From positions 110,749 through 174,748 of the forward strand of contig CAWFFV010000034.1 of NCBI GenBank assembly GCA_963814985.1: DNA of 64,000 nucleotides, read 5' to 3'. The stretch comes from an uncultured Chloroflexia bacterium (GTDB lineage Bacteria > Chloroflexota > Ktedonobacteria > Ktedonobacterales > Ktedonobacteraceae). The position numbers and the translations under genes were made by a program. Positions within the stretch are counted from its first letter, which is position 1. Each line of letters begins with the position of its first letter. The notes beneath the pieces were generated by a model, which was not told where the DNA came from, searched no databases, and saw only the letters and a program-made list of their open reading frames with translations. Shown here piece after piece: positions 1 to 64,000 of the stretch.

Positions 1-125
1 TCATCAGCAAACTCTTACCCGAAAATGGTAATGACCCGATCTCACATCCCTAAGGGACTTGCGAAAAGAAAAGTATCCCAAAAGTGATATACTGAAGACA
101 AAAAAGCGGATGGTGAGACAGAAAA

Positions 126-584
126 ATGGAACTTGTGGAGGAAACGAAAAAGCTGCTCATGGAAACGGCAAAAGATCTCAAAGGGAGATCACGTCGTTTG
201 TTCATGGCACGGACGGTGGCGGCATTGGGAAAAGGTGGTCAACGTTTAGCAGAACGGGAATTCGGTTGGAATCGTAAAACCATCCGGAAAGGGCAGGAAG
301 AACTTTCACATGATATTGTTTGTCTCGATGCGTACTCGTCGCGAGGTCGGAAACGGAGCGAAGATCATCTCCCGAACTTGCTCAGTGATATCACAGCCAT
401 TGTAGACGGACAGAGTCAAGCCGATCCCCAATTTCGGACAAACCGTCTCTACACAAGGCTCACGGCAACAGAAGTTCGCCGCCAGTTAATGGCACAAAAG
501 GGCTACACGGATGAGGAATTACCTACTGCTGAGACAATTGCGACCAAACTCAACCAATTAGGGTATTCTCTCAGAGATCCGTAA
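126..584 (+). CDS. ISAzo13-family transposase, N-terminal HTH fragment only. The DDE domain is missing and the ORF ends inside a partial CRISPR repeat.
   Basis: The motif block (GRSRRLFMARTVAALGKGG...KTIRKG...RLTATEVRRQLMAQKGYTDEELPTAETIATKLNQLGYSL) matches the N-terminal region of DDE_Tnp_ISAZ013 transposases. The stop codon TAA at 582-584 lies within the truncated repeat at 573-595. Confidence 0.5.
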   Translation: MELVEETKKLLMETAKDLKGRSRRLFMARTVAALGKGGQRLAEREFGWNRKTIRKGQEELSHDIVCLDAYSSRGRKRSEDHLPNLLSDITAIVDGQSQADPQFRTNRLYTRLTATEVRRQLMAQKGYTDEELPTAETIATKLNQLGYSLRDP

Positions 585-965
585 GGAATTGCAACTATTT
601 TCGCCTTCTTTGTTGGCCATAGGTTTCTTACCTTGTCTAAATGGGAGAAGAGATCCGTTAGGAGTTGCAACGCTTTTTCCTGCTTCTTACGCTCTTGTTC
701 TTCAACAGTCTAAATGGGAGAAGGGATCCGTTCGGAATTGCAACAAGTGTGATGGCAGTTACAATAACCGCCAATGTTAATGTCAAAATGGGAGAAGAGA
801 TCCGATAGGAATTGCAACTTTATACTTCCTGATACAAGCCATCGTGTAGCCATTGGTCAAAATGGGAGAAGAGATCCGATAGGAATTGCAACATGTTTTT
901 TACTGCTTAACGCAGATTTCTTCTTAAAGTCTAAATGGGAGAAGGGATCCGATAGGAATTGCAAC
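573..965. CRISPR. CRISPR array with 6 full 37-bp repeats plus one 5'-truncated repeat. Spacers are 36-39 bp and the repeats are slightly degenerate.
   Basis: Repeats GTCWAAATGGGAGAAGRGATCCGNTNGGARTTGCAAC lie at 635-671, 708-744, 782-818, 856-892 and 929-965. A partial repeat (its last 23 nt) lies at 573-595. Spacers are unique and 36-39 nt long. No cas genes are present in the window. Confidence 0.88.
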
Positions 966-1391
966 ATTGAGGTAAATATACGTCTGCACGTATAGACGTA
1001 GCCAATAATGCCGTCTCGCGTGTTGCCGGTCTACTGGCAATTGCTATACTGAGTATTTTTGTATTACAGACTTTTAATAATACGCTTGACAGCCGCCTGA
1101 CGGCGTTACGAGTAACCCCTGAGGTACGGCAGGCTCTGGATGCTCAACGTTGTGTGATATATAGGGAGGCAACGGCACGCCAGCGGTAGTTGTATAAAGC
1201 GTTGCTTGCGGAGTAACAGAGATGTATGGCTATGGCCACCATTTACAAGCCCGCATTATTATTAACGGCATAACAAGCTTATAAACCATGCTCTTACAGG
1301 CCTCTTCCAGATTTGACTTAAAAGCAGTATACTGTTGAGCATCGTAAGGAAGAAGAGGTGAATGTGACCTGGTAGGGAAATCAACAGAAAT

Positions 1392-2386
1392 TTGCACAAA
1401 AAGGAAAGCAGAAGAGAGATGGCCAAAAAGAAACAACGTAAAACCTCATCATCTACACATCATAATGAACAAATTCGACAACAACCAGGTCAATCGAATG
1501 ATGTACAAAGCCAAACAACAAAGAGGAAAAGTCGAAAACGTGTCAGCTCTCGACGTAGCCCCTGGCTTCTCGTCGGTGGCATACTGATTGCGACAGCTGC
1601 CATCATTGGTCTTTTTGCCTTCCTCTCGAACCAATCCAGCTCACACACAAATGGTCCGACAAATACTCCGACAGATGCGGTGACCTTCAAGGATGTAACG
1701 AATGTTGACTCCAAGCTCCTGTCTCAAATTGGTACAGGCGGAGTCCCCAACCCTTTCAAGGTAACGCAGAACTCTGCGCCATTACTCATAGGTCCAACCG
1801 GAAAGCCTGAGGTATTTTATTATGGAGCGGAGTTCTGCCACTATGTGCTGCTGAACGATGGGGCATTGTTGTCGCGATGAGTCATTTCGGCACATTCCAG
1901 GGTTTGAAAGAAACAACGTCTGCAAGCGACGACAGCGACCCAAATACCTCAACCTTTACCTTCTATCAGAGTAGCTATACCAGCAGTTACGTCGATTTCG
2001 TTCCACTCGAAAACGAGGATCGCCAACATAACGTGTTGCAGGCCCCAACAAATGACGAACAACAACTCCTCACTCGTTATAACATCGATGGGTATCCTTT
2101 TATGGACATTGGTGATCGGTATTTGCTTGAGAGCGCAAGTTATGATCCTGGAGTGCTCAGAGCTGATTCACAAGACCCCAATTCACAGCCAATGTCTCAG
2201 CAAGATATTGCCAGCCAGCTCTCCAGTGACAACGCCATCTCAAAGGATATCCTGGGAACTGCCAATTACCTTACCGCTGCGATCTGCTCGATCACAAAAA
2301 TCAGCCCTCTAATGTATGTAGCGATTCCTCGATTCAGCAGATTGAGACGTCTCTCTCCCAGACTCAGACAGGCCAGTCAAACGTGA
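1392..2386 (+). CDS. DUF929-domain membrane-anchored protein, interrupted by a 1-nt frameshift near 1845-1850.
   Basis: The N-terminal Lys/Arg-rich region is followed by one TM helix. The conserved DUF929 motif GAEFCxYCAAERW...SHFGTF is split between frame 1 (GAEFCHY) and the next frame (CAAERWGIVVAMSHFGTFQGL). Confidence 0.6.
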
Positions 2387-2459
2387 CTTCCGGTAGCTCA
2401 TCACTGCTGGCAATTGCAAGCACTCCCGCATTCGATGTCTGGCGCAGGCAAGGTTTGTT

Positions 2460-3107
2460 TTAGGGATTATATCTCGTGAGAGAGGAAATCCATTCCGAAG
2501 TATACCGTTGCAGAGGAGCAGAAACGGTATAGACCTGTTCTTGGGGAACGGGTGGCAACCGTTCTGCTCCGCTCTGAATTGCTTCTTTGATGGCATATGC
2601 GAGTTGTGTGACATCTTCAATCCCTAAAATCCATGTATTCACATATTCATGGACGACACTACCGCGCAAACCCAGTTGTAATGCACGCCTTTCCAGCTTT
2701 CGGAGTTGCACATCACGATCAGGGTCCCATTGATAGCGGACCTCTGACATATCCAGGGCATTGCGCCATGTCTCTTCTGATGGAAAGATGCCAGATACTT
2801 TCTCAAAGGAAGTAGATATCCCTTTGGCAAGGATCGTTTGAAACCCTTCATGGCTCAATTTAATCTTCAAAATGCGCTCTTGCCTATGCTTCGTAGCATA
2901 CCCCGAACGATACAGCATCCAACCCAAAGATGGCTTAATCCAGGTCATTCTCTCAAACGTAAAGCCTTTTCCAAATGTTCCCTTATGTACCGCTTCCTCT
3001 GCAATGGAGGGTTTGAAAGCTTGATAGACAAAAATGCCCTCTTCATCGAAGTCCGCTAGAATTTGTCGAGGTTTCGCAGGTTCTTCATATTCTCTTCTTC
3101 CTGTCAT
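2460..3107 (-). CDS. DUF4291-domain protein.
   Basis: Motifs FVYQAF...ERMTWIKPSLGWMLYRSGYATKHRQERILKIKLSHEGF are typical of the DUF4291 family. Confidence 0.65.
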   Translation of the reverse strand: MTGRREYEEPAKPRQILADFDEEGIFVYQAFKPSIAEEAVHKGTFGKGFTFERMTWIKPSLGWMLYRSGYATKHRQERILKIKLSHEGFQTILAKGISTSFEKVSGIFPSEETWRNALDMSEVRYQWDPDRDVQLRKLERRALQLGLRGSVVHEYVNTWILGIEDVTQLAYAIKEAIQSGAERLPPVPQEQVYTVSAPLQRYTSEWISSLTRYNP

Positions 3108-3489
3108 TCCTTATTTTTACGTTCGAATATGCTCATAATACTGTACACCAGGCAAGCTAGCACTAGCATTATAAACCATGGAAGGCAAAGAGTATAACCT
3201 TGTAATTCCGTATTTCTAGCAGTACTTCCCTCCTATTGCGCTTGTATATCACTTAGTCTTCTGCTATACTTATGCTTATCGTATGTTACAATACGAAATC
3301 ATCCATAAATGTACATGGGGAGTTGTTATGTACGATCAACCACCAGAGCCATCCTACCAGCCTGCACAAGAACCTTCACCGTATACACAATATCCACTAC
3401 AACCACCACCTCCTCCACCAAAATCTTAAGTACCACCGGAGTATGTACAATTACCGCCAACGGAATATGTACAATCGTCACCAGAATCT

Positions 3490-4101
3490 TTGCCACCAAC
3501 AGCATATGCACAATCGCCACAAGATCCATACTCTCCAGCGCAACCTTCTCAGAAAAAAGGTGGTTCTAAATGGCTGGCCGTAGTCAGCGGTGTCGTAGTT
3601 GGTTTAATTGTAATTGCCACCATTGTAGCCTTATTGATAGCAAGGAGCCATAATAGGGGAACTGCTACCACTAACAATCCTCCTTCACAGATTACAGTGA
3701 CAAATTATGCTCCCGTTGCTAACGTTGGGCAAGCACTTGTTGTCAATCATGTAGAATGTACATTGGTCTCCGTACGACCTGTACCGGGAGATGGTTACGT
3801 CAATCCAAAGGCGGGATATGAATTTATTGCGGTACATGTGAGGTTGGTAAATCGAGATGTTAGTGTCGTCTTCTACGACGTTCTGAATTTTCGCATCAAA
3901 GACGGGGCAGGCCGCAACATTGGCCATAGTATTCTCACTCCGAACACAGTTCCCGCCTATCAACAACTCCATTATGGAAAAATTGACGTTGGATATCTTG
4001 TTACAGGAGATATTGTCTTTCAGGTCCCGATAGGTGACCATACGGCACAACTTGTCTGGTTTCCTAATATTACTCCGAGGATCTGGAATCTGGGCTTATA
4101 G
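3490..4101 (+). CDS. DUF4352-like secreted or membrane-anchored protein. An in-frame proline-rich region upstream starts at ATG 3328 and is interrupted by a TAA stop at 3427.
   Basis: A TM helix (LAVVSGVVVGLIVIATIVALLIA) is followed by a beta-rich domain resembling DUF4352. The upstream segment 3328-3489 is in the same frame, encodes proline/tyrosine/glutamine-rich repeats, and contains a single in-frame stop. Confidence 0.55.
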   Translation: MPPTAYAQSPQDPYSPAQPSQKKGGSKWLAVVSGVVVGLIVIATIVALLIARSHNRGTATTNNPPSQITVTNYAPVANVGQALVVNHVECTLVSVRPVPGDGYVNPKAGYEFIAVHVRLVNRDVSVVFYDVLNFRIKDGAGRNIGHSILTPNTVPAYQQLHYGKIDVGYLVTGDIVFQVPIGDHTAQLVWFPNITPRIWNLGL

Positions 4102-4194
4102 CAGCAGATTTAGCCAGGCTTGCTCCGAAATGTCCTCTTGAAAATCTCTGACCGGCGCGCCTGAAAGAAGCTTGCATCAACTTCACTTCATCCT

Positions 4195-6130
4195 GCCGAC
4201 CTGACAGAAAAGAACCCGCCGCAAGCCGTTGCGGTTTGAACCCATGCGGTCAGGCGGGTTTTCTACGGCTTTAGCCCTTGCTTGTTGCATTCTGTCTAAA
4301 TTTCATTATACTGGATGTATGGAAAAGACAGATCGACTGAGCTACAAGCGAGAGGAACACCGATCATTTCATTTGAGGCGTGAATTCCCTGAAATCCTCA
4401 CCAAATTGCCCTCAACGTGGACCCGTTCGTATTTCTCTAGCACTGCTGGCGCGGTAAGCGCAGAAACGATTCAGAAATACATTGATGCTCAGAAAGGCGT
4501 GTAACGCACATGGCAAAGGCGACCAGGACGATCCAGCAGGCTTTGAACTATCAGCCCGACCATGCAGCATGGTTTGCGGCCAACCAGGACCAGTTTAACC
4601 GTGTGGTCGCCTTTTACTTTGGCGTGATCAATGCCCATGAAAAGCTGATGGATCTCTCCAATAAAGAGGCCCTCTCTGCACTAGAGAAACTCACTCACCG
4701 GACAACGGACAACCCCGATCCGATCATGCCTTTGACCTCAATTGCGGAACATATCCCCGCGATGTTCCGGCGTGCCGCCATTAACGCAGCGCTCGGCTCT
4801 GCACATGCATTCTTCAGCAGCCTCAAGAAGTGGAAAGCCAGGAAAGCAAAAGCAGAGGCCAGGGGCAAGAAATGCAAAGATCGTCCACCCGTGCCCCCAC
4901 GCACCTGGAGAAAATCTGCCTCATTCTATGCTGGCATGTGGAAAGACCGAACGGCTTCTACTCTCCTGCTCAAGGTGTGGACCGGCTCGTGTTGGGCCTG
5001 GGTCAAGGTGCGAACGCTGGGAAGAGAGGGAGAAAACGGCTTTGAACCGGGTAGCCCCTCTTTAGTCTGCAAAGGCAAGCAGTGGTGGCTGCATACTCCT
5101 GTTGAGAAGAAATTCACCAGTCCAGCAAAAGTCGCTGAGCAGATCACCAATACCACGACAAAACTCTGTTCAGTTGATCTCAATCTCGGCGAGAACCTCG
5201 CCGTCTGCACTATTCAGACTGTCGAAGGTACAATTCTTTCCACCCGATTTCTCAAAGGTGGCAAACGGGTAAACGGCTTTAGGAAGAGACAGCTCGGAAT
5301 CATTGCACGGAATCGCCGCAAGACGGGAATCATTGCCGAAGGGGAGCAGGATAATGCTGCGCTCTGGCAACAGATCCGCCACCATGATGAAACCCAGTCC
5401 CATCAGATCAGCGCCCGCATTGTCCAATTTGCCAAAGCTCACGATGCAAGCATCCTGGTCTTTGAACACTTAGGCAATCTGAAGCCAGAGCGAGGAAAAT
5501 ATAGCAAACGCGGCAATACCAAACGTGCCTTCTGGATGAAGGGGCGTATCTTCCAATACGCCAAATACAAAGCCTGGAATGAAGGCATCATCACGAGCCG
5601 CGTCAACCCTCGCAACACGAGCCGCGAATGCGCCCGTTGCCATTCGTTGGTGATCCGCTATGCACAAGGATCACTCGAAGAAGGCTACACGATAGGGACT
5701 CCACTCGTGGTCTGTTCCTCCTGTGGGATGCGGGGCAATGCTGATCGCAATGCCGCCATCGTGATCGGGCGGCGGCTCATCACCCGTCATCAAGAAAAGC
5801 CTCACACTCTTCCTGCTCAAAAAGCGAGGGAGGATGAGAAATCATCAGGTGAGATCATCTGCCAGGATGCCAAAAGGGATGAGAGACCGTCCATCTCTCG
5901 AACTGGGCGTGCAGATCATCTGGGGCATGGCACCGCCCACGAGAGAAAGCGCCGGATCTATTCCTACCCAACTACGCCTATTCACCGAGTAGCTTCTACG
6001 AGGCACATACTCACAATGAGCGACTACGGAGGAGTGGAAGAAGCCGCCGTCCCTTCAGGGCGTGCGGAGTGTCACGGAGTCGTGAAATTGATGTTTTGCG
6101 GCTGATGGCCAGGGGAATAATATACAATTT
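4195..6130 (+). mobile_element. IS200/IS605-family (IS1341-like) element carrying tnpB only; boundaries are approximate.
   Basis: A GC-rich nested hairpin at about 4209-4262 (cccgccgcaagccgttgcgg...ggcggg) precedes a TnpB ORF. No tnpA gene is present. Confidence 0.45.
4510..6105 (+). CDS. tnpB: TnpB (OrfB) RuvC-like RNA-guided nuclease of the IS605/IS607 family, with a long C-terminal extension.
   Basis: A RuvC-like core is followed by the zinc finger CARCHS...CSSCG and the motif NADRNAAIVIGRR. The ORF is 531 aa versus a typical size near 400 aa, so the 3' roughly 300 nt probably overlaps the omega-RNA or right-end region. Confidence 0.85.
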   Translation: MAKATRTIQQALNYQPDHAAWFAANQDQFNRVVAFYFGVINAHEKLMDLSNKEALSALEKLTHRTTDNPDPIMPLTSIAEHIPAMFRRAAINAALGSAHAFFSSLKKWKARKAKAEARGKKCKDRPPVPPRTWRKSASFYAGMWKDRTASTLLLKVWTGSCWAWVKVRTLGREGENGFEPGSPSLVCKGKQWWLHTPVEKKFTSPAKVAEQITNTTTKLCSVDLNLGENLAVCTIQTVEGTILSTRFLKGGKRVNGFRKRQLGIIARNRRKTGIIAEGEQDNAALWQQIRHHDETQSHQISARIVQFAKAHDASILVFEHLGNLKPERGKYSKRGNTKRAFWMKGRIFQYAKYKAWNEGIITSRVNPRNTSRECARCHSLVIRYAQGSLEEGYTIGTPLVVCSSCGMRGNADRNAAIVIGRRLITRHQEKPHTLPAQKAREDEKSSGEIICQDAKRDERPSISRTGRADHLGHGTAHERKRRIYSYPTTPIHRVASTRHILTMSDYGGVEEAAVPSGRAECHGVVKLMFCG

Positions 6131-6191
6131 TGCGTTGTTCTCTGAATATAAGAAAGCTATTCCCTCGTATCACTAAAAAGGAGTAATCGTT

Positions 6192-6476
6192 GTGCCAAAA
6201 GCGATCTGGAATGGTATTACAATAGCTGAAAGTGACAAATGTATTGTTGTGGAAGGCAATCAATATTTTCCGCATGAGGCAATACATCGTGAATATTTTA
6301 GAGAGAGCAGCACACAGACTACCTGTCCCTGGAAAGGAATGGCAAGCTACTACTTGCTAGAGGTCAATGGTCAGACCAATGAGGATGCCGCCTGGTATTA
6401 TCCTCACCCTAAGAAAGCGGCTGCACGAATCAAAGATTATGTTGCTTTCTGGCGAGGCGTCAAAATTGAACCCTAA
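6192..6476 (+). CDS. DUF427-domain protein.
   Basis: Contains the family signature CPWKGMASYY (consensus CPYKGxASY). Confidence 0.75.
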   Translation: MPKAIWNGITIAESDKCIVVEGNQYFPHEAIHREYFRESSTQTTCPWKGMASYYLLEVNGQTNEDAAWYYPHPKKAAARIKDYVAFWRGVKIEP

Positions 6477-6526
6477 AGTTCTTCTGAGTGCAAACGAGCA
6501 GATCAGGTAAGATAGGAAACTCAGCT

Positions 6527-8092
6527 ATGACCGGGAAGGCAAAAATTCTTGTAACTGTGGCACTGATGCTTGGGATGTCTCTGGCCGCCCTGGATGCTAC
6601 TATTGTTGGAACTGCATTGCCAAGCATAGTAGGAAAACTGGGAGGTATCACCCTTTACTCATGGGTCTTCTCGGCCTACCTGCTGACCTCTACAACAACC
6701 GTTCCTATCTATGGCAAACTTGCCGATCTTTATGGACGCAAGCCACTCTTCCTCTTTGGCTCAGGACTCTTCTTACTCGGTTCGATTACCTCTGGTGCCG
6801 CACAAACAATGGAGCAGTTAATCATCTTTCGTGCCATCCAGGGATTGGGAGCAGGTGCAGTGCTGCCCCTCGTACTAACAATCATCGGTGATATTTTTTC
6901 GTTGGAAGAACGTGCCAGAGTGCAGGGGTTGTTCAGCGCTGTGTGGGGATTGTCGAGCGTAGTAGGACCTGCTCTCGGAGGACTGATCGTTGATCATTTC
7001 TCCTGGCGCTGGGTCTTTTATATCAACATTCCCTTTGGTCTCCTCTCGGCGCTCTTGCTGATGTTCTCTCTACAGGAAAATGTTGAGCGAAAAAAGCATC
7101 ATCTAGACTATATCGGCACATTGACATTGACCGGAGGAATTGTCGCACTCCTTCTTGCCCTCTTACAAGGTGGTACCAACTGGGCATGGACTTCCTTTCC
7201 CAGCCTCGGTTTATTTACTCTTGCCATCATCTTGCTCGTCCTCTTCCTCCGCGAAGAGCAGCATGCAGTAGAGCCAATTCTGCCGTTAACCCTCTTCAAC
7301 AACCGCATCATTACCCTATCCAGTCTAGGTGCGGTAGCCCTGGGTATCATCATGTTTGGTGTTACGTCCTATGTTCCGCTCTTTGTTCAGGGTGTCAAGG
7401 GAGGCACTGCTACCAGTGCAGGCATTGTTCTTGGCCCATTGCTCCTGGCCTGGCCGATTGCTGCAATGATGAGCAGTAAGATTATCATTCGCTATGGGTA
7501 TCGCCTGACGGCCGCAACAGGGGCACTCCTTTCGATGATAGGCATCATAATGGTTACCCTCTTCAATACAGAGACTGGACTCACCTTTGTCGTCGCCGCC
7601 ATGATCTTGACCGGCCTTGGTCTGGGCTTTACCAGTACAGCCCAGACGCTGTCTGTACAAAATGCTGTGCCCTGGAGACTGCGTGGTGTAGCAACCGCTT
7701 CCACACAGTTTTTCCGCTCCATTGGTGGTACCATCGGGGTTGCAGTAATGGGAACGATCCTCAATGCACAAATGGCTCTGCGCTTCGCGCCCATCTTCAC
7801 TCACTTTACGGCTACAGTCCAACATTTACCCAGGAATGTTGCATATGCAAATGTGTTACTTACTCCTGAGTTGCGTGCCTCTCTCCCTTCAGCTTTTCTG
7901 CATCAATTACAAGTGGCAATGGCACAGAGCTTGTTTTGGATCTATATGCTGATACTGGTATTGGCCGTTTTTGGCTTCGTAATGATGCTCTTCCTACCGG
8001 GAGGCCGTGCCGAGCAATATGTCTATAAAGCAGAGGCAGGTGAAGGAGATCCCTCTGAGGTGGTATCGGAGCCTTTAGCAAATATTGGGTGA
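6527..8092 (+). CDS. MFS transporter of the DHA2 (EmrB/QacA) drug:H+ antiporter family, with 14 predicted TM segments.
   Basis: Motifs LDATIVGTALPSIVGKLGG and GKLADLYGRKPLF are present, with many TM segments. An alternative GTG start lies at 6488. Confidence 0.88.
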   Translation: MTGKAKILVTVALMLGMSLAALDATIVGTALPSIVGKLGGITLYSWVFSAYLLTSTTTVPIYGKLADLYGRKPLFLFGSGLFLLGSITSGAAQTMEQLIIFRAIQGLGAGAVLPLVLTIIGDIFSLEERARVQGLFSAVWGLSSVVGPALGGLIVDHFSWRWVFYINIPFGLLSALLLMFSLQENVERKKHHLDYIGTLTLTGGIVALLLALLQGGTNWAWTSFPSLGLFTLAIILLVLFLREEQHAVEPILPLTLFNNRIITLSSLGAVALGIIMFGVTSYVPLFVQGVKGGTATSAGIVLGPLLLAWPIAAMMSSKIIIRYGYRLTAATGALLSMIGIIMVTLFNTETGLTFVVAAMILTGLGLGFTSTAQTLSVQNAVPWRLRGVATASTQFFRSIGGTIGVAVMGTILNAQMALRFAPIFTHFTATVQHLPRNVAYANVLLTPELRASLPSAFLHQLQVAMAQSLFWIYMLILVLAVFGFVMMLFLPGGRAEQYVYKAEAGEGDPSEVVSEPLANIG

Positions 8093-8140
8093 GCAGTACT
8101 CAATATTTTTTGGTAATAAAGAGGGTTGTTTGGGAGAGGA

Positions 8141-8216
8141 TGGCGCGCCCAGCAGGGATCGAACCTGCGGCCAACCGCTTAGAAGGCGGTTGCTCTATCC
8201 ACTGAGCTATGGGCGC
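8141..8216 (-). tRNA. tRNA-Arg (anticodon TCT).
   Basis: The reverse complement reads GCGCCCATAGCTCAGTGGATAGAGCAACCGCCTTCTAAGCGGTTGGCCGCAGGTTCGATCCCTGCTGGGCGCGCCA. It forms a cloverleaf with a 7-nt anticodon loop CTTCTAA and has an encoded CCA end. Confidence 0.85.
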
Positions 8217-8361
8217 AATCTCACAGTCGAAAGCATGCTAACTTCAACTGCCACCCCCATAATAACAAGTCATGTTGTGGCCTGTCAAGTACCTGAATAT
8301 GAGATACAATAAATAGCACAGAATGTTTGTTCATCAAAAATTTGGAGGATTTTATTTAGGA

Positions 8362-8964
8362 ATGTGGACAAAAAATTTTTCATGGAAGATTACATTAGTA
8401 CTTGGTAGCCTCATGCTCTTCATGCTAGTCGCCTGTGGCGATGGGAATAATGGAAGTGCAAAAGCTACCCCTACATCTGCTCCACCGACAACGAGCACTC
8501 TGAGCACCTATAAAGGGGATGGCTATGAGATTGGCTATCCTCAGAGCTGGAAAGTCAATACAGGGAGTAATGGTCTCGTCACCTTTGCCGATCCTCAGGG
8601 GATTGCTTATGTCACTATCCATGTAATGCCCAATCCCAACGGAATAATCTCTACGGCTAACCAGGTGGAACTTGGATTACAGGGATTCAAATCACAGGCG
8701 AAGAATTACCAACAAGCGAATATTTCTCCAACGGCTACGCTAGGTGGTGATACCTGGAGCCAGGGTTCAGCCAGTGGAGAGGTGAAGGTTAACGGCCAAC
8801 CTACCCCTGTTTTGGTGAAAACCGTTATCCTTGCCAACAATCGTCCGGCACAGACACTTTCAACCAGAAGTTTTGTCATTGCCTATGCAACAGGTCAGCA
8901 GGTTTTTGATCTGGCAGATGTAGGTTTTTTCCAGCCAATGTTGCAATCGTTCAAGTTTGTCTAA
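8362..8964 (+). CDS. Hypothetical secreted protein or lipoprotein.
   Basis: A signal-like TM segment ends in the lipobox-like LVACGDG. The rest is Thr/Ser/Pro-rich and beta-rich. Confidence 0.45.
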   Translation: MWTKNFSWKITLVLGSLMLFMLVACGDGNNGSAKATPTSAPPTTSTLSTYKGDGYEIGYPQSWKVNTGSNGLVTFADPQGIAYVTIHVMPNPNGIISTANQVELGLQGFKSQAKNYQQANISPTATLGGDTWSQGSASGEVKVNGQPTPVLVKTVILANNRPAQTLSTRSFVIAYATGQQVFDLADVGFFQPMLQSFKFV

Positions 8965-8976
8965 ATGGATCTGGTC

Positions 8977-9128
8977 ATAAGTCATCCCGGTAACTATTCA
9001 GGTGTTCTCACCATCTGCGGTGGCCCGCCCTCGTTTTGTTGGCAGTGGCAGGGTTTGCGCCGCAAACCCTGCCACTGCCAACAAAACCTACGAAGCGCCT
9101 GTGGCGCTGAGGAGGCAGGGAAAAGGGA
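8977..9128 (+). repeat. Family-1 palindromic MITE copy; the right TIR is missing.
   Basis: A GTCATCCCG remnant is followed by GTAACTATTCAGGT, then ...CACCATCTGCGGTGG..., then a perfect 55-nt palindrome (GTTTTGTTGGCAGTGGCAGGGTTTGCG-C-CGCAAACCCTGCCACTGCCAACAAAAC), then CTACGAAGCGCCTGTGGCGCTGAGGAGGCAGGGAAAAG. Confidence 0.75.
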
Positions 9129-9166
9129 TGTCTCTAAATGCTGCTCTCACAGCGAGAGCGGCATTG

Positions 9167-9781
9167 TTATGTCATTATCTCTATGATCTTCTGTTGTAGA
9201 ATAGTCTCATCGACAGGACCAACCACCATCGAGCGAATAATCCCATGGAGGTCGATAAAATAGGAGGTTGGTGTCCCTTCCAGATTATACAGCGTTGCCA
9301 CACGATTATGCTCATCTAGAAGTACTGGATAGGTCAGATTATACTGCTGTACAAACTGTCGTGTGGTTTGTTCATCATCGACGCTATTCACACTCAGTAT
9401 GACAAAGCTCCTGCCTTCTGCCCGTTGGGATGCATAAAATCTCTGCATAGCAGGGATCTCTGCAAGACAACCAGGGCATGTCGCATACCAGAAGTTGAGT
9501 ATAACAGCTTTGTCACGGTAGTCACTCAAGCTCACTCGTACATCATCCAATCTCGCAAGAGTAAAATTGGGTGCGACACTGCCAATCTGGAGACCGACTG
9601 GTACCAACGAAGATGATGATGGAGAGAAAGGTTGTGTCACAGGAATAGCAGGCTTGAGTAATCCTGTCGTGATGATGGCCAGTGTTGCAATAACAGTCAC
9701 GACAATAATGCTACGAGTGATAAGTGCGGGTATGCTTCGACCAGCCGTAAGAGTCTGATGACGACTATCAGATTTACTCAT
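9167..9781 (-). CDS. Membrane-anchored thiol-disulfide oxidoreductase of the TlpA/ResA (redoxin) family.
   Basis: An N-terminal TM segment precedes the CxxC active site WYATCPGC, within a thioredoxin-fold motif set (VILNFW ... YPVLLD). Confidence 0.8.
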   Translation of the reverse strand: MSKSDSRHQTLTAGRSIPALITRSIIVVTVIATLAIITTGLLKPAIPVTQPFSPSSSSLVPVGLQIGSVAPNFTLARLDDVRVSLSDYRDKAVILNFWYATCPGCLAEIPAMQRFYASQRAEGRSFVILSVNSVDDEQTTRQFVQQYNLTYPVLLDEHNRVATLYNLEGTPTSYFIDLHGIIRSMVVGPVDETILQQKIIEIMT

Positions 9782-9808
9782 GAGATGTTTCTCTCCCAGG
9801 AAAGGCTT

Positions 9809-10924
9809 TTAATGTGTCGATGTCCCCCCCTTTGGCCATATAATGAATAAACAATGGCCTGTTTGCGTCTGACAGCTACATTCCACTTCAGTGACTTCCC
9901 AGGTGGCATCCAGGCCGACAAGGTGCAAAGTTGCCTCTAGTGACGCACTCCAGACATGACACACTGGTTCAGGGCGATAGGTACGTCCATAAACGTAGAG
10001 ATTACTATAATGGACCAACCAGTAACAGCCATCTTGCCGTGGCAGATACATATGTAACTCTTCGTCACGAATTGTATTCATCTCGCTGGTAAATGACTTC
10101 AACAGCATGCTCATTACCTGCTTCTCAGGAAGAAGATGAAGCATCTGTTGAGTCAACGTCGAGAGATGACGTTTCTGTAAAGAGATCTGGGTAGACATGT
10201 TGCTCCAACTGCGAAGTTGACTGATGGGATCATCAGGCCTTGAGCGTGCAACAGCCTGGTGAAGGCAAGTGAGATATTCGGCAGGAACGGAGCGGATGTC
10301 ATTATTGGGAGGCCATCCTCTGACCCGAGCATACTTGACCAAGCCTACATCTTGCATCAGCGTTGCCCATAGTTCAGCTCCGATCAGCTTATACGCGACC
10401 TGGAGCATCTGGCGAAAGTGACCGTTGCCCGAACAGCGCTTCTTGGAGACACGAGGCACCAAACCATGAGTCGGTAAGAGATCCAGGACAAGTGAGTGTT
10501 TCTTCTCCTGCATCTGTGATAGCGGTAAGACCCTTCTGATCACTTCTAGTAACTGAGCAGATATAAACGAGGTCTGAGTATCCTGATCAGACTCCTTAAA
10601 AGGAAAACACTCTTGCAAGGGAAGAACAGGAATATTCCTTCCTTGCTCATCGGACAGCTTCTGCACGAGACGCGAAAGGGCATAGCGGCTTTGAGTATCT
10701 ACCTGACCGAGCAAAACGGCATGTGGGACAAATTGTTCTTGAAGGAGGCGTTGGAATGCATGGAAAGGGGTAGTTGTCACATATGGACAATAGTCTGCGA
10801 GGGTCAGAACGCGTGCTGCACATTGTGCTCGTCCTTCATTGGCATCAATCACTAAGAGTGCAGAGTGCATCGTTGCAGGCATTGCTGGAGATGCCATCTC
10901 AATCTCCTTATCTATCATTTGCAT
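9809..10924 (-). CDS. Hypothetical protein with an N-terminal receiver-like region and a C-terminal Cys-rich, V4R-like region.
   Basis: LLVIDANEG is receiver-like. The C-terminal CHVWSASLEATLHLVGLDATWEVTEVECSC...GHCLFIIW resembles V4R/hydrocarbon-binding domains. Support is weak. Confidence 0.3.
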   Translation of the reverse strand: MQMIDKEIEMASPAMPATMHSALLVIDANEGRAQCAARVLTLADYCPYVTTTPFHAFQRLLQEQFVPHAVLLGQVDTQSRYALSRLVQKLSDEQGRNIPVLPLQECFPFKESDQDTQTSFISAQLLEVIRRVLPLSQMQEKKHSLVLDLLPTHGLVPRVSKKRCSGNGHFRQMLQVAYKLIGAELWATLMQDVGLVKYARVRGWPPNNDIRSVPAEYLTCLHQAVARSRPDDPISQLRSWSNMSTQISLQKRHLSTLTQQMLHLLPEKQVMSMLLKSFTSEMNTIRDEELHMYLPRQDGCYWLVHYSNLYVYGRTYRPEPVCHVWSASLEATLHLVGLDATWEVTEVECSCQTQTGHCLFIIWPKGGTSTH

Positions 10925-11205
10925 CTATTGCATCTCTTTGTAGAGTTTTTTACATTTTCATGGGTACATGCAGATTATTTTTGGTAGAGAACGGTGTGGA
11001 CAAGCTCACGGCTGTTATGTACAGTGACTCCCCTCACAAAAAATATAATAAAAAGAGAAGGAGGGAGATATAGGAACCTGTGTAGGCATCCGATGTATGC
11101 TGTTCGCCCATCTCTATTAGCCTGCGATCTGGATACTATCAATCAGTTTCCTGTACAGATCACGTGCCCGTTTAAGTATACATCAAGCGCCATCATATGT
11201 ATAGT

Positions 11206-11298
11206 CGGATAGATATTCAGACGTATAGTAATGGCAAAGGGATCATGCGTGTACATGCATGATCCCTTTGCCATTACTATACGTCTGGAATATCACCC
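11206..11298. repeat. Large near-perfect palindrome of about 90 bp, with 31-bp perfect arms around an 8-nt centre.
   Basis: The left arm CAGACGTATAGTAATGGCAAAGGGATCATGC (11218-11248) is followed by the centre GTGTACAT, then the right arm GCATGATCCCTTTGCCATTACTATACGTCTG (11257-11287). The flanks extend the palindrome with a single indel. Confidence 0.8.
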
Positions 11299-12060
11299 GT
11301 AACTACTCAGATCCCTGTTCCATGGGTCATCCCGGTAACTATTCAGGTACCCTCACCACCTGCGGTGGCTCGCTCTCATGAGTCATCCCGAACTTTTGAA
11401 AAAGTTCCCAAAACCGGGGGTGCAGGGTTTCCCTGCCGGGGCTTGGGGTGTCCCCAATAGCTTCTTTTTCCTCTCTCTCCGCCGCAAGCGGCGAGCAAAA
11501 GAAGGAAAAGATGTTTTTCGGGGGCACCCCAAACCCCGGCAGAAGGCTGCCGCCCTCTGCACTCCCGCTTGCCAAACAGGTCAAAAGGGCATTTCATGTC
11601 CCGGAAAAGTTCGGGATGACTCATTGCCTGCGAAGCGCCTACGGCGCTGAGGAATCAGGGAAAGAAACCTGAGTAGTTACGTCATCCCGAATTTTTCGAA
11701 CAAAGGTTCGCAATCTCTCAAGCGGCTTGAGAAGCGGGATTGTCAAGGGCGGCCAGCCCTTGACCGGGGTCTGACTTGTTATCACAACTTTAGTCGATCT
11801 GCTGAGCCAGCTTGGGAAGCTGACTCCCAAGGATGAGTTCAAGTGATTCTAGCTCAGCAGAACAGAGAGACGAGCCGTTTTCATCGGCTTGCCACCTGCC
11901 TTCACAAGATATCGACTAAAGTTGGATAACAAGTCAGACCCCGGCAGGGATGCTGCACTCCCTGCACCCTCGCTTTTGCGAACTTTTGAAACAAAAATTC
12001 GGGATGACTCATGGAACAAGAGCAAGCCACCGCAGGTGGCGAGCAGACCTGGATAGTTAC
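11299..12060. repeat. Composite nest of MITEs: a solo TIR, a family-1 MITE carrying a complete family-2 MITE (11378-11624) in place of its variable core, a second long family-2b palindromic element (11681-12013), and an inverted solo family-1 left arm (12014-12060).
   Basis: At 11335-11377, GTAACTATTCAGGTACCCTCACCACCTGCGGTGGCTCGCTCTC is followed directly by ATGAGTCATCCCGAACTTTTG...CAAAAGTTCGGGATGACTCAT, and then TGCCTGCGAAGCGCCTACGGCGCTGAGGAATCAGGGAAAGAAACCTGAGTAGTTAC ending at 11680. The family-2b element has internal inverted repeats GGGGTCTGACTTGTTATCACAACTTTAGTCGAT / ATCGACTAAAGTTGGATAACAAGTCAGACCCC. Confidence 0.75.
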
Positions 12061-12068
12061 GGGTGATA

Positions 12069-13695
12069 TTAATGAAAAAGTATCGAAGCCAGGATCAGGA
12101 CCACCACAGATTGTATGACCCAGGTAATCAGTCCAAGCATTATAGCTTTCATTCCCGCAGTTCTGATTGCAGATGACGTCACACGAGTACAGATCCCGAT
12201 AATTGCTAACATCAAAAAGACCGCAGAGAAAGTCGTGGGAAAGGTTTTTGCAGGCCATGTTGCTAATGGTCCTGTCAGCCCAACTGGAAGGGTAATCACG
12301 GTATTGATCAGCACTAACACGAAGAAAGCAAGCACAAAGAGTGGAAATGTCTTCAAGGCACCCGTCACAATAGTAGTTCCTTGACTTCTGGCCTCCTGTA
12401 CATTCTCTTTCCAATTAAAGAATATATTCAAGGAGAAAACAAGCACCACGATAAAGCCAATACAGAATCAACTTCACGAGCAGTGCAGCATTGAGTGCAG
12501 CTGTCCCTCCTCCTTGTTGAGCGGCTGCTATCAGCTGTGGTAAATCATGCATCGTTGCTCCTGTCCAGGCTCCATAGACGGCAGGGCTGAAGTGAAAGAT
12601 GCTATTGATCAGCGGATAGAGAAACAATCCTACTGTTCCCCAGCACAGGATCGTTCCCAGGGTAATGGCCGTTTCTTCATCTCTAGCACGAATAGCTGGC
12701 GATGTCGCCATGGTTGCCGTTATTCCACAGATGCCCGTGCCTGTTCCAATAAGAGCCGCTATGCGGGGATTGATTTTCATGAGTTTGCCAACGGACATGG
12801 AGACACCAACAGCAATCAAGACTGTCGAGGTAACGATGACGAGATCCTGTATCCCGGATTTGAGTAGGGAGGTGTAGGAAAATTTTAGAGCAGAGAGGAT
12901 GATACCAAGTCGAAGGAACCAGCGTGTGCTAAAGATCAGACCTGGCTGTATCCGTTCCGAAAGCGGATAAATATTCCCGACAATGAGAGCGAAAATCCCT
13001 GCGATAAAGATATCTACAAAAAAAGTATTGTGCAAACTGATTTCAATATTCCACAATAGTTCCGCTATAGCAGCAATTGGGAAAACCACGAGCAACAAGC
13101 CAGGCAATGCCCTCTGAATTTCCTCGTAACCAGGATAAAGAGGCGTGCCTCGCCACCCAAGGTAGCTCTTGAAGGGAAGCGTTTCCTCGTCTTGCAACGG
13201 AGAAGAGAACTCATGGAGAATACCTGTTACTTCCTCAGCCATGCTTCTACTATCAGGTTCTCTTGTCACTCTTAATCTGTTTGTCGCCTCGGTTTCTCCC
13301 TGGAAATTTGTTAAAAGAGCTTTGGAAGAGAGTAGCTCTTCTATTTGACCTGGGGAGTGCCTGGGATACAAACGTATCACTTCGTCTAAGCGTTGCATAT
13401 GTGTCGTTACATTCGGTCCCAGGTAAACACCTGGGAGACCACGAAGAAGCGCAGTATCTTCACCGAACACACGTCCTCCAAAGCAGAGGATCGGACGAGG
13501 ATGCTGCAAGTGGGCTACCTCTCGTCCCACCTCCTTCACATCATGGATACGGGAACGTTTCATCGCTGAAAGATAGATAATTCCTGGACGGATAGGACGT
13601 ATTGTCTCAAGCAACCTGGGCAAATCCCTGACCTCTGACAACTGTCCGTGATAATGTACATGGAATCCCGCACGACGCCAAAAGAGAGCCAGCAT
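12069..13695 (-). CDS. YeiH/UPF0324-family (putative sulfate exporter family) membrane transporter with an N-terminal B12-binding-like Rossmann domain. There is an apparent frameshift near 12415-12450, and the reading frame stays open upstream of the annotated Met.
   Basis: GTGTGICGITATMATSPA matches the YeiH GSSICGASA motif, and there are many TM segments. The N-terminal RKGLLIFVCSAPQETYEIDALMLALFWRRAGFHVHYHGQLS aligns to the B12-binding domain but lacks the canonical DxHxxG histidine. The last roughly 120 aa are in another frame (12069-12449). Confidence 0.55.
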
Positions 13696-13753
13696 GAGTG
13701 CATCGATCTCGTACGTTTCCTGTGGAGCACTACAGACGAAGATCAGGAGACCC

Positions 13754-13999
13754 TTACGAAGGTTCGGGGTGGCCTGAAAAGAGAAAGGAGAGGTATTTAT
13801 AAACCAGGGTGATGCTAAAGCCTTTTATGCTTGCTGATGTTGTGTTTGTATCTAATAACGCTCTTATACGAGAAAGAACTGGTTGTAACAGGGAGAGACA
13901 AACGTCTTCTGCGGGGTAATAGTGAAAGGCACTATCTAAAATGCGTAGTGCTATCGTTTCGTTCATCTGACCAAGAGCTTGTAGCAGTGGTTCTCCCAT
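13754..13999 (-). CDS. Helical domain resembling the B12-binding_2 (CarH four-helix cap) fold. It may be part of the downstream gene, in a different frame.
   Basis: ETIALRILDSAFHYYPAEDVCLSLLQPVLSRI resembles the B12-binding_2 consensus. Its stop lies 58 nt before the next ORF, whose frame remains open across the gap. Confidence 0.3.
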   Translation of the reverse strand: MGEPLLQALGQMNETIALRILDSAFHYYPAEDVCLSLLQPVLSRIRALLDTNTTSASIKGFSITLVYKYLSFLFSGHPEPS

Positions 14000-14016
14000 C
14001 CCATCTAAGTCAGGAA

Positions 14017-14451
14017 CTACACGGGAGATCCTTTCTTGCTGCTTCGTTTCATCGCTCTGGGAAACCTGTAGGAGTAACGACGAAGAGATACTCGGATGCG
14101 CCTTCGGGGGAAAAGCAAGCTTCGATCAAGTGGGGGATCTGTGACCGTATGTAGCGTTGAGACAAATGTTTCTGTTGCCTGCGGGATGATATCGCGTTTC
14201 CGTAACTCAACTGTGTAAGTGAGAATTGGTCGCAACAGGTTCTCGCAGACGACTATTGCGGGGTACATTATAAAAGCATCTGCCAGAATGCGAGTGGCAT
14301 TTGTCATGTTCGTCGAGGTGACAGCTTGCATCAGTTTGTCACGTAACTCTGGCAATTCGCGCTGTGGGGGGAGCAGTACGCTTGATGCACGATCGTTTGT
14401 ATATGAGGGATCATGACGCACCAGTTCTACAATAGCCTGCTGCAGACTCAT
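14017..14451 (-). CDS. Hypothetical protein, possibly a second B12-binding_2-like helical module.
   Basis: ATRILADAFIMYPAIVVCENLLRPIL shows weak similarity to the helical B12-binding cap. The start overlaps the upstream ORF's stop in ATGA. Confidence 0.25.
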   Translation of the reverse strand: MSLQQAIVELVRHDPSYTNDRASSVLLPPQRELPELRDKLMQAVTSTNMTNATRILADAFIMYPAIVVCENLLRPILTYTVELRKRDIIPQATETFVSTLHTVTDPPLDRSLLFPRRRIRVSLRRYSYRFPRAMKRSSKKGSPV

Positions 14452-14834
14452 ATTACTGGTAACCCGTTTGCAAAGCTAGCGTATTGCCGCAATATCACGT
14501 TGCGAATAGAGTTTCTGGTAATATTCACAGCCCAGGGAGAGGGGATGCTATAGAATTTTTCCCAGGCACGTAAGGTCATGAGAGGAATGTTAATTTCTGT
14601 GAGTACAACATCTATTTTGAAGCGTCGTGTGAATTCAAAAACGCGTAAGTGTGGGAGTCCATCGTCTACCAGTTGCTCCCAGGATGATTTCTGCGAAGGA
14701 AAAGGGGACAGTGCCTGCTGAAAATTCTTATATTTGCCTGAAAGCTGTTTATCCTCTCGTTCGTCCATAAACATCCTTTCATTGGTGCATAGGACAGAGT
14801 AACAAAGCGTCTGAGTGCGTTGTACGTTTCTCAC
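14448..14834 (-). CDS. MerR-family HTH protein of the light/B12-type (CarH/LitR-like recognition helix).
   Basis: FKIDVVLTEINIPLMTLRAWEKFYSIPSP matches the MerR HTH plus the TLRxWERxYGLPxP signature of CarH/LitR regulators. It is translationally coupled (ATGA) to the next ORF. Confidence 0.35.
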   Translation of the reverse strand: MRNVQRTQTLCYSVLCTNERMFMDEREDKQLSGKYKNFQQALSPFPSQKSSWEQLVDDGLPHLRVFEFTRRFKIDVVLTEINIPLMTLRAWEKFYSIPSPWAVNITRNSIRNVILRQYASFANGLPVI

Positions 14835-15092
14835 ATGCTTTGGCGAGAATAGCTAGTTTCTAAAATTTTAACAAGAAATTGCAAAATTTGTCAATAAGAT
14901 GGGATTTAAGCCAGAAATACTGTGTCATACTCCTCTCGGTCTATCTGTAGTGATACCATTTAGAGAGTTCTCATTTTTTTACTTTGTTGCATACTAGAGA
15001 TAAGGAGGGATGCTCATCGTAGAAAATATGAATTGCCTCATTTTCTCAGCTATGCTATACTTTTCCTCGAACGAAATAGTCAGAAGGGAGAC

Positions 15093-15659
15093 CCAATCTC
15101 AATGCAAGATACCTCAAACATGCAAAATCCTTTTCTTATTGGTGAGCGTATCTACTTACGTCCCCTGGAGCCTGTACAGGACAACCACCTGTATGCGACA
15201 TGGCTCAATGATGAAGAAATTCGTCGCTATTTCTCCATTTACCCCACCAGCGATACACGTGGCAAAGAACGGTTAGAAAACCTGTATAAAGATTTCAAGC
15301 ATATTATTTTTGGGATCGCACTCAAGAGCGACAATCGTTTGATCGGTCTGGTAGGACTCAAAGATATTAATATCCTCAACCAGAGCGCCGAGTTCTACGT
15401 AATATTGGATCATACAGCCTGGGGTCAGGGCTATGGAACCGAAGCCACAAAATTGATGGTGCACTACGGTTTTATGGAATTGAACCTGAATCGTATACAA
15501 ACGCAGGATATGGAAGACAATGTTGGTGGCTGGCGTGCCGATGAGAAGGCCGGCTTTAAGTATGAAGGAACGTTACGCGAAGTTATTCCCCGTTTTGGCA
15601 AGTTCCATAATGTGCGTGTCTATAGTTTACTCCGAAAAGAGTATATGGAGAAGATGTAG
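15093..15659 (+). CDS. GNAT-family N-acetyltransferase (RimJ/RimL-like).
   Basis: Acetyl-CoA-binding motif region (IGLVGLKDINILNQSAEFYVILDHTAWGQGYGTEA). Confidence 0.8.
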   Translation, partial: PISMQDTSNMQNPFLIGERIYLRPLEPVQDNHLYATWLNDEEIRRYFSIYPTSDTRGKERLENLYKDFKHIIFGIALKSDNRLIGLVGLKDINILNQSAEFYVILDHTAWGQGYGTEATKLMVHYGFMELNLNRIQTQDMEDNVGGWRADEKAGFKYEGTLREVIPRFGKFHNVRVYSLLRKEYMEKM

Positions 15660-15662
15660 CTT

Positions 15663-16799
15663 GTGATGAGTTTGACCATTCAGGAAATTATTGACCAGGA
15701 GCAATGGAACACCTTCCTGACCAGTCAGCCACGTGGTCACCTGCTGCAATCGTACGAGTGGGGCGAACTGAACAAATATCTGGGTGGACGTATCTACCGC
15801 CTGGGTGCTTTACAAGATGGGCACCTGGTAGGAGTAATGCTACTCTCTGTTGCCCCTGTACCTTTGCCTGTTTCGGTGCCAGGGATACGTTTGAATTGGC
15901 TCTATAGTGTGCGTGGTCCCACTGTCGAACATCCAGACTCACCTGCCCTTGCTGCTCTGGTTGAATATGCTCATAAAATAGCGCGAAATGAGCATGCAGT
16001 GGTGCTGCGCGTGGAACCCAATATTGCCGACGATGACCCTACTATGGATGCGTGGCTTGCAGCTTATCACAAAGTCGGCTTTCGTAGCAATTCCATCGCG
16101 GTCCATGGACGGCGCAGTTGGGTACTTGATATCAGCCCTACACCGGAGAAACTCCTCGCCGATTGCAAGATGACATGGCGGCAAAATATCCGCTCTGCCG
16201 AACGTAAAGGTGTTGTGATTCGTGAAGCCACCAATGATGCAGATTTTGATGCATACTATGATCTACTCAAAATTACCAGTGAACGTGATGCCTTTTTTAT
16301 TCATGGTAAAGACTATCATAAAGAGATTTTACGTCACTTTGCTAGCAAGAGAGATGCCGTCCTTTACCTGGCAGAACATGAGGGCGAAATCATTGCCGCT
16401 AAGATGTTGATTTGCTTTGGTGATTGGTGCTGGGATATGTTCGGAGCCTCCTCTAACAATAAGCGCAACTTGAAACCTACCTACCTGCTGCAATATCGCT
16501 GTTTCCTCTGGGCAAAAGAGCGAGGATGTAGTTACTTTGATTTCCGTACTATTCCGGAAATCCTGGAACCGGGTGAAGAGATGTGGGGTGTCTACGAGTA
16601 CAAAAAGGGCTTTGGAGGCTTCTCACGGATGAATCTACCCACTCAGGATTATGTGTATCGTCCGCTGATCTATCAGGCATGGCATAAGTTAGTGGAGATA
16701 CGTCGCGCACAACGCCACAAGGAACGCCAGAAAGTTGAACTGGAGCGTGTTGCACGAGGCAAAGGTGAGAGTAAAGAGGCCAAAGAGGAGAAGGATTAA
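15663..16799 (+). CDS. FemAB-family aminoacyltransferase (peptidoglycan interpeptide bridge formation / lipid II amino-acid transferase family).
   Basis: The twin GNAT-like FemAB architecture is present, with conserved YEWGEL, WRQNIRSAERKG and GVYEYKKGFGG blocks. Confidence 0.75.
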   Translation: MMSLTIQEIIDQEQWNTFLTSQPRGHLLQSYEWGELNKYLGGRIYRLGALQDGHLVGVMLLSVAPVPLPVSVPGIRLNWLYSVRGPTVEHPDSPALAALVEYAHKIARNEHAVVLRVEPNIADDDPTMDAWLAAYHKVGFRSNSIAVHGRRSWVLDISPTPEKLLADCKMTWRQNIRSAERKGVVIREATNDADFDAYYDLLKITSERDAFFIHGKDYHKEILRHFASKRDAVLYLAEHEGEIIAAKMLICFGDWCWDMFGASSNNKRNLKPTYLLQYRCFLWAKERGCSYFDFRTIPEILEPGEEMWGVYEYKKGFGGFSRMNLPTQDYVYRPLIYQAWHKLVEIRRAQRHKERQKVELERVARGKGESKEAKEEKD

Positions 16800-16801
16800 T
16801 T

Positions 16802-17865
16802 ATGGAGGCTCGGATCATCACTGATCGCCAACAGTGGAACGATTTTGTGGCATCATCAGTGTGCTGCAATATCACACAATCATATGAGTGGGGTGAACTT
16901 GCTCCCCATCTGGGAGCTGAAGCGCTACGCACAGGCGTTGTAGATTCCGACGGCAAGTTGTGTGCGGCTATGCTCATCCTCATCTCCCGTGCTCCTGTAC
17001 TGAACAGAACATACTTCTATGCTCCGCGTGGCCCGGTCATCGATGATCCTGGTTCTCCGGCGATGACGTGCTGACTCAATTTTGTAAAGGCGGAAGCACG
17101 CAAACAGAGAGCCTTTATGCTCAAGGTTGAGCCAAGCGTATTGGATGGTGATGATGCAGTGGTTGACAGCCTTGAATCGTCATGGCTTCCGCGTTACGGC
17201 TTATGCCACGCATATACGCCACGAGTGGGTTCTAGATCTGCGTCCTGATGAGAAAGCGCTACTGGCAGGGATGAAGGAGAAGTGGCGCTATAATATCCGC
17301 CTGGCAGGACGCAAAGGCATAACGGTGCGACAAAGGCGAGGGACAGGCCGATCTGGATGCCTTTTACCGTATTTATGAGACGACGAGTGAGCGGGATCAG
17401 TTCTTTATCCATAACAAGGCACACTATCAGGATGTGATGCGTTTGTTTGGTGAAAATGGTCAGGCGGCGCTCTTTCTGGCTGAGTATGAGGGGAAACCGA
17501 TCGCAGGAACGATTGTACTATGTCTTGGACACTGGAGTTGGTATATGTATGGCGCATCTTCGAATGAGGAGCGTGAACGTATGCCTAACCACCTTTTGCA
17601 GTGGACCGGGATGCAATGGGCTAAAGCACAGGGTGCCTGGTACTATAATTTCCGGGGTATTCCCGATATCCTGGAAGAAGGACAGGAGCTATGGGGTGTC
17701 TATGTCTTCAAAAGAGGCTTTGGAGGCTCTGCGCTGCGTTTCCTGGAGACACACGACCTTGTCTACCAACCCCTGGTCTATGAGACCTATCGCCGGCTTC
17801 TTGACGTAAAACGCTGGCAGGATGAACAGAGACGCAAAAAGTCTGTAGCGGCTCACAGCAGGTAG
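16802..17865 (+). pseudogene. Tandem paralog of the upstream FemAB-family gene, broken into 3 ORFs by at least 3 frameshifts.
   Basis: The ORFs 16802..17074, 17127..17378 and 17434..17865 align colinearly to the upstream paralog. Shifts lie near 17075-17160 and 17335. Confidence 0.7.
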
Positions 17866-17918
17866 CTGAATCGTATAATATGTTCTTTAGAGGTAACTCC
17901 TCAGGTCACGAGTTACCT

Positions 17919-18377
17919 CTAGGATTGAGATTCCAGATACGTTTTTAGCATCTGTAAAATGCGCTCATTCTCCTGACGAATTCTTCTCAGGAGTACAGGC
18001 TGCAAGAGCTTAAGGATACCAGCAAGGGTAAGAGAGATATTCCTTGTCACCTGGGTCCCATTCTCTAACGGTTCCAGTGCATACGAAGCAGAAATAGCGA
18101 TTTCTCCTGACAAACCCAACTTTTTGAAGCGCGTCGCTTGATAAAAGGAGACCTGTGTAGGCGGGATAAGGGTTGTAACTTTGCCTCGTAGTACGGCTGA
18201 AGGTCCTCTGTCAAGATAGGTTGTTCCATTTTTGATGGGATTATCTGAAATTGTAGAGGTACCAATAAATACATCGGATGGGGGAAGCCATTTATCATAG
18301 TTGCTTAAGTCAGTAATAAGCTGAAAGACTGCCTCAGTAGGGCGCTTGATCATACAATGAAACTGCATCTCTGGCAT
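17919..18377 (-). CDS. SRPBCC (Bet v1-like / polyketide cyclase-like) family protein.
   Basis: The fold-family motifs are present and the likely start is MPEMQFHCMIKRP. The longer ORF upstream is translated from MITE sequence. Confidence 0.6.
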   Translation of the reverse strand: MPEMQFHCMIKRPTEAVFQLITDLSNYDKWLPPSDVFIGTSTISDNPIKNGTTYLDRGPSAVLRGKVTTLIPPTQVSFYQATRFKKLGLSGEIAISASYALEPLENGTQVTRNISLTLAGILKLLQPVLLRRIRQENERILQMLKTYLESQS

Positions 18378-18422
18378 TGTTTTATTGCTCCCTCTCCTGG
18401 TAATGAGAGAATCCGAAATTTG

Positions 18423-18574
18423 GTAACTGTTCAGGTATCCTCGCCACCTGCGGTGGCTCGCTCTTGTTTTATGCGGGTTGCGGTGTTTGCGCCGCAAACA
18501 CCGCAACCCGCATAAAACAATCTGCGAAGCGCCGAAGGCGCTGAGGAATCAGAAAAAGAGACCTGAATAGTTAC
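18423..18574 (+). repeat. Complete 152-bp family-1 MITE with 14-bp TIRs.
   Basis: Reads GTAACTGTTCAGGT-ATCCTCGCCACCTGCGGTGGCTCGCTCT-[perfect palindrome TTGTTTTATGCGGGTTGCGGTGTTTGCG-C-CGCAAACACCGCAACCCGCATAAAACAA]-TCTGCGAAGCGCCGAAGGCGCTGAGGAATCAGAAAAAGAG-ACCTGAATAGTTAC. It is flanked by AAATTT-like sequence on both sides. Confidence 0.85.
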
Positions 18575-18676
18575 AAAATTTATGATTCGCATAAGATGGC
18601 AGAAGGACATGAGCCTTCTGCCATCTTGAAAGTGTCAGCTTTCCTATCCATTAAGATTGCTCAATGGGCTACAGGA

Positions 18677-21600
18677 TTATTTTGTGCGCAACTCTTGTAA
18701 GGTTGCCAGACGTTCTCGTGCGATGGAGCTGCCAGGATTGACCTTTGCAAGGTTGCGGTATACCCGGCTGGCTTGCTCATATTCGCCGACAGACTGATAA
18801 GTCCTGCCCAGCATATCATAGGCATCATAGTTACTACGGTCAATCGTAATCAACTGCTGAAGGGCTGCCACCGACTCTTTAATCTGGCGGGTGTCGAAGT
18901 AGTGACGAGCGATACTCCCCTGATATTTGGCAGCTTCTTGCGTTTTGCCCAACTTCAGACAGAATCCGACAACTTCGCGCAGCAAGTCCATCGAGGAGGC
19001 ATCGAGTTCGGCAGCGCGGCACAGGTTTGTGAAAGCCTCTTCGTTGTTCCCTGTTTCGGCATAAATGCTCCCAACGCGCTGGATCGCCGCTGCCGCCTGC
19101 TGCAACTGGTTTCGACGCAGGTAAACATCAGCAAGGAGCCGCAACTCTGCGATACCTTCGTCCAACAGACCACGATGTACATAGAGATCAGCCAGTTCTT
19201 CGTGAGCATGTGGATCTTGTGGGGCCAGACGCACCATTTCATTGAGCACATTGAGCGCGCTATCGATCTGGCGGCTATTGCGATAGTGGCGTACCAGATC
19301 AGCATACTCCTGCAATGTACTCTGAACATCGCCATGACGGGACGATATTTCAGCCAGGGACGAGACGACTTCATCTTGTACAGGCTGCACTTGCTTCACC
19401 TGACGCAAGATGGCCTGCATCTGCTCCTTGCGTCCCATGCGCTCATAGGCCTTTGCCAGCAAGAGAGAGATTTCGACCTCTGGTGCTTGATGCGTCTCAC
19501 CCTCTTCACGTGGACGCGCAGCCCAGGTTGCCGGGTCCATCGAGACAGGTGAACGACGAATATTTTGGAGTGCTTGCTCAAGTTGCTGGATAGCCGCTTC
19601 GGGTTTACCTTGTGCGAAGAGACATTGTGCAGCACTAACGCGCGCCAGCACCTCAACCGAATTATCACGAGTTGCCAGCATATATGAGTCAAGGGCCTTA
19701 TCATAATCACCAGACTGGTGACAGATTTGACCAAGTGTAAAGTGAACATCAGCGTTATTCGGATGGATGTCGGCAGCCTGATGATACTCGCGGGCAACAG
19801 CCTCAGCTTGTTTCTGTCCCTCGCCACGCAATTGCCAGCGAATACGTGATAACACCTCCAGTGATGTCGAGCGAGCCGAACCGAGAGTGGTAATCATAGA
19901 TAGATGCCAGCGCACAAGAGCCGTAATATTGCGTGGGTCGACCTGTACGACGCGCTGATACTCTGTGACCGCTTGCTGAGATCGACCCAATTTCTGCAAG
20001 GCCAGGGCATAGTTCAGCCGTGTCGGAACACTGGTTGGACTCTCCTGAAGAGCTTGCTCCAGTTCTGTCAGAGCACGATCCGTATAGCCAAGGCGTAGAT
20101 AAGATTCGGCTGCCAGGGTACGTTCACGAAGCAATTCTTCCTTGTTCCCCTGGTTGGAAAGCAGGCTGATCAGGCGCATGCGATAAGTGAGATTGTTTGA
20201 ATCCAGTTGGAGGATGCGGCGATAGGTGGCAACTGCATCGTCCGCTCGCCCATTAGCAATATAGGTATCGACCAGGATGGCATATTTAGTAATAGCCTGC
20301 TCGATTTTGCCCTGCTTCACATAGATCTCACACAACACCTGGTGTACATCCAGATATTGCGGGGCGATGTCAATGACACGTAGACATTCCTCTGTAGCAG
20401 GTGTAAGCAAACCATGACTAATATATTTTTGGATATCCTGCATGGATTGCACAACCTGGAACCGGACGTTCTCGGGTAACGATGCTGTTGTGGCAAGGAC
20501 TGCATCAGCAGCCTGTCTTAATCCTCCATCTCGTGTGCCTGCGATCTGACTAAGCAGATCTTCAGCGGCCTGTCTTGGCTCAGGTTTATTCGATGTAGGT
20601 GGTACCACTAGCAGTGACTGTTCCGGTGGCAAGGCAGAAGCTGTCCTCTGCTGCGTCATAGGTTGTACAGATGGTGGTGCCATCGGCTGTTGTACAGGTG
20701 GTGGTACTACAGGAGGCGCGGCCTGTGGTGAGACGGATGTACGTGCCATGTCAGCAGGCTTGGGATCATCGATCAGCCATGAAGCTGCCGTTGGTGACTC
20801 CATCAACGGATTCGCAGGGGTGGTGCGAGATGTAGCCATATCCATATCATTGGATTGCCCACGCTGCTCAGGTAATGGTTGTCCGGCGAATGGCGACTGC
20901 GGTGGTGTCACATTTGTTGCTGGTGGCTTGACAACCTGGGTTTTGTCTGCATCACTCAGGATACCTGTCAACCAATCTGGCAGTTCGCCAGCTGAATTTG
21001 CAGGCGATGGTGATTGCTGTTGCGGCACCACAGGTGGCGCAGGCTGTTGAGTCTTATTCGTGTTAAGCGCCATCGTCGCTCCCTCAGGAAACGTTGGTGG
21101 CGGTAAGGTTGTCTGTTGTTGCTGCATCGCCAGTTGATCTTGCATTGTTGGGCGAGGTGGGTTAATAGGTGGTGTGACCGATCGTGGTGGTACCGCTGCA
21201 CCCTGTGCCTGTTGCAGCATAAACTCGACCTGAGTTACCTTGTCGCCCCAACCGCGACTACGCAGGAAACCCAGCAGTGCATTATAGACCGTGAGTGCCT
21301 GTTCTTGTTCGCCCAGGAGACGGTGAGCCTCAGCAGCTTCCTGGCAGAGTTGGACCAGCTGGTCGGACTCCTCCACAGTCAGCGCGTCCAGATTTACTCT
21401 GTCAACGGCTTCATCAAAATGGACAGTTGCCGTGCGTAAATCACCTCGCGCACGATAGCACTGTCCTAATGCATAATAGCAGGAGAGTGCATAGTCAGGA
21501 TCATTGAGAAGCAGTTGGAACTGGTGAATGGCCTCATCCCAACGCTGTTGTTCTTGATAGAGCCAGCCCAAAAAATAGCGGGCATCCGCTCGATCAAAAC

Positions 21601-21814
21601 CGCTCTCCAGGATTTGCTCACAGAGGTCGATAGCATCATTGAAACGACCCTGGGTCTGAAAGGTCTGTGCCTGCTTCAGAACCCCTGTGACCTGGCTGGC
21701 AGAAATCCGTTTGCGAGAAGCCGTATTCATCCCACTACCAGCCCCAGTCGCCACCACGGATTGCCCTGAATTACTCATCCCGCCGAAATTGCCCGCGCTA
21801 CCCATGTTACCCAT
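18677..21814 (-). CDS. Very large tetratricopeptide-repeat (TPR) protein of 1045 aa, with a central Pro/Gln-rich low-complexity linker.
   Basis: Multiple TPR repeats occur in both the N- and C-terminal thirds, separated by a PPxxP/QQQ-rich region of about 200 aa. Confidence 0.85.
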   Translation of the reverse strand: MGNMGSAGNFGGMSNSGQSVVATGAGSGMNTASRKRISASQVTGVLKQAQTFQTQGRFNDAIDLCEQILESGFDRADARYFLGWLYQEQQRWDEAIHQFQLLLNDPDYALSCYYALGQCYRARGDLRTATVHFDEAVDRVNLDALTVEESDQLVQLCQEAAEAHRLLGEQEQALTVYNALLGFLRSRGWGDKVTQVEFMLQQAQGAAVPPRSVTPPINPPRPTMQDQLAMQQQQTTLPPPTFPEGATMALNTNKTQQPAPPVVPQQQSPSPANSAGELPDWLTGILSDADKTQVVKPPATNVTPPQSPFAGQPLPEQRGQSNDMDMATSRTTPANPLMESPTAASWLIDDPKPADMARTSVSPQAAPPVVPPPVQQPMAPPSVQPMTQQRTASALPPEQSLLVVPPTSNKPEPRQAAEDLLSQIAGTRDGGLRQAADAVLATTASLPENVRFQVVQSMQDIQKYISHGLLTPATEECLRVIDIAPQYLDVHQVLCEIYVKQGKIEQAITKYAILVDTYIANGRADDAVATYRRILQLDSNNLTYRMRLISLLSNQGNKEELLRERTLAAESYLRLGYTDRALTELEQALQESPTSVPTRLNYALALQKLGRSQQAVTEYQRVVQVDPRNITALVRWHLSMITTLGSARSTSLEVLSRIRWQLRGEGQKQAEAVAREYHQAADIHPNNADVHFTLGQICHQSGDYDKALDSYMLATRDNSVEVLARVSAAQCLFAQGKPEAAIQQLEQALQNIRRSPVSMDPATWAARPREEGETHQAPEVEISLLLAKAYERMGRKEQMQAILRQVKQVQPVQDEVVSSLAEISSRHGDVQSTLQEYADLVRHYRNSRQIDSALNVLNEMVRLAPQDPHAHEELADLYVHRGLLDEGIAELRLLADVYLRRNQLQQAAAAIQRVGSIYAETGNNEEAFTNLCRAAELDASSMDLLREVVGFCLKLGKTQEAAKYQGSIARHYFDTRQIKESVAALQQLITIDRSNYDAYDMLGRTYQSVGEYEQASRVYRNLAKVNPGSSIARERLATLQELRTK

Positions 21815-21824
21815 GATGCCAGTA

Positions 21825-22637
21825 TTACCTCCGTCTTGTATTTCCCAATCTTACTGTGTTGGTTTCAGTGAAAGCCGATGTGCTAGAAAATGTAGCATTT
21901 ACCGATCCTGGTGGATTTGCTCTGGGACCTGCATTGTATGCTGAACCCGGAGACGCTGAATATGGTGCTCCCGCTCCCCGGGAAGGTGAGCCTGAGGGCT
22001 TTCCCGGCCCTCCCAATATTTGCGCAAGTAACTGTTGTGCCTGGATATTGGTGGCATCCGCTCGCAAGACTGCTTCACACTGCATACGTGCTGGCCCACG
22101 CTCGTTACGTAAAAGATAGCTCTGAGCAGTTGCCAGACGTTGCTGGATCATCGAGGCGATATCTTTCTTCTCGAAGTAGTAGCTTGCTAGCCGCTCATGC
22201 GGCTCAGGATTGCCAGGAGACAACTGCACTGCTTTTTGCCAGGCCGCTTCTGCACGAGCACCCTGACCAGCCTGTGAATAGAGATCGGCCAGGTGTAAAT
22301 ATGCGCTGTAAGCATCACTGCGTCTGCTCAGGATACCATACAATTCTGCTGTTTTGCTCAGGGCAATGACATTGCTGGGATCGCGTTCCAGGATATTTTC
22401 ATATTCCTCAAGCGCCTTTTGCCACTGCTTTGTCTGCATATAGCAGAACCCTAGACCACCACGTGCTGTCGCATCCTCTGGGAACTCTGCGAGCGCTTGC
22501 TGGTACTCCCGCATCGCCTCCGTCCACTGACTATCCCAACGGTGGCGGTCGGCTGCATTTATTGCTGTACTAAAGATTTGTCTGTTCCCAGGCATTAAAG
22601 GCTCACCTTCTCGATTGAGAGCACCAGCTAGTTGCAC
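21825..22637 (-). CDS. TPR-repeat protein of 270 aa.
   Basis: TPR motifs (W-LG-Y-A-F-P) are present. It lies immediately upstream of the large TPR gene on the same strand. Confidence 0.8.
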   Translation of the reverse strand: MQLAGALNREGEPLMPGNRQIFSTAINAADRHRWDSQWTEAMREYQQALAEFPEDATARGGLGFCYMQTKQWQKALEEYENILERDPSNVIALSKTAELYGILSRRSDAYSAYLHLADLYSQAGQGARAEAAWQKAVQLSPGNPEPHERLASYYFEKKDIASMIQQRLATAQSYLLRNERGPARMQCEAVLRADATNIQAQQLLAQILGGPGKPSGSPSRGAGAPYSASPGSAYNAGPRANPPGSVNATFSSTSAFTETNTVRLGNTRRR

Positions 22638-22796
22638 TAAGACAAACTGCGAAAGGGGGCTTTGGTCTAGTCAAAACTAGGTTACTACATTTCTTTTGCC
22701 AGGGCACTCCTTTGGTACTAAAGTACCTTGTTTTCAGCATTTTGAGAATATGGTTCACTACAAACCCGTACTTCCAGGAAGTACCACATTTGAGCA

Positions 22797-23291
22797 CTAA
22801 CCACGGTAGTTAATGTATTGTAATGCGACAGGATAATCTTTTTGCTTGAGCAATGTGATCACTGCCTGTAGCTCATCACGGCTTTTGGCCGTAACACGTA
22901 CCGCGTCGCCCTGTAGTTGTGGCCGTACCTTTGGATAGTTATCCCGAATATGCTTACTGATTTCCTTTGCCAGTTCCTGTGTGAGACCCTGCTGCAATTG
23001 GATGACCTGGCGAACCTTGCTACCCGCAGCATTTTCTTCTTTCCCCGGCTTGAAAATCTTCAAGGATAAATTGCGGCGAACCGCCTTTGTTTCAAGAATA
23101 TCACGAACGTTCTTCAGAGTGAGCGTACTGTCGGTAAGAATAGTCACATTGTCCTTATTCTGTGCAATCTCCGTCTTTGTGTCTTTCAAATCATAACGTG
23201 TCTGGACTTCTCTCCGCGTCTGGTCAATGGCGTTGACCAATTCTTGCTCATCGAACTGTGATACTATATCAAATGAACAGTCTCCTGCCAT
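22797..23291 (-). CDS. yajQ: YajQ-family (UPF0234) nucleotide-binding / cyclic-di-GMP-binding protein.
   Basis: The length of 164 aa and the conserved FDIVSQFD...EL.NA.DQ N-terminus match the YajQ family. Confidence 0.85.
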   Translation of the reverse strand: MAGDCSFDIVSQFDEQELVNAIDQTRREVQTRYDLKDTKTEIAQNKDNVTILTDSTLTLKNVRDILETKAVRRNLSLKIFKPGKEENAAGSKVRQVIQLQQGLTQELAKEISKHIRDNYPKVRPQLQGDAVRVTAKSRDELQAVITLLKQKDYPVALQYINYRG

Positions 23292-23476
23292 TGGAATCCT
23301 CTCTTTGGCTCGAAAATAGTACTGAATAGCTAAAATAGAGATAACACTGCTGCTTCAAATCTTTTCAGCGTGTATGCCTTTGGAGGCATTGTAGCGCATT
23401 TCACTGGACATTGCCACTGCAATCCCCCATGTGGGACGGCCTGATGATCTGTTTCTCTATAGGGGAAAACTCTATC

Positions 23477-23881
23477 ATAAGTCATCCCGAATTTTTCGGA
23501 CGTACGTTCTATATCTTTCAATCCGCTTGAGAAGCAGGGTTGCAAGGGTAGCAGCTCTTTTCCGGGGTTTGCAGGGGCGTCCTCCGCTTCTTTCTCTCTC
23601 TTCTCACATTACCTGTGTTGTCGTATAAAAGAAGAAAAAGGGGTTTTTCGGGGATATCTGGGTTTGGCAACCCGCGAACTACGGCAGAGTGCTCTGCCCT
23701 ATAGACCACTTTCCGATTCTGGTTGGTTGTAACTATTCAGGTTCCCTCGCCACCGGCAGGTGGCTCACTCTCGTTTTATGTGGGTTGCGGTGTTTGCGCC
23801 GCAAACACCGCAACCCACATAAAACAACCTGCGAAGCGCCGTACGGCGCTGAGGAATCAGGGAAAAGGAAACTAAAGTTAC
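23477..23881 (+). repeat. MITE nest: a truncated family-2-like element (23481-23728) followed by a complete family-1 MITE (23729-23881).
   Basis: ATAAGTCATCCCGAATTTTTCGG... is followed by GTAACTATTCAGGTTCCCTCGCCACCGGCAGGTGGCTCACTCTC-[perfect palindrome GTTTTATGTGGGTTGCGGTGTTTGCG-C-CGCAAACACCGCAACCCACATAAAAC]-AACCTGCGAAGCGCCGTACGGCGCTGAGGAATCAGGGAAAAGGAAACTAAAGTTAC. Confidence 0.8.
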
Positions 23882-23990
23882 CTTTTTTCAAAGGCCGCCG
23901 AAGGCGACACAAGAGGAGAAACAGATGAGGAGGTGACCACGAGGGCTACCTCCTCATCGAGGGATAGTAAGGGATAGTATCTCTATATCA

Positions 23991-24188
23991 TCACGATACT
24001 ACATTGAAGGCTGCGCCATTGGGTATAGCCGCACCAGACTGATTGAAAATGCACCATTTGTTGGTACTGGTATCATAAAATACGCCGATGGCCTGGTTAT
24101 CGTAGACTCCACCAACGCCACCAGGGTTCCAGTTCGGCGTAACAAATGCAATCGCATTCGGATTATTATTCAGGTATGTGTTGTCCAT
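23991..24188 (-). CDS. Small hypothetical ORF between MITEs, possibly a gene remnant.
   Basis: A 65-aa Gly/Asn-rich beta-strand-like sequence (PNWNPGGVGGVYDNQAIGVFYD) with no recognisable family. Confidence 0.25.
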   Translation of the reverse strand: MDNTYLNNNPNAIAFVTPNWNPGGVGGVYDNQAIGVFYDTSTNKWCIFNQSGAAIPNGAAFNVVS

Positions 24189-24412
24189 TGAGGCTAACAG
24201 CCAGACGTTTAAGCATGAGATATGTGTGGGCCAAATACATAAAAAATCCCTTCATTCAACAATATTTGGGTAGGTAGATAAGCATTCCCAAATGTTCTTG
24301 CCAGGAGGAGCAGTGTATGTTAGTGGCATGCTCCTGTCAATATCCATCTCATAATGTAACTGCTCGGATCTCCTTTTCTTAAATCCTCACTGCCATAGGC
24401 AGTTCACAAGCC

Positions 24413-24534
24413 GTTTTGTTGTCTGTGGCTGAGATTGCACCGCAATCTCAGCCACAGACAACAAAACCCACACAATATGAGAGCGAGCCACCGCAGGTGG
24501 TGAGGAATCAGGAAAAAGGGCCTGAGCAGTTACA
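24413..24534 (+). repeat. Rearranged family-1 MITE: core palindrome, then the inverted box A, then the right tail.
   Basis: The perfect palindrome GTTTTGTTGTCTGTGGCTGAGATTGC-ACC-GCAATCTCAGCCACAGACAACAAAAC is followed by GAGCGAGCCACCGCAGGTGG (the reverse complement of box A) and TGAGGAATCAGGAAAAAGGGCCTGAGCAGTTAC. Confidence 0.7.
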
Positions 24535-24986
24535 TTATGAGAACGAAATTGACACGCTGTTTATGTATTTCTCAACCAAATATTTACTTCCTCTCCACTG
24601 CTTTTCACCTTATAACTGGTAGAGTATATTTGTCGATAGAAAAAGTATAATGGGATATCATCATCCATTTTTATGAGAGAAAGAAGAGGAGAACAGCATG
24701 GCTCTTAGTTTCAGCAAAAATGCAACCGAGCAAAGCTTGAGCAGGCGTCCCATCACTGTTTCCATGTTTCCAATGTGTGAGCAGTTGAAAACAACGGAGC
24801 AGATCTGTGGCTTCGAACTGTTGCGGCTAGCTTTCTTTGCTTTAAAACTCCGTAAATTTGAACAGTGCCATGAACAGGCGAGGGATAAAAGCGAGTATGA
24901 GTTTCGCTGCAGCCTGCTGCGCCATGCCATCTTTCAACAAGTGTTAGCTCTAACGGCACTCAATGCACGTGAGCAAGCGCTACAGC

Positions 24987-26355
24987 TTATCGATGCCTGC
25001 CGTAAGTAGACTGCGAAGGAGATGAGCGATTGGGACAAGTGAGGATATTTTTGTCTAAATGTACGACAATACCCTCTTTCTCAAGGGCGCGTTTCAATTC
25101 TTGTAGATTGAAACTGCCACGCATCACGAGAGTACAAGGACCAACCTGTTGCAGTTCAAAGGCTCGTAGCCTGGGAGAGGTACAGAGTTCGGCAGCAAGA
25201 GCCTCGCCTGGTACTTCAAACAGGAGCACTTGCGAGATCTTCGCCTCTTTATAACCTCTGATCCAATCGTTCAGGGTATACGTCACATTTTGCGGAATTT
25301 CTTTCTGACTCCGCTCTTTCAGGATTTGCTGAATTCTGCTCAATGCTTTTTCCTTTTTCCAGTCCATGCAACAGGGATGTACGTGTCAGCGTCAGGCGGC
25401 TTACGACTCCTATCTGGTTAACCTGGGTAAAAGGTAGCAAACTATACACTGTTGGCATATCTGGTTGCAAGAGCAACAATTCAAAGTTTGGTTGTACGAC
25501 AAGCAAGCGTTGTGGATCAGTAGTTGGCATTATAGTGGATGAAGAGTGATGGGAAGAAAGGACTTTCGCTCCCAGTTCCGTAAGCATCAAAGCATCTGGA
25601 TTGGGAAGGTTCTTCCCTTCAACTGCTTCTGGGTGATCATAACCTAAGGTGACAATTCCCAACTCGTAGAGTGTAGAGGAGAGCATGCCCGTATAGAGTT
25701 CAAGGTCGGTGTCATCCCATCTAGCACGTGTCTCTGGCGACTTGCGACGATCTGCCGCCCGTGTGTATGCTTGTTTAGGCAGTGCAACAAAAGCATCTTC
25801 ATCCCAGATTTTTTCCATCAGCGATGCTGTTGTATACCATTGTCCTGCAATACAGCGCTCCAGATGTTTCAGTATAGTGGTTCGCCCGGTCAGACAATCC
25901 CATAAAGTAAAAAAGTGTAAAGGGCTGTAGTTGTCACCAGCCAGATCATGCCAGCGCTTACTTGTGCACCAGTGACGTAAGAGGTATGCGGTTTGTGCTA
26001 CCGTGTCCAGTTGTGCCCACGAATCGAGTTGAGGGCCGGGTTCATAATGTGATTTCGCATCAGGAAATGGTGGGCTAGAAAGTTGGATAATTTTTGCCTC
26101 ACACAGGACGGCTAAAATTATCTCCAGATATTCATCTTCCTCGTAGCTATAGTGAGGTTGTCCACGCAGAAGCGAGCCAAGCTTGTTGGAGATGCGTTTA
26201 GGGACTCTTCCGGCCTGTGTTGGCTCAATCAATTGCTGATAGATCGCCCCAATGACTACGGCGATATCATACAACATCACGCTTTCAGCAGGGTGTATTA
26301 ATGCTGGCGGTGTCTCGGAAATTTCCGGCAAGCTCTTTTCTGGTTCTATAGACAC
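24987..26355 (-). CDS. Helicase_C_3 / XPB-N-terminal-like domain protein with no helicase core. It is apparently split by a frameshift in the 25249-25367 overlap.
   Basis: RLLVVQPNFELLLLQPD...SRLTLTRTSLLHGLEKG resembles the LIVQxDxTILLE...HTYRLTxxSLWNA signature of the XPB N-terminal damage-recognition domain. The 126-aa downstream ORF continues in another frame. Confidence 0.4.
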
Positions 26356-26394
26356 TGTACTGGACCTCTTAAAAAATATAGTGCATAACTCCTC

Positions 26395-26565
26395 AGGCTC
26401 CTCTTTCCGGATTTCTCAGCGCCTTCAGCGCTTCGCAAGCTCGTTGTATGTGGGTTTTGTCGCCTGTAGTAGAGGTTGCGACGCCTACTACAGGCGACAA
26501 AACCCACATACAACGGCTTGCGAAGCCACTGCAGGCGGTAGAGGAGACCTGAAGAGTTACGATAT
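26395..26565 (-). repeat. Inverted-orientation family-1-related MITE with an extended palindrome.
   Basis: GGATTTCTCAGCGCCTTCAGCGCTTCGCAAG is the reverse complement of the right arm. It is followed by the palindrome CTCGTTGTATGTGGGTTTTGTCGCCTGTAGTAGAGGTTGCGACGCCTACTACAGGCGACAAAACCCACATACAACGGC and then TTGCGAAGCC...ACCTGAAGAGTTAC. Confidence 0.65.
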
Positions 26566-26568
26566 TGC

Positions 26569-27447
26569 TTATTTAGACTGATATTGCTCAAGATAACGAA
26601 TGACTTCTCGCGTTAGTTGACTGGGTGTTGAGGCACCTGCGGTGACAGCGATGCGTTGCTTACCCTGGAGCCATTCTGCTTTTAATTGGGAGAGATCATC
26701 GATGCGAATTGCCGGGACGTCTGCCAATTCTTCGGATACCTGTACGAGGCGATTGGTATTGTTACTACGGGAATCGCCAACAACAATGGTCAGATCAGCA
26801 CCTCTGGCCTGTGCGGCTACCGCCTCCTGACGTGTCTGTGTGGCAGCACAAATATCAACGTGGACCTCTGTCTGAGGGTAGCGCTCTTTGATGTACTGGA
26901 TGACCCGCTGAGTGTCCCACTTCGAGAGTGTGGTTTGCGTGGAAACGGCAAGTTGCTTTTCTTGCTCTGGCGTGAGCATCAACTCATCCACATCAGCTTC
27001 CGTTTCAATCAGACTGACATGTCCAGGTACCTCTCCCATGACTCCTTCTGGTTCCGGGTGTCCCTTTTTCCCGACGTAGAGGATATAGTACCCCTTTGCC
27101 ACCAGAGCACGCACAAGATCATGGGTCACAGTAACATCGGGGCAAGTGGCATCGATACAATGCAATCCGCGCTCCTGTGCCCGGCGTTTTACCTGTGGAG
27201 AAACACCATGAGCAGTAAAGATCACAGTCCCTTCCTGGACCTGTTCCAGAATAGTGGCCCTATCAGGACCATCCAGCGTCACCACCCCCATCCTGGTCAG
27301 CTCATCGATGGCATGACGATTATGAATAATCTGTCCGATGATATAGATAGGACGTGGTAACATATCATCTTTCGCAGCCTGTCGTACTATCTGTAGTGCA
27401 TCAACAACACCATAACAATAGCCACGGGGAGATATCTTTATGACTTC
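26569..27447 (-). CDS. ispH: 4-hydroxy-3-methylbut-2-enyl diphosphate reductase (IspH/LytB).
   Basis: The three conserved Cys contexts are present (GYCYGV, ATCPDVT, ICAATQTRQ) and the sequence is IspH-like throughout. Confidence 0.92.
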   Translation of the reverse strand, partial: EVIKISPRGYCYGVVDALQIVRQAAKDDMLPRPIYIIGQIIHNRHAIDELTRMGVVTLDGPDRATILEQVQEGTVIFTAHGVSPQVKRRAQERGLHCIDATCPDVTVTHDLVRALVAKGYYILYVGKKGHPEPEGVMGEVPGHVSLIETEADVDELMLTPEQEKQLAVSTQTTLSKWDTQRVIQYIKERYPQTEVHVDICAATQTRQEAVAAQARGADLTIVVGDSRSNNTNRLVQVSEELADVPAIRIDDLSQLKAEWLQGKQRIAVTAGASTPSQLTREVIRYLEQYQSK

Positions 27448-27591
27448 CATCGATTCCTCATACAGGTACTCTCTGTCTATCTCAATACAGTTTATAGAGA
27501 GACCCAATCATTCAGGCTCCCTTTTCTCCCTAATTTGCTCTAAGGTGGAAGTCTCTTCCACCCTAGGGACATATTGAGTGTATCACATCGA

Positions 27592-28035
27592 TCAAGATGC
27601 CTTTGCCTCAGTTCTTACCAGGAGATGACGCAGGTCACCAGGCGTATAGAGGCAAATTTCTGGGAGCAGACCTACCAATTCCTCGACAGAAGTGGATGGA
27701 GCTAAATCAAATATCAAGAGTGGCATACGTTGCCCCTCACGTCCCTTAGCAATACTTGCTGCTGTCAACAAATTTGTTGATGATAGAGGTACATTAATAA
27801 GTAGTTGTACGTGAGGAAGGAGATAGGAAAGCATGAGAGGTGTATCTTCTTCGTAGATATACTTCATCCCCATCCGTCGCAATAATTTCATATAGGGATA
27901 TCGTTGCTCTTGTGGTCCGATCAATAAGGCCGAACGACCTTGCAGACCACCAAGGCAAGCACCTGCGATAGACACTATCTCCGGTGCTCTATACTGCATT
28001 GGGAGTTCTCCTATAGGGTATAAATAAGGAAACAT
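27592..28035 (-). CDS. Short NAD(P)-binding Rossmann protein resembling the central domain of glutamyl-tRNA reductase (HemA); likely truncated.
   Basis: IAGACLGGLQGRSALLIG is a GxGxxG-type motif. RMPLLIFDLAPSTSVEELVGLLPEICLYTPGDL matches the HemA ...iDlavPRdve...v.ly.iDdL block. Confidence 0.35.
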   Translation of the reverse strand: MFPYLYPIGELPMQYRAPEIVSIAGACLGGLQGRSALLIGPQEQRYPYMKLLRRMGMKYIYEEDTPLMLSYLLPHVQLLINVPLSSTNLLTAASIAKGREGQRMPLLIFDLAPSTSVEELVGLLPEICLYTPGDLRHLLVRTEAKAS

Positions 28036-28154
28036 TGTATCTCTTCATTATACTATAATACATTGTAGTTATGTATCATCAGGTAAGTGCTGTATTTTTT
28101 GTGGGGAGAGCAGTAGGGTCCTCGTCTCGCATCTGACCAAAGGTAATATTTCCC

Positions 28155-28183
28155 TTGACATATATGAATAGTCTGTCTATACT
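28155..28183 (+). promoter_or_regulatory. Near-consensus sigma-70-type promoter (TTGACA-17 bp-TATACT) for the aroF leader.
   Basis: The -35 element TTGACA lies at 28155-28160, the 17-nt spacer follows, and the -10 element TATACT lies at 28178-28183. The leader peptide ORF starts about 60 nt downstream. Confidence 0.5.
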
Positions 28184-28244
28184 TGATATAAAGATAGGTA
28201 GTGAGACAAACCCAACCAGAAATCACAGAAGGTTGAATATATTT

Positions 28245-28307
28245 ATGCTCAGTTACCAGACCAACCAACGCTATAGCTTTTATTACTGGTTTAGCCCTCC
28301 AGCATGA
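28245..28307 (+). CDS. Attenuator leader peptide of 20 aa: MLSYQTNQRYSFYYWFSPPA (Phe-Tyr-Tyr-Trp-Phe run).
   Basis: A short ORF with a GAAGG RBS about 12 nt upstream and five consecutive aromatic codons (TTT TAT TAC TGG TTT). It is followed by alternative hairpins and a terminator immediately before the DAHP synthase start. Confidence 0.6.
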   Translation: MLSYQTNQRYSFYYWFSPPA

Positions 28308-28358
28308 TGGTGGGTCTTTTGGACTGAGCAAGAATTTGACCACCAGCATGCTGGGGAA

Positions 28359-28385
28359 GCAGAGGAAAAACCTCTGCTTTTTTAT
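28359..28385 (+). terminator. Attenuator terminator hairpin (GCAGAGG-aaaaac-CCTCTGC + TTTTTTA), 25 nt upstream of the aroF start.
   Basis: A GC stem plus U-tract lie in the 5' leader between the promoter and leader peptide and the aroF RBS (AGAGAGGA at 28393). Confidence 0.6.
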
Positions 28386-28409
28386 TTCAAAAAAGAGAGG
28401 ACTTTTTCA

Positions 28410-29477
28410 ATGATCATTCTGCTTCACAGTCAGGCTACCCATGAAGAGCGAGTCCAGTTAATGAACCTTGTGAGCCGGATCACTGGTAGCCAGCGGCCTA
28501 CGACAAAAATGGCTACGCACGAAGTTATTGCTCTGGAGACTAGCCAGCTGGATACGGAGGCACAAGGTGTCCTCAGCCAGCAAAGAGCCGTCGAACGCTT
28601 GATCTCCATCAAGACCTCATATCAGCTAGTCAGCAGAGCTTTCCAGGCCGAGAGTAGTCGTATTGTGGTGGGCAGCGACCATGACTGCAATCCTGTGAGC
28701 ATTGGAGGTGTCTCTACCTCCCCAGTCATCATGGCAGGACCATGCGCGGTTGAGAACAGAGAGCAGTTGCTTTCTACTGCCCATGCAGTCGCAGCAGCCG
28801 GTGCTCAGGTTTTGCGCGGCGGAGCCTTCAAGCCGCGTACCTCTCCCTACCAGTTCCAGGGACTTGGCATTGAAGGCCTCCAGCATCTTGCCCAGGCACG
28901 TCAGGAAACCGGGCTACCGGTGATTACCGAAGTGATGGAACCTGCTCTGGTAGATACTGTCGCGCAATATGCTGACATCTTGCAGATCGGTAGTCGCAAC
29001 ATGCAGAATTTCGCGCTCTTACTTGCCGTAGGCCGCCAGAGTCAGAAGCGTCCCGTGTTGCTCAAACGTGGGCTGGCCGCCACCATTGATGAGTTTTTGT
29101 TAGCCGCAGAATACATTGTTTCTGCGGGTAATCCAAATGTTATCCTCTGTGAACGCGGCATTCGCAGTTTCGACCCACAGACCCGTAATGTCCTGGATCT
29201 CTCATGTGTACCATTATTACATGAGATGACTCACCTGCCCATTATTGTAGATCCCAGTCACGCGACTGGTCGCCGCGAACTTGTTCCGACCATGTCTCGT
29301 GCGAGCATCGCTGCCGAAGCCGATGGACTGATTATCGAAGTTCATCCCCATCCCGATAGTGCCCTGTGCGATGGACGTCAGTCAATTACCCCCGAACAGT
29401 TACAAAAGATTGTCCATGAAACACATATGCTTGCACGCATGATGAGAGAAGAGGAGAACATGCCGCTGATAGCCTGA
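28410..29477 (+). CDS. aroF: 3-deoxy-7-phosphoheptulonate (DAHP) synthase, class I-beta, with an N-terminal ferredoxin-like regulatory domain.
   Basis: The KDO8PS/DAHPS I-beta core (GPCAVE...[12 protein letters not shown]...KRG...DPSHA) is preceded by an N-terminal regulatory extension of about 95 aa. Confidence 0.88.
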
Positions 29478-29648
29478 AGAAAACGCAAGAGAGCATATCG
29501 AAAGACTCAGGCCAGTCTGTGTATAGAAAGACCATACAAGGCCTATCGACTCACTCTATTGAGTATGATATACTCTGTTGTACGTAGTGAAAGACTTAGT
29601 ACTATTCGTACTGTGGTGGAAAGAGACCAGAGGCTTTGAGGTGTCATT

Positions 29649-30221
29649 ATGCCAACACGTATTATTATTGCAGATGACGAAACCATCCAGCGCATGGATC
29701 TGAGAGATGTGCTAACCAAGCAAGGCTATCTTGTAGTCGGTGAAGCTGGAGATGGTCTGAGTGCCGTCAACCTGGCCCGTGAGATACGACCAGATCTGGT
29801 TATTATGGATATTCGTATGCCCGACATGGACGGCATCGCTGCCGCAGAAACTCTTACGCAGGAAAAAATTGCACCAGTGTTGTTGCTCACGGCCTTCGGA
29901 GACCAGCCACTTGTTGAGCGTGCTAAGGAAGCAGGCGTGGTGAACTATATTGTGAAACCATTGCGCGAAAGCGAGGTTGCACCAGCAATAGAGGTCGCTC
30001 TGGCACGCTATAACGAGTTTCGTGCTATGGAAGAGAAAGCTCGGAGTCTGGCCGAACAGTTAGAGACCCGCAAAATCGTTGAGCGTGCCAAAGGGCTATT
30101 GATGGAAAAGCAGGGGCTTTCCGAGCAGGAAGCGTTCCGCAAGATTCAAAAAGCCAGTATGAACAATCGCAAATCAATGCGAGAGGTAGCAGAAGCGATT
30201 TTACTGACCAACGAAATGTAA
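29649..30221 (+). CDS. Response regulator with ANTAR RNA-binding output domain (AmiR/NasT family).
   Basis: A receiver domain (IIIADDE...DLVIMDIRMPDMDG) is followed by the ANTAR motif (IVERAKGLLMEKQGLSEQEAFRKIQKASMNNRKSMREVAEAIL). Confidence 0.88.
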   Translation: MPTRIIIADDETIQRMDLRDVLTKQGYLVVGEAGDGLSAVNLAREIRPDLVIMDIRMPDMDGIAAAETLTQEKIAPVLLLTAFGDQPLVERAKEAGVVNYIVKPLRESEVAPAIEVALARYNEFRAMEEKARSLAEQLETRKIVERAKGLLMEKQGLSEQEAFRKIQKASMNNRKSMREVAEAILLTNEM

Positions 30222-30298
30222 GCTATATTGGGTAGAGGGGGTATGGGTATTGCAATGCTGCGATATCCTTTCCTCATCTAGTAAAGATAGAGTAAGCA

Positions 30299-31237
30299 AT
30301 GGTACCGGGGACGAGTACAGAAAAGACAGTGACCATTGTCGGCATTCGTTTTCGTCCAGCAGGGCGTATTTATTACTTTGACCCTCAGGGACAATCCTTT
30401 GGGACAGGCCAGTATGTTCTAGTTGAGACCGTGCGTGGACTAGAAGCCGGGCGTGTCGTGATTGCTTCTAAGAAGGTCAAGGAGAGTGATCTAAGTGATC
30501 CTCTCAAACCGGTGCTGCGTCTGGCTACCGAAGACGAATTGCGTATGATGCTTTCCTTCAAAAGTAAAGAGAAGGAAGCTCTGGTTCGCTGTGCTGAACG
30601 CATTAGCCAGCATAGCCTGCCCATGAAGCTCGTCGAATCAGAGTATACGTTTGATGGGAGTCGGTTGACTTTCTATTTTACGGCTGATGAGCGAGTTGAC
30701 TTCCGAATACTGGTACGTGATCTGGCAGCTACTTTTCGTACACGTATTGAACTGCGCCAGATTGGTGCCCGCGACCAGGCCAAGTTGCAAGGTGGAGTTG
30801 GTCCTTGCGGGAAAACGTTATGTTGTAGTTCGTGGATTACTGATTTCGGCATTGTCTCAATCAAAATGGCGAAGGAACAAGGTCTCCCCCTCAATCCTTC
30901 AAAAATCTCTGGCGTATGTGGTCGCCTTATGTGCTGTCTCTCCTATGAAAACGACAACTATGTCCAGGCGAAACAACAGATGCCACAGATCGGGACATTC
31001 TTCACAACTCCCAGTGGACAGGGCAAAGTTGTCTCGGTGAATGTACCACAAAATTCGGTCGAAGTGATGCTGGAAAGTGGCGTAACAATCCAGGTACCTG
31101 TCAACGAACAGCAAGAGAAGAAGAGTCAGGGCGGGTGTGGCAGTTGTGGTGTCAAAGGTGAGGGAGGGAGCAGTGGAGGAGGTGGCAGTTGTGGCAGCGG
31201 AGGGTGTGGATCTTGCGGCATCAAGAAGAGATTCTAA
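30299..31237 (+). CDS. ricT: PSP1-domain protein (RicT/YaaT family) with a Gly/Cys-rich C-terminal tail.
   Basis: The PSP1 C-terminal core GPCGKTLCCSSWITDF...GVCGRLMCCLSYE is present. Confidence 0.82.
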   Translation: MVPGTSTEKTVTIVGIRFRPAGRIYYFDPQGQSFGTGQYVLVETVRGLEAGRVVIASKKVKESDLSDPLKPVLRLATEDELRMMLSFKSKEKEALVRCAERISQHSLPMKLVESEYTFDGSRLTFYFTADERVDFRILVRDLAATFRTRIELRQIGARDQAKLQGGVGPCGKTLCCSSWITDFGIVSIKMAKEQGLPLNPSKISGVCGRLMCCLSYENDNYVQAKQQMPQIGTFFTTPSGQGKVVSVNVPQNSVEVMLESGVTIQVPVNEQQEKKSQGGCGSCGVKGEGGSSGGGGSCGSGGCGSCGIKKRF

Positions 31238-31274
31238 TGTGAAGTGACTAGCTCGGTGCTGAGATAAGAGGAAG

Positions 31275-32842
31275 GTGCGCATACATATGTCGTCAGACGG
31301 GAAGGAACCGGGTGCCGTATGGCAAGGTCCCACAAATTCCAGTTGGGGCCACTCCTTTGACCAGGCTCAATCACCAGATCAGGATGATCTATCTTTTTTC
31401 CCCGATTCGCAGGACGAGGAGGAAGAACATCCAGACGTTTCCCTCTCCCAAAGAGAGGAAAGCTTTGCAAGTAGATTGGGACCTGTTGCCTCGCTATTGG
31501 GCCTGTTCAAACAGTTCAGGCAATATGTTACCATCATACTATTACCGTTACTCTTTGGTGGACTCACCTGTTTATTTGTTCTCTTGTTTGTGATGACCGG
31601 GCGAGCCGTTGTTCCCACTTTGGGACTCTGGATCATTCTCGCCATTATCATCATTATTGCTCTGGCACAAGGATTAGTGGTCTACTCCGTAGGAACAAAT
31701 AATGGGTTCCGCGTAGTATTTACCATTGTTGGTCTCTTCCTCTTTATGCTGGTTGGCTGCTTTACTGTCTTTGGCCCACTGGCAGGGTTAGTGTTGCTGG
31801 TTCTCCTTGTTATTGTCTCTATTGCGCTGGCGCGTCTCACCATTCATCCAGTGCCGGAAGGCTATGTGGATATTGCTTACTCATTTGGGAAGTACAATCG
31901 AACGATTTACCGGGGCTTTAATCTCCTCATGCCCTGGGAGAAAGTGATGCACCAGTTAAACGTAGAGGAGACACAGTGGATATGTCCTGTTCAGAGAATA
32001 CAACTGTCACACGACCAGGATGTTATTCTACGCGCCGCCCTGTCGTACCAACTGGTGGCTGAAGATGCATATCTTGCTGTAACCCAGGTCAACCACTGGG
32101 AAGAGAGCCTGCGGGAACTCTTTATCACCGCTCTTCAATCTATTGTTCCTACATTCACGCCTGATGATTTTCTGATCTGGCCGCAAGGTTTCCATAGCGC
32201 TCCCAGGATTAGCCAGGAATTAAATGCATTCGCCGAAGGAAGTGCACGTTGGGAGCATGTCAGCAATTTGTTATTCCAGCAGATGCGCGACAAAGTAGCC
32301 TTGTGGGGAGTGCAGATCAATTGGGTGAGTATCCGTGACGTCTATCTCGGACCGCATGAGCAGGTTATGGTACAGGCTCACAAAAGCGCCGATGTAGAGC
32401 CAGAAGCGACTACACAGGTAACCAAAGTGGAACCCCCTGCTCAGCCACCGAAGGCTCCTCCGGTCCTGCATCTCCAAAGCCAGCTCAAGAGGTACCACCA
32501 GCAGCAAGTAAGCCTCCAGCAGCAAATGCAGATACATCACCATCACCTAAAACGATGCAAGAAAAGATTCTTATCAAGGTCTACAAAGAAGTGCAGAGTG
32601 GTAAGATCACAGATCCAGAGACCATTCGCGGGATTGCTGCAAAGTTTGAGGAGATTACGAATGATCCTAAAGCCAGCCAGGAGGTTAGTTTTGACGCTGC
32701 TCGTGCTGCGCTAAATCTGTATGCTCAAGCAAAAAAGTGTGAAGAGCAGCCACATAGCATGGCTCCACTCTATAGCAATGAGACCAGACCAGACTTGCCC
32801 AATCGCCCCACGCCCACAAACAATCTTGTCCATGGGGAGTGA
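31275..32842 (+). CDS. SPFH/Band-7 (stomatin/prohibitin-like) membrane protein, with an apparent frameshift near 32440-32470 and a Pro/Ala-rich C-terminal region.
   Basis: TM helices precede the SPFH core (VPEGYVDIAYSFGKY...WGVQINWVSIRDV). The natural continuation (GPASPKPAQEVPPAASKPPAANADTSPSPKTMQEKIL...) is in frame +2 and ends at 32842. Confidence 0.7.
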
Positions 32843-32844
32843 GG

Positions 32845-33110
32845 ATGACGGCGCTATCAGCCTTTCATATGATGATCAAGCCACGAGGAGCAATTTGTAA
32901 ACTGGATTGCTCCTATTATTATTTCCTCTCTAAAGAATTTGCCATAGAACATACAACTGGGCTGTTTATTCCTGTGACCTCTATATAGAGGGCATCCAAC
33001 GACCGTATTCTCTCCACATCTGATAGCGAATCTGGTTTGAACTACCCCTGTGATGGATACAAGGCGTTCTTTACCCACATTGACCAAACAATGCACAGAA
33101 TGGCAGCAGA
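32845..33110 (+). pseudogene. Decayed remnant of a radical-SAM, anSME-like (SPASM-type) maturase.
   Basis: MTALSAFHMMIKPRGAICKLDCSYYYFLSKE aligns to the anSME N-terminus FHLMAKPTGPICNLDCKYCFYLEKE, with the third Cys replaced by Tyr. It is followed by stops and frame breaks, and only about 300 nt remain. Confidence 0.45.
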
Positions 33111-33303
33111 ACTACGAGCCGGATCTCCATCGGCTAAGATTATGCGTTATTCTGTATTTCAATTTTTATGATCAAAAATAGCTAAATCAACCTTGTAATG
33201 ATTCCGCACCTGTATACGTGTATTTTATAGGATCATTCATAATTTCCAGAGAAACCGGCACTTCCTATCGTCCTATCTGAACCCACTTTAAGGAGAGACT
33301 ACC

Positions 33304-34495
33304 TTGGTTGTTGATGACTATCAATTGATCTTGCCCCAACCATATCATGCTATTGCAACAGAAGATGTCGAGATCTACTACCATGCCTATCAAGATGAGC
33401 TTCAGCTATCCGAGCAAACGGTAGGAGAGCGCCTCCTCGCCGTCAAGAGAGATATCCAACAAACGCAGACATATCATCAGACCTACGAGGAGCTTGTCAT
33501 TGGCGCTCGCTTAGCCTGGCGTAACGCTACTCGCTGTATTGGTCGCTTGAACTGGCAATTACTGCAAATGCGAGATATGCGCCATCTTACTTCTGCAAAT
33601 GACATATTTCAGGAATTGCTTGAGCATATTCAACTGAGTACCAATGCAGGAAAAATTCGTCCCATCGTGACAGTTTTTGCTCCACAGAGGCCTGGTCAGC
33701 CTGGTCTACGGATCTTGGAATAGTCAGTTGATCCGCTACGCCGGATATCGCTTAGCGAATGGTGACTGCCTGGGTGATCCGTTGGAGATAGATTTTACGA
33801 ATGCTGCATTGCATCTCGGCTGGAAGGGGGCAGGAACAGCTTTTGATATTCTTCCGTTGATCATTCAACTTCCTGGACAGAAGCCTCAGTTCTTTGAAAT
33901 ACCCCCCCAATATGTACTCGAAGTCCCTATTGTTCATCCAGACTATGCCTGGTTTGCCGAACTTGGTCTTAAATGGTATGCATTTCCTGCCATATCAAAC
34001 ATGTGCCTGGAGATAGGGGGTATACGATATACATCGGCTCCTTTTAGCGGATGGTATCTCGAAACAGAAATCGCTACACGCAATTTTGCAGATACAAACC
34101 GCTATAATATGCTGCCAACTATTGCCCAGAAGATGGGCTTGAATGTGCGCTCTGAGCGTTCACTCTGGAAAGATCAGGCGTTAGTAGAGCTTAATAAAGC
34201 AGTTCTTCATTCATATGCCAAAAAGCATGTCACGATAATTGACCATCATACCGCTGCCCGTCAATTCATTTTACATGAAGAACGAGAGCAAAATGCCGGC
34301 CGCAAGACACCAACTGACTGGAGATGGATTGTTCCCCCTCTCTCTCCCTCAACAATGTCTGTTTATCATCGTAGCTATGAGTTTGTCCAGTTGAAGCCAA
34401 ACTGGTTTTATCAACCCGTTGGATGGAAATGTCCCGTAGAGGACTCGTTACAATCTGGGCACGCATGCCCGGCAGGATTGGAGAAACGCGTGTGA
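33304..34495 (+). CDS. nos: Bacterial nitric-oxide synthase oxygenase domain (bNOS), with a 1-nt frameshift near 33695-33705.
   Basis: The heme-thiolate motif AWRNATRCIGRLNWQ is present, along with WNSQLIRYAGY, WYAFPAISNMCLEIGG and IIDHHTAARQF...WRWIVPPLSPS, all colinear with bacterial NOS. The ORFs 33304..33723 and 33677..34495 overlap in different frames. Confidence 0.85.
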
Positions 34496-35295
34496 AGATC
34501 AATATAACAGTATGTGAACTCCCTGACGAGCGCTCCGCATTTCTTCGTGCGTGGGAAGGACTCGTAGAGCATGTTCACGATAAAGCAAGTCAGATCGTGA
34601 TTCTCCCAGAGATGCCTTTCTCTGCCTGGTTTGCGGCAGATCCACAATTTCACGCGTCGACATGGCAAGATGCTGTTGAAGCGCATGAGTCCTGGATGAG
34701 TCGCCTGCAAGAGCTTGCACCCGCAAGTGTTCTGAGTAGTCGTCCCGTCTATCATGGACAGAAACGCCTCAATGAAGGTTTTCTCTGGGAAAACGAGCGT
34801 GAGTATGGATATCGACCTGTTCACCAAAAATACTATTTGCCCAATGAGGCCGGATGTTGGGAGGCATCCTGGTATCAGCAAGGCGATGGAATGTTTGTAC
34901 CATTAGAATATCAAAATATCTCTCTTGGTATGCTTATCTGCACAGAATTGTGGTCTCCAACGCATGCGCAACAGTATGGGCAAGCCGGAGTTCACCTGCT
35001 TGTTGTCCCTCGTGCAACCGAACGCGCAACAGTAGAAAAGTGGATCGTGGGTGGGCAGGCAGCGGCCATTATTGCAGGCGCGTTCTGTGTGTCCTCAAAC
35101 CGGGTCAGTACCCAGGAAAAAGGGGGAGCATTCGGAGGAGGCGGTTGGATCATCGGGCCAGATGGAGATATCCTGGGCCTGACATCCCAGGATGAGCCTT
35201 TTATCACGATAGAGATTGACCGGCACGCAGCCATACGGGCCAAAGACACCTACCCTTGTTCAGTATTCATCAGGGATAGAGATGCCAGTCGATAG
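34492..35295 (+). CDS. Carbon-nitrogen hydrolase family protein (nitrilase/amidase superfamily), translationally coupled to nos.
   Basis: The catalytic-triad contexts VILPEMPF (Glu), K within QKYYL, and LGMLICTELW (Cys) are present. A GTG start at 34492 overlaps the nos stop (GTGTGA). Confidence 0.7.
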   Translation: MKINITVCELPDERSAFLRAWEGLVEHVHDKASQIVILPEMPFSAWFAADPQFHASTWQDAVEAHESWMSRLQELAPASVLSSRPVYHGQKRLNEGFLWENEREYGYRPVHQKYYLPNEAGCWEASWYQQGDGMFVPLEYQNISLGMLICTELWSPTHAQQYGQAGVHLLVVPRATERATVEKWIVGGQAAAIIAGAFCVSSNRVSTQEKGGAFGGGGWIIGPDGDILGLTSQDEPFITIEIDRHAAIRAKDTYPCSVFIRDRDASR

Positions 35296-35722
35296 ATGAC
35301 CCTCGTAAGCGTTCAAGCTTGCAAGAACAGCCTGAGCCAGATCACACTCTACTTCGCTGTTGATCAACAGATCCTAGATGAGCAGAGAGTGGATTTGGCT
35401 GCTTTTCAACACTGCCATCAATGAAAACCTACTCGATCCCAGGATAGTGGCAAGCAGAATCCAGGGACCTGCTTTTTTGCCATACTCTTTATCTCGCTCT
35501 CTCCTGCTGTTAGATTTAGAGTTCACGAACCTTGTGGAATCCTAACTAACATTAAAATCGTCTAAATGCCAATGCTACAACCATTTAGTCTGAACGTCAA
35601 CCCTAACTCTATTCGCATACGTTGATACATGTTAGAATATCTCTGTCTCGGAAAGGATAGCATTTAAGATGTCCTTTTCAAAAGGGTATAGCACTTTTCT
35701 TCTTTTTAAGGAGTAATCATTT

Positions 35723-36511
35723 ATGGTACAACAAATGCGCGTATTACAAGTCTCAACAGTTACCACCAGAGGCGGAGCAACTTGCCGGAACGTATCAATT
35801 GGGCACACCGCAAACCGAGTACAAGGTACGCTTCACAAAACAGGCCATTACATGGATTGTTCTGGGTGTAATCTTGGGAGTTTTTTTGGAGCTTTTGCGC
35901 TAAGTTCCTCTGATATCTTCGTAATGATCCTCCTTCTTCTCTTTGGACTGCTATTCCTGGGTGTGGCACTCTACTATTTCCTCCAGCCGGTGATCTATCG
36001 CTCATGGCATGTCTATGTCTGTACAGGCGGCTTCGTCTTCAGGCGGGGTAACAAAATTGAGGCTTTCCGCTGGGATCAGATTGAGGCCATGTGGCAAGCG
36101 GTAACAAAGCGCTACACTAACGGTATCCACACAGGCACCACGCATAAATACACTGTGCGTCGCAAAGATGGCGGGCAAGTTATATTCAACGACAGATTTA
36201 CTGATGTTGAGGAACTGGGCAATACGATCAGCCACGAGATTACTAATTACCAGATGCCGCAGGCCATTAACGCCTATAATGCTGGCAACACTGTTCCCTT
36301 TGGTCCACTTAGTATCAGTATGCAAGGTATCAGCAACGGTAAAGAGTTGCTGCCATGGAGTCAGGTTAAGGATATAGATGTGAAACAGGGTGTGGTGACC
36401 GTAAAAAAAGAGGGTAAGCGATTGAACTGGTCTTCTGTCCGGGTAACGCAGGTACCCAACGTTTTCGTCCTTATGGCCCTGATAAATTACATTATGCAAG
36501 GGCAAAAGTAG
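35723..36511 (+). CDS. Hypothetical membrane protein; the N-terminus is uncertain.
   Basis: A two-TM region (FVMILLLLFGLLFLGVALYYFL) is followed by a soluble beta-rich domain with no recognised family. Confidence 0.4.
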   Translation: MVQQMRVLQVSTVTTRGGATCRNVSIGHTANRVQGTLHKTGHYMDCSGCNLGSFFGAFALSSSDIFVMILLLLFGLLFLGVALYYFLQPVIYRSWHVYVCTGGFVFRRGNKIEAFRWDQIEAMWQAVTKRYTNGIHTGTTHKYTVRRKDGGQVIFNDRFTDVEELGNTISHEITNYQMPQAINAYNAGNTVPFGPLSISMQGISNGKELLPWSQVKDIDVKQGVVTVKKEGKRLNWSSVRVTQVPNVFVLMALINYIMQGQK

Positions 36512-36522
36512 TAAATAGGTAT

Positions 36523-36783
36523 TATGAGCCATCCTGAACTTTTGTTTCAAAAGTTCGCAAAAGCGAGGGTGCAGGGAGCGCAGCATCCCTGCCGGGGTCT
36601 GGGGTGTCCCCAGAAACTCTTTTTACCTCTTTTGTACGCCGCTGCAGGCGGCGTGAGAGGAGAGAGAAAGAGGCAGGGGACACCCCTGCAACCCCGGCAA
36701 AGGGCGGCTGCCCTTTGCAATCCTGCTTCTCAAGCCGCTTGAGAGATAATGAACTTTTGTTCTAAAAATTCGGGATGACCCAT
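36523..36783 (+). repeat. Complete family-2 palindromic MITE of 261 bp; it overlaps the 3' end of ung.
   Basis: TIRs ATGAGCCATCCTGAACTTTTG ... AAAAATTCGGGATGACCCAT flank an internal long imperfect palindrome (GGGTGCAGGGAGCGCAGCATCCCTGCCGGGGTCTGGGGTGTCCCC ... GGGGACACCCCTGCAACCCCGGCAAAGGGCGGCTGCCC). Confidence 0.8.
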
Positions 36784-37467
36784 GAATTTTAGAGATCGGG
36801 GAAGTTGCCAATCAATCTCAGGTTTGCCTGCTTCGCGTAGGGCCTGGTTGATTGCAGAGAAAGGACGGCTCCCGAAGAAGCCATTGCGTGCGGAGAGGGG
36901 AGAAGGATGTGCAGACTGTATAACAGTGTGACGTGTGGTATCGATCAGGCTCAGCTTTTTCTGTGCATAGCCACCCCACAACACAAAAACGACGGGACTC
37001 TCCTTCGCGTTGACAATGCGAATGACGGCATCTGTGAAAGTTTCCCAACCATGGTTTTTATGTGAATTGGGTGAGTGCGCCTGCACAGTCAGGACGGCAT
37101 TCAACATCAGAAGTCCCTGTTTTGCCCAAGGAACAAGATAGCCGTTGTTAGGAATACGAAAGTCCACATCTTTTTGTAGTTCTTTGTACATGTTGACTAA
37201 CGACGGCGGAGGTTTGATTCCTGGAAGCACGGAGAAACAGAGGCCATGCGCCTGATTATCATCATGATAGGGGTCCTGGCCCAGCAACAGGACATTGACG
37301 TTTTCATAGGGTGTAAGTTGGAGGGCTGAGAAGACATCCTGTTCAGGTGGGAAGACCGTCTGCTGTTGACGTTCCCCATCTACGAATTGTTGCAATTTTT
37401 GGAAATAGGGTTTCTTGAATTCTTCGGCCAGGTGAGTTTGCCAGCTTTCGGGAATGTTTATCTGCAT
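36730..37467 (-). CDS. ung: Uracil-DNA glycosylase (family 1).
   Basis: The conserved blocks GQDPYH, LLLN and HPSPLSA are present. The last roughly 18 codons and the stop are supplied by the family-2 MITE. Confidence 0.88.
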   Translation of the reverse strand: MQINIPESWQTHLAEEFKKPYFQKLQQFVDGERQQQTVFPPEQDVFSALQLTPYENVNVLLLGQDPYHDDNQAHGLCFSVLPGIKPPPSLVNMYKELQKDVDFRIPNNGYLVPWAKQGLLMLNAVLTVQAHSPNSHKNHGWETFTDAVIRIVNAKESPVVFVLWGGYAQKKLSLIDTTRHTVIQSAHPSPLSARNGFFGSRPFSAINQALREAGKPEIDWQLPRSLKFMGHPEFLEQKFIISQAA

Positions 37468-37559
37468 AAAGCTCCTTTAGAAACACTCAAAATATCGATC
37501 AATGTTACCACAGACTTGGTACCTCTACAATATATTCTTTTAGCGTGCAGACAAAGCGG

Positions 37560-38870
37560 TTAGCTTTTCGACCCTTGCCCAAACTTTTTTTTCTTGTCTT
37601 CTGCAAGCTGAGGTACATCAAGTTTGTTTTGAGCGATTATAGGGAGCGAGGATGAGAAGCAAAATGGCGTCTGGTAGCAGCAATCTGAGAAAAGCCCTGA
37701 CGATGAAGAAGAGTGATGGCAAGATTGCGGAAAGCAGCCATGATTTGTGGAGCCTGACCAGAGCGCAAGCGAGAACGATCTTCGCCAAAGGTCACATCAC
37801 GAACATAATGAGAGGAGTTCTCAATGCCCCAATGTTCGCGAACCAATTCCAGTAAACGTGATGGATCAGCCTCCTGAGGAGTCAGAGGCGTAATGAGATA
37901 CACAACTTCCTGGCTGGTTTTTCCTGTTTTGCGAATGGTGACGGTTCGTGTGAGTTCGGCGACTTGTTGGATGAGTGGCCAGTCAGCAAGATACGAGTTC
38001 ATTTCGGTGCTCACACGCAGAGAACGCGTTTCAATGCGTCCCCGATGCTGATCAAGGGTGGAGCACTGGAGAAAAGAAGCGTGTGGATCGGCGAAATAGG
38101 TTGCCAGGTCTGCATAGAGGGTCGGCTGATTTTTTTGACCGTGAGGACGGTTTTCCCTCCTAATGCATCAACACACAACATGAAATTCTTTTGTGTATGC
38201 AGAGCATCAGCGGTAAAGACCCGCCCTGCTATGGGCAAGCAAGGCAAGAGCGCCTGGGCAATGGGGATCTCGTTGGTTTTCTCGGAAACAACAACTTGCA
38301 GCAAGGTTTCCTGGCTCTTGTGTGTGCGGAAGGAGAGCAGATGGGGAGCAGCATGCTCTGCCGTTTTGGCACCACGAACGGTCTTGCCATCCAAGGCAAT
38401 AGGATCGTCTGGTGCAGCGTGCAGCGTCCTGCGAATCCAGTCTGCCAATGCCCATTCGATCTGTTCAGCATTTAAACGGGGCAGGAGTTTGCGGAAGAGT
38501 AAATCGCTCGGACAAAGGAAGGTTCGTGCTCCAAACAGACGAATGAGCAAGCAACGCTGATCTCGGCACCACTGTCCAATGGCCAGGGTCGAATCACAAT
38601 TGCACAATAATGCTGCCACCAAGCAAGTGAGCAAGAAAGGCAAATCATAGCGTTGTCCATGCTTAGAGCGAGGATCGGGTAGGGTTGCAAACAGCTCATA
38701 GAGGCTCAACAATGGGCGATCTGCAAGCAACTGGTGTCGATGATCACTGCTGAGAGACGGCAGGGTGAGTGACAATGCGGTAGAATAGGTCATGTGAGAC
38801 TCCTCCTTGTAGATAGATCTGTTAGTACTTCCTATCTTACCAAGTTTTGGAGTCTCTTGCTCTCAGCAAT
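37560..38870 (-). mobile_element. ISAs1-family insertion sequence; boundaries are approximate.
   Basis: Encloses the frameshifted transposase. The element ends were not resolved by eye. Confidence 0.4.
37637..38793 (-). CDS. ISAs1-family (H-repeat-associated) DDE transposase, split into two ORFs by a frameshift at about 38011-38014.
   Basis: The N-terminal ORF has FATLPDPRSKHGQRYDL...LCN and IALDGKTVRG. The C-terminal ORF has REHWGIENSSHYVRDVTFGEDRSR, the ISAs1 signature. Confidence 0.8.
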
Positions 38871-39017
38871 AATTCACAAGCCCTGCATCATAAGGGCATA
38901 CCAGACTTGACAAAGATCGCCAAAATGCCTATAATACAAGTAAATCCGAGTTGACAAGTCAGGATTAGAGGAAGCAAACGGCTTTCTGCGCAGTGATAGA
39001 CACCAGCCAGTAAGTGG

Positions 39018-40433
39018 AGTAAATCTCATGAGTGGACAGGCATTTGAGCTGGAACAGGGTACGTATAGTGCCGGGTTCCACGTGGCTGAAAATTATGCAT
39101 TTAAGTCCGAAAGAGGGCTGAGACAGCAAAGTCGTTGAGCAGATCTCCGAGATGAAGGGCGAACCTGGCTGGATGCGCAATTCCGCCTCAAGAGCCTGGA
39201 TCTCTTCGAGAAACGTCCCATGCCAACCTGGGGTGCTGATCTGTCTGGCATTGACTTCGACAATATCTATCTATTATATTAAGCCAGTAGCAGAACAGGG
39301 GAAAACCTGGGACGATATTCCATCAGACATTAAGGACACCTTTGATCGACTGGGTATCCCGCAGGCTGAGCAGAAGTATCTGGCAGGCGTAACGGCACAG
39401 TACGAGAGTGAAGCGGTTTACCATAAAGTTCGTGAAGATCTTGAGAAGATCGGTGTGATCTTTACCGACATGGATACGGCTTTGCGCCAGTATCCTGACA
39501 TCTTGAAAGAGCATTTCGGCACCATTATTCCACCATCCGACAACAAATTCGCCTCGTTGAACAGTGCGGTGTGGAGTGGTGGCAGCTTTGTGTATGTGCC
39601 AGAGGGTGTACGTGTCGAAATTCCTCTCCAGGCTTACTTCCGCATTAATGCACAGAACATGGGCCAGTTCGAGCGCACCTTGATTATTGCTGCTCCTGGC
39701 TCCTATGTCCACTATGTTGAGGGTTGTACCGCCCCAACCTATGCCAGCGATAGCCTGCATAGCGCCGTCGTTGAGATCAAGGTCATGGAAGGTGCACGCG
39801 TTCGCTACACGACCATCCAGAACTGGTCGAAGAATGTCTACAATCTGGTGACCAAGCGTGCAGCAGCGTACCGGGATGCCACAATGGAATGGGTCGACGG
39901 AAACCTTGGCTCGAAGGTGACGATGAAGTATCCGGCAGTTCTTCTGATGGAGCCCGGTGCTCGTGGTGATATCCTTTCGGTTGCCTTTGCTAGCGATGGT
40001 ATGCACCAGGATGCTGGAGCCAAGGTCACGCATCTGGCACCGCATACGACATCGCAGAATTCTCTCGAAGTCTGTTTCCAAGGGGACAGGTCGAGCCTCC
40101 TATCGAGGTCTGGTCCGTATCAACCCTGGTGCACACCACACCAAATCCAGTGTTCGCTGTGACGCACTCTTGCTCGACGAGGATGCTCGCACCGATACCT
40201 ACCCAACCATCCGGGTAGAGAAGAACGAGACCGAGATCGGCCACGAAGCCACCGTCTCCAAAGTTGGTGAGGATCAGCTCTTCTACCTGATGAGCCGTGG
40301 CCTGGACGAGTCCGAAGCCTACTCTCTGATCGTCAATGGCTTCATTGAGCCGATCACCAAGGAGCTTCCCATGGAGTACGCGGTTGAGTTGAACCGCCTG
40401 ATCCAGTTGGAGATGTCCGGCAGCGTGGGCTAA
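39018..40433 (+). CDS. sufB: Fe-S cluster assembly protein SufB, carrying at least 3 apparent frameshifts (near 39175, 39285 and 40030-40090), with no sufC/sufD/sufS adjacent.
   Basis: Colinear SufB blocks (ISEMKGEPGWM, FRLKSLDLFEKRPMPTWGADLSGIDFDNIY, YYIKP...TFDRLGIPQAEQKYLAGV, HLAPHTTSQ, ASYRGLV...CDALLLD...GHEATVSKV...FYLMSRG...EYAVELNRLI) are distributed over three frames. Confidence 0.75.
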
Positions 40434-40450
40434 AGCATAATTCAAAGAAA

Positions 40451-40490
40451 AGCAGGAGTTATCAGATAGGTAACTCCTGCTTTTTGTAAT
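40451..40490 (+). terminator. Rho-independent terminator downstream of sufB.
   Basis: AGCAGGAGTT-atcagataggt-AACTCCTGCT followed by TTTTTGT. Confidence 0.55.
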
Positions 40491-40612
40491 ACTTCTCCTC
40501 ACCACCTGCGGTGGCTCGCTCTGGTTTTATTGTCGATGGCGGGGGTTGCGCCACAACCCCCGCCATCGACAATAAAATGTCTTGCGAAGCGCCTTGGGCG
40601 CTGAGGAATCAA
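40471..40612 (+). repeat. Family-1 MITE copy; the right TIR is degenerate.
   Basis: Reads GTAACTCCTGC...CTCACCACCTGCGGTGGCTCGCTCT-[palindrome GGTTTTATTGTCGATGGCGGGGGTTGCGCCACAACCCCCGCCATCGACAATAAAATG]-TCTTGCGAAGCGCCTTGGGCGCTGAGGAATCAAATG. Confidence 0.7.
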
Positions 40613-40687
40613 ATGAGAAATGTAGCTTCGCTCTTTTGCGTATTTTTAAAGGTTCAGGTTGGATTTTGTTCATGCCAGCCGCCAGAG

Positions 40688-41833
40688 CTACAATATAAAC
40701 GACTGAACGTGTAACAAAACACCCACCAGGAAAACCACAAATGTCAGTGTATAGAACTGCATGGCCCAGAGGATAACCCTATTGCGCGCGGTTATGCCAT
40801 AGAGCAGTCCTGCCAGCACTAAGGCGATAGTGACACGGCCACAGGAGATAAGTTCAATATAAGAATAGTGAGACATCAATATAATCATCAAGAGATTTGC
40901 CAGCCAGATGAAAAACATCGGCCCTATCCGTCGTCGCATCATTTCCATACCGGCCAGGATACAACTTCCCAGCGTAGGAATGAACATCAGCAGAAACAAT
41001 AACCAGAATTTCCTGGGTGTATCGAAATAAAAGAATATACCTGCAAACGGTGTGTGCTCGAAAGGAGGCGTAAAGGTCAGTCCCGTGGCACCAAAAATCT
41101 TCCATAATATCACTAACCATGCTATCAGCGGCATAATTCCCAGTGTGGTTAACAAAATAACTTCTTTCCAGCGCTTGTGGATGAAGAAGAATGCCACATA
41201 CCCGGCGGGAAACAAAACCGCCGTTTCTCGTGATAAGCTCGCTAATCCCATAAATATAGCAGCCCAACCTATATATTCCTCTTCAAGCAGCCAGACACCG
41301 ATACAGAGCAGCAGACAGGCAAAAGGTTCGGCAGTATCGAAGGTGAGAGCGACAGCTTGCCCAAAGTACAGACCGAGGGCGAGACTAAACCAGGGAGAGA
41401 AATGATGCTTGATCAGTAGACGGGAGACGACTTCGACGCTGAAAACTATCGAGAGCCAGTTCACAAAAAGGAGGAGATACGGAAGAAGAGCGGTCTTTCC
41501 CAGGCTGAGTACAAAAACAACTAGAGGATAGAGAATGCGTTGATATCGATAAGGCGCATTATCCATAAAATTGTATGCAGTCAGCGGATTATGCGCAAGC
41601 TGATAATAAAATTGTCCATCATAGCCCCAGGTACCACCTTTGTTATGTTCCGACCAGACCGTTCCCAGGTGGGCATAGTCCAGAGCACTATAGTTTCTTG
41701 TGAGAGAAATAAAAACTATAAATGTAAGATACATAATAGCCATGATAACTGAGGGGCGAAAAACAATGGTAAATGACAATCTTAGTACAGTAGAGGTGGA
41801 TGGTCTGACTTCTACAACGAGATGGTCTTTCAT
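40688..41833 (-). CDS. Polytopic integral membrane protein, possibly a GT-C-like glycosyltransferase or polymer-synthesis protein.
   Basis: There are at least 10 TM helices and a GYDGQFYYQLA loop motif, but no confident family assignment. Confidence 0.4.
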   Translation of the reverse strand: MKDHLVVEVRPSTSTVLRLSFTIVFRPSVIMAIMYLTFIVFISLTRNYSALDYAHLGTVWSEHNKGGTWGYDGQFYYQLAHNPLTAYNFMDNAPYRYQRILYPLVVFVLSLGKTALLPYLLLFVNWLSIVFSVEVVSRLLIKHHFSPWFSLALGLYFGQAVALTFDTAEPFACLLLCIGVWLLEEEYIGWAAIFMGLASLSRETAVLFPAGYVAFFFIHKRWKEVILLTTLGIMPLIAWLVILWKIFGATGLTFTPPFEHTPFAGIFFYFDTPRKFWLLFLLMFIPTLGSCILAGMEMMRRRIGPMFFIWLANLLMIILMSHYSYIELISCGRVTIALVLAGLLYGITARNRVILWAMQFYTLTFVVFLVGVLLHVQSFIL

Positions 41834-42206
41834 GCTCCCTCACCATTACAAGGCTACGCTGCCTTGTTGGCTCCTCAGAACATACCCTACAATATATTTC
41901 ATAGGCAAACTGAGAGGTGATTATACACATTCCGCCAGAGCAGATGAAACCAGATCTCCCGATCAGTGTTTAATGCAAGATCATTATAAGTATACCTGAA
42001 CAATAAGTATTACACAAGTTAAGGAACCTCAATTCGTTTCAATATCGTCGGAGGAGAGGTAATGGAACCAGCAACCTTGCTCAATCCTGCACTCTCGTGT
42101 ACAATCAGGCGAACACTCGTAACCTGCAACACGCAGAAACGTAAATACAAAGAGGGAACACGCTCTCCTTCAACACATTACAACCAGAAGAGGTAGGATA
42201 GAACAC

Positions 42207-44156
42207 TTGGCCCACTGCCTTAATCCGCGCTCCGGCGGGGGACACAACAACTCGGATACAGCCATTAGCTGTCAACGCTGCGGCTTTCTCATCCAGGGAG
42301 CGCACATTGGCATCTATGAAGTTATCTCCTTCATTGGTGCAGGTAGCTATGGCTATGTCTACAAAGTGCGTGAACCGATCCCTCTCAGTCGTATCCTGGC
42401 TCTCAAGGTTCTGCGCCTTGATCAGTTCAACGAGAAAGCCCAGGCGAGCTTTTTCCAGGAAGCACGGCGCATCGCCAATATGCAGCACCCTAATATCTTG
42501 CCGATCTACAATTTTGGGCAAATAGAGGAGAACGAGCAACCCTATCTTGTTATGGAATATGCTCCTCAGACAATCACTGACCTCTTCCGCAAATCTGATG
42601 GGAGCATACGTCTGGCCTACGCCGAAGAACTTACCTCTTATATCCAACAGGCCGCAGATGCTCTGCACTATGTACATAAGAGCGGCCTTATCCATCAGGA
42701 TGTTAAGCCTGGGAACCTGCTGATTGGGCGCAGCAAGCAACTGCTGCTTTCCGACTTTGGCACCACTTTCTATCTTGGTATGCAGACACATGCATCTCTC
42801 GGCGAAGCTACCGGGACAGCGGCCTATATGCCACCGGAACAATGGCGAGGTCATCCACGGCGTGACTCTGACCAGTATGCGCTTGCCATCTGTTGTTATG
42901 AATTGCTCGCAGGTCGTCCTCCTTTTGTTTACAGCCGACTGGAGGAGATGTGGAGTGCGCATATAAACGAGCCGCCGCCAGCACCACAACAATGGAATCC
43001 ACGTATCCCCGTAGAGGTAAGTGCGATACTCTTGCGTGCTCTTGCCAAAGACTATCGCCAGCGCTATGCCAGCATAACCGACTTTGCAGACAGTTATGCC
43101 AGCGCGGTACAGATCGCCTTGCAACGCTATGTCTGTCAGGCATGTGGACAGCAGAACCGTAGTGGAGCGCAGCGCTGTGCTATCTGTGGTGCTGAATATG
43201 ATAACCGCCATTGCCTCTTTTGTGAGACACCTGTACGCTTTGGGCAACGCTGTTGCTCAGCATGTGGACGTCTGACAATTCCATCAACAATGGCCTTGCG
43301 TAGCCCACTTGTGGGTGTGAGCATACGCCAGGGACGCTATACAATTAAGCGTGTCCTCAAACAATCTGACGAGACCCATGTTATGTCGGCTATTGCCAGT
43401 GATGCTCAAAGGCATGAACAACTTGTGATGCTCAAGCGCTGGGAGTGCGCTGATGGTACACTTACCCATCGGGCTAAAGATGTAGCCTACTATGAACATG
43501 CCACAACAGCACTCACGAGGCTCCATCATCCGTTGATCCCGGCTGTACGAGATCGCTTTGCTGAGGGTAAACATTATTACCTGGTACAGGATTATATCGA
43601 CGGCGAGAGCCTGGAAGAACTTCTGCAAAAACTCCTGCGACCATTACCAGAACGAGATATTCCTGGCTATCTCAATACGCTACTCAATATCCTGATAGTC
43701 TTAGAGCAGCAAAAGCCTCCTGTGTACCACTATGATATCTCGCCAGCTAATATCATCATTGAGAGGAAGCGTGGAAGAGCCATACTTACAGGCTTTCAGA
43801 TTTTGCCACCGCCACCGCAGCCTTCACCTGGCCCACAAGTTGAAGCTCGCAGACATCGCACCACCCGTAAACTGGTAGTTTCACCATATCTCCCTCTCCA
43901 GGATAAACCCTATGACCAGCGAACCTGCATCTATAGTCTGGCTGCAAGTATGCATCATGTCCTGACGAATATCGCGCCACCGCACTACCCGGCATACCCA
44001 TCTGTGCGTCTCCTCAATCCCAACATTTCATGCGAGCTGGAAGCCATTCTCAGTCGCGCCTTGCAGGAGGATAGTGCTGCTCGCTACCAGAGTTATGAGG
44101 CGATGAAGAGGGATCTCCAGGGACTTTTGTCAACAAAAGGGAAGGCCACTCACTAG
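42207..44156 (+). CDS. Ser/Thr protein kinase with two central zinc-ribbon motifs and a C-terminal second (pseudo)kinase-like domain.
   Basis: The Hanks kinase motifs are present (GAGSYGYVYK, ALKVLR, HQDVKPGNLL, DFG, AYMPPE), followed by CQACGQQ...CAICG and CLFCETPV...CSACG, and then a second kinase-like fold (HYDISPANIII). Confidence 0.88.
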   Translation: MAHCLNPRSGGGHNNSDTAISCQRCGFLIQGAHIGIYEVISFIGAGSYGYVYKVREPIPLSRILALKVLRLDQFNEKAQASFFQEARRIANMQHPNILPIYNFGQIEENEQPYLVMEYAPQTITDLFRKSDGSIRLAYAEELTSYIQQAADALHYVHKSGLIHQDVKPGNLLIGRSKQLLLSDFGTTFYLGMQTHASLGEATGTAAYMPPEQWRGHPRRDSDQYALAICCYELLAGRPPFVYSRLEEMWSAHINEPPPAPQQWNPRIPVEVSAILLRALAKDYRQRYASITDFADSYASAVQIALQRYVCQACGQQNRSGAQRCAICGAEYDNRHCLFCETPVRFGQRCCSACGRLTIPSTMALRSPLVGVSIRQGRYTIKRVLKQSDETHVMSAIASDAQRHEQLVMLKRWECADGTLTHRAKDVAYYEHATTALTRLHHPLIPAVRDRFAEGKHYYLVQDYIDGESLEELLQKLLRPLPERDIPGYLNTLLNILIVLEQQKPPVYHYDISPANIIIERKRGRAILTGFQILPPPPQPSPGPQVEARRHRTTRKLVVSPYLPLQDKPYDQRTCIYSLAASMHHVLTNIAPPHYPAYPSVRLLNPNISCELEAILSRALQEDSAARYQSYEAMKRDLQGLLSTKGKATH

Positions 44157-44223
44157 AAGTAAGGCTCCTTGAGACTGCACGAAAAGACAAAAATATGCTA
44201 CACTAGCGCAAATAGAACAAGAA

Positions 44224-44874
44224 ATGAGGCCGCATATGAGCAAGCTTGTGCGAGACGATGAAGCACTACTCATTGCCCGTAGCCAGCGCGGGGATGCCAA
44301 TGCATTTAACCAATTGGTCTTGCACTATCAGCAAACCATCTTTGGTGCTGCCTACCGCATGCTTGGAGATTCTGAGATTGCTGCAGACGTGACACAAGAT
44401 ACCTTTCTCGCTGCCTTTCGTAGCATGCAAAGTTACCGGGGAGGGTCCTCATTCCGAGCCTGGCTCTTGCGTATCAGTTCTAATCTGGTCTACGATCACT
44501 GGCGGCGTATACAACGGCATCCCGCCGAATCGCTAGATGCTCTGACCGAAGAGGATGAGCCACATTCTCCTGGTCTCTTGAGTGCTCTGACAGCGAGTGG
44601 GCAAGAAGGAAATCCTGAAGAGACTTTACTCACAAAGGAGCTACAGCAACTCATTCAAGAAGGATTACAGTTGCTTCCCTTTGATCAGCGAACAGCGGTC
44701 ATTCTTTGTGATATACAGGGACTTTCCTACGAAGAAGTGGCGGAGGCGACACAAACAACACTGGGCACTATACGTTCACGGATCTCACGTGGACGCGCAC
44801 GCATGCGCAACTATTTCTATCAGCACAGGGAACTTTTACCGCGTAACTATCGTCTTACCAATAGTAATGAGTGA
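44224..44874 (+). CDS. ECF-type RNA polymerase sigma-70 factor.
   Basis: Sigma-2 and sigma-4 regions are present (YRMLGDSEIAADVTQDTFLAAFRS..., GLSYEEVAEATQTTLGTIRSRISRGR). Confidence 0.88.
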   Translation: MRPHMSKLVRDDEALLIARSQRGDANAFNQLVLHYQQTIFGAAYRMLGDSEIAADVTQDTFLAAFRSMQSYRGGSSFRAWLLRISSNLVYDHWRRIQRHPAESLDALTEEDEPHSPGLLSALTASGQEGNPEETLLTKELQQLIQEGLQLLPFDQRTAVILCDIQGLSYEEVAEATQTTLGTIRSRISRGRARMRNYFYQHRELLPRNYRLTNSNE

Positions 44875-45607
44875 TACTAATGGGAGCATACGTGTGGCAC
44901 AACATGATCAGCACATAACAACTGAACAGCTTTCTGCATTTCTCGATGGACACCTCTCTTCAGGTGAGCAAACCCGATGCGATGGACACCTGAAAACGTG
45001 TGAGCTGTGTCGGCATGAGCTAGCAGACTTACGGCAGACCGTAGCACTCCTGCACGCTCTGCCACAACCCGTGCTCCCTCGCTCTTTCGTACTGCCCGTC
45101 GATACAGCACTGACATCTGGAGCGACCAGGAGAGCACAGCAAACTTTGACATCAGCTAGAGCCAGCAAGCCGCACATCTGGCCTGCCTATGTTCGTCATA
45201 CGATACAAACCACGAGTGCTATCGCCGCTGCCATAGGGATCGTTTTTCTGTTATCTGGCCTGCTAACAATGGGAGTCGGTACCGCTATGATGACCGTGTC
45301 AGCACCGGCAAGCCCATTCGTAGGAAGTAGATCACAAGATGTAAGAGCAGATGGTAAGGGCACGCCATTGCCACAACTGCAAACCAAAGTGCCAAACGCT
45401 CCAACACCAGCAGCGACCAGTGCGAAATCTCAAAGTGGGAAGGTTGATACCCAGACTGTTCCGCCAGTTTTGCCTATCTCACCCATCACAATCCTTTTTG
45501 AGATGGGTACATCCACAGAGCGGGAAGCGATCGGTTTACTCTTGCTTCTTCTGGCTATCGCAGGATTTTTCCTGCCGATACGACAAAGAAAGCGTAAGGA
45601 AGGCTAG
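44867..45607 (+). CDS. Anti-sigma factor (zinc-finger HxxxCxxC type) with one TM helix, translationally coupled to the ECF sigma gene.
   Basis: The start ATGAGTGA overlaps the sigma-factor stop. The motif SAFLDGHLSSGEQTRCDGHLKTCELCRHELADL is followed by the TM segment AIAAAIGIVFLLSGLL. Confidence 0.75.
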   Translation: MSDTNGSIRVAQHDQHITTEQLSAFLDGHLSSGEQTRCDGHLKTCELCRHELADLRQTVALLHALPQPVLPRSFVLPVDTALTSGATRRAQQTLTSARASKPHIWPAYVRHTIQTTSAIAAAIGIVFLLSGLLTMGVGTAMMTVSAPASPFVGSRSQDVRADGKGTPLPQLQTKVPNAPTPAATSAKSQSGKVDTQTVPPVLPISPITILFEMGTSTEREAIGLLLLLLAIAGFFLPIRQRKRKEG

Positions 45608-45610
45608 GAA

Positions 45611-45650
45611 AAAAGCGCCTCTCAAAGTATTTTGAGAGGCGCTTTTTTTA
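45611..45650 (+). terminator. Strong rho-independent terminator (bidirectional: A-tract / 13-bp stem / T-tract).
   Basis: AAAA-AGCGCCTCTCAAA-gtat-TTTGAGAGGCGCT-TTTTTTT. Confidence 0.8.
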
Positions 45651-45770
45651 TATTCCATTTCTCCTAATTTCTATGGCACCTTGCAATTTTTATATAGTTT
45701 TTTGTATATTCGATGATAATTACGATATTTTTAACAGGTTTCGCGACATAGTATAGATAGGACTTGGACC

Positions 45771-46547
45771 ATGAATAACCCTCTCTTACTCTTTCCCCCA
45801 GCTATTAATGTGATCGTCACTGGTCTCTTTGCTGGCATGGTACTGCGTCAATACCTTAGACGCCATCGTGCCTCCCAACTTTACTGGGCCATTGCACTCA
45901 GTATGGCTTTTCTTGCAACGCTATCCTACGTCCTGATGATCGCTGTACAACCTACCAGCCCCGGCGGAGTACTATTTTTTCGACTGTATTATATTCTGGG
46001 GGCAGCGCTTATGCCTGCATGGTTAGGCCTGGGTAGTATCGCCCTGGTCAGTAGCCCTCGTGTCACACGTATCAGCCTCATCGTCTTAAGTATTTTGAGC
46101 GTGCTATCAGCCGCATTAATCTTTGCCGCCAGCATTAACATGCAGAAGCTGGGCGAAATTGCTGGCACACCTGGTACAGGTACATTATATCCAGGAGCAT
46201 GGCTCAGCACTATCATTGGTCTCAATACGCTGGGGGTTGTGGCCGTAGTGGGTGTTGCTATCTATTCAGGGTGGAAATTGCTACGCCGACAATCCAGTAT
46301 AGCGGGTTTCCATGCGGGTAATCTCGTGTGGGCTAATGTACTTATCCTGCTTGGTGATCTGCTGAACGCGGCTGCTGGGACCTCGGCTCGCCTCCTGGGT
46401 GTGGAAAGCACATTCTGGCTGATTATGGCTGTTGGGTGGACGGTCTTCTTTACAGGGGTCTGGCTCACCAACCGACGCCCGAACACCGCCAGACCACCAG
46501 TGCCACCGCAAAAAGACTCAGAGCAGCGCGTAGCATCTTCATCTTAG
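45771..46547 (+). CDS. Hypothetical integral membrane protein (about 7 TM).
   Basis: Hydrophobic helices throughout, with no recognised family. Confidence 0.5.
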   Translation: MNNPLLLFPPAINVIVTGLFAGMVLRQYLRRHRASQLYWAIALSMAFLATLSYVLMIAVQPTSPGGVLFFRLYYILGAALMPAWLGLGSIALVSSPRVTRISLIVLSILSVLSAALIFAASINMQKLGEIAGTPGTGTLYPGAWLSTIIGLNTLGVVAVVGVAIYSGWKLLRRQSSIAGFHAGNLVWANVLILLGDLLNAAAGTSARLLGVESTFWLIMAVGWTVFFTGVWLTNRRPNTARPPVPPQKDSEQRVASSS

Positions 46548-46609
46548 GCTTATCCATCCAACAGAAATGGGGCACCCTTACAGATGCCCCTTAAAAACAA
46601 CCATGGTAG

Positions 46610-47956
46610 TTAACCCGCCTGTGCCTGTAATTCACCAAGAGTGGCATTAACTGTCAACTGCTGGTTACCACGATAGACTTTAACGGAAACCGTATCACCC
46701 GGGTTCTTCGTGATCAGAGCACCAGTGAGTGAAGCGCTATCCGTAACCGTCTGATTATCGATCTGGACGATAACATCACCTTGCTGGAGTCCTGCATGTG
46801 CTGCTGCCCCACCATCCACTACCTTTGCAATGAACACCCCCTGAGTCACTGCGAGGCTATACTGAGCAGCCACATTAGGATCAACGTCTATTACTTCGAT
46901 GCCCAGGCCTGCTCGACCTGTATGTGTCACTTGACCATCCTTGATGATCTGCGGAACAATAAAGTTCACACGGTTTGATGGGATAGCAAAACCTACGCCA
47001 CTGGCTGGTGTCCTGAACTCAGGGTCAATAGCCGTAAGGGTGGGGATACCAATGAGATGGCCTTGTAAGTCCACCAGTGCACCACCACTGTTACCTGGGT
47101 TAATCGGAGCATCTGTCTGGATAGCGTCAGGGATATTCGCGCCTCCTTGCCCCTCAGAGACACTACGATTGAGGGCACTGATAATACCATTCGTCACGGT
47201 CTGCGTAATCCCTAATGGGTTGCCAATAGCCAGTACTTCCTGTCCTACAAGTAACTTCGATGAATCGCCTAGCGTAGCTACTGTTATGTTAGCCGGTGGA
47301 TTGATTTTCAGCACAGCGAGATCATCAGTTGGATCAACTCCTGCGACATGGCCAGTCAAGTGTACTCCATCAGACATTACGACCTGGATACCTTGTGCCC
47401 CATTTACAACATGATAATTGGTGATAATATAGCCACGCTTGTCTACAATAACACCTGAACCAAGAGCAGCACCCTGTGCCGTGTCTACATTGACCTGTAC
47501 GACCGTGGGTCGCATTTTGGCAATAACCGCCTCACGTATGGATTCAATGTTGTTGCCAGAAAGCGGAGGAATCGTGACTTGCGGGCTTACTCCTGTCTGC
47601 AATGACCCGACATTTGGACTGGTGGCAACTGCGGTAGTACCTCCTCTTCCAAACTGCCAACCTGCAAAGAGGCCAGTGCCGAAGACGATGGCGAGCAATA
47701 CCATCAGGCCTACAATAGCTCCCGTCCGCAATCCTTGAGCCGGGGGTTGACTACCGGTAAAGAGCGGTGCCTGCTGTGATACAGATCGAGACGCCGCCGC
47801 TTGTGACAACAGTAGAGGCCGTTCTTCTGTATATGGCGTAACAGGTTGTTGTACAGGTGGATATGGTACCTGTGGTGAGTGTTGAGGTATGGGTTGTTGC
47901 ACTGCATACTCTTGATATGGTACTGTTGACTCATTATTTGCATCTGGATATAGCAT
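46610..47956 (-). CDS. htrA: HtrA/DegP-family S1C serine protease with a PDZ domain, an N-terminal Pro/Gln-rich region and a TM anchor.
   Basis: The catalytic-triad contexts are present (TNYHVV, DLAVLKI, GNSGGAL), and a PDZ domain lies at the C-terminus. Confidence 0.88.
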   Translation of the reverse strand: MLYPDANNESTVPYQEYAVQQPIPQHSPQVPYPPVQQPVTPYTEERPLLLSQAAASRSVSQQAPLFTGSQPPAQGLRTGAIVGLMVLLAIVFGTGLFAGWQFGRGGTTAVATSPNVGSLQTGVSPQVTIPPLSGNNIESIREAVIAKMRPTVVQVNVDTAQGAALGSGVIVDKRGYIITNYHVVNGAQGIQVVMSDGVHLTGHVAGVDPTDDLAVLKINPPANITVATLGDSSKLLVGQEVLAIGNPLGITQTVTNGIISALNRSVSEGQGGANIPDAIQTDAPINPGNSGGALVDLQGHLIGIPTLTAIDPEFRTPASGVGFAIPSNRVNFIVPQIIKDGQVTHTGRAGLGIEVIDVDPNVAAQYSLAVTQGVFIAKVVDGGAAAHAGLQQGDVIVQIDNQTVTDSASLTGALITKNPGDTVSVKVYRGNQQLTVNATLGELQAQAG

Positions 47957-48156
47957 TGTTGTTCATCTCCCCAGTTCTCTATCGTCAACTATATTACTAT
48001 GTAAACGTTTTATTTTTGTTCCTATGCATACTATACCGCATGATGGTCAGAAAACTTTGAGAGATTTGTAAAAAGTTTGTATAGTAGTGGAGGACTTGTT
48101 CAGAACAGGCGATGATGCGATAATGGGAATTTACATAGAGCAGGAGATAAGCACTA

Positions 48157-49261
48157 GTGGAACTGGAAGAGGAACAAAAAAATCCTGAAACCGAAGATAT
48201 GCCTCTTTTCTCTTCAGACAGAGAAGAAACAGCGATGGATAAACAGGACACAGTTAGCCAAAGCAGTTACGAGAAAATTCGACAACAAGCACATGAGTAT
48301 CTCAAATCTGGGCACTGGTCCCAGGCGGCTGAAAGCTTCCTGGAGCTACTCGATTTGAATGCGCAAGATGAAGATGTATTGCAAGGCGCGGCAATGGCAC
48401 TTGACGGGATAGGTCGCTATGATGCGCTCTTGAGTACAGCACAATGTCTTCTCGATATAAATCCAAATTCGGCCATGGGGTTGGCCTCGAAAGCACGTGC
48501 CCTGCAAAAGCTAGAGCGCCTCTCCGAAGCTATGATTGCCAATGATCAGGCCCTACTGCTTGACACGAACCTCACTCTGGCCTGGATCAATCGTAGCGGG
48601 CTACAAGTCTTGCAGCAGAAATTTCCTGAAGCCCTGCGCAGTTCCCAACGAGCGATCGAACTGGACCCCAATGACGCGCGTGCCTGGGCCAACCGGGGTG
48701 TGGCCTTGCTCAACCTTAATCGGCTCCCAGAAGCTCTGGAGGCCTTCAATCACAGTCTGGCTCAGAATCCCAATCCCAATCATCTCTTTGCATTACAGAT
48801 GAAGGGTGAGATCCTCTCTAAGTTGGGGCGTATATCTGAGGGTAATTACAACAACTCATGAGGCCCTGGCCATCGATCCCAAAAATGTTTTCGTGCTCTC
48901 GCAGGCTACTCAGGCTCTGCGTTCACTGGAACTCTACACGCCCTTAAAAGAGACCACCAGCGAACTGATCAAGCTTACGCCCGATAGCCTCTTTGCCTGG
49001 GAACACTATATGCGTGCGTTACGCGGTCTGGGTCAGTATACAGAAGCGAACGAAGCACTTGATCGTGTTCTGGAGTTGGACCCTTCCAATGTAAGCTTCT
49101 GGACCATGAAGGCCGATACACTCTACAGGTTGGAGCGCTACCGCGAAGCGGTCATTATAGCGGATCGTGCGGTCAGACTCAACCAGGGCTATGCTCCCGC
49201 ACATCGCATTCATGAGAAGTCACTGAAGATGATGTACCAGAGAAAAAAAAAGAAGAAGTAG
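48157..49261 (+). CDS. TPR-repeat protein, split by an apparent frameshift in the 48806-48861 overlap.
   Basis: TPR motifs continue across the ORFs 48157..48861 and 48806..49261, which are in different frames. Confidence 0.65.
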
Positions 49262-49329
49262 TCTTTTCCTCTATGTGAGCTTCACAAAGAGAGAGTGAGT
49301 GGCAGTTCTCTGCTCACTCTCTCTGCTCA

Positions 49330-50315
49330 CTATGTTGTCTGTGTATCTTCTTCCTGACTTACTCTCTTTGTATTTCTCCTCTTTTTTGTTGGGGTACTGT
49401 TGTCCTTCAACACATCAGTGTCAGCCGTTGTCTCTACTATCGAGGTGGTTTCTACCTGCTCCTCAATTATAATTGAGACAGTGTCACTCGTTGTCTCAAT
49501 GACATCCGGTACGCTGATTTGAGGCAGAACAACTGGTGGTACTAGAGATTCAGGGACAACGCTATCACCAGAGTCCTGTATCTCTTCCAGGATTAGTGCC
49601 TCTTCAGGGGCTTGCGTCTCTTCAGGAATTTGTGTCTCTGTCGAGGTTTGTACCTCTTCAGGGACTTGCGTATCTACGACAGGAGCATGATTGACAATGG
49701 GTATGCGAATGGAATTGAGACGTTTCTCATACCAGTTGCGCAAGTCTGCCATTGGTGTGAGACTCTACCACTCGCTTTTGTTCCTTGTTGTAAAAGTGTG
49801 GTGGCTGTTTCAGAGAAGTAGACAGCAATAAGACCGATACCAAATATGATGAGTGCTATGGGAAAAGCTGCCTGAGACCAACTGAAGACCAGTCCAAAAA
49901 ATACCCACCCGGCAATGACAGCAGAGTAGATCAGGGTTGCACCCCCTAGATCATCAATAATCCGAAAGGGGCTGTGGGGACGGGTACTAAACTGACCAGA
50001 GATATTGAGTGACTGTTCGATTTCCTTTCCAGCTACTACAAGGGCGTGCCTGAGCTGGAGTCCACGGAGATCGTAAATGAATAATCCAAGTGTAATAACA
50101 GCTCCAACAAAGGCTAACAGTCCCAGGTATTGGCTGATAAAAGGACTCGGTTTGCCACCAGTAAAAGGAGCACCCACTAAAAAAAATATTCCAGCTCCAG
50201 ATGCTAAAGGCAGAAATCCCAGCAATTTCGCGCGAAAGCCTTCAATGGCATGATAGCTCTTGCATATTTCCTGGTAGAAAGCAATTTTTGAGTCATCAGG
50301 AGAGTGATGTCCCAT
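49330..50315 (-). CDS. Small membrane protein (3-4 TM) with a long acidic C-terminal tail; the two overlapping ORFs suggest a frameshift near 49674-49752.
   Basis: TM helices (AGIFFLVGAPF, LGLLAFVGAVITLGLFIY, LIYSAVIAGWVFFGLVF, IALIIFGIGLIAVYF) are followed, in another frame, by a Glu/Thr/Gln-rich repetitive tail. Confidence 0.4.
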
Positions 50316-50497
50316 CCGGCATAAGTATTTCTCCTTTACCTGAAAAAAATACATTAATAGGATAACCTTACATCTGAGTCGATAAAAACACAAGAAATGA
50401 GTACTTTTACGTTTCTCTGTAACTCATCATACTAAGTGGCAAACGGGATATTTTTCATCTTAGAAAGATGGTGCCGCTCGGTTTAATGAGCATCTAG

Positions 50498-50668
50498 TAT
50501 CAGATATCCTTACCACCGCAAGTGGCTTACTCTCATTGTGTGGATGGTATTGTACCGTGGCGGAGATTGCAGCGCAATCTCCGCTACGGGCGATACCATC
50601 CACACAAAATAGCTGGCGAACTGCCGTGGGCAGTGAGGAATCGAAAGAAAAAAGAACACCTGAAGTAC
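50498..50668 (+). repeat. Divergent family-1 MITE copy.
   Basis: Reads TCAGATATCCTTACCACCGCAAGTGGCTTACTCTC-[imperfect palindrome]-AGCTGGCGAACTGCCGTGGGCAGTGAGGAATCGAAAG...ACCTGAAGTAC. Confidence 0.6.
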
Positions 50669-50782
50669 TCCATTCAATATAGCCGTGCTATACTATTCGC
50701 CAGTTCAAAGAAATTCAAGTGCTATAAAAGAGCAACATACTTAGCGGCAAAGGGAATAATCTCAAGAGAGTAGGACAAGTTC

Positions 50783-52178
50783 ATGGATGAGAGAACTGTC
50801 ATAGCAAACTTACAAGCTGCTTTTGGAATTGATTTAGAAGATGAAACATATGATGAGCAAGGTCATATTCTCTCGCTAAATCTGACTTATTTAAATATTG
50901 CACAACTACCTATCGATCTATTTAAGTTGACATATTTGCATGAGCTGAATTTGGGTAATAATCAGTTGAGTGAGGTCCCTGAGGAGCTAGGACAATTAAG
51001 GAACTTGCAAACACTCTATCTAAGTGGCAATCAGTTGAATAAGATCCCTGGCGAATTAGGACAGTTAAGCAACTTACAAACGCTAAGCCTGCATGGCAAC
51101 CTGTTGAGTGAGATTCCCAGGGAACTGGAGCAGTTAAGGAACTTGCAAACGCTCTATCTGGGTGACAACAAGCTAAGTGAGATCCCCCGAGAGCTAGAGC
51201 GGTTAAGCAGTTTGCAAATGCTAGATTTGAGTAACAACTTGCTAAGAGAGGTTCCCCGAGAACTGGGGCAGTTAAGCAGTTTGCAAACACTCTATCTGGG
51301 TAACAACCACTGATTGAGGCCCCCAGGGAATTAGGGCAGATTGAGCAACTTGCAAACGCTGAATGTGTGTGACAACTCAGCTAAGAGAGATTCCAGAGGA
51401 ACTGGGACAGTTAAGCAGCTTGCGGGCACTCTATCTGAGTAATAACCAGCTAAATGAGATTCCCCGAGAACTAGGGCAGCTAAGCAACTTGCAAACGCTA
51501 GATCTAAGTCACAACCTGCTCAGTGAAATTCCTGGCGAATTGGGGCACTTGACCAACTTAGAATGGCTATATCTGGATAACAACCAGTTCAGCGAAATCC
51601 CTAGAGAATTAGGGTGCCTGATTGGCTTGTATGTGTTGCATTTGAATAACAATCACCTAAAAGAGATCCCTCAAGAACTGGGTCAATTGGCCAATGTACG
51701 GATGTTGCATCTGAATAACAACCGCTGAGGAAGATCCCCCGGGAGCTAGGGCAGTTGACCGATTTACGAATATTACACCTGAATAACAACTCACTGAGAG
51801 AGATCCCTAGGGAGCTAGGACAGTTAACCAACTTGCAGACATTGGATCTAAGTCAGCAACGAGCTAAGTGAAATCCCCAGTGTGCTAGGACAATTAAATG
51901 ATCTTCAGGCGTTGAATTTGAGGGACAACCACCTGAGGGAGGTTCCCAGGGAGTTAGGGCAGTTGGCAAATTTACAAGAACTGTATCTGGGGAACAACCA
52001 TCTGAGGGAGATTCCCGAAGAGCTAGGGCAATTAAGCAATTTACAATGGTTAGATGTGAGTGACAATCAGTTAAGGGAGATCCCCAGAGGAGCTAGATAA
52101 GTTAAGCAATTTGCAAACGTTTAATCTAAAAAATAATCAGCTCAATGAGGTACCTGACGGATCAGGGCAATAATCTCA
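50783..52178 (+). pseudogene. Leucine-rich-repeat protein (23-residue LxxLxxLxLxxNxLxxIPxELGQ units), broken by multiple frameshifts.
   Basis: The 69-bp LRR units continue across at least 4 ORFs in different frames. The N-terminus MDERTVIANLQAAFGIDLEDETYDEQGHI is duplicated at 52197. Confidence 0.6.
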
Positions 52179-52196
52179 AGAGGATAGGGCGAGTTC

Positions 52197-53294
52197 ATGG
52201 ATGACAGAACAATCATAGCAAACTTACAAGCAGCTTTGGGAATTGAATTAAAGGCTGGAACATATGATGAGCAAGACCATCTCATCAGACTAGATCTCTC
52301 CAATCTCGGGCATTACACAATTGCCCATCGAACTTGCACAATTGATACATTTGCAAGAGTTAGATCTGAGGAACAACCAGTTAAGTGAGGTCCCAGGGGA
52401 ACTAGGGCAGTTAAGCAACTTGCAAATGCTAGATCTGAGGCACAACCAGCTAAAGGGAGATACAGGAACTAGGACAATTAAGCAATTTGCGAGAGCTGTA
52501 TCTGAGGAACAACCAGTTAGTGATCCCAGGAACTAGGGCAGTTAAGCACCTTGCAAAGGTTGGATCTGAATAACAACCAGTTGAGTGAGATTCCCAGGGA
52601 ACTAGGGCAGTTAAGCACCTTGCAAAGGTTGGATCTGAATAACAACCAGTTGAGTGAATTCCCGGGAACTAGGGCAGTTAAGCACCTTGCAAAGGTTGGA
52701 TCTGAATAACAACCAGTTAGTGATCCCAGGAACTAGGGCAGTTAAGCACCTTGCGAGAGCTGTATTTGAGGAACAATCAGCTAAGTGAGATTCCCAGGAA
52801 CTAGGGCAGTTAAGCACTTGCAAAGGTTGGATCTGAATAACAACCAGTTGAGTGAGAGGAACTAGGGCAGTTAAGCACCTTGCAAAGGTTGGATCTGAAT
52901 AACAACCAGTTGAGTGAGATTCCCAGGGAACTAGGGCGGTTAAGCACCTTGCGAGAGCTGATCTGAGGAACAATCAGCTAAGTGAGATCCCAGGGGAACT
53001 AGGGCAGTTACAGCACCTTGCAAAGGTTGGATCTGAATAACAACCAACTGAGTGAGATACCTGGGGAACTAGGGCAGTTGACCAACTTGCAAACGTTCTA
53101 CCTGGATAACAACCAACTGAGTGAGGTACTTGGAGAACTAGGGCAGTTGACCAACTTGCAAACGTTCTACCTGGATAACAACCAACTGAGTGAGGTACCT
53201 GGAGAACTAGGGCAGTTAACCAACTTGCAAACGCTGGGGCTAGTAGAATAACCAGCTAAGAGAGATCCCAGGGGAACTAGGGCGATTAAATAGC
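52197..53294 (+). pseudogene. N-terminal LRR region of the downstream ROCO gene, heavily frameshifted within near-identical 69-bp tandem repeats.
   Basis: It starts with MDDRTIIANLQAALGIELKAGTYDEQDH, a paralog of the N-terminus at 50783. It is followed by tandem LRR units with indels. Confidence 0.55.
52370..53290 (+). repeat. Tandem array of near-identical 69-bp DNA repeats (LRR coding units) with scattered 1-10 nt indels.
   Basis: Repeated units AACTAGGGCAGTTAAGCACCTTGCAAAGGTTGGATCTGAATAACAACCAGTTGAGTGAGATTCCCAGGG, including two identical 69-bp units at about 53085-53225. Confidence 0.8.
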
Positions 53295-56090
53295 TTGCAA
53301 AGGTTGGATCTGATTGGCAACCAGTTGAGTGAGATTCCCAGGGAACTAGGGCGGTTAAGCACCTTGCGAGAGCTGTATTTGAGTAACAACCAGTTGAGTG
53401 AGATTCCCAGGGAACTAGGGCAGTTAAGCACCTTGCGAGAGCTGTATTTGAGTAACAACCAGTTAAGTGAGATCCCCAGGGAACTAGGGCAGTTAAGCAC
53501 CTTGCACAGGTTGGGTCTGAGTAACAACCAGTTGAGAGAGATCCCCAGGGAACTAGGACAGTTGACCAACTTGCAAATGCTGTACCTGATTGGCAACCAT
53601 CTGAGTGAGATCCCCAGGGAACTAGGACAGTTGACCAACTTGCGAGAGCTGAATCTACGTGATAACCAACTGAATGAGATCCCTGAGGAATTAGAGCAGT
53701 TAAGTAGCTTGCAAGAGCTGTATTTAAGGAACAACCAGCTAAGTCAGGTACCTGTGAAACTAGGACAGTTGACCAATTTGCGTGTTTTGCAAATAGAGGG
53801 AAATCCCAACCTGTTAACACCTCCTCCGGAAATTGTGGCTCAAGGGACAGCGGAAGTATTGACCTTTCTACGGGAATTGCAAATTGCAAGCGTTACGCGT
53901 TATGAAGCGAAGTTGCTATTGGTTGGTGAAGGCGCTACGGGTAAGTCTTCGTTGTTACGATCACTGCGTGGACAAATGTTTGATACAAATCTCGATACGA
54001 CGCATGGTATTGAAGTGGATAATCTGCGGTTGCCTCATCCTCGTCTTCCCTCGCAGTCTGTGGTGCTTAATACGTGGGATTTTGGGGGACAGGATATTTA
54101 TCATGCAACACACCAGTTCTTTTTGACGAAGCGTTCACTATATCTGGTGGTGTGGAATGCGCGGGCTGGTACAATCCAGGGTAAACTTGATTACTGGCTT
54201 GATACGATTCGCGTGCTTGCTCCCGATGCTCCAGTTTTATTGGTGGCAACCCATATTGATGAGCGCTCACCGGATCTGAACGAGCAGCAATATCGCACCG
54301 CATATCCCCAGATTGTCGATGTACTGTCTATTAGTAGCAAAACTGGTCAGGGGTTTGAGACATTAAAGCAGGCTTTAGCACAACATGCGGCATCGCTTCC
54401 CCTGGTAGGACAACCCTGGCCAACCTCGTGGGTAGCGGTAGAGCAAGCACTACTGGTTCGTCCTGAACATCACATTGACGATGTAGCCTATATAAACATG
54501 TGCACTCACGAAGGCGTACAGATCGAGATGGCGCAGGGTACATTAGGCAGTTACTTGCACGATCTGGGCAAGGTGCTCTACTTCCGTGATGATCCTATCT
54601 TGAGAAGCATCGTTGTGCTCAAAGCCAATTGGGTTACCAAGGCGATCAGTCTAGTCCTGGAAGATCCCACAACGAAGGCTGCCAATGGTATATTGGCACA
54701 TACTGATTTATCGCGTATCTGGGCCATTGACGAGGATAAACGCCCCTATGCAAAATCGCTGTATCCCATCTTTTTACGCTTAATGGAGCGCTTTGACCTG
54801 AGCTATCAGATTGATCCCATGGTTCCTGGCCAGCATCCTACACATAGTCTCATACCCCAATTATTGCCCTACAACGAACCACCATCTGTAACACAGGTCT
54901 GGCCGCCCGTTATCGCGTCTCAGATGCATATCGAGATGATCTATCGTTTCGACTTTGTACCCGCAGGCATTATGAGCTGGTTTATTGTGCGTACCCATCG
55001 CTATACACAGAACCTGCACTGGCGCGATGGGGCAATCCTTGCCTATCAGGGGCATATCGCAAGGATTGAACTGTTTCCAATGCTGCGTGAGCTACGCATT
55101 GCAGTATGGGGAATCCAACCGTACACCTTCTTTGTCATCCTCAAAGAGACGCTGGATCTGATCTTGTCGCGCTTTGAAGGGCTACAGGCCAGACGTGAAG
55201 TACCATGTATTTGCCAGAGGCAAACAACAAAACCTTGCCACGAGGTCTACCGATATGAAGAAGATCTGGTTAGACGGTTTCAGCATAATAAGCATACCGT
55301 CGAGTGTCCAGCAAGTTATGAAGAAATATCTGTGCTAGAACTTCTTTATGGCATTCATATTGGTACAACATCACTGGTGTGGGCCAATGTTGAAGCGGGG
55401 CAACAGGAGATTTTGCGAAAGCTCAATACTTTGCAACAAAAAGATGATCTCTTGTTACAAAAAGTCAGCCAACTCACAGAATGGAATGTACGCAACTTCA
55501 CACGTCTGTGGAACCTGGAGATGCGCCGAATGGAAGCTGAGTGTCCCAATACTTTCTTCCTCATTCCAGACCGTCGAACTGCTTTTAACCCTAAAGAGTG
55601 GATCAGTCACAACTACAAGCTATTTTTAATCTGTCAGCATCCACCTGAGCCTCATATTGCTGACGAAGAACACGGCTATGATCTGAAAATGCCAAAAAGG
55701 TGGTGGACAACCGTTGCGCCCTGGCTCAAGTACCTCATCACCTTTCTCAAGTTCGGCGTTCCGCTCGGTGATGCACTGGGAGCCATCGTAGACACTGTGG
55801 ACTTCAAAGCCATCGAGAACCAATTGAAGTTGCTAGAGCAAATCACCGTGGACCTGCCAGAAATTGTGGTGGAAAGTGGCTCTTTAGACGCCGTCGAGAA
55901 GGAGTTGCATGTTGGTCGGGATCAAGTGGTAGGACCGGCGTTGCGTGTCTTGCACAGCTTTCTCGATGAGGTTGACAAGGCACACTATTGGAATGGGCTA
56001 CAAAGAGTTGTAACACCTGATGGCAATATTCTCTGGCTTTGCGCAAAGCATGCGCGACCCTACGAGGTGCAGCCATTGCAATTGGGATAA
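53295..56090 (+). CDS. ROCO protein: LRR - Roc (Ras-of-complex GTPase) - COR domains.
   Basis: LRR units are followed by the Roc GTPase P-loop VGEGATGKSSL, the switch II motif WDFGGQ and the G4 motif LLVATHID, then a COR-like region. This stretch is an intact 931-aa ORF. Confidence 0.85.
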   Translation: MQRLDLIGNQLSEIPRELGRLSTLRELYLSNNQLSEIPRELGQLSTLRELYLSNNQLSEIPRELGQLSTLHRLGLSNNQLREIPRELGQLTNLQMLYLIGNHLSEIPRELGQLTNLRELNLRDNQLNEIPEELEQLSSLQELYLRNNQLSQVPVKLGQLTNLRVLQIEGNPNLLTPPPEIVAQGTAEVLTFLRELQIASVTRYEAKLLLVGEGATGKSSLLRSLRGQMFDTNLDTTHGIEVDNLRLPHPRLPSQSVVLNTWDFGGQDIYHATHQFFLTKRSLYLVVWNARAGTIQGKLDYWLDTIRVLAPDAPVLLVATHIDERSPDLNEQQYRTAYPQIVDVLSISSKTGQGFETLKQALAQHAASLPLVGQPWPTSWVAVEQALLVRPEHHIDDVAYINMCTHEGVQIEMAQGTLGSYLHDLGKVLYFRDDPILRSIVVLKANWVTKAISLVLEDPTTKAANGILAHTDLSRIWAIDEDKRPYAKSLYPIFLRLMERFDLSYQIDPMVPGQHPTHSLIPQLLPYNEPPSVTQVWPPVIASQMHIEMIYRFDFVPAGIMSWFIVRTHRYTQNLHWRDGAILAYQGHIARIELFPMLRELRIAVWGIQPYTFFVILKETLDLILSRFEGLQARREVPCICQRQTTKPCHEVYRYEEDLVRRFQHNKHTVECPASYEEISVLELLYGIHIGTTSLVWANVEAGQQEILRKLNTLQQKDDLLLQKVSQLTEWNVRNFTRLWNLEMRRMEAECPNTFFLIPDRRTAFNPKEWISHNYKLFLICQHPPEPHIADEEHGYDLKMPKRWWTTVAPWLKYLITFLKFGVPLGDALGAIVDTVDFKAIENQLKLLEQITVDLPEIVVESGSLDAVEKELHVGRDQVVGPALRVLHSFLDEVDKAHYWNGLQRVVTPDGNILWLCAKHARPYEVQPLQLG

Positions 56091-56125
56091 TCGAAATCGC
56101 TGTTCTTGGAGAGCAGGGAAAAACG

Positions 56126-57580
56126 CTACACCAACTTCTCCAGTGTAGGTAGTAGCACATCATCTCGTCTGGCTTGTAACAGTGAGCGCAAGCGTTCGGT
56201 AACAACCACACGAATGCGGCGCTGGTGTTGTTCGTAGCGAGCAAGATCGTCGGATTGCAGACCTGTCACCGCTACCCAGGTCATCAGTGGGTCCATTCCT
56301 ACTGGTGGATGGGCAAAAGAGATCCAGACATCCATCTCCCACTTTTCAGGACGCGGAATATCGAAGAGGATCTCGTAATCGGCAATTTCTACCTCAAGGG
56401 CAGTGGCTAACTCAGCGGATAATGCTTGCTCGACGCGTCTCCGTCGCTCCGCATCCCAGAACAGTGCATCGAGACGATTGAAGAGGCGACCAGCGGGACG
56501 ACTCACTTCCAGCACAACTTTATACGGACGCCTCAGCTCCAAATCTGCTGTCAGGGCACGGGAACTGGCTGGCATCTGCGGACCCGCGAGAAGCACAAGC
56601 AGCGAAGCGTCATCCAGTCCTACCAGTTGTTCTGCTTGTAGCGTTCCAGCGGTGAGCGCGTCATGGACGGCACGCAGCAACATCACCTGCAAAGATCGGC
56701 TGGTGTGATGCCAGTAGATATTGTCAAACATCTCTTGTCGTGCATGTAGCAGTGAGTGCAAGGGGCTGATGCCCTTATGCGTGACGACAATCCGGCGTTG
56801 TTCATTCACATCGTTATGTATCCGCAGCGCCCCTACCAGACGCGAAACATCTACACCGCCATAAGGAACATTACAGGCACGAGCATCGCGTGGCAAATAA
56901 TCAAGTTTGTCGATATCCAGAGCTCCACTCAATAAGTGGCTCAGCAGTTCATCATCGGGATGTTGCGCCCTTGCTTTTGGTGGGTCAATAAAATCCGCGA
57001 CGCGTTCGGGTGAGAGGTGATAATCATGCTCTAAGATAGTGGCGATCTCGCTATTCTCAATGATCGAACGTCCCACTTTTTCGTGCAATACGATGGGGTA
57101 ACCCAATTCTTCTATTGTATGCGAGAAGGGATAGTGTCCAATATCGTGGAGTAACGAAGCAACTATCAGCGTTTGCACGCTACTGATCGAAACTCCGTAC
57201 AGTCCACCATCCTCACCACGGTGCAACAGAGACCGCAAGGCACGCACAGCCAGATGGTAGCAGCCAAGGCTATGTTCGTAACGCGTATGGGTCGCGCCAG
57301 GCCAGATACGGTAAACGAAGCCCAGTTGCTTTACACGCTGGAGACGTAAAAATGCCGGTGTATTGATAAGTTTTTCTTCGCGCAAGCCGAAAGGGATCAG
57401 ATCATAGAGGCTATCACGTACTGTGCTTACCGGATCTTCATCGGGTAGCAAAGGAAAGCCAGTTGCATCTCTCCAGGAGTGGTGCATACTTGCTTGCACA
57501 AGAGTTTCCGTAAATTGCTGATTGTCCGGGGAAGGACGTTTTGTGCGAACGCCCTTGGGACGCTCTTCTCGCATCTTCAT
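56126..57580 (-). CDS. HD-domain dNTP triphosphohydrolase-like protein (dGTPase/SAMHD1-like family).
   Basis: The HD motif context THTRYEHSLGCYHLA...LLHDIGHYPFSH is present, with the dGTPase-family architecture. Confidence 0.75.
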   Translation of the reverse strand: MKMREERPKGVRTKRPSPDNQQFTETLVQASMHHSWRDATGFPLLPDEDPVSTVRDSLYDLIPFGLREEKLINTPAFLRLQRVKQLGFVYRIWPGATHTRYEHSLGCYHLAVRALRSLLHRGEDGGLYGVSISSVQTLIVASLLHDIGHYPFSHTIEELGYPIVLHEKVGRSIIENSEIATILEHDYHLSPERVADFIDPPKARAQHPDDELLSHLLSGALDIDKLDYLPRDARACNVPYGGVDVSRLVGALRIHNDVNEQRRIVVTHKGISPLHSLLHARQEMFDNIYWHHTSRSLQVMLLRAVHDALTAGTLQAEQLVGLDDASLLVLLAGPQMPASSRALTADLELRRPYKVVLEVSRPAGRLFNRLDALFWDAERRRRVEQALSAELATALEVEIADYEILFDIPRPEKWEMDVWISFAHPPVGMDPLMTWVAVTGLQSDDLARYEQHQRRIRVVVTERLRSLLQARRDDVLLPTLEKLV

Positions 57581-57630
57581 AAGAAGATTCTATCAGATGA
57601 ACCACAACATTGTCTAATGGTCAGTCTATC

Positions 57631-57842
57631 GTAACTCCTCCGACATCTTTTTCTGGATTCCTCAGCGCCGAAGGCGCTTCGTGAGTTGTTTTATGCTGGT
57701 TGTGGTGTTTGCAGCGCAAACACCACAACCAGCATAAAACAAGAGCGAGCCACCACAAGTGGCGAGGGTATCTGAATAGTTACCGGGATGACCCATGACG
57801 AGGGCGAGCCACCGCCGGTAGTGAGCAGATCTGAGTAATTAC
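57631..57842 (-). repeat. Inverted-orientation family-1 MITE, followed by a family-2 TIR fragment and an additional solo family-1 left arm.
   Basis: GGATTCCTCAGCGCCGAAGGCGCTTCG is the reverse complement of the right arm. It is followed by the perfect palindrome GTTTTATGCTGGTTGTGGTGTTTGC-AGC-GCAAACACCACAACCAGCATAAAAC, then AGAGCGAGCCACCACAAGTGGCGAGGGTATCTGAATAGTTACC, then GGGATGACCCAT, then GAGCCACCGCCGGTAGTGAGCAGATCTGAGTAATTACC. Confidence 0.75.
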
Positions 57843-57990
57843 CAAATGACGAAAATATATCAATATAGATACTGGTGTATCACATGTTTTCAGTATATAA
57901 TTATTCTATCCTCACTGTGGTGAGGACGCGACGGAAAAGCTAACCTGTCGCATTGCTGTTTTTTAACATGAAGGGTCTGATAATACATTT

Positions 57991-58881
57991 ATGGAAACAC
58001 AACCCCCAGTTGTTAAACTACTCGTTATAGATATTGATGGAACACTCCTCAACCCTCAAAAACAAATCACGCCTCGCACTATGGCAGCAGTTAAGGCAGC
58101 ACAACAGGCCGGCATCATCGTTACTCTGGCGACTGCACGACGCTACTATAATACCCTGCCCATCGCCACTGAATTGGGAGTGGACATTCCTCTTATTCTC
58201 TGCGATGGCGCGTTAATCGTAGAGCATCCTCATGATATGGTTCTCCATACACACTCACTACAGGCCCACATTGCCCAGCAGGCTGTCGATATACTGGTGG
58301 ATCATCAGATCCAACCCGTTGTACATCATATCAACGGTAGCGTAGAAGAGACGTGGACCGGTCCCAACGAATACGATAACGATTGGGTCGCGGCCTACCT
58401 TTCTTCTTGTCCTGGCGACCTGCGTCGTATGCATCACTCTGCATGCTGTACAGGACAACCTGATCCGCTACGTGTTGTCGCCTTTGCATCGGAAGAACGC
58501 GTCAGGCAATTAATACCTGAAATCTCCAGTCTGCCCTGCTCGTGGAATATGACAAAGCGCGGCAGTTATGGTAGTGCTGAGATTGGCGTTCTGGGGCAAT
58601 CCTGCTCCAAAGCCAGCGGTGTCACAGCACTAACACGCCACCTGAAGATCCCACTTGATCAGGTTATGGCTATTGGCGACAATAACAACGATATCGAGAT
58701 GCTTCAGGCTGTCGGCTGGGGAGTCGCGATGGGGCAGGCCTCTGATGAAGTAAAGGCCATGGCCGATGCTATTACCGCCAGCAATGCCGAAGATGGAGTG
58801 GCCCTGGCAATCGAACGCTATGCATTGCGTTGTGAGTCCAGTGCTGCTTCAAACTCTTTTAACCGTACCACCTGTCTGTGA
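57991..58881 (+). CDS. HAD-IIB (Cof-type) phosphatase.
   Basis: HAD motifs DIDGTLL, T(L)ATARR and GDNNNDIEML are present, with a Cof-like cap. Confidence 0.85.
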   Translation: METQPPVVKLLVIDIDGTLLNPQKQITPRTMAAVKAAQQAGIIVTLATARRYYNTLPIATELGVDIPLILCDGALIVEHPHDMVLHTHSLQAHIAQQAVDILVDHQIQPVVHHINGSVEETWTGPNEYDNDWVAAYLSSCPGDLRRMHHSACCTGQPDPLRVVAFASEERVRQLIPEISSLPCSWNMTKRGSYGSAEIGVLGQSCSKASGVTALTRHLKIPLDQVMAIGDNNNDIEMLQAVGWGVAMGQASDEVKAMADAITASNAEDGVALAIERYALRCESSAASNSFNRTTCL

Positions 58882-59548
58882 TTAGGTGCAGCCTGCCAGC
58901 GTTTCTGTTGGATTAGATGCAAAGCATCGCGGGCATGGATTTCATCGTACACCAGCACGGCACCAGTCAACAGAACGCTGCGCCCCACCCCATGTTCGCA
59001 GTGAATCAAGACGCGACCACCCTTTGCAATACGCTCATGGACCCAGGTCACTCCCTGCATTAACTGCTCAACAGAGAGCGGATAAGTATCGGGAGCTGGT
59101 AAATACAATAACTCAATATTCTCTTGTGCCAGCGCTTGACGTCATCACAGTATTCGGAGCGCGTATCTACCACATGCGTGATACCTGCTCGCCCCAGTGC
59201 CTTAATATCTTCTGGCCGTACACGTCCACCCACAGCAAGATGACTATTCACCCAGCTCAGATTTAATTTGTCTGGCAGCGGAATATGCCATGAGCGAGCA
59301 ATCTTCTCACTTCTAGAGTTCTCTGGGAAGAGATGAACTGCGATACGTGTCCAGGCTCGATAAGAGAGACGCACAGCGCCTTTCGAGGCCCATTGCACAA
59401 ACGAAAAATGTATATGAGGGCGCTCAATCACTACAGAAGTTTGTTGAGTACTGGCAGACGAAGAAACAGGTGTTGACAGAGTTTCGTCTTCCGCTTGCTT
59501 ATCAATGGGTGGTGGGGGTATCGGTTCCGATGACATGAACGGGATCAT
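58818..59548 (-). CDS. Dual-specificity / protein-tyrosine phosphatase (CX5R), split by a frameshift near 59060-59108. Its 3' end overlaps the convergent HAD gene.
   Basis: The C-terminal ORF has the active site HCEHGVGRS. The N-terminal ORF has VVDTRSE and a Pro-rich N-terminus. The two overlap in different frames. Confidence 0.65.
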
Positions 59549-59615
59549 CCTTCTTTTAGTCCAGTGTAATCATTGTAAATTGCTGCTAACTTGGATCTGT
59601 GTCTATTGAAACATA

Positions 59616-60605
59616 TCAGTGCGATGTCACCAAAGGTGGCAGGGCAGCTTGTTCATCAGATAGAGCAGGCACCGTGTCTCGTTGTGTGACGCGCTTGAGT
59701 GCTGCTATAGCACACTCTATCATACTATCGTCGGGTTCGCGTGTCGTCAATCCCTGTAAAGCCAGACCGGGAGCAAGAAGCCACCTGACAACACGATAGC
59801 GATAATTTGCTGCCCCCAGGCGCATCAGTTCGTAAGCAATTCCTGCGACAACAGGAACCAGCAAGATACGTGAAAGCACCTTGATGAGCAACGGAGGAGA
59901 ACCAATCAACGCAAACACGAAGATCGAGACGACCATTACCAGCAATAAAAAGCCCGTCCCACAACGAGTATGCACACGCGAGGCCCGACGCACATGTGGA
60001 ATATCCAGTGGGTCGCCCTGTTCCATCGCATTAATAGTCTTATGTTCTGCACCATGATAGCCAAAGACGCGCTGAATATCGGGCACCCGGCCTATCAAGT
60101 AGAGATAACCAACTAACAAGCCCAGACGAATAATACCTTCGAGTGTCAGATTTAGCCAACCATCACCGATCTGGCCCCGTAGCAGACTTGTTACTAACAA
60201 CGGTCCCACAAAAAAGATGGCAACGGCCATACTCAATGATACCAGCAACGTGATTACCAGTGTCGCACCACCGATTTGGGGTGGTTTCTCTTCCAGGTGG
60301 TCCTCTTGCGCCTCTCCCTCCAGTTTTGCCGAAGTAGCAGGCTCATCGGGATTGAGTGCTCCCGTAGAGATGTTGGCAGAGAGTGTCATCATGCGCGTAC
60401 CCAGTACTAGCATTTCCCAGAGTAGCAACATACCGCGCAGAAAGGGCAGACGAAAGAGCTTATTCTGGTACAATTTGGGATCAAGTGCCTCCTCATAGAG
60501 GTAGATGCTGTCATCAGGTCGCCTGACTGCCACCGCTGCTGAGGAACGACCCCGCATCATCACTCCCTCCATGACGGCCTGACCACCGTAATAGAACGTT
60601 GCCAT
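59616..60605 (-). CDS. DUF1385-domain membrane protein (YqhQ-like).
   Basis: The N-terminal signature GGQAVMEGVMMRG is present, with TM helices and HGAEHKTINA. Confidence 0.8.
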   Translation of the reverse strand: MATFYYGGQAVMEGVMMRGRSSAAVAVRRPDDSIYLYEEALDPKLYQNKLFRLPFLRGMLLLWEMLVLGTRMMTLSANISTGALNPDEPATSAKLEGEAQEDHLEEKPPQIGGATLVITLLVSLSMAVAIFFVGPLLVTSLLRGQIGDGWLNLTLEGIIRLGLLVGYLYLIGRVPDIQRVFGYHGAEHKTINAMEQGDPLDIPHVRRASRVHTRCGTGFLLLVMVVSIFVFALIGSPPLLIKVLSRILLVPVVAGIAYELMRLGAANYRYRVVRWLLAPGLALQGLTTREPDDSMIECAIAALKRVTQRDTVPALSDEQAALPPLVTSH

Positions 60606-60750
60606 AAAGTTTTCCTTTCGCTACCTTGTTTTCACTCTTCACAAACGAACCGGACACTAATGCATCCGTTTCTCTGGCGTGGCCATATCGTGAGAGAGTT
60701 CCCGTGGAGCCAACATTGAGAGACGACGAAAGATCGGACTCTTTAAGAGC

Positions 60751-62131
60751 TTATTGGGCAAACGGCGGCGCAAGCGACGAAGACGGATGGCCGAACGCAT
60801 ACGTCCCGATAGCATGTGGAGACGAAGTTGCCCAGTGCGGCGTTTGCCAGATGCTCGTTTTATCCCACTCTGGCAAATAACTAAGGAGACAGCTTGCAAT
60901 CTCAAACGAAGCGGTGGGTTTGCTGATACGCTTCGCATTCTCCACCTTCCGCTGCATCTCAGATGAGCCTGGTTTGATAAGTTTCCGTAATGCAGCGACT
61001 AGCTCAAGTGGTGTACGAGCCAATGCCCCTACATCATTACTGACGACATACTCAACATTACCTTCCTCCTGTCCTGGCACATAGCCACTGAGTATGATGG
61101 GCAGATGACACGCCAGGGCTTCACAAATGGTTCCTGGTCCTGCTTTTGTCACAATGATATCGGAAGCATGCATCAGTTCTGGCATATTCTGTACGAAGCC
61201 AAAGATTTTTGCAGGCACATGCAGCCTCGAACAGCTACGTTGTAAGTGAGCGTATAAGCGCCGATTGCGCCCGGTCACTACCATCAATTGTACAGGTAAA
61301 CGGGCCTGAGAAATAGCATGCACAACTGCCCGTAAGCCACCAGCACCATCACCCCCACCCACTAACAAAATTACGGAGAGACCAGGTTTCAAAGCAAACT
61401 TCTGCTGAAGTTCCTCCTTGCTCTGCATTGGTTGTATAAATTTGGGATCGATCGGCATACCCAGTACATGTATGCGATCAGAGTCCAGACCTCGTTTCAA
61501 GTAGAGTGCTTTGGCCTGCTCTGTTGGCACAATATAACCATTTGCACCAGGTGCATACCAGGCATAATGTACAGTAATCAGATCGGTTACCACGGTAATG
61601 AAGGGAATATGCAGATCAAGTTTCTGGAGAGCCTGAATGGTGACATGGTTGAGCATAGGGTGGATCGAAACAATGATATCTGGCTGTACACTTGTAAAGA
61701 GGCGCAATAGCCCATTAAGGATCAAGGGGAGAGCAAGCGTCTTCACTGCCAGCACGGGTCCTTTGCCATTGCTGATATGAAAAAACTCGCCGAACAGCCT
61801 GGGATTATAGCGAATAGTTGGTCCGTAGAGTTTCACCGCCTCGCGCAAAGGAAAACGGCTATATTCTTCAAACACATCAACAATCTCGATACGATAGGTA
61901 AGGAGGAGGCAAAGCGGATATCGTTTCAGTAGTCTGCTGTGTTGCTTGTGCGGCATTTGATCCAGTACAGACTTGCTCATCATTGAAACGGGTTAGCCAT
62001 TCTTGCTGTTCTCTTTGCGAAATTAAGTTGATTGCATTGCTGATAGCATTGGCGGCGCTGCGATGTCCGGCTCCTGTATCAGCAATCAGAAAGAGGATTG
62101 TTCGTTGTGTCACATTGACCAGAAGACTCAC
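60751..62131 (-). CDS. GT28-family glycosyltransferase (MGDG synthase / processive diacylglycerol glycosyltransferase-like), with a frameshift near 61880-61985.
   Basis: The N-terminal ORF (61877..62131) has ILFLIADTGAGHRSAANAI. The main ORF has the Glyco_tran_28_C-like block (LLVGGGDGAG...VVTGRNRRL...IIVTKAGPGTICEALACHLPIIL). Confidence 0.7.
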
Positions 62132-62144
62132 CCCCTAGCATAAG

Positions 62145-62188
62145 AATATAAAAGGGATAAAGGACTGATTAAAAGCTCCTTTATCCCC
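62145..62188 (-). terminator. Rho-independent terminator downstream of rpmE.
   Basis: On the minus strand: GGGATAAAGGA-gcttttaatcag-TCCTTTATCCC followed by TTTTATATT. Confidence 0.6.
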
Positions 62189-62206
62189 GTAGTATACGTC
62201 GAAATC

Positions 62207-62413
62207 CTATTCGTCTTGCAAGTTAAAGCGTTTGCGGAAACGCTCTACACGGCCAGCCGAGTCCAGAATACGCTGTTGCCCAGTGAAGAATGGGTGACAT
62301 TTAGAACACACATCAATCTTGAGTACAGGTTTGACACTAAGTGTCTGAAAACTACTGCCACAGGCACAACTCACTGTGGCTTCTACATAATTTGGATGAA
62401 TTCCTTTTTTCAT
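62207..62413 (-). CDS. rpmE: 50S ribosomal protein L31.
   Basis: MKKGIHPNY...CACGSSF...[13 protein letters not shown] is the canonical zinc-ribbon form of L31. Confidence 0.93.
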
Positions 62414-62631
62414 GGTCTCTCCCAGATATCAACAGTTATGGCTTCGTTGTTTGGAAAGCTCAGCCTCTCTCGGCCTCCCCTCCCATCTCTCACTTGCCTG
62501 ACCAAAAGTGTGCCGACAATGCAAGCATGATTGTACATGGATGCCGTCATGACGTCAAGATGGTCTGGTAACAAGCACCTCTTCTCTCTATCCCACTAGA
62601 GAAAACAATCCAGGTTACGAATATATGCCCA

Positions 62632-62967
62632 CTATGAAGGAATGTAGCGAGTCACGGAAAAATCTGCCAGGCGTTGAATATTCGCATAAATCCAGATAAC
62701 CCCTCCCTGCAGTTGGCCAGTTCCCTGGTCGATATGACCAGCATATGCATACTGAGACAATGTCGCGAGATCATTTAAAACAGTGAGTGTCGAGGGTTGT
62801 GCTAACTGATCATTGGACAGGTGTATCAGTGTCATCGTATCATTGTGGGCCTGAGCAAGCCAGTGATCGACATTGTTAAGAGCCGTATTCACCTGAATAG
62901 CGAGCTTACGTTGATCACGAGTAGCAGCTGGATTCTGTAGCGCTCCTGAGAGATGTAGCCCTATCAA
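62632..62967 (-). CDS. Hypothetical protein, coupled via ATGA to the upstream ORF.
   Basis: No family recognised. It is translationally coupled to 62964..63824. Confidence 0.35.
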   Translation of the reverse strand: MIGLHLSGALQNPAATRDQRKLAIQVNTALNNVDHWLAQAHNDTMTLIHLSNDQLAQPSTLTVLNDLATLSQYAYAGHIDQGTGQLQGGVIWIYANIQRLADFSVTRYIPS

Positions 62968-63824
62968 ATAGACATAGCCTGGTGGTATTCCATCAGTATA
63001 GGGGGAATCTGTGCCCTGTGTGCCTGCGCGCCCTGTAGATGCTGCATATCTTCTCCAAGCAAGGGGATTTGATCATATTGTTGTGGATCGGTAAGCAAAA
63101 CCATCGTTGGTGGAAGATTGATACGAGCCAATTTCCTGCCATCCAGCAAATCTATCATACGTATAATCTGGTTACGAGTTGTTGTGTAATCTTTGGTTTG
63201 CCATGCATCCCTGGCACTATTCGCTAATGTGAGAACATTTTGTGTGCTTTGCAAGAGAGCGTCTGCCAGACCACCACGCAAGCCGAGAGCCTTGAGTTCA
63301 GGTGCCTCTACAAGCAAGTGGCGGAAATGATCGAGCATACTAAAGTGAGACTGATCATCCGGATTAGCCTGCTGTGTAAGCTCAGCATAATAGCGCCACT
63401 TATTTGTATCCAGGGAAGGAAGGGTTGGTATGAAAGCGGAGTCCTCTTCCGAGATCAGAAAACGACTGGTCACTTCCAGAAGGTCGATATGATGTTGTCC
63501 ACCTGTGTAGAGAAAATGTATCTGGCCATGATCAACATTCAATTGTCCCAGGAAGATCGGTGCAGCCTCCGTTTGAACTTTATCTGGTAAGAGCCATGCA
63601 CAGTAACTCTGGCCAGCGTCAGGAGCAGGAATGCCTGAGAGGTCAACCTGCAACTCGTCGTTAATTCCCTGGCTGTTGATATTGCCGTTTAATTGTTCAC
63701 TGCTGACAAAAAAAGCATGACCAACGACAGATGTTGGTGCTGTTACTGGGGCAGTCGACTGATGGAGTAGAAACAAAGTGCCCAGGCCGGAGACTACAAC
63801 GGCCAGAAGGAGGAGAACGGTCAA
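62964..63824 (-). CDS. Hypothetical N-terminally membrane-anchored protein; the N-terminus may extend toward the window edge.
   Basis: A TM helix (VLLLLAVVVSGLGTLFLL) is followed by a soluble domain with no recognised family. Confidence 0.4.
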   Translation of the reverse strand: MTVLLLLAVVVSGLGTLFLLHQSTAPVTAPTSVVGHAFFVSSEQLNGNINSQGINDELQVDLSGIPAPDAGQSYCAWLLPDKVQTEAAPIFLGQLNVDHGQIHFLYTGGQHHIDLLEVTSRFLISEEDSAFIPTLPSLDTNKWRYYAELTQQANPDDQSHFSMLDHFRHLLVEAPELKALGLRGGLADALLQSTQNVLTLANSARDAWQTKDYTTTRNQIIRMIDLLDGRKLARINLPPTMVLLTDPQQYDQIPLLGEDMQHLQGAQAHRAQIPPILMEYHQAMSI

Positions 63825-64000
63825 GGCTACAAAGAGTCCGCGCTGATTCCTGCGTCGCGAGAGGGTACGTGGAGGAAGCAGGGGAACAACTGAGGCAGAT
63901 GAAGATGAAGTGGACGATGCATTGACGCTCTGTGGCTTATCTGCTATTCCACTCAGAGAGAACGTAGAACCATCTCTCCTGACCCGAGCCCAGGTCAGGA

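Follow-up and report, generated by a model that had tools for sequence, protein, structure and literature searches.

Two unrelated non-autonomous MITE families that probably offer each other preferred landing sites in bacterial DNA

The window, by which we mean the whole 64-kb stretch of DNA analysed, comes from a Ktedonobacteria-like genome and holds two unrelated non-autonomous MITE families, F1 and F2, which have probably been inserted repeatedly into each other, each offering the other a preferred landing site. The best reading of their junctions is a reciprocal target-site preference plus some amplification of composites; this is a mutual target preference between transposon relics and not a new kind of genetic system. 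At 11299-12060 the two families alternate in a nest which was peeled by sequence removal and left no residue, giving F1out, F2b, F1in and F2a from outer to inner, each enclosing the next (Table 1). A preliminary description of this DNA had proposed a four-layer nest; indeed its layers peel cleanly, but there are more than four of them, given the central module of F2b and the 20-bp palindrome split by the outermost element. The same description had allowed that nesting confined to this locus would be a chance pile-up, and nesting was found to recur at 57631-57842, at 8977-9131 and on a metagenome contig (L132).

Table 1. Positions of F1 and F2 elements, fragments and flanking repeats in the window.
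Feature	Position	Strand	Basis
F2 end fragment ATAAGTCATCCCG, followed at once by an F1 terminus	8977..8989	+	terminus analysis
F1 copy, ordinary core (27-nt perfect arms), right terminal repeat lost	8990..9131	+	repeats and profiles
Left half AATATCACCC of perfect 20-bp palindrome split by F1out	11289..11298	.	repeat analysis and peeling
F1out, outer F1 copy, centre taken by F2b, no direct target repeat	11299..12060	-	repeat and profile analysis
F2b left terminus ATGGGTCATCCCG, severed from the remainder of F2b by F1in	11322..11334	+	sequence reading and peeling
F1in, inner F1 copy, core replaced by F2a	11335..11680	+	repeats, profiles, peeling
F2a, complete 247-bp F2 MITE	11378..11624	+	repeat and terminus analysis
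Right copy of 9-bp target duplication GTCATCCCG	11681..11689	+	sequence reading and peeling
F2b remainder	11690..12012	+	repeat comparison
Right half GGGTGATATT of 20-bp palindrome split by F1out	12061..12070	.	repeat analysis and peeling
Reference F1 copy (152 bp), defines box A, core and box B	18423..18574	+	repeats, profiles, folding
F2 copy, left terminus intact (ATAAGTCATCCCGAATTTTTC), right half degenerate	23477..23700	+	terminus and repeat analysis
F2c, stand-alone F2, no F1 association, no direct target repeat	36524..36783	+	terminus and repeat analysis
Complete F1 copy, ordinary core, box-A terminus abuts F2 end fragment	57631..57783	-	repeats and profiles
F2 end fragment, minus-strand ATGGGTCATCCCG, flanked by F1 arms on both sides	57784..57796	-	junction reading
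Box-A arm of outer F1, core position begins with F2 fragment (CTCGCCCT-CGT-CATGGG)	57797..57842	-	junction and profile analysis

The innermost element, F2a, had been described as a 247-bp F2 copy with complementary termini and an internal imperfect palindrome, lying between box A and box B of an F1 element, and both peeling and repeat analysis bore this out. Indeed, the F2a termini ATGAGTCATCCCGAACTTTT are complementary at 20/20 positions, the internal palindrome has 40-nt arms that match at 75%, and the flanks are an intact box A and an intact box B (...GGTGGCTCGCTCTC and TGCCTGCGAAGCGCC...). The surrounding F1in arms are GTAACTATTCAGGTACCCTCACCACCTGCGGTGGCTCGCTCTC on the box-A side (11335-11377) and TGCCTGCGAAGCGCCTACGGCGCTGAGGAATCAGGGAAAGAAACCTGAGTAGTTAC on the box-B side (11625-11680), with 13-nt terminal repeats GTAACTATTCAGG / CCTGAGTAGTTAC. 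As had also been stated, other F1 copies (18423, 23729 and, in reverse complement, 57783) carry in the same slot a perfect palindrome, with arms of 26-28 nt. One level further out, deletion of 11335-11689, that is F1in together with one GTCATCCCG, leaves an intact F2 terminus ATGGGTCATCCCGAATTTTTCG and the sequence then reads ATGGGTCATCCCGAATTTTTCGAAC... Given that GTCATCCCG stands on both sides of F1in, its left copy being 11326-11334, and that an F2 terminus is restored by the deletion, F1in entered F2b at its left terminus and duplicated 9 bp of target sequence in doing so.

Reconstructed from its two pieces (11322-11334 and 11690-12012), F2b measures 336 bp and its arms are 87-95% identical to those of F2c. 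Its centre (~ 11773-11935) is a unique palindromic module with arms at 11764-11798 / 11911-11944 and with no repeat-family relative in all the sequence examined; F2c has the normal family centre. The outermost element, F1out, has a box-A arm in reverse complement on its right (12019-12060) and a shortened box-B arm on its left (11299-11321), hence F2b also removed hairpin B and was not strictly confined to the core. The TGTTCC found to the left of F2b was considered as a remnant of the F1 core and rejected, as it is better read as a piece of the shortened box-B arm. When F1out is removed in turn, its two flanks join into a perfect 20-bp palindrome, AATATCACCC/GGGTGATATT, the left half of which doubles as the right end of an adjacent 83-bp palindromic element (11212-11294). 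The entire nest folds far better than shuffled sequences (z -16.5), and Rfam returns for it only sub-threshold matches to generic hairpins (miRNA precursors), none of them at gathering score.

F1 elements are ~ 152 bp long and carry 13-nt terminal repeats, the terminal pair being GTAACNNTTCAGG ... CCTGAANNGTTAC; 17 terminus matches were found in the window compared to 1.03 expected, and profile searches of the window recovered 11 box-A arms and 9-10 box-B arms. The predicted fold (z -14.6) is a four-way junction made of the terminal-repeat stem, a CCTC/GAGG stem, hairpin A, a long perfect core hairpin and hairpin B. RNAalifold applied to 13 F1 copies recovers hairpins A and B and the CCTC/GAGG stem, while the variable core is not alignable and no covariation is claimed for it. 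A scan of metagenomes with the box-A pattern gave 27 loci, 12 of which are F1 copies (8 unique) with the same layout. Short length, terminal inverted repeats and multiple copies agree with a MITE, and neither the window nor 148 fetched loci yielded an autonomous F1 partner. F1 was also considered as a known RNA gene and this was rejected, Rfam giving only a tRNA in the whole window. A perfect 9-bp target duplication flanks F1in only, and a 7/8 one is seen at a metagenome copy (L116); it is absent at the other copies. F1out and another metagenome copy (L120) lie, without duplication, precisely midway in a perfect palindrome, of 20 and 24 bp respectively, and a simple model of 9-bp staggered cuts does not account for these two.

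The F1 centre had been proposed to be an insertion hotspot that captures palindromic passengers, F1 being then a carrier of variable cargo. As a cassette site it would take any such passenger, and the short perfect palindromes and F2 would be alternative cargos. The exact replacement of the core by F2 in F1in, the replacement of the F2b centre itself by a unique palindromic module, and the fact that F1 arms remain 76-95% identical among copies while the cores differ strongly would all agree with such a cassette. Nevertheless, the ordinary cores have differing middles but a common base GTTTTRT, a common apex (window copies have TTGCGCCGCAA, metagenome copies CCTGCGG or CTCGGG types) and a common G/T-rich 5' arm, so that they are versions of one module. 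Furthermore, the window has six long perfect palindromes, with 100% complementary arms of 24-28 nt; every one of them is an F1 core and no core palindrome stands alone outside F1 in the window, while F2 has termini and autonomous relatives of its own and also occurs outside F1 (at 36524 and at Dictyobacter loci). The cassette is thus mostly unsupported and we consider it improbable; what survives of it is a replaceable centre in these palindromic elements (F2 in F1, the unique module in F2b). The central hairpin of F1 appears instead, from comparison of the copies, to be a conserved, fast-evolving and perfectly palindromic module and not foreign cargo.

In the case of F2, six terminus matches were found in the window compared to 0.11 expected. 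A stand-alone copy had been reported at 36523-36783, and this copy was recovered (F2c), its start being corrected to 36524. The degenerate copy at 23477-23700 lies just upstream of an F1 copy (23729-23881). F2a and F2b belong to different subfamilies, and F2a is 80-83% identical to copies in Dictyobacter genomes over 148-204 aligned bp. With a MITE taken to be under about 500 bp and without a transposase gene, F2 has the corresponding size, at 247-336 bp with only frame-dependent ORFs of at most 90 aa, and tblastn with the parent transposase gave no match in the 64-kb window. The family is multi-copy, as shown by the six termini of the window and the Dictyobacter homologues, and its terminal inverted repeats are common with an autonomous insertion sequence (IS), complete copies of which were seen only in other genomes. 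A direct target duplication, which would be usual for a MITE, was found neither at 54 family sites nor at the window copies; a palindromic AT or CATG duplication would be indistinguishable from the F2/IS terminal repeat. Given the common termini, the Dictyobacter copies and a window with no related transposase gene, F2 is classed as a MITE of an unnamed IS4-like lineage. A scan of viral contigs for the F2 terminus gave no match, and a full-text literature search for it gave only unrelated primer matches.

We next consider the insertion of F1 into F2. F1 ends lying directly after a short motif had been noted at three positions; this holds at 8981-8989/8990 and at 11326-11334/11335, while the motif at 11681 is the second copy of the target duplication, previously unrecognised. 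The third GTCATCCCG/GTAAC junction is found on the minus strand at 57784-57792/57783. Hence F1 follows the identical nucleotide of the F2 terminus (...GTCATCCCG) at 3/3 junctions, all in one orientation, as in an insertion at a fixed position. Beyond the far side of the F1 copy at 57631-57783 a second GTCATCCCG is absent. Ahead of the F2 fragment at 8977-8989 stands GGATCTGGTC, which is probably what is left of an outer F1 arm.

The reverse arrangement, F2 within F1, was observed in three F1 copies of the window and in a fourth on an unrelated metagenome contig (L132), with F2 0-5 nt from box A and the core gone each time. Box A passes directly to F2 in F1in (CTCGCTCT-CATGAG), and the other joints read CTTGCTCT-TGTTC-CATGAG in F1out, CTCGCCCT-CGT-CATGGG in the 57842 copy and CTCGCCCT-G-CATGAG in L132. 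F2 ends abutting F1 arms had been reported at two places, both of which stand with boundaries now set at 12012/12019, where a 6-nt spacer GGAACA intervenes, and at 57796/57797. In L132 the F2 arm adjoining box A is the one distant from box A in F2b, so F2 lies there in the opposite orientation and the event is independent of that of F2b. Taken with the different subfamilies of F2a and F2b, this gives at least three independent arrivals of F2 at the same few nucleotides. As for the proposal that the two families target each other's ends, it is supported once modified: F1 sits three times at one nucleotide of the F2 terminus, while F2 targets the centre of F1 and not its ends.

The core remnants beside F2 amount to only 0-5 nt on the box-A side, and core halves are absent. 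A simple insertion into the core would leave halves on both sides, and one has to suppose either a further deletion or an insertion chemistry out of the ordinary. Another possibility is that host nucleases of the SbcCD type cut the hairpin tips and that the gap is filled with an available repeat, the preference being then only the fragility of the F1 hairpin. The core is wholly missing wherever F2 is present, and it is unstable in populations, as its loop is flipped between orthologous loci (TCGG in L117/L134 vs CCGA in L124) and ~ 16 nt are deleted at its apex between L118 and L126. Both observations would fit such a repair, but the joints on the box-A side fall at complete transposon termini (CATGAGTCATCC...) in 4/4 cases, which points to joints made by a transposase, and the same IS family is sited at palindromes in unrelated phyla. 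Breakage and repair is therefore a highly improbable source of these joints.

A further explanation is common descent, in which one or two chance nestings made composites that were copied as units, through the F1 transposase or segmental duplication, and trimmed by deletion, the junctions being inherited. MITE composites bounded by two compatible termini are known to be mobile. The single orientation of the three GTCATCCCG/GTAAC junctions is consistent with descent, and so are the marks shared by outer remnants, namely GATCTG...GTC in those of 57842 and 8965 and TACTCAGATC in the arms at 11299 and 57842. Moreover, GTCATCCCG does not adjoin the end of any of the 8 unique F1 copies from metagenomes (0/8), so the insertion of F1 into F2 is so far known from one genome only. 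On the other hand, the F2 end carrying F1 lies on the box-B side of the outer F1 in the 11322 copy and on its box-A side in the 57796 copy, which implies at least two independent F1 insertions at the same F2 nucleotide; for this reason a single origin of these two junctions was rejected. The three inner F1 copies do not cluster together and have different centres (F2a; TGTTTTATGCTGG...; CGTTTTGTTGGC...), target duplications flank no composite, F2a and F2b come from different subfamilies, and F2 recurs within a different F1, in opposite orientation, in L132. In light of these results descent as a general explanation is possible but unlikely. The 8977 copy may nonetheless share descent with the 57796 copy, judging from GATCTG...GTC; these two copies share outer-arm marks and hence the three junctions are not fully independent.

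The junction census covered the 64 kb and 8 metagenome loci. A simple binomial test gives p 4e-8 for three or more of the 11 F1 ends falling on a single nucleotide of the F2 terminus, and p 3e-6 for three or more of the 6 F2 copies lying no further than 6 nt from box A, both with a background of ~ 12.8 kb of non-coding DNA, which is an assumed figure. We also considered that the repeats had piled up by chance where intergenic DNA tolerates them, or that the assembly is at fault, since MITEs tend to gather between genes and the window comes from one assembly. However, identical junction nucleotides are found at three loci 3-46 kb apart as well as in another assembly, the binomial values lie in the range of 1e-6 to 1e-8 with the non-coding total assumed, and the arms of the nest are imperfect (84-95%), unlike fold-back assembly artefacts. 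Chance or artefact is accordingly disfavoured and barely credible. The preferred reading remains reciprocal target preference.

The F2 terminus CATGAGTCATCCCGAA is common to F2 and to a widespread insertion sequence of 1.44-1.58 kb, which is present in both Chloroflexota and Bacteroidota. Scanning the 20-nt terminus over one genome per species gave at least 111 loci, many of them at contig ends. A few matches in Alphaproteobacteria lie inside a conserved protein-coding gene and were rejected as chance, while the other listed loci are non-coding repeats, in Bacteroidota (Saprospiraceae, Lewinellaceae, Arcicella, Flectobacillus) and in Chloroflexota (Dictyobacter, Ktedonobacter, Chloroflexia, Anaerolineae). 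Among the matches listed, paired termini are mostly 160-410 bp apart, which is MITE size, and at five loci they are 1443-1578 bp apart around a single ORF of ~ 444 aa. Complete IS copies with termini identical to those of F2 were found in L032, L085, L078, L094, L067 and L139-L148. One identical IS accounts for the last ten loci, counted as 8 sites and having 7 distinct flank pairs, with the ends (A)AC/ATGAGTCATCCCGAA...TTCGGGATGACTCAT/G and no direct target repeat. At another locus (L063), ...GTCATCCCG TCAGTAAC ATAAGTCATCCCG... was examined as a footprint of F1 excision and rejected, being the IS end repeated in tandem along with 8 nt of flank.

The 444-aa protein matches Pfam DDE_Tnp_1 with 27.8 bits (cut-off 23) and the Tn5 transposase with an E value of 2e-5, and the IS4 signature Y(2)R(3)E(6)K is present in 6/6 proteins. 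Among NCBIfam models the matches to IS4, IS701 and IS1634 are weak and sub-threshold, the best reaching 52.6 bits for a cut-off of 152. More than 4,400 homologues were found, mostly on contigs of ~ 1.4 kb, as expected given that the IS is multi-copy, and tblastn against plasmids gave a single weak, unannotated match. A target duplication of 8-13 bp, as in IS4 elements, was not seen at the family sites. From these sequence features the putative parent of F2 is best described as an unnamed IS4-like lineage. Furthermore, the F2/IS family is enriched at palindrome centres, with 10/54 insertion sites in other genomes lying in site-specific inverted repeats (7-14 nt) against 83/2862 cross-paired controls (Fisher p 5e-6). 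Palindrome-sited IS copies occur in unrelated phyla.

According to the mechanism that we propose, F2 and its IS would prefer the centres of hairpins or palindromes, F1 being the largest perfect hairpin around, and F1 would prefer GTCATCCCG within the F2 terminus. The alternating nest would be built by repeated rounds of such insertions. At 11299-12060, F1out would have inserted first, followed by F2b into its centre and by F1in into the left terminus of F2b; F2a would then have entered the centre of F1in, unless F1in arrived already carrying it. Some junction copies (57784-57842, 8965-8989) may descend from one composite through later deletions beside a transposon end, and one-sided loss could have come from deletions ending exactly at an F1 end (57631), deletions that stop at transposon ends being a known effect of transposases. 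The loss of the hairpin could be due, speculatively, to strand transfer across the base of an extruded cruciform, its tips being left as flaps and then removed. Such strand transfer would cover both the core loss and the palindromic flanks of F1.

A broader version, which we offer tentatively and regard as quite unlikely, is a "hairpin-swap", in which this IS4/Tn5-like family, in place of making a staggered cut in ordinary duplex DNA, integrates across the stems of extruded hairpins or cruciforms, its ends being joined to the two flanks and the tip discarded, F1 uses the F2 terminus as a safe landing pad, and the families trap each other in inert nests. It would account for the missing target duplication, the flanking site-specific inverted repeats in several phyla, the loss of the F1 core and the replaceable centres.

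Nested MITEs are common, with Nezha, cyanobacterial nested MITEs and Correia elements as examples; literature searches on Ktedonobacter MITEs and on nested MITEs gave nothing usable. F1 and F2 resemble bacterial MITEs in being short, non-coding, multi-copy and intergenic, in having terminal inverted repeats and in being mutually nested, and F2 in having termini common with an autonomous IS. They differ in that their nesting is reciprocal and position-specific (one F2 terminal nucleotide for F1, the base of the central hairpin of F1 for F2), in that F2 has no direct target repeat, and in the four-way-junction fold of F1 with its fast-evolving perfect central arm. IS4321 and IS5075, of the IS1111 group of IS110, use a DEDD transposase, make no target duplication and enter the terminal repeats of Tn21-family transposons at one set point. 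F1 likewise uses a fixed position in the terminal inverted repeat of another element, in one orientation, but it is non-autonomous and F1in has a 9-bp duplication, unlike that group.

IS1397, ISKpn1 and ISPpu9/10 insert into REP/BIME palindromes, and group IIC introns and IS1111-attC elements target stem-loops. The enrichment of the F2 family and its parent IS at palindrome centres, with the F1 hairpin as a target, recalls these systems; however, the F2 side is IS4/Tn5-like with a DDE transposase, its target hairpin is deleted and not split, and no single conserved target sequence was found for the F2 family. With the IS4 family (IS50/Tn5, IS10) the parent IS has in common DDE_Tnp_1, the Y(2)R(3)E(6)K signature, a weak but specific match to Tn5 and a single ORF that ends inside the right terminal repeat. 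It differs in having no target duplication of 9-12 bp, in scoring far below the NCBIfam cut-offs for the named IS4, IS701 and IS1634 models, and in having 16-20-nt termini that are identical across phyla and across transposases only 45% identical. Taken together, what sets this case apart from the known systems is the reciprocity of two MITEs combined with an IS4/Tn5-like element without target duplication and with the loss of the target hairpin.

If the mutual preference holds genome-wide, it would be a natural case of transposons acting as each other's safe havens, which limits damage to host genes. The element that is struck would also be inactivated, as F1 inside an F2 terminus destroys that terminus. 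The analysis also flags a very widespread, unnamed IS4-like IS that has kept its termini across phyla, makes no target duplication and favours palindromes, and that may be integrated by a chemistry other than that of the Tn5 paradigm. As regards annotation, F1 and F2 account for most long hairpins and intergenic repeats in this genome and should be masked ahead of any search for RNA genes or regulatory elements. One flanking protein of the window occurs a single time in the protein collection and has its next relatives in Ktedonobacteraceae, with 72% identity.

Within populations, the central palindromic core hairpin of the family-1 MITE (F1) undergoes flip-flop and decay. The orthologous metagenome loci L117/L134 and L124 differ solely in the F1 core, where a loop of 4 nt is flipped (TCGG versus CCGA), and the sole difference between the orthologous metagenome loci L118 and L126, again in this core, is a deletion of ~ 16 nt from its apex. 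A further core-centred rearrangement is found in an F1 copy of locus L116, in which box A is duplicated and, once 14 nt of the core have passed, a duplicated segment of 36 nt (TGTGGTCCCAGGAGATTGTGGTGGAGGCGATGGTAG) is inserted.

Box-A and box-B features are combined within the arms of two F1 copies of the window, one sort carrying a box-A hairpin with a box-B-type spacer and the other the converse. Hence, both arms may be diverged versions of a single one.

The outermost F1 copy of the nest, F1out, splits a 20-bp palindrome, one half of which is the right end of a separate, near-perfect palindromic element of 83 bp whose ends (GATATTCAGAC...) are similar to the F1 terminal repeat. In F2b, the family-2 (F2) copy inside F1out, a unique palindromic module stands where the stand-alone copy F2c has the normal F2 centre, and neither the window nor the fetched loci contain a second copy of this module.

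The 16–20 terminal nt of the IS4-like IS behind F2 are identical across two phyla although the transposases are only ~ 45% identical, and the transposase stop codon falls within the right terminal repeat. No direct target repeat is found at the IS loci listed in the table, an unusual feature among Tn5-like DDE enzymes. In one Ktedonobacter genome, the left IS terminus and 8 nt of flank are duplicated in tandem. Furthermore, Bacteroidota genomes contain dispersed minimal hairpins of 32–45 bp consisting solely of both F2-type termini (e.g. ATGAGTCATCCCGAATTTTTGGGATGACTCATG). These hairpins may be scars left by excision, or else MITEs reduced to the minimum size.

Locations of the features described
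Feature	Location	Remark
F1 copy, box A duplicated	L116, about 1226-1518 (-)	
F1 copy, degenerate	window 50500-50656	
F1 copies, mixed-arm	window 24355-24533; 26385-26560	
83-bp palindromic element	window 11212-11294	
Central module of F2b	window 11764-11944	35-nt arms, 97%
IS4-like IS related to F2	L032 4426-5868; L085 143-1585; L094 4850-6427; L139-L148	
Tandem duplication	L063 4580-4612	Ktedonobacter sp. SOSP1-85; …TGTAATC ATAAGTCATCCCG T CAGTAAC ATAAGTCATCCCGAA…
Minimal F2-terminus hairpins	L022, L025, L029, L030, L074, L076, L082, L095	Saprospiraceae and relatives
TnpB-like ORF	window 4510-6105 (+)	531 aa
Roco-type protein	window 53295-56090 (+)	LRR-Roc-COR
Ser/Thr kinase	window 42207-44156 (+)	

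Elsewhere in the window, an ORF with a Cas12f1-like TNB domain is TnpB-like, of the IS605/IS1341 type, and no connection of it to F1 or F2 was seen. The Roco-type protein and the Ser/Thr kinase are consistent with a Ktedonobacteria-like host with complex development.

Follow-up and report, generated by a model that had tools for sequence, protein, structure and literature searches.

A MITE family of Ktedonobacteria whose variable central hairpin is kept paired in place

What occupies positions 18423-18574 of the window, the 64-kb stretch of Ktedonobacteria DNA analyzed here in its entirety, and how can the palindrome at its center differ in sequence between sister copies and yet stay almost perfectly paired? 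The initial annotation took the locus for a member of a TIR-bounded MITE family of about 150 bp and proposed that one arm of the central palindrome is copied from the other. The proteins encoded in the window have homologues that support an origin in Ktedonobacteria, whose genomes are very large and repeat-rich and whose small mobile elements have hardly been cataloged. The locus is a copy of a non-autonomous DNA transposon (MITE) of Ktedonobacteria (Chloroflexota), belonging to a family that is abundant in soil Ktedonobacteria and apparently undescribed, since searches of the literature and of Rfam turned up no paper or entry for it.

Anatomy of the element and its copies in the window

The element is non-coding, about 140-180 bp long, and bounded in full copies by terminal inverted repeats (TIRs) of 13-14 bp, GTAACTNTTCAGG ... 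CCTGAANAGTTAC. Each arm is a long terminal repeat of about 50 bp with the terminus GTAACTNTTCAGG at its start and, further in, a small conserved hairpin of one of two types, A (GCCRCC-TGC-GGYGGC) or B (AGCGCC-NNN-GGCGCT). These had been described as two distinct boxes, A in the left arm and B in the right, each with its own hairpin. The small hairpins are present in both, but box B is in essence the reverse complement of box A with a different small hairpin in it, so the arms are two versions of one long TIR of about 50 bp, and the combinations A...A' and B'...B occur as well. Between the arms stands the central hairpin, or core, with a stem of 22-34 bp, a loop of usually 3 nt and a stem base that reads GTTTT...AAAAC with no bulged bases. 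T-runs lie 5' and A-runs 3' of the core stem on both strands. As single-stranded DNA, the copy at 18423-18574 is predicted to form a four-way junction (-62.8 kcal/mol, z=-14.6), and, the element being palindromic, either strand folds equally well.

A search of the window with an nhmmer profile of 22 full copies recovered exactly the loci that had been listed from the sequence at the outset and no others: 9 complete or nearly complete copies, plus 2 solo arms, of one element of about 150 bp (Table 1). Box A has 8 matches in the window, box B 6 and the TIR 15, where 0, 0, and 0.6 respectively are expected. All 11 loci are intergenic. They lie in both orientations, between convergent, divergent and tandem gene pairs, and the copies are scattered among housekeeping genes.

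Table 1. Copies of the element in the window and the parts of the copy at 18423-18574
Feature	Position	Strand	Remarks
Full copy under study	18423-18574	+	order box A, core, box B; nhmmer E=9e-39
Left TIR of this copy	18423-18436	+	
Hairpin A of this copy	18443-18457	+	GCCACC-TGC-GGTGGC
Core palindrome of this copy	18464-18520	+	arms 18464-18491 and 18493-18520
Hairpin B of this copy	18528-18542	+	AGCGCC-GAA-GGCGCT
Right TIR of this copy	18561-18574	+	
Decayed 8-bp target-site duplication of this copy	18415-18422 and 18575-18582		left GAAATTTG, right AAAATTTA; 6/8 identical
Copy without right TIR	8990-9138	+	perfect core 9033-9087; preceded by ATAAGTCATCCCG; nhmmer E=2.5e-23
Outer element	11299-12060		encloses the 11335-11680 copy (nested)
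Split copy	11335-11680	+	nhmmer matches 11335-11389 and 11612-11680; flanked by 9-bp duplication GTCATCCCG
Member of second repeat family	11378-11624		247 bp, in core slot of the 11335-11680 copy
Solo arm (box A + TIR)	11997-12060	-	right end of outer nested element 11299-12060; nhmmer E=7e-9
Full copy	23729-23881	+	perfect core 23773-23825; degenerate right TIR; nhmmer E=6e-30
Full copy	24356-24533	-	perfect core 24413-24467; B-type hairpin variant CTGCC-ATA-GGCAG; nhmmer E=9e-21
Full copy	26385-26560	-	perfect 31-bp core arms 26442-26472 and 26485-26515; 12-nt loop; 8-bp duplication 6/8 identical
Copy without either TIR	40484-40627	+	perfect core 40525-40577; 5-nt loop; nhmmer E=3e-23
Old degenerate copy	50496-50670	+	decayed TIRs; core with ~3 mismatches and 1 indel; nhmmer E=7e-11
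Full copy	57631-57783	-	perfect core; arms 57686-57712 and 57716-57742; adjoined by motif CGGGATGACCCAT; nhmmer E=2e-33
Solo arm (TIR + box A)	57788-57842	-	part of outer interrupted copy; nhmmer E=6e-5

Seven cores in the window, with arms of 24-31 nt, are 100% complementary. The initial annotation had called the core a perfect palindrome in every copy, which is true of these 7 but not of the degenerate copy at 50496-50670, where it is imperfect, nor of the split copy at 11335-11680, where its slot holds another repeat. The palindromes are also not always odd, the unpaired center ranging from 1 to 12 nt. The center TTGCGCCGCAA is only partly conserved: it has the variants TTGCACCGCAA, TTGCAGCGCAA and TTGCGCCACAA in the window and is absent from the 26442 copy, and most metagenome copies carry other centers, GGCGGCC-NNN-GGCCGCC or GCAGCC-NNN-GGCTGC. 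The mirrored differences pointed out earlier among the cores at 18464, 23773, and 57686 are as described, and they follow automatically because each of these cores is a perfect palindrome. The core arms match nothing in the window beyond sister copies, and the idea that the core serves as a guide was dropped.

Evidence for mobility

More than 120 further loci with the same architecture were found in soil metagenomes. These copies were picked by an exact box B pattern, so part of the conservation seen in box B reflects ascertainment. In genome contigs, 119 matches to a 15-base box A pattern in unrelated phyla were due to chance, as was a match at a Ktedonospora locus (L051). The one box-B-like match in viral contigs lacked the remaining element, and a plasmid collection contained no match to the element. 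Two of the metagenome contigs are fold-back chimeras centered on a MITE copy.

Forty-three full copies could be delimited by their TIRs, and 42 of these were used to count target-site duplications. The 8-mers flanking the element were at least 7/8 identical in 12 of the 42, with 8 of the 12 perfect, and in an offset control none of the 42 exceeded 4/8 identity. The flanks had been proposed as the place to look for duplications, and the duplications found there are 8 bp, sometimes 9 bp, long and 77% A+T. Presence/absence polymorphism, also proposed as a sign of mobility, was found between 2 strains that are 97.3% identical (loci L219 and L220) and differ by an element with the same TIRs, present in one and absent from the other, with a clean 8-bp duplication, CTGTTCAC. 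Since this insert has a different interior, the polymorphism proves mobility for the TIR family but not specifically for the cloverleaf subtype. In the closest relatives (L241, L243 and L244; 80-84% protein identity), the orthologous intergenic regions have no family copies and are too diverged for an empty site to be defined. Together, the TIRs, duplications well above the offset control, intergenic positions, many metagenome copies and insertion polymorphism confirm the assignment to a TIR-bounded MITE family.

Pairing of the central hairpin

Of the 105 distinct cores compared, 97 are perfect. The scarcity of G·U pairs and mismatches that had been predicted for the cores is borne out by stems that contain 2830 Watson-Crick pairs, 10 mismatches and not one G·T or T·G; about 8% of cores contain a mismatch, and arm indels occur in some (L122, L135). 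Of the 17 core pairs scored in a 22-copy alignment, 16 had changed on both sides, and 98.3% of cells were paired, versus 35-52% when the partners were slid. The stem length of about 22-34 bp is kept across very diverged copies.

The duplications provide a clock against which the stem can be compared within the same 16 copies. Mismatches affect 12/128 duplication pairs (9.4%) and 32/208 TIR pairs (15%) but only 1/434 core pairs (0.23%; Fisher p=1.3e-7), which places the mismatch rate of the stem about 40-fold below the duplication clock. Since copies with decayed duplications and TIRs keep perfect cores, this perfection does not merely reflect youth. Most of the other long hairpins on these contigs (39/47) are perfect as well, as would be expected of a generic DNA-level process, although they are not fully independent evidence because many have diverged box-like hairpins at their flanks.

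The 5' arm is G/T-rich (73%) in 100 of 101 family cores, versus 52.5% in unrelated hairpins on the same contigs. A generic footprint of intrastrand template switching, as predicted in PMC8794818, does not account for this richness, since the unrelated hairpins lack the bias. The bias, for which arm copying alone does not account, hints at a constraint on the core.

Changes in place at orthologous loci

Comparison of orthologous loci from different samples yielded only a small number of informative changes in place, namely 2 mirrored pairs and 2 loop inversions. One pair of loci (L123/L134) shows a mirrored A-T to G-C change and one G·T / A·C intermediate that is still unresolved. In another set, L152 and L213 differ from L240 by a mirrored C-G to T-A change (positions 10 and 46) and by a loop that reads TGT in the former and ACA in the latter (positions 27-29). 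A single reverse-complement copying event accounts for all five differences between L152 and L240, and the mirrored change and loop inversion together are the signature of replication template switching, a class that Table 1 of PMC8794818 lists as 'CM + loop inversion'. Loop inversion alone separates L170 from L204, with the central GCC changed to GGC and 0/381 differences in the flanks. A further candidate (L121/L233) was rejected as a mirrored pair; its two changes lie one position out of register and are not compensatory. Divergence between orthologues is about 2.2% in the hairpins and 1.5% in the flanks, which indicates that pairing is conserved and sequence is not. Pairing is maintained in place after insertion.

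Proposed mechanism and competing explanations

We regard it as reasonably probable that the MITE is moved in trans by a DDE-type transposase and that its core is kept paired by arm-to-arm recopying, most likely by template switching. A DDE-type transposase acting in trans would mobilize the element and create the AT-rich duplication of 8 bp (sometimes 9 bp). After insertion, the sequence of the central hairpin would drift at a roughly neutral rate, while repeated DNA-level copying of one arm of the core from the other would give near-perfect Watson-Crick pairing. The recopying most likely proceeds by short-range template switching in replication (quasipalindrome correction), in which an event would either revert a new mutation or mirror it onto the partner arm, possibly flipping the loop. 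We infer this enzymology, as we do the identity of the transposase and any role of the hairpins in transposition. The copying of arm from arm that was suggested at the outset is supported, with template switching as the best fit. Template switching, or quasipalindrome correction, has been described as a general mutational process (PMC8794818), and our results support arm-to-arm copying as an instance of this generic DNA process operating in place, with nothing about it peculiar to this MITE. Short-tract gene conversion from a paralogous copy could also have produced mirrored pairs.

Template switching alone leaves unexplained the G/T bias (100/101), the conserved stem length and the conserved flanking hairpins. 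Rather than a passive by-product, the core might be a functional unit that renews itself by a mechanism of its own, such as a hairpin or cruciform that the transposase or a host factor has to recognize, with diversification favored as long as pairing and the G/T-rich 5' arm are kept. This we consider quite unlikely. A possible benefit of diversification is less ectopic recombination among hundreds of copies, and the element may possibly be copied through a single-arm intermediate.

Selection is an alternative to arm copying that we judge unlikely but would take seriously. On this account the core must form as single-stranded DNA or a cruciform, and pairing is kept by purifying selection with two-step compensation, helped by large populations. 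Strong selection on a DNA hairpin with fast two-step compensation could yield mirrored pairs, the stem length and the 5'-arm G/T richness suggest constraint beyond neutrality, and a similar pattern in REPINs has been interpreted as selection (PMC3116915). Such selection would, however, have to act separately on very many dispersed copies after insertion, and it should tolerate G·T, the least destabilizing mismatch, which is absent from the stems. It also leaves the loop inversions (TGT to ACA, GCC to GGC) unexplained, and unrelated hairpins on the same contigs are mostly perfect too. The initial annotation had argued that the perfection of the cores goes beyond purifying selection of the kind that acts on RNA, and the missing G·T, the perfect stems beside decayed duplications and TIRs, and the events at orthologous loci all uphold that argument. 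A structured ncRNA gene or cis-regulatory RNA, folded as a cloverleaf of three hairpins closed by CCTC/GAGG, would account for the consensus four-way junction, the strong covariation and a very stable RNA fold (z=-13.3). We nonetheless consider it very unlikely: G·U pairs are absent from the core, the structure forms as well on one strand as on the other, copies lie in either orientation in all types of intergenic region, and the duplications and insertion polymorphism show mobility. In Rfam at the gathering score only a tRNA-Arg passes in the window and the MITE has no match, and in E-value mode the MITE gives only sub-threshold matches to generic miRNA hairpins. The T-runs before and A-runs after the stem on both strands are the opposite of an intrinsic terminator and rule one out.

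Two further alternatives invoke single-stranded DNA. If transposition regenerated the core by fold-back synthesis from a single-stranded or half-element intermediate, cores would be perfect at birth and the copies young; most copies do have perfect cores, and the element folds on itself as a single strand. This version of arm copying, which had been among the earlier suggestions, is disfavored by mirrored changes and loop flips at fixed orthologous loci and by the 8-bp duplications, which point with the TIRs to a DDE-type transposase, and we consider it highly improbable. TIRs together with 8-bp duplications are what DDE cut-and-paste or copy-paste transposition on double-stranded DNA typically leaves, in contrast to HUH single-stranded transposition. 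It is scarcely credible that the element is a REPIN, in which two REP-like palindromes in inverted orientation are mobilized as single-stranded DNA by a RAYT (an IS200/IS605-like tyrosine transposase), even though the interior is the same, with two conserved small inverted palindromes around a variable self-pairing spacer with compensatory changes, and TnpB- and IscB-type IS200/IS605 relatives lie nearby in these genomes. REPIN or IS200-type insertion makes neither 13-14-bp TIRs nor 8-bp duplications, and no RAYT gene was found among the 20 window ORFs scanned. Integron attC sites have RYYYAAC ... GTTRRRY core sites and extrahelical bases and lie between gene cassettes next to an integrase; the stem base GTTTT...AAAAC without bulged bases and the dispersal of copies among housekeeping genes led us to reject this identity.

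Arm-to-arm copying bears on the long-standing question of how stems evolve in a compensatory manner, and with its duplication clock set against the stem (about 40-fold) this family is an unusually clean natural test of hairpin pairing in evolution. It offers hundreds of independent hairpins in which the rate and direction of arm copying, and its dependence on loop length and host repair genes, could be measured with complete genomes or a cultured strain. On the practical side, MITE copies break assemblies, and masking them is advisable in the prediction of genes and ncRNAs.

Relation to known systems

A search of about 0.9 Mb for transposase ORFs enclosed by TIRs that lie 0.4-5 kb apart and are flanked by a duplication found no autonomous partner with these ends. 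TIR pairs at this spacing were rejected as autonomous elements because they enclose ordinary genes, such as the GNAT, histidine kinase and response regulator genes of L130. By eye, ORFs beside solo TIRs are likewise ordinary genes, except for one IscB-like protein. No ORF of the IS66-type TnpC was found in the examined DNA by a motif search, which is a weak test.

The ends of the element, GTAA with an 8-bp duplication, look IS66-like. For the IS66 family, PMC11946415, citing TnCentral, gives IRs of 20-30 bp starting GTAAGCG and 8-bp direct repeats. Set against these, the element shares the 8-bp duplication, its arm of about 50 bp is compatible in length, and its terminus, which starts GTAAC(T), has only GTAA in common. 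Bacterial DDE-derived MITEs are likewise small, non-coding and TIR-bounded, with many dispersed intergenic copies, nesting and insertion polymorphism between strains. MITEs with IS66-type ends (GTAA termini and 8-bp, sometimes 9-bp, duplications) are the nearest match, from which the element differs in the conserved small hairpin in each arm and the long, hypervariable, near-perfect central hairpin.

Other families share the fold. Correia elements (NEMIS) of Neisseria, which duplicate TA and pair through 26-bp TIRs, and the ERIC/IRU elements of enterobacteria, which make no clear duplication, are, like this MITE, intergenic inverted repeats of about 100-150 bp that fold into long hairpins, and both can affect neighboring transcripts. 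Unlike Correia and ERIC, the MITE has a hypervariable yet perfect central hairpin between two conserved small ones. REPINs, REP doublets that form hairpins and are mobilized by RAYTs (Bertels & Rainey 2011, PMC3116915), resemble it most inside, both having conserved short inverted palindromes, a less conserved self-pairing spacer, common compensatory changes, and 'long hairpin' and 'clover' folds. REPINs have no TIRs or target-site duplications and need an HUH tyrosine transposase; because the MITE has TIRs and duplications, it falls outside the REPINs despite the similar interior.

The behavior of the core is closest to that of hairpins in studies of template switching, which have dealt mainly with rRNA and microRNA stems of a few bp and with reporter assays (Mönttinen & Löytynoja 2022, PMC8794818; Löytynoja & Goldman 2017, PMC5453318). 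Those hairpins and the MITE cores have in common compensatory changes made in one step, with or without loop inversion, loop inversion alone, and the maintenance of perfect stems. The MITE cores differ from the described cases in having stems of 22-34 bp, hundreds of dispersed transposon copies, and duplications that serve as an internal neutral clock.

Family copies and their anatomy

Motifs of the ~150-bp element matched the window 8 times for box A, 6 times for box B (the small hairpins of its two arms), and 15 times for the terminal inverted repeat (TIR), against chance expectations of 0, 0, and 0.6. A profile built from 22 full copies recovered precisely the loci listed in the initial annotation and nothing further: eight copies that are full or nearly so, one that an insert has split, and two solo arms. 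Core arms of 24-31 nt are 100% complementary in seven window copies. A perfect palindromic core had been claimed for every copy, which is too strong, since about three mismatches and an indel interrupt the core of 50496-50670, whose TIRs are also decayed, and a second repeat family fills the core slot of 11335-11680 with a 247-bp copy. The "conserved centre" is partly conserved but not throughout, with an unpaired centre of 1-12 nt. The mirrored differences among the cores at 18464, 23773, and 57686 are real, and are a necessary consequence of the perfect palindromy of each core.

Features of the copy at 18423-18574 (+) and members of the second repeat family
Feature	Position	Sequence or structure
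Left TIR, then linker	18423-18574, left end	GTAACTGTTCAGGT
Box A, 6-bp hairpin	18423-18574	CTC-GCCACC-TGC-GGTGGC-TCGC
Core, perfect palindrome	18464-18491 and 18493-18520 (arms)	57 nt
Box B, second small hairpin	18423-18574	CTGCGA-AGCGCC-GAA-GGCGCT-GAGG
A/G-rich spacer, then right TIR	18423-18574, right end	ACCTGAATAGTTAC
Second MITE-like repeat family	11378-11624, 11681-12013, 23477-~23700, 36524-36784	ends CATGAGTCATCCCGAA...TTCGGGATGACTCATG

Box B is approximately the reverse complement of box A but carries a different small hairpin, so both arms are versions of one ~50-bp long terminal repeat; the arm combinations A...A' and B'...B also occur in the family. The single-stranded element is predicted to form a four-way junction on either strand (-62.8 kcal/mol, z=-14.6), with the TIRs and CCTC/GAGG as the outer stem and hairpin A, the long core, and hairpin B as branches. 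In contrast to the MITE cores, the hairpin at 45609-45648, not of the family, is an ordinary bidirectional intrinsic terminator (A-run, 18-bp perfect stem including the A-run, 4-nt loop, T-run).

Host and distribution

Proteins of the TPR, Roc-COR-LRR, and Ser/Thr-kinase types are encoded in the window along with housekeeping proteins. Its HD-domain protein (56126-57580) has a 100% match on a 336-kb contig, and homologs at 80-85% are named Ktedonobacteraceae, Ktedonosporobacter, or Chloroflexi. Synteny of 56126-61983 is kept in relatives (L241/L242, L243, L244) for MGDG synthase, DUF1385, PTP, HAD hydrolase, and the HD protein, and between the latter two genes the relatives carry a ~870-aa Vgb-lyase-like gene where the window has a MITE pair (57631-57842). 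No family copies were found on three syntenic contigs (34 kb) of relatives at 80-84% protein identity, and copy density therefore differs between lineages. A box B pattern scan of metagenomes returned at least 120 loci, and most of those listed show the complete architecture with differing cores. Rfam and plasmid searches gave no match to the element, and the literature searched for the family yielded no description.

Two nuclease-like genes were also seen. The ORF at 4510-6105 (+, 531 aa) matches the Cas12f1-like TNB domain of Pfam (E=3.6e-14), which marks it as a predicted gene for a TnpB-type RNA-guided nuclease, part of an IS200/IS605-like element; no link between it and the MITE was found. 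On metagenome contig L122, a 460-aa frame (~8990-10370, +) with a PLMP motif, an arginine-rich stretch, and an HNH motif looks IscB-like by eye. Its start lies ~375 nt away from that of a 110-bp family copy with inverted CATGAGTTATCCCG / CGGGACAGCTCATG on its two sides.

Mobility, nesting, and decay

The element is mobile. As expected of the MITE proposed in the initial annotation, 8-mers just outside the TIRs are at least 7/8 identical in 12 of 42 delimited full copies, 8 of them perfect (examples: AAATTTTG, TCTATTAT, AATATAAA, CTTTTCAC, TATCTCTT, CTTACAAA, AATTATTT), while none of the 42 exceeded 4/8 identity when the comparison was shifted by 4 nt. These target-site duplications have an A+T content of 77%; that of the copy at 18423-18574 is GAAATTTG / AAAATTTA (6/8 identical), and that of 11335-11680 is 9 bp, GTCATCCCG. 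The metagenome strains L219 and L220, 97.3% identical, differ by presence or absence of an element with a clean duplication, CTGTTCAC, and the same TIRs but a different interior, which indicates that the TIRs mark a wider family with several cargoes. TIRs beginning GTAA and 8-bp duplications are quoted as the IS66 hallmark (PMC11946415), and the element's ends look similar. No transposase with these ends was found in the searched DNA, so that an IS66 affiliation stays a lead.

The junction of ...TCATCCCG with GTAACT recurs at window positions 8977, 11322, and 57784, and numerous metagenome copies have it too (L122, L124, L125, L129, L154, L185, L238). The second-family end therefore seems to be either a hot spot where the GTAACT element inserts or a recurrent composite; at 11335-11680 the junction is a true 9-bp duplication. 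The surrounding outer element (11299-12060) is flanked by inverted AATATCACCC / GGGTGATATT (11289-11298 / 12061-12070), which suggests a further nesting layer. Just left of this cluster lies a non-family palindrome (11218-11287; 35+35 nt, no spacer, 97% complementary).

Decay routes of the family are A/B fusion with core loss, seen in minimal 65-80-bp versions with fused hairpins (CCTCGCCGCAGGCGCTGAGGA; L142, - strand, offset 235, and L239), and deletion between CCTG repeats, where 71 bp including one hairpin arm were removed (L226 vs L144). A mini hairpin between the ends of two convergent ORFs (17889-17920; AGAG-GTAACTCCTCAGGT-CAC-GAGTTAC-CTCT) sets a TIR back to back with a partial inverted TIR, and could be a minimal remnant, an excision footprint, or a terminator. 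Two metagenome contigs are perfectly palindromic about a family hairpin (L169 over its whole 5844 bp, L200 at 2282-2498); they almost certainly arose as fold-back chimeras during assembly or amplification, and family elements can therefore corrupt assemblies.

Core pairing beyond neutral decay

Core pairing is maintained far beyond neutral decay. Copies from the window and the metagenomes, anchored on box B, gave 105 distinct cores, of which 97 are perfect; the pairs tallied comprise 2830 Watson-Crick pairs and 10 mismatches (four A·C, one C·A, five others), with no G·T or T·G among them. In the alignment of 22 full copies, 16 of 17 scored core pairs had changed on both sides, and 98.3% of cells were paired, against 35-52% when partners were slid; no shuffle reached the observed values. 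The 16 copies with a recognisable duplication provide an internal clock: mismatches affect 12/128 duplication pairs (9.4%), 32/208 TIR pairs (15%), and 1/434 core pairs (0.23%; Fisher p=1.3e-7). Stems of 26-34 bp are still perfect in copies that have lost two of eight duplication positions, so perfection is not merely youth.

In-place changes and their explanation

Ten contig pairs from different samples share a locus at 96-100% identity. Between L123 and L134 (flanks differ by 3.2%), positions 7 and 43 of a 49-nt hairpin changed jointly from A-T to G-C, and a lone difference at position 33 leaves a G·T / A·C mismatch in one strain, an intermediate. Between L152=L213 and L240 (flanks 3%), positions 10 and 46 changed jointly from C-G to T-A and the 3-nt loop from TGT to its exact reverse complement, ACA; a single copying of the reverse complement accounts for all five differences. 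The sole difference between L170 and L204, which have identical flanks, is a loop changed from GCC to its reverse complement, GGC. Independent substitution at 3% divergence would produce such patterns with a probability on the order of 1e-6 or less. Summed over the orthologous pairs, hairpins differ by ~2.2% and flanks by ~1.5%; the core sequence drifts and its pairing is kept.

A third candidate for a mirrored pair, L121 (~1188)/L233, is off register by one position and was not counted. Its apex changed from CCCGGG to TCCGAG read from box A towards box B (CTCGGA on the opposite strand). Both changes are C-to-T-type transitions, one per strand, within the apical six bases, as would be expected if both strands of the loop were exposed in single-stranded form in vivo.

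The best-supported reading is insertion, then mutation, then template-switch correction. A DDE transposase would act on the TIRs to insert the element, a point mutation would later arise in one core arm, and a brief template switch of replication within the hairpin would revert it or mirror it onto the partner arm (quasipalindrome correction), the same events flipping the loop. That the TIRs, ~130 nt apart, are not homogenised fits such a short-range process. The perfection of most non-family long hairpins on the same contigs (39/47) fits a generic one, as evidence that is not fully independent because several are flanked by diverged box-like hairpins. The arm-to-arm copying proposed in the initial annotation is supported by the mirrored changes and loop flips, but the variant in which fold-back synthesis during transposition keeps the core perfect is disfavoured, since changes occur in place and duplications are present.

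Conservation of an RNA structure is likewise disfavoured as the source of core pairing, since the cores contain no G·U pairs, either strand folds equally well, and neither the orientation of copies nor the kind of intergenic region they occupy is fixed. Part of the core pairing may also come from selection for a DNA hairpin: stem length is conserved, and the 5' core arm is G/T-rich (73%), on both strands, in 100 of 101 family copies from the window and L121-L240 (G-C 43%, T-A 30%, C-G 16%, A-T 11%), while unrelated hairpins on the same contigs have no such bias (52.5%).

Comparison with known elements

Functionally and structurally, the element is a MITE. Its interior is closely similar to that of REPINs, which have two conserved inverted small palindromes, a variable self-pairing spacer, and compensatory changes (PMC3116915), but its TIRs and duplications set it outside that group. 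The in-place changes fall into the classes "compensatory mutation + loop inversion" and "loop inversion only", described for rRNA and microRNA stems and attributed to replication template switching (PMC8794818). The maintenance process is most likely this known template-switch mutation, and the family shows hairpin self-correction with unusual clarity and in quantifiable form.

Follow-up and report, generated by a model that had tools for sequence, protein, structure and literature searches.

The locus analysed here raises the question of whether the short region between a divergent ORF and a DAHP (3-deoxy-7-phosphoheptulonate) synthase gene acts as a regulatory leader and, if so, how ribosome position on that leader could decide whether the gene is transcribed. 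The DAHP synthase gene (aroF) lies at 28410-29477 on the plus strand of the window (the whole 64-kb stretch of DNA analysed) and encodes a type I-beta enzyme with an N-terminal extension. Its identity agrees with the original prediction, as the product matches Pfam PF00793 (E=4e-77) and NCBIfam NF006421 (434.8 bits, cutoff 335), likewise exceeds the cutoff of TIGR01361, and has its closest relatives in Ktedonobacteria (67-74% identity). A Shine-Dalgarno-like AGAGAGGA, read from the sequence at 28394-28401 (plus strand), precedes the start codon by 8 nt. The upstream ORF (27592-28035) is on the minus strand and therefore divergent, as had been stated, and the genes upstream of the leader in the window are not conserved in relatives, indicating that the leader element belongs with the DAHP synthase gene. 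A convergent upstream gene whose terminator could account for the hairpin described below is excluded, the upstream ORF being divergent and not conserved in relatives. The evidence that follows makes it probable that transcription of the DAHP synthase gene is attenuated here by a ribosome-mediated mechanism and that the leader belongs to a conserved family as yet uncatalogued; no other leader-terminator unit was found elsewhere in the 64-kb window.

The predicted near-consensus promoter, TTGACA and TATACT separated by 17 nt, is indeed present on the plus strand at 28155-28183 (TTGACA at 28155-28160, TATACT at 28178-28183). This sigma-70-type element matches the consensus at 11 of 12 positions and is the top-scoring site of a promoter scan within 27000-30000, and a TTGACA-17-TATAAT promoter occupies the equivalent position in the related loci L001, L003-L006 and L008-L010. 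After a 5' UTR of about 55 nt, ORF1 (28245-28307, plus strand; ATG at 28245, stop UGA at 28305-28307) encodes the 20-codon peptide MLSYQTNQRYSFYYWFSPPA exactly as predicted, with 8 aromatic codons, 5 of which are consecutive: the run UUU UAU UAC UGG UUU (F-Y-Y-W-F) occupies 28278-28292 on the plus strand and stops 4 nt short of the foot of a hairpin. A single run of this kind is only mildly improbable by chance, 0.46 runs of at least five aromatic codons being expected across the six frames of the 64-kb window and 3 being seen.

The original prediction placed two overlapping alternative stems downstream of the aromatic codons, at 28297-28311 and 28335-28349. We found that the two segments, CCAGCATGATGGTGG (in fact at 28299-28313) and CCACCAGCATGCTGG (in fact at 28340-28354), pair together as the two arms of one hairpin, P1/P2. 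Folding yields a P1 of 16 bp (28297-28306 with 28347-28356, and 28308-28313 with 28340-28345), and the leader-region fold is more stable than 200 of 200 shuffles (z = -3.5). The 5' arm of P1 (CUCCAGCAUG.UGGUGG, 28297-28313, plus strand) holds the last ORF1 codons, the ORF1 stop codon, which accordingly sits within the stem, and the start of a second ORF (ORF2). The apical part (28314-28339, plus strand) comprises an inner stem-loop, P2, with ACUGAGCA at 28323-28330 and an A-rich 3' internal loop, and the 3' arm of P1 (CCACCA.CAUGCUGGGG, 28340-28356, plus strand) meets the terminator with a 0-nt linker. A start-proximal segment of ORF1, UGCUCAGU (28246-28253, plus strand), is complementary to the apical segment at 28323-28330, and the resulting start-to-apical 8-bp helix shows in the consensus fold once the hairpin is masked; a Ktedonobacteria-like subgroup keeps this pairing with another sequence (UGCCGCC:GGCGGCA).

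The predicted terminator before aroF (28357-28383, plus strand) is present with its T-run, while two of its dimensions required correction, the loop measuring 5 nt (AAAAA) and not 6, and the gap between the T-run and the DAHP synthase ATG 26 nt and not 25. Its GC-rich stem of 9 bp (AAGCAGAGG at 28357-28365 and CCUCUGCUU at 28371-28379) has a 7-bp core, GCAGAGG/CCUCUGC, and is followed by U6 (U-run 28378-28383). A consensus terminator scan did not include 28357-28383 among its listed sites; our reading is that the G-U-tolerant stem extension of the scan would consume the T-run.

We defined the leader unit as an aromatic mini-ORF whose terminal ..P-A-UGA falls in the 5' arm of a hairpin that covaries, with GCAGAGG-loop-CCUCUGC-U6 situated 44-56 nt further on. 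Units of this kind precede the DAHP synthase gene at about 62 of the 80 related genomic loci compared, as well as on about 36 metagenome contigs. The window leader fits this definition and aligns with 51 genomic members and 15 Ktedonobacteria-type members. The lineages that carry the unit include Chloroflexota (with Ktedonobacteria), contigs labelled Dormibacterota and others, and cultivable carriers are Dictyobacter (L004, L005), Thermogemmatispora (L007) and Ktedonobacter. In the GC-rich members the mini-ORFs have 11 codons and begin just 12-16 nt past a -10-like TACCGT box, so their 5' UTR must be very short or absent. The terminator core is identical in 54 of the 80 loci, with a covarying outer pair in 8 more, and the loops vary between 4 and 8 nt and have no conserved positions. 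Exact copies of the terminator hairpin were detected on 120 metagenome contigs, about 36 of them in DAHP synthase leaders and about 80 in unrelated contexts. The hairpin is therefore enriched at DAHP synthase leaders and not exclusive to them, and the notion that it is unique to these leaders is ruled out by this metagenome scan.

The original prediction had proposed a search for aromatic-rich mini-ORFs upstream of aroF/aroG in other Ktedonobacteria, and among the related loci such mini-ORFs, ending in ..P-A-UGA, are conserved in about 50 genomic and about 30 metagenome loci. Aromatic runs are kept across these roughly 80 homologous mini-ORFs (FYYWF, FWYWF, FYYYFYF, YWYYF, WYWYWY, FYF, FFYF, WFYF, FFFY and YFWY were seen): the aromatic identity stays, whereas codon choice, order and the rest of the peptide vary, which argues that either the peptide or its codons are under selection. 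This selection on aromatic codons and the conservation of the unit together give good support to ribosome-mediated attenuation. The comparative evidence also bears out the proposed leader-peptide control of DAHP synthase through an intrinsic terminator, and the conserved aromatic run is consistent with the proposal that the supply of all three amino acids could be read jointly through a single stretch of Phe, Tyr and Trp codons. By the same evidence, there is virtually no chance that the window holds a fortuitous mini-ORF beside an ordinary hairpin and terminator without regulation, a reading that could draw on the expectation of 0.46 for a lone five-codon aromatic run in 64 kb: the unit is found at about 100 loci across several phyla-level lineages and in every case precedes DAHP synthase, so that the comparative data contradict chance, and the hairpin is not the terminator of the divergent upstream gene.

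Rfam searches were consistent with the family being uncatalogued. At E <= 10 over 27900-28600, nothing reached the gathering score, the best match (24.4 bits against a threshold of 48) being to an unrelated sRNA; at the gathering score, Rfam models (including the Trp, Phe, His, Leu and Thr leaders) left the leader unmatched in a search of 18 loci, and 15 related loci gave no match. The T-box model RF00230 had no match in the window leader region, whereas RF00230 identified T-box leaders at L040, L072 and L077 and scored 122-127 bits upstream of the Firmicutes orthologues. Our literature search found no description of such a leader in Chloroflexota. Hence the original view that these leaders are uncharacterised in Chloroflexota holds insofar as neither a paper nor an Rfam family turned up, but the concept itself is already known from aroR of C. 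glutamicum (see below). As the family is large, easily recognised and without an Rfam model, it is ready for annotation pipelines at once.

Covariation analysis of 52 sequences revealed compensatory changes in 5 of the 10 pairs of the P1 lower stem, with 96% of cells paired, and none of 500 shuffles reached the observed covariation score. Of 71 leaders, 47-60 have a linker of just 0-2 nt separating P1 from the terminator. In the Ktedonobacteria-type leaders (n=16) the GGCUGAGCAAAAA of the apical region is nearly invariant, as is the leader element generally, which makes covariation uninformative inside that clade. The pairing of P1 also bears on a TnaC-like sensor, in which free aromatic amino acids, and not tRNA charging, would be sensed through a nascent aromatic-x-x-Pro-Ala-UGA peptide that arrests its ribosome at the stop codon. 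Such a sensor would fit the C-terminal ..P-A followed by UGA that nearly all members keep, the ..PPA still encoded behind the aromatic run by the L078 and L079 leaders, whose RNA is different, and the region UGGUUUAGCCCUCCAGCAUGAUGGUGGG that is invariant in the Ktedonobacteria type. We nevertheless consider it very improbable, because the Pro-Ala-UGA nucleotides make up the 5' arm of P1 and covariation is seen in their pairing partners, so that RNA pairing explains the conservation, because some lineages lack a stop after PA altogether, and because arrest of the inducer type would act in the wrong direction for a biosynthetic gene unless the logic were inverted.

ORF2 (28304-28327, plus strand; AUG AUG GUG GGU CUU UUG GAC UGA) starts with an AUG that overlaps the ORF1 stop codon (AUGA) and ends in the apical region. 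Among 49 loci compared, an ATG overlaps the ORF1 stop in 46, and ORF2 has 6-7 codons in 43 (7 in the window); it stops at TGA in 23, TAG in 19 and TAA in 5, and the third frame is mostly open across these loci. The 3 loci without the ORF2 AUG are also without its stop, and in lineages that lack the stop after PA, ORF1 itself runs in frame to a stop in the apical region. Since the ORF2 AUG arises automatically from GCA-UGA, ORF2 could be incidental, its stop merely limiting stray reinitiation.

The original prediction invoked the textbook 1:2, 2:3 and 3:4 arrangement, in which a stalled ribosome would free a segment to form an antiterminator. This part was not borne out, as the two named stems form one hairpin and no antiterminator was detected by a test for which E. 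coli trpL served as a positive control. When equilibrium folding was combined with ribosome masks, the terminator formed in nearly every state, and in the window the cost of forbidding it was 9.4-13.2 kcal/mol at every ribosome position. Genuine trpL behaved alike, and because equilibrium folding misses even the trpL antiterminator, we regarded this test as uninformative and replaced it by folding of the leader before the terminator 3' arm is made. The pre-3'-arm test detected the trpL antiterminator (0.08 / 0.38-0.73 / 0.08), whereas in 71 family members it revealed no stall-specific sequestration of the terminator 5' arm, the values being 0.28 with the ribosome at the first aromatic codon versus 0.48-0.58 at the apical stop. 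Moreover, RNAalifold consensus folds in which either terminator arm was blocked, with or without ribosome masks, showed no conserved alternative helix. One candidate, pairing of the aromatic codons with the terminator 5' arm, would have accounted for the invariant stem but was rejected, its complementarity not exceeding that of composition-preserving shuffles (mean z = 0.12, 49 leaders); the helix also forms mainly when the codons are free of ribosomes, which would invert the logic. As modelled, the leader appears to be without an antiterminator that excludes the terminator only on stalling at the regulatory codons, and since the folding tests are in silico, a kinetic or tertiary alternative may still exist.

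These results make a classical attenuator of the trp/phe type unlikely. In such a design a stalled ribosome would mask the P1 5' arm and the freed 3' arm would form an antiterminator with part of the terminator, while a ribosome at the final stop, or P1 re-formed after release, would allow termination. In the GC-rich (non-Ktedonobacteria) members, the last GG of the terminator 5' arm, the loop and CCU offer a partner to which the P1 3' arm, GGGUCGUGCC, can pair, and with the P1 5' arm masked this pairing wins in a few loci, L031, L044 and L062 (terminator probability 0.09-0.18). In 34 of 52 loci GA forms the end of the terminator loop, and the loop native to each locus has a slight pairing advantage over shuffled ones (mean difference -1.1 kcal/mol, p = 0.011, with loci treated as independent of phylogeny); given the behaviour of trpL, absence of an antiterminator from equilibrium folds proves little. 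Set against this, the pre-3'-arm test, which does detect trpL, shows no stall-specific sequestration, and the masked consensus fold gives neither terminator arm a conserved alternative partner. A helix between the P1 3' arm and the loop plus 3' arm of the terminator was itself rejected as a candidate, since its signal is weak in the GC-rich group, it has the wrong dependence on ribosome position (0.52 with the ribosome at the apical stop, 0.01 at the first aromatic codon) and is nil in the clade of the window (0.00 in all states), where the terminator penalty is the 9.4-13.2 kcal/mol given above.

When folding tests find no antiterminator structure, translation through the terminator, as in pyrBI, deserves consideration, either by a +1 shift at U-rich hungry codons on starvation or by reinitiation at an AUG or GUG in the P1 3' arm; a ribosome crossing the terminator would physically keep the hairpin from forming. 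In the window, no stop interrupts the +1 frame between the aromatic run and a UGA overlapping the aroF AUG (28411-28413); across the family this frame is open beyond the terminator in 61 of 73 leaders, and an ORF from a 3'-arm AUG or GUG crosses the terminator in 56 of 63. However, we estimate roughly that chance alone would leave about 80% of frames open in these GC-rich leaders, and 6 of the 20 Ktedonobacteria-like leaders have a closed +1 frame, among them close relatives of leaders in which it is open (L003 versus L006, L008 versus L009). The 3'-arm start codon is a by-product of pairing with CAUGA, and the overlap with the aroF start, a 1-in-3 frame coincidence, is absent from L001. We therefore judge this route to be quite improbable.

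Immediately downstream of the DAHP synthase gene, the window encodes an ANTAR response regulator (29649-30221). Its gene also lies 3' of DAHP synthase in 14 Ktedonobacteria-type loci (90-95% amino-acid identity), and protein-mediated antitermination, for example by this regulator, with the invariant terminator core as a possible binding site, is a further conceivable explanation. In ANTAR targets, a tandem pair of short hairpins with hexanucleotide loops overlaps the terminator; the leader, inspected by eye, appears to have one long nested hairpin and no tandem hexaloop hairpins. Outside the Ktedonobacteria-type loci the leader occurs without a linked ANTAR gene in the flanks examined, and the conserved aromatic codon run is left unexplained, which renders control by such a protein highly improbable.

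We return to ribosome-mediated attenuation and propose how it might proceed without a conventional antiterminator hairpin. Transcription from the promoter at 28155-28183 would yield a leader carrying ORF1, then the P1/P2 hairpin and then the abutting terminator. With an ample supply of Phe-, Tyr- and Trp-tRNA, the leading ribosome would pass the aromatic codons, invade P1 and reach the apical stop through termination-reinitiation at AUGA (or, in other lineages, within one ORF), P1/P2 would be held unwound, and the P1 3' arm would be single-stranded during synthesis of the terminator, causing transcription to stop before aroF. In the Ktedonobacteria type, the start-to-apical helix could keep P1 open once the ribosome has passed. 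Upon starvation for any of the aromatic aminoacyl-tRNAs, the ribosome would park on the aromatic run. With the A-site offset by 12 nt, its leading edge lies about 7 nt short of the P1 foot at the first aromatic codon and has entered P1 by about 5 nt at the last, and with the edge at the foot P1/P2 would stay closed. The closed hairpin, 0-2 nt from the terminator base and with a ribosome at its foot, might then hinder completion of the terminator stem in RNA polymerase and so permit read-through; we propose this step tentatively, and to our knowledge a closed P1 that blocks termination is a mechanism without precedent.

Two points speak against the closed-P1 model: the terminator is thermodynamically favoured in every modelled state, and an untranslated leader would be predicted to read through constitutively, the opposite of trp superattenuation. 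The full design, which may be widespread, is one in which a clamp hairpin blocks termination when closed, a ribosome that does not stall opens the clamp and is relayed at AUGA through the second mini-ORF to the apical stop, and the invariant GCAGAGG/CCUCUGC stem has a second, sequence-specific role (as a pause signal, or in contacting a factor or the ribosome). This design is speculative, and we rate it as rather doubtful.

If attenuation operates as proposed, the committed step of aromatic synthesis would be placed under one leader peptide that reads the supply of Phe-, Tyr- and Trp-tRNA jointly, in lineages (Chloroflexota, Dormibacterota-labelled contigs and others) in which almost no gene regulation has been studied experimentally. 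Three features depart from the textbook scheme: the stop codon within the stem, the conserved apical end-point of translation, reached by one ORF or two coupled ORFs, and the invariant terminator stem abutting the hairpin. Should read-through truly need a closed hairpin beside the terminator, this would constitute a new route from ribosome position to RNA polymerase.

The closest functional counterpart is aroR of C. glutamicum, where a Phe-Tyr-Phe leader peptide is described to attenuate aroF (Neshat et al. 2014, cited in PMC11802643 and PMC7356990) and ribosome stalling to raise transcription (PMC11802643, PMC7356990). According to these accounts, the DAHP synthase gene aroF is likewise preceded by a short leader peptide in which aromatic residues follow one another, and the FYF triplet also occurs in many members of the present family; C. 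glutamicum belongs to another phylum, and the likeness to the window leader drawn from published descriptions is a functional one. Within the parts of those descriptions available to us, aroR has nothing like the in-stem stop, a second ORF overlapping the first or a terminator with an invariant GCAGAGG. The DAHP synthase controlled by aroR is, in addition, probably of a different subtype.

Leaderless leader peptides of roughly 10 amino acids have been described in Deinococcus deserti (PMC4007540), a paper that mentions no aromatic or DAHP synthase example. They resemble the GC-rich members of the family (11 codons, short or absent 5' UTR), whereas the window member differs with its 5' UTR of about 55 nt and its 20 codons. 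The T-box leaders of Firmicutes are similar in that sensing of tRNA charging controls the same enzyme family via a terminator, but T-box RNA binds uncharged tRNA directly and without a leader peptide, unlike the leader described here.

The leader shares with E. coli trpL and pheL the order of promoter, mini-ORF rich in cognate codons, intrinsic terminator and biosynthetic gene, as well as lead-ribosome position as the presumed signal. In trpL and pheL the 1:2, 2:3 and 3:4 hairpins are mutually exclusive and the regulatory codons lie inside segment 1, whereas in the present leader they come shortly before one nested hairpin, which has no bases in common with the terminator. An attenuator without an antiterminator hairpin is known from pyrBI, where formation of the terminator depends on how the ribosome is positioned with respect to RNA polymerase; the pyrBI leader ORF crosses its terminator, whereas ORF1 and ORF2 of the present leader end 28-34 nt before theirs.

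On the forward strand of the window, the top promoter-like site within 27000-30000 is TTGACA-17-TATACT (TTGACA at 28155-28160, TATACT at 28178-28183, 17 nt apart; 11/12 consensus matches), and it precedes a leader peptide ORF on the same strand (ORF1; ATG at 28245, TGA at 28305-28307) that encodes MLSYQTNQRYSFYYWFSPPA and contains five aromatic codons in a row (28278-28292). The ORF that follows (28410-29477, same strand) is a DAHP synthase gene according to PF00793 (E = 4e-77), NCBIfam NF006421 (434.8 bits; cutoff 335) and TIGR01361 (375.6 bits; cutoff 267.75), and the ORF upstream of the leader (27592-28035) lies on the opposite strand to ORF1 and gave no match in family searches. The sequence features bear out, with small corrections only, the original prediction's description of this region. 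By itself, a five-codon aromatic run is only mildly unlikely against chance, with 0.46 such runs expected and 3 observed in the six frames of the window.

At the level of sequence, it is the comparative data that are decisive on whether the leader exceeds chance, and they indicate that it is real and conserved. A scan with the DAHP synthase protein, taking one genome per species, yielded 80 loci, the eleven nearest of which (67-74% identity) belong to Ktedonobacteria or unclassified Chloroflexota. GCAGAGG-N(3-10)-CCTCTGC-T(4+) is present upstream of the DAHP synthase gene in 54 of these loci, and 8 further loci have the identical 7-bp core with an outer pair that is changed but compensated (G-C, C-G or an additional pair). 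A mini-ORF with an aromatic run and a ..Pro-Ala-TGA end is located 44-56 nt before the terminator in nearly all of these 54 + 8 motif-bearing loci. ORF1 has ~20 codons in the Ktedonobacteria type of leader, that of the window's own clade (..SFYYWFSPPA, ..SFWYWFSPPA, ..FYYYFYFSPPA), and 11 codons in GC-rich Chloroflexota, as well as in contigs that carry the label of Dormibacterota or other phyla (MNRFFYFRCPA, MSTFFFYRTPA, MTHWYFYSSPA, MKHFYFYRIPA, MTTYFWYPSPA). Because the aromatic residues are constant across loci though their order and codons differ, these data point to a leader that would be under selection for decoding rather than for RNA sequence. Two more distant DAHP synthase loci, L078 and L079 (one labelled Methylomirabilota, the other an unclassified bacterium), have another leader RNA and terminator, yet carry aromatic-rich mini-ORFs with ..PPA (RFYFYYFAHVCPPA.., ..FAFFYFAEVRPPA*).

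The exact hairpin was found in at least 120 metagenome contigs; about 36 of the contigs listed are DAHP synthase leaders of this kind and the remaining ones listed are unrelated contexts, and the hairpin is thus strongly enriched at leaders but not exclusive to them. Relatives keep the genes downstream of DAHP synthase, encoding an ANTAR-domain response regulator (29649-30221 in the window) and a PSP1-domain protein (30299-31237), but not the window's upstream genes, indicating that the leader travels with DAHP synthase. The order DAHP synthase, ANTAR, PSP1 is conserved in the window and in the related loci L001-L007, L010, L011, L083, L089, L141, L168 and L199, and the ANTAR proteins are 90-95% identical across genomes versus only 67-74% for their DAHP synthases, which places the ANTAR protein under unusually strong constraint. 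We considered antitermination mediated by this regulator, but its gene is syntenic in the Ktedonobacteria type only, and tandem hexaloop hairpins, which ANTAR targets carry, were not seen in the leader when judged by eye. Farther downstream, an ORF at 33677-34495 gives a match to PF02898, the oxygenase domain of nitric oxide synthase (E = 1e-112), over profile positions 125-361 only and is partly overlapped by a carbon-nitrogen hydrolase ORF (34423-35295). In the GC-rich loci L017, L024, L031, L039, L042, L054 and L068, a tRNA-Arg(GCG)/tRNA-Ser(GCU) pair adjoins the leader upstream in conserved synteny; it lies ~250-1350 nt before the DAHP synthase match and is usually encoded on the other strand.

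The minimum-free-energy fold of 28190-28410 (-63.1 kcal/mol; z = -3.5, 200 shuffles) consists of a single long nested hairpin with the terminator immediately after it. This hairpin has a lower stem (P1; 28297-28306 paired with 28347-28356), an upper stem (28308-28313 paired with 28340-28345) and a small apical stem-loop (P2) on top; the segments that had been taken for alternative stems (28299-28313 and 28340-28354) are its P1 arms, one being the 5' and the other the 3' arm. With a gap of 0 nt, the terminator follows on the same strand (AAGCAGAGG at 28357-28365, loop AAAAA, CCUCUGCUU at 28371-28379, U-run to 28383). A consensus terminator scan, whose negatives are unreliable where G-runs precede the stem, omitted it despite its clarity, possibly because a G-U-tolerant stem extension swallowed the U-run. 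Elsewhere in the window, a very strong 14-bp hairpin at ~45611-45650 (GCGCCUCUCAAAGU..UUUGAGAGGCGC, -23 kcal/mol) is bordered by an A-run and a U-run and resembles a bidirectional terminator.

Across 52 aligned sequences, 96% of the cells in the lower P1 stem are paired (GC-rich members, CCCGGCAUGA:UCGUGCCGGG; Ktedonobacteria type, CCAGCAUG:CAUGCUGG), 5 of its 10 pairs carry compensatory changes, and none of 500 shuffles attains its covariation score. The terminator core is invariant, the outermost pairs alone varying with pairing preserved. Whereas terminators of the ordinary kind are unconstrained in sequence, the 7-bp core GCAGAGG/CCUCUGC (28359-28377) is identical in 62 of the 80 genomic loci, with leaders otherwise very different, and UUUUUUGUUU after the core is also mostly identical across lineages; no second pairing partner was found for either terminator arm. 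When the ribosome is modelled at the first aromatic codon, 47-60 of 71 non-redundant leaders have a spacing of 0-2 nt between the P1 base and that of the terminator stem.

The 5' arm of P1 contains the ORF1 stop codon, which, with GCA as the codon in front of it, forms AUGA. In 46 of 49 loci this AUG starts a second frame, ORF2 (28304-28327 in the window, same strand). ORF2 has 6-7 codons and stops 26-34 nt short of the terminator in 43 loci. Its stop is TGA in 23 loci, TAG in 19 and TAA in 5, and the third frame is mostly open. Three loci with UUGA or CUGA for AUGA have no ORF2 stop. In L086, L107, L156, L085, L132, L007 and L012 there is no stop after Pro-Ala or the equivalent codons, and ORF1 reads on without a change of frame until it meets a stop in the hairpin's apical region. 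Since ORF2 and extended ORF1 both end there, the common denominator is translation that terminates in the apical region. The conserved Pro-Ala-UGA led us to consider a TnaC-like arrest peptide, but its conservation is accounted for by P1 pairing, and it is dispensable in some lineages. Near-invariance extends over 28 nt, UGGUUUAGCCCUCCAGCAUGAUGGUGGG (28287-28314), in 16 Ktedonobacteria-type leaders (alignment A2; one substitution in one locus), whose peptides are freely variable in their N-terminal half. This conservation is far beyond the needs of pairing alone and probably reflects overlapping constraints from ORF1 codons, stop, ORF2 start and two helices. The first codons of this type, AUGCUCAG, encode a conserved Met-Leu-Ser and are complementary to the apical CUGAGCA (28246-28253 with 28323-28330); the helix emerges in consensus folds after masking P1, and a subgroup retains the pairing through another sequence (UGCCGCC:GGCGGCA).

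Folding tests on the window and the family leaders did not reveal a conventional antiterminator, and the 2:3 alternative structure of the original prediction, its named stems being those of P1, was absent. Forbidding the terminator in the window costs 9.4-13.2 kcal/mol at every ribosome position tried, and no conserved alternative partner appeared in consensus folds when one or the other terminator arm was blocked, whether or not ribosome masks were applied. Since equilibrium folding is unsuccessful even with the E. coli trpL leader, a genuine attenuator (terminator probability 0.80 in all states), we turned to a test that succeeds with trpL, in which the RNA is folded before the terminator 3' arm exists and pairing of the 5' arm is scored (trpL: 0.08 without ribosome, 0.38-0.73 on Trp codons, 0.08 at the stop). 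The 71 family leaders, folded downstream of the ribosome only, scored 0.28 with the ribosome on the first aromatic codon and 0.42-0.47 with it on the last; the score was 0.42-0.46 for a ribosome at the ORF1 stop and 0.48-0.58 for one at the apical stop, with no stall-specific sequestration of the 5' arm. Pairing of the aromatic codons with the purine-rich 5' arm, which arises when the codons carry no ribosome, showed complementarity no better than shuffles (mean z = 0.12). GC-rich members lend weak support to a candidate antiterminator in which the P1 3' arm would pair with the terminator loop and CCU, as 34 of 52 loops end in GA and pairing is better with a locus's own loop than with shuffled ones (p = 0.011); however, the modelled pairing is the wrong way round (0.52 at the apical stop versus 0.01 at the first aromatic codon) and is absent from the window's clade. 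Translation could also proceed across the terminator after a +1 frameshift or reinitiation at the AUG/GUG of the P1 3' arm, as along the +1-frame ORF at 28348-28413, which runs from the 3'-arm AUG through the terminator to a UGA overlapping the aroF AUG (AUGA). Such frames are open in 61 of 73 (+1 frame) and 56 of 63 cases (ORF from the P1 3' arm), but these counts are close to a rough chance estimate, and sister loci disagree, with no conservation.

The leader family data and the aroR-aroF precedent fit a putative attenuation mechanism in which the ribosome responds to the charging of tRNA-Phe, tRNA-Tyr and tRNA-Trp, a reading that we consider probable. Taking the footprint as ~12 nt past the first base of the A-site codon, the leading edge of a ribosome on the aromatic run lies from ~7 nt before the P1 foot (first codon) to ~5 nt inside it (last codon), so that a stalled ribosome would leave P1/P2 closed, a geometry that suggests a logic unlike that of a classical antiterminator. 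Upon starvation, the ribosome would halt at the first hungry codon with P1/P2 still closed, while a non-stalled ribosome would unwind P1, then P2 via ORF2 or extended ORF1, and finish on the apical stop, where no helix could close around it. In these models the two states differ robustly in one respect only, the terminator-adjacent hairpin being closed in the first and open in the second. Our best guess, a tentative one, is that the closed hairpin, which sits within 0-2 nt of the terminator base while a ribosome occupies its foot, might make it harder for the terminator stem to be completed inside RNA polymerase and so permit read-through; we know of no precedent for this step. If true, ORF1 lacking its start codon should confer constitutive read-through, the opposite of the superattenuation expected of a classical attenuator without leader start codon.

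Leader-peptide attenuation, including that of DAHP synthase, is known already, whereas this leader family appears undescribed, as do its distribution and architecture: no Rfam family matches the leader in the window region or related loci, and no description of such a Chloroflexota leader was found in a literature search of partial coverage, in which absence is not proof. The reading as an aromatic leader-peptide attenuator of DAHP synthase stands without its structural detail: the element shares its parts list with the trpL/pheL class, but the ribosome-dependent antiterminator, one of the features that define this class, was not found here in silico. In three Firmicutes loci, the orthologous DAHP synthase gene is preceded by a T-box leader instead. 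The 11-codon ORF1 members begin 12-16 nt after a -10-like box and in this resemble leaderless leader peptides reported from Deinococcus deserti (PMC4007540). Functionally, the nearest system is C. glutamicum aroR-aroF, in which Phe limitation is reported to increase aroF transcription via a Phe-Tyr-Phe leader peptide (PMC11802643, PMC7356990), a likeness of function.

Follow-up and report, generated by a model that had tools for sequence, protein, structure and literature searches.

Gene content of the nos locus

The window analysed here, the whole stretch of 64,000 nucleotides, comes from the genome of a soil member of the Ktedonobacteria. Its forward strand carries a gene for a bacterial NO synthase (nos, 33304-34495) directly followed by a gene for a C-N hydrolase of the nitrilase superfamily (34492-35295). 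As assembled, nos does not form the single uninterrupted frame expected of a NOS gene, and is covered by two open reading frames, at 33304-33723 (frame 0) and at 33677-34495 (frame +1), with one extra T at 33715/33716. The 5' part (33304-33714) comprises codons 1-137 and includes the haem-thiolate motif WRNATRCIGR with Cys78, and frame 0 then ends at a TAG codon at 33721-33723. The 3' part (33716-34495) comprises codons 138-396 and the TGA stop codon, and includes WNSQLIRYAGY and the substrate-binding Glu255 within GWYLETEI. Deletion of one T at 33715/33716 (ATC-T-TGG) gave a protein of 396 residues, which matched the NO_synthase model PF02898 over positions 9-361 of 362 with a score of 526.7 bits (E = 3.5e-158; cut-off, 22.7). 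This full-length match, together with the detection of both WRNATRCIGRLNW and WNSQLIRYAGY in the product, confirmed the identity as bNOS that the original prediction had assigned from these motifs. The columns of Cys78 (RCIGR) and Glu255 (GWYxxTEI) were invariant across 122 aligned NOS sequences. The protein consists of the oxygenase domain alone, as a single Pfam domain without a fused reductase, and the next gene is that of the hydrolase.

A Shine-Dalgarno-like sequence read from the DNA, AAGGAGAG at 33287-33294 on the forward strand, is located 9 nt upstream of the TTG start codon of nos. A consensus scan directly 5' of nos found no sigma-70-like promoter, and the Rfam scan for a riboswitch or other RNA element in the 5' region returned a far-off tRNA as the sole match. 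Promoters or terminators that would separate nos from the hydrolase gene were also searched for, and only weak consensus matches (9/12), none of them convincing, were obtained.

The hydrolase gene, on the same strand, encodes a protein of 267 residues identical to the public gene call P0001 and matching PF00795 with 79.9 bits (cut-off, 23.2). Its GTG start codon at 34492 and the TGA stop codon of nos at 34493-34495 overlap by 4 nt (GTGA within GTGTGA), and thus both the C-N hydrolase and the stop/start overlap anticipated from the sequence were found. A GGAG ribosome-binding site was read at 34480-34483 on the forward strand, inside the 3' end of nos and 8 nt before the GTG, and the homologues of the hydrolase share this start point, with the consensus xxxKVTVCEL. 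The triad Glu40, Lys113 and Cys150 and the second Glu, Glu124, were all present and were invariant across 122 aligned family members, whereas position 256 is Cys in this protein and Arg in all 121 others. The AlphaFold2 model of the hydrolase (pLDDT 94.4) showed the alpha-beta-beta-alpha sandwich fold, and Foldseek gave a probability of 1.00 and a TM score of 0.84 to 6mg6. The best structural matches were 6mg6, 9wpo (CJ1056C) and 5h8i/5h8j, and the best solved relatives were the H. pylori CNH (6mg6), the Medicago N-carbamoylputrescine amidohydrolase, beta-ureidopropionase and D-carbamoylase.

A remnant of an anSME-type radical-SAM/SPASM gene lies upstream of nos at 32839-33171 on the forward strand, consisting of 111 codons in one frame with an internal stop at 32986-32988. 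Residues 10-37 matched positions 1-28 of TIGR03942 (E = 3.2e-5), and the last 38 residues matched positions 367-404 of the 412 of PRK13745 (E = 5.1e-5). In sequence searches of the PDB, the C-terminal piece had a weak match to residues 337-376 of 4k36, and the N-terminal piece had no match. These end matches, and the cluster motif CKLDCSYY, in which CxxxCxxC has degenerated to CxxxCxxY, were in agreement with the predicted radical-SAM remnant. When compared to anSME (TIGR03942/PRK13745; PDB 4k36), the pieces of about 28 and 38 residues correspond to the two ends of the enzyme, correctly ordered and within a single frame, but about 330 central codons are missing, so that only the first 30 or so and the last 40 or so residues of the family are left. 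The remnant has lost the third Cys and most of the radical-SAM core and SPASM domain, and judging from this sequence it is not a functional gene. The earlier proposal of a former, larger NOS cluster to which this gene belonged was not supported, as none of the related NOS loci carries an anSME gene; the five compared by tblastn share no such gene with the window, and the remnant was rejected as a cluster component.

The large ORFs between 30.3 and 45.6 kb encode PSP1, Band 7, DUF6585, UDG, a transposase, SufB, a protein kinase and a sigma/anti-sigma pair, and the nos-hydrolase pair stands alone among housekeeping genes. A two-ORF IS element, identified with Pfam (DDE_Tnp_1_assoc and DDE_Tnp_1), is located on the reverse strand at 37637-38793, 2.3 kb downstream of the pair. 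In Dictyobacter arantiisoli, a homologous IS element was found 1.5 kb downstream of the corresponding pair (57-65% identity by tblastn to 13527-14782 of that locus).

Origin of the single-base shift in nos

When the window was searched by tblastn with five homologous NOS genes, every alignment broke at exactly 33714|33716, and the one-base insertion originally predicted near 33700 is therefore present in the assembled sequence and was placed correctly to within 15 nt. At this site the relatives read ...RIWN(S/T)Q..., and the window contains an extra T (ATC-TT-GG). The remainder of the gene is well preserved. The 260 codons past the shift are open, the repaired protein retains 51 of 51 family-invariant residues, and it deviates at 10 near-invariant columns, when intact members of its clade deviate at 7 to 16.

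Frameshifts were also detected in sufB, a TPR gene and a PF03601 gene of the same window. The sufB gene contains at least four frame switches, and its protein sequence is otherwise perfectly conserved. A single-base deletion closed one of these switches (near 40058) and the break in the TPR gene; the three breaks pinned down, in nos, sufB and the TPR gene, are all one-base insertions beside an identical base. Single-base repair left the breaks in the PF03601 gene and in a B12-binding gene open, and these breaks are more complex. As other genes in the window are frameshifted as well, the extra T splitting nos is probably an assembly or sequencing error. The switches in sufB are hard to reconcile with viability, which makes errors the likelier cause. 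The frameshift, regarded in the original prediction as a possible sign of decay, is thus better explained as a probable artefact, and pseudogene calls from this assembly would not be trustworthy without the reads. Programmed frameshifting in nos was considered separately and rejected, as the shift occurs in none of the five relatives (0/5) and AUC-UUG-G is not among the known slippery sites.

It may instead be supposed that the frameshift is real, that this strain has no active NOS and that its hydrolase has been left without a partner, in a plastic region rich in IS elements from which genes are being lost. The public assembly carries the frameshift and calls nos only as a 255-residue fragment of its 3' part (P0121), and the genome could be rich in pseudogenes if several genes of the window were truly frameshifted. 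The anSME gene cut down to its two ends immediately 5' of nos, the IS element 2.3 kb downstream and Cys256 of the hydrolase at an otherwise invariant Arg also fit real local decay. We nevertheless regard such a decaying remnant as rather improbable, because nos is undamaged apart from one base and no more diverged than its intact clade-mates, the protein encoded by the repeatedly switched sufB is perfectly conserved, and the catalytic triad of the hydrolase is intact. Mutation in bacteria is biased toward deletion, and every shift that was located is a +1 insertion beside an identical base. Since the single-base insertion is most likely an assembly error, the organism probably has a working nos-hydrolase pair, as far as can be judged from the sequence.

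Recurrence of the nos-hydrolase pair

The NOS search retrieved 5190 database proteins at E<=1e-20, several of which carry the names Ktedonobacteraceae or Ktedonobacterales and two of which are from D. arantiisoli. NOS, the presence of which had been highlighted as notable, is common in Ktedonobacteria. The six closest NOS proteins formed a distinct clade (NJ bootstrap 50/50) with 18 shared clade-specific substitutions at positions otherwise at least 80% conserved. A gene for this hydrolase was located within 3 kb of the NOS gene in all five clade members with usable flanks, and in four of them the two genes are adjacent on the same strand. In D. arantiisoli (L002), NOS at 9983-11158 is followed by the hydrolase at 11242-12033, and in L052, NOS at 8001-9137 is followed by the hydrolase at 9225-9977. 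The order is reversed in L057, with the hydrolase at 8815-9567 and NOS at 10001-11125, and in L001 the two genes are 2.6 kb apart on opposite strands. The hydrolase was absent from 43 of 43 other genome NOS loci (retrieved flank up to 10 kb) and from 3 of 3 next-tier metagenome NOS loci, that is, from 46 more distant loci in all.

This recurrence in five of five members of the closest clade supports the predicted functional link between nos and the hydrolase, for which a search of other genomes had been suggested. The overlapping stop and start codons are not a general trait, as they were found only in the window genome. Gaps of 83 to 433 nt occur in the relatives, besides the reversed and opposite-strand arrangements. 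Our literature search found no relevant paper on NOS with Ktedonobacteria or Chloroflexi, or on NOS with nitrilase, and the clade-specific pairing of nos with a C-N hydrolase is new.

The genes around the pair differ among the clade members. When every ORF of at least 70 residues from five related loci was compared by tblastn with the window, only NOS, the hydrolase and the IS transposase were shared, in addition to a weak match to an MFS transporter (31% identical, 27 kb away). In L001 and L052 the pair is found beside a methyltransferase gene, two genes resembling FAD halogenases/monooxygenases and an alpha/beta hydrolase gene, with an amine oxidase gene also in L052 only, as the contig of L001 stops short of this position. 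In L002 it is found beside genes for a lysine-2,3-aminomutase-like radical-SAM protein, a Pre-ATP-grasp/PGM1 ligase, a methyltransferase and a SET protein. The suggested link to specialised metabolism thus stood in part, since the pair of three relatives does lie beside biosynthetic-looking genes, but these comprise two different sets. The thaxtomin-type nitration chemistry also proposed from the sequence was not supported in the form of a NOS-P450 pair, as no P450, PKS or NRPS gene was present in the scanned flanking ORFs or among the Pfam domains listed for the related loci.

The pair might be a portable cassette that donates NO to specialised metabolism. In it, NOS would play a role like that of TxtD, RufN or PtnF, the NO suppliers of biosynthetic gene clusters, and the hydrolase would act on a pathway intermediate instead of citrulline. 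The neighbours in the three relatives and the clade's own substitution pattern are compatible with this possibility, and actinobacterial clusters that use NO have been discovered by NOS-guided mining (PMC10831120). We consider it very unlikely, as the two sets of biosynthetic-looking neighbours are unrelated, such neighbours are absent from the window and L057, and no locus contains a P450 partner. Only the pair is constant, which argues that the role of the hydrolase is tied to the chemistry of NOS and not to a particular scaffold.

The hydrolase itself is not specific to NOS. Hundreds of proteins, at about 55% identity, belong to its family, and at least four homologues apart from NOS occur in unrelated contexts (including L047/L048); a scan of metagenomes with the hydrolase as query gave only two loci, neither carrying NOS. 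A subfamily of hydrolases dedicated to NOS was rejected, as the family was star-like by identities and in NJ trees, the NOS-linked copies formed no clean clade, and P0006, which is not linked to NOS, was placed in the same neighbourhood as the window copy. These results raise the possibility that the adjacency was inherited but is functionally incidental, the hydrolase being a housekeeping amidase, e.g. a divergent N-carbamoylputrescine amidase for polyamine synthesis, that lay beside nos in the ancestor of the clade. The widespread occurrence of the family in non-NOS contexts, the absence of a separate NOS-linked subfamily and the canonical nature of the window copy (one deviation at 80 conserved columns) would agree with this, as would the JGI label of many family members, N-carbamoylputrescine amidase. 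An incidental adjacency still appears distinctly unlikely to us. The linkage has outlasted the turnover of all other neighbours, the order reversal in L057 and the strand flip in L001, at only 62-66% NOS identity, and in the window genome the genes overlap by 4 nt. The Pfam domains assigned in the homologue loci that were examined include no agmatine deiminase. The aguB model (the equivalog TIGR03381), one of the two best NCBIfam models for the hydrolase, scored 42.3 bits, far under its cut-off of 410.25, and the protein is therefore related to AguB without being an AguB orthologue.

Possible role of the pair and relation to known systems

Among characterised enzymes, those nearest to the hydrolase are N-carbamoylputrescine amidases, which take the carbamoyl group off N-carbamoylputrescine and so cleave a ureido group. 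Citrulline is N-delta-carbamoyl-ornithine. The explanation we tentatively favour, at slightly less than even confidence, is that nos and the amidohydrolase gene constitute a two-gene operon of a distinct Ktedonobacteria NOS clade, that the hydrolase converts the NOS co-product citrulline to ornithine, and that the split in nos is an assembly error. The synthase would oxidise L-arginine to NO and L-citrulline, and the hydrolase, as a putative Cys-Glu-Lys amidase, would cleave the ureido group of citrulline to give ornithine, CO2 and NH3. The net conversion would be that of arginine to NO and ornithine, by which the co-product would be cleared or recycled. The two genes have stayed together in the clade as their surroundings changed. 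In the window genome we infer that they are expressed as an operon, in which the GTGA overlap and the internal GGAG may provide translational coupling. The assignment of the hydrolase as a citrulline-to-ornithine enzyme is likewise a prediction from sequence.

A broader and less probable variant, which we think rather unlikely, is that a Ktedonobacteria-specific NOS lineage has recruited the nitrilase-superfamily amidase as an obligate partner for processing a NOS-derived nitrogen product, either citrulline or N-delta-cyano-ornithine, and that the cassette, shifting from one IS-rich site to another, provides NO to the different biosynthetic clusters that it joins. N-delta-cyano-ornithine is a side product formed from N-hydroxy-arginine by mammalian NOS when the enzyme is uncoupled or pterin-free. 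If citrulline were the product processed, a closed cycle from arginine to NO and ornithine would result. Bacterial NOS is usually described as stand-alone or as the partner of P450s in nitration pathways. A conserved amidase partner, if true, would be a second kind, new for NOS, and would point to a route by which the co-produced citrulline or a side product of NOS is dealt with. The pair could also help to find natural-product clusters of Ktedonobacteria that depend on NO, and D. arantiisoli, a named isolate, carries both genes intact.

The hydrolase shares with AguB/CPA (Medicago 5h8i and H. pylori CNH 6mg6) the nitrilase-superfamily fold (TM about 0.8), the Glu-Lys-Cys triad, the second Glu and the K-x-x-x-P...E...G motif. 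It differs from them in being only about 20% identical, in its length (267 residues against about 290-300) and in having no agmatine deiminase partner, and position 174, an invariant Arg in its family, aligned with a Ser of the H. pylori enzyme. Francisella Ctu/AguB, a PF00795 protein that hydrolyses both citrulline and N-carbamoylputrescine, is the only reported bacterial citrullinase (PMC9007349; PMC9251427). The likeness of the window hydrolase to Ctu (EC 3.5.1.20) is drawn through the common Pfam family and the literature description.

The window NOS resembles the B. subtilis-type bsNOS in its single oxygenase domain of about 390 residues, the haem-thiolate Cys in RCIGR and the substrate Glu in GWYxxTEI. 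It is, however, only 47-51% identical to Bacillus NOS and belongs to a separate, long-branched Ktedonobacteria clade, and the NOS loci of Bacillus, Anoxybacillus, actinobacteria and cyanobacteria have no C-N hydrolase neighbour. When compared with the NOS enzymes encoded in clusters (TxtD/TxtE for thaxtomin, RufN/RufO for rufomycin and PtnF for 8-azaguanine), the present system is similar in that a stand-alone NOS is tied to a partner enzyme and, in three relatives, lies beside biosynthetic-looking genes, but the constant partner of NOS in this clade is a C-N hydrolase instead of a P450.

Reading frame of nos and other interrupted genes

Three features were present on the + strand between 32.8 and 35.3 kb, namely nos, encoding a bacterial nitric-oxide synthase (NOS, 33304-34495), a C-N hydrolase gene (34492-35295), and the remnant of a gene for a radical-SAM enzyme. 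Re-examination of the ORFs and domain matches found these features to be accurately described in the original prediction. The first nos ORF ran from a TTG at 33304, with AAGGAGAG ahead of it, to a TAG at 33721-33723, while the second ORF continued in the +1 frame to a TGA at 34493-34495. Removal of one T from ATCTTGG (33713-33719) fused the two ORFs into a 396-aa protein, which matched the Pfam NO_synthase oxygenase domain nearly end to end (526.7 bits, E 3.5e-158). When five homologous NOS genes were compared with the window by tblastn, all the alignments broke at 33714|33716, indicating that the lesion was one inserted base only. The synthase belonged to the bacterial NOS family, showing every testable feature except an uninterrupted frame.

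The frame-repaired nos retained all 51 residues invariant in a 122-sequence alignment, and its 10 departures at near-invariant columns were conservative and within the range of its intact clade-mates (7 to 16). Roughly 260 codons downstream of the shift were open. A programmed frameshift was ruled out, as the shift was not conserved in the relatives.

Other genes in the window were also interrupted. The sufB gene (38980-40433, +; its two large ORFs at 39152-40433) switched frame at least four times, at about 39110, 39175, and 39270 and near 40058, and its protein was otherwise well conserved. When one base was deleted at CAG-A-ATT near 40058, these two ORFs gave a single SufB-like frame of 427 aa ending with ...LEMSGSVG; out-of-frame residues were still seen at its 5' end, and the 5' end of the gene changed frame at least three more times between 38980 and 39280. 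A TPR gene (48157-49261, +) was split by an extra G in the GGG run at 48840-48842, and removal of one G closed the frame. On the - strand within 12072-14125, a PF03601 (YeiH-like) membrane-protein gene was split near 12450 and a B12-binding_2/B12-binding pair was possibly split near 13790; no single-base deletion repaired either of these two breaks. The three breaks that could be pinned down (nos, sufB near 40058, and the TPR gene) were all +1 shifts with the extra base beside an identical base. The Band 7/SPFH gene (31275-32842, +), just upstream of the radical-SAM remnant, may contain one further frameshift. Its tail after about 32440, rich in Arg, Lys, and Leu, seemed out of frame, and was followed by a Pro/Ala/Ser-rich linker and a well-formed 95-aa ORF (32555-32842) in a different frame.

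The breaks in sufB pointed to an indel-prone assembly. As multiple shifts hit an Fe-S assembly gene with an otherwise well-conserved protein, sequencing or assembly errors were the simplest explanation, and the frameshift in nos was probably such an artefact. Alternatively, the locus may be undergoing real decay, as it is flanked by a gene remnant and an IS element, and codon 256 of the hydrolase gene (35257-35259) is TGT for Cys where all 121 other aligned family members have Arg; against this, nos was intact apart from the extra T and several further genes in the window were frameshifted. Cys256 itself may represent a harmful substitution, an error of sequencing, or a peculiarity of the lineage. 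The residues around this codon were TYPCS in place of TYPRY.

Linkage of NOS and hydrolase within one NOS clade

The occurrence of NOS in this organism, previously regarded as notable in itself, turned out not to be so, as the group was not poor in NOS: the 5190 NOS proteins detected at E<=1e-20 included several named Ktedonobacteraceae or Ktedonobacterales, with two from Dictyobacter arantiisoli. This species gave the best named match to the window NOS (64%). IspH encoded in the window showed 84-89% identity to those of Ktedonobacteraceae MAGs, Ktedonosporobacter rubrisoli, and Dictyobacter species. In the 122-protein NOS alignment, the window NOS clustered with the proteins P0122/P0255, P0123, P0124, P0125, and P0126 (62-66% identity), and this six-member clade was monophyletic in 50/50 neighbor-joining bootstrap replicates. 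The members had 18 substitutions in common at positions at least 80% conserved among the remaining aligned NOS. The substituted residues included 225, 227, 234, 241, 248, 252, 304, 308, and 354 in the window numbering (for example L227F, R234C, S241R, N248S, M252L, F304Y, G308K/H, and F354Y), several of the 18 flanking the substrate-binding GWYxxTEI segment.

Genomic context was obtained for all six members and was usable in five. The hydrolase gene in the window started, as predicted, with a GTG at 34492 overlapping the nos stop (GTGTGA), with GGAG 8 nt upstream; this 4-nt overlap was peculiar to the genome of the window. NOS was followed by the hydrolase after a gap of 83 nt in D. arantiisoli (L002) and 87 nt in the metagenome contig L052. 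The order was reversed on the same strand in L057 (hydrolase, 433-nt gap, NOS), and the two genes were 2.6 kb apart on opposite strands in L001. The hydrolase was not found in the small flank present on the 3-kb contig of the remaining member, L053. This hydrolase was also not found in the retrieved flanks (up to 10 kb) of 43 other genomic NOS loci, including those of Bacillus, Anoxybacillus, Sphaerisporangium, Nonomuraea, and Aliinostoc, and the three metagenomic NOS genes next in similarity (58-60% identity) had none beside them. The synteny search suggested in the original prediction found the pairing to be conserved within one NOS clade.

When all ORFs of the five related loci with a length of 70 aa or more were translated and compared with the window, the matches comprised NOS, the hydrolase, the transposase of an IS, and a 31%-identical MFS transporter located 27 kb away. 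NOS and the hydrolase were therefore the sole constant across the loci. The pair outlived full turnover of the neighbors, one order reversal (L057), and one strand flip (L001), and this persistence argues for selection on the linkage. Alternatively, the hydrolase could be a housekeeping amidase with adjacency to nos just inherited. At least four homologues were located in contexts without relation to NOS, such as a SIS-domain gene with PRPP synthetase, CofC/CofD, prolyl oligopeptidase, and others.

Neighboring genes, mobile elements, and the radical-SAM remnant

The pair adjoined biosynthetic-looking genes in three relatives, in two mutually unrelated sets. The metagenome contigs L001 (3133-11909) and L052 (1-9977) had in common a methyltransferase, two FAD halogenase/monooxygenase-like proteins, and an alpha/beta hydrolase. 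An amine oxidase was also encoded in L052; the L001 contig stopped short of that position and had an MFS transporter. These surroundings looked like a NOS-containing biosynthetic cluster without P450. The region 2361-13497 of L002 (NZ_BIXY01000068), encoding a lysine-2,3-aminomutase-like radical-SAM enzyme, a Pre-ATP-grasp/PGM1-type ligase, a methyltransferase, a weak JmjC match, a SET-domain protein, and a 645-aa protein upstream of the pair and a LuxR regulator downstream, may be an uncharacterised small-molecule cluster. The hydrolase could be a tailoring enzyme in a natural-product pathway. In the window and in L057 the pair stood alone, which favors a role linked to the chemistry of NOS over one linked to a single scaffold, and would also be compatible with a portable cassette supplying NO.

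The pair resides in IS-rich, plastic regions. A two-ORF IS element (DDE_Tnp_1_assoc and DDE_Tnp_1; 37637-38793, -) was located 2.3 kb downstream of the window pair, in D. arantiisoli a 57-65% identical element (L002 13527-14782) followed the pair at a distance of 1.5 kb, and transposase/integrase fragments were seen within 0.5 kb of the pair in L052 and L057. Between the genes for DUF6585 and uracil-DNA glycosylase (36525-36772), a G+C-rich stretch of approximately 200 nt was flanked by direct repeats of 33 nt, which were 79% identical and each had a palindromic core; this segment is possibly a small repeat element that was inserted. The 3' end of a PSP1-domain gene (31130-31218) encoded a Gly/Cys-rich tandem repeat of GGCGSCG-like units.

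The predicted wreck of roughly 300 bp upstream of nos, resembling an anaerobic sulfatase-maturating radical-SAM enzyme (anSME), was real. It occupied 32839-33171 (+), with 111 codons in a single frame interrupted by one stop, and its cluster motif had degenerated to CKLDCSYY. The first approximately 30 and last approximately 40 residues represented opposite ends of the anSME family, matching positions 1-28 of TIGR03942 and 367-404 of 412 of PRK13745. Its interpretation as a trace of a former larger cluster around nos was not borne out, as an anSME-like gene was found at no related NOS locus, and we regard the remnant as a casualty of local rearrangement unrelated to NOS. A 20-nt inverted repeat (90% complementary; 32650-32669 and 33228-33247) bracketed the remnant, possibly by chance; one arm fell within the ORF upstream, and 57 nt separated the other from the start of nos.

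The hydrolase and its possible substrate

The hydrolase was a 267-aa C-N hydrolase (PF00795, 79.9 bits), identical to the public gene call P0001, and its N-terminus fitted the family consensus xxxKVTVCEL. The nitrilase-superfamily triad E40, K113, and C150 and the second glutamate E124 were present, all four being invariant among 122 family members. The AlphaFold2 model was confident (pLDDT 94.4). The top matches by both sequence and structure were the H. pylori carbon-nitrogen hydrolase 6mg6, described as CPA-like (PMC12961655), and Medicago N-carbamoylputrescine amidohydrolase, with Campylobacter CJ1056C ranking alongside by structure only; Nit2, D-carbamoylases, and beta-ureidopropionase followed (TM about 0.8, identity about 20%). 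Members of the family (574 matches at E<=1e-5, star-like at about 55% identity) were often named N-carbamoylputrescine amidase by the automatic annotation of JGI. The window hydrolase belongs to the nitrilase superfamily and is related to N-carbamoylputrescine amidases without being one of them, and an AguB orthologue was ruled out (42 bits versus the cut-off of 410).

The NOS-linked hydrolases did not form a clean subfamily. The L001 and L002 copies were sisters, and those of L052 and L057 were a fast-evolving sister pair, with 20 of 80 conserved columns altered in the L052 copy. The canonical window copy, with one deviation at these columns, fell within a 32-leaf group that also included P0006, a homologue without NOS linkage.

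Citrulline, the co-product of NOS, is N-delta-carbamoyl-ornithine, and N-carbamoylputrescine is its decarboxylated analogue with the same ureido group. The hydrolase may convert citrulline to ornithine, CO2, and NH3, and together with NOS would convert arginine to NO and ornithine. Side products of NOS, for example N-cyano-ornithine, are further candidates for the substrate; this chemistry comes from the mammalian NOS literature. Citrulline hydrolysis would be directly testable in D. arantiisoli Uno17, a named isolate with both genes intact; the window pair contributes little besides the overlap and may suffer from assembly errors. The finding covers six clade members, five with usable context, and the function is a proposed one. 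A conserved NOS-amidohydrolase module was not encountered in the published literature within a limited search. The only bacterial citrullinase reported is Francisella Ctu/AguB, a PF00795 protein acting on both citrulline and N-carbamoylputrescine (PMC9007349, PMC9251427). Citrulline hydrolysis is proposed here because the two compounds have the ureido group in common and the Francisella enzyme cleaves both.
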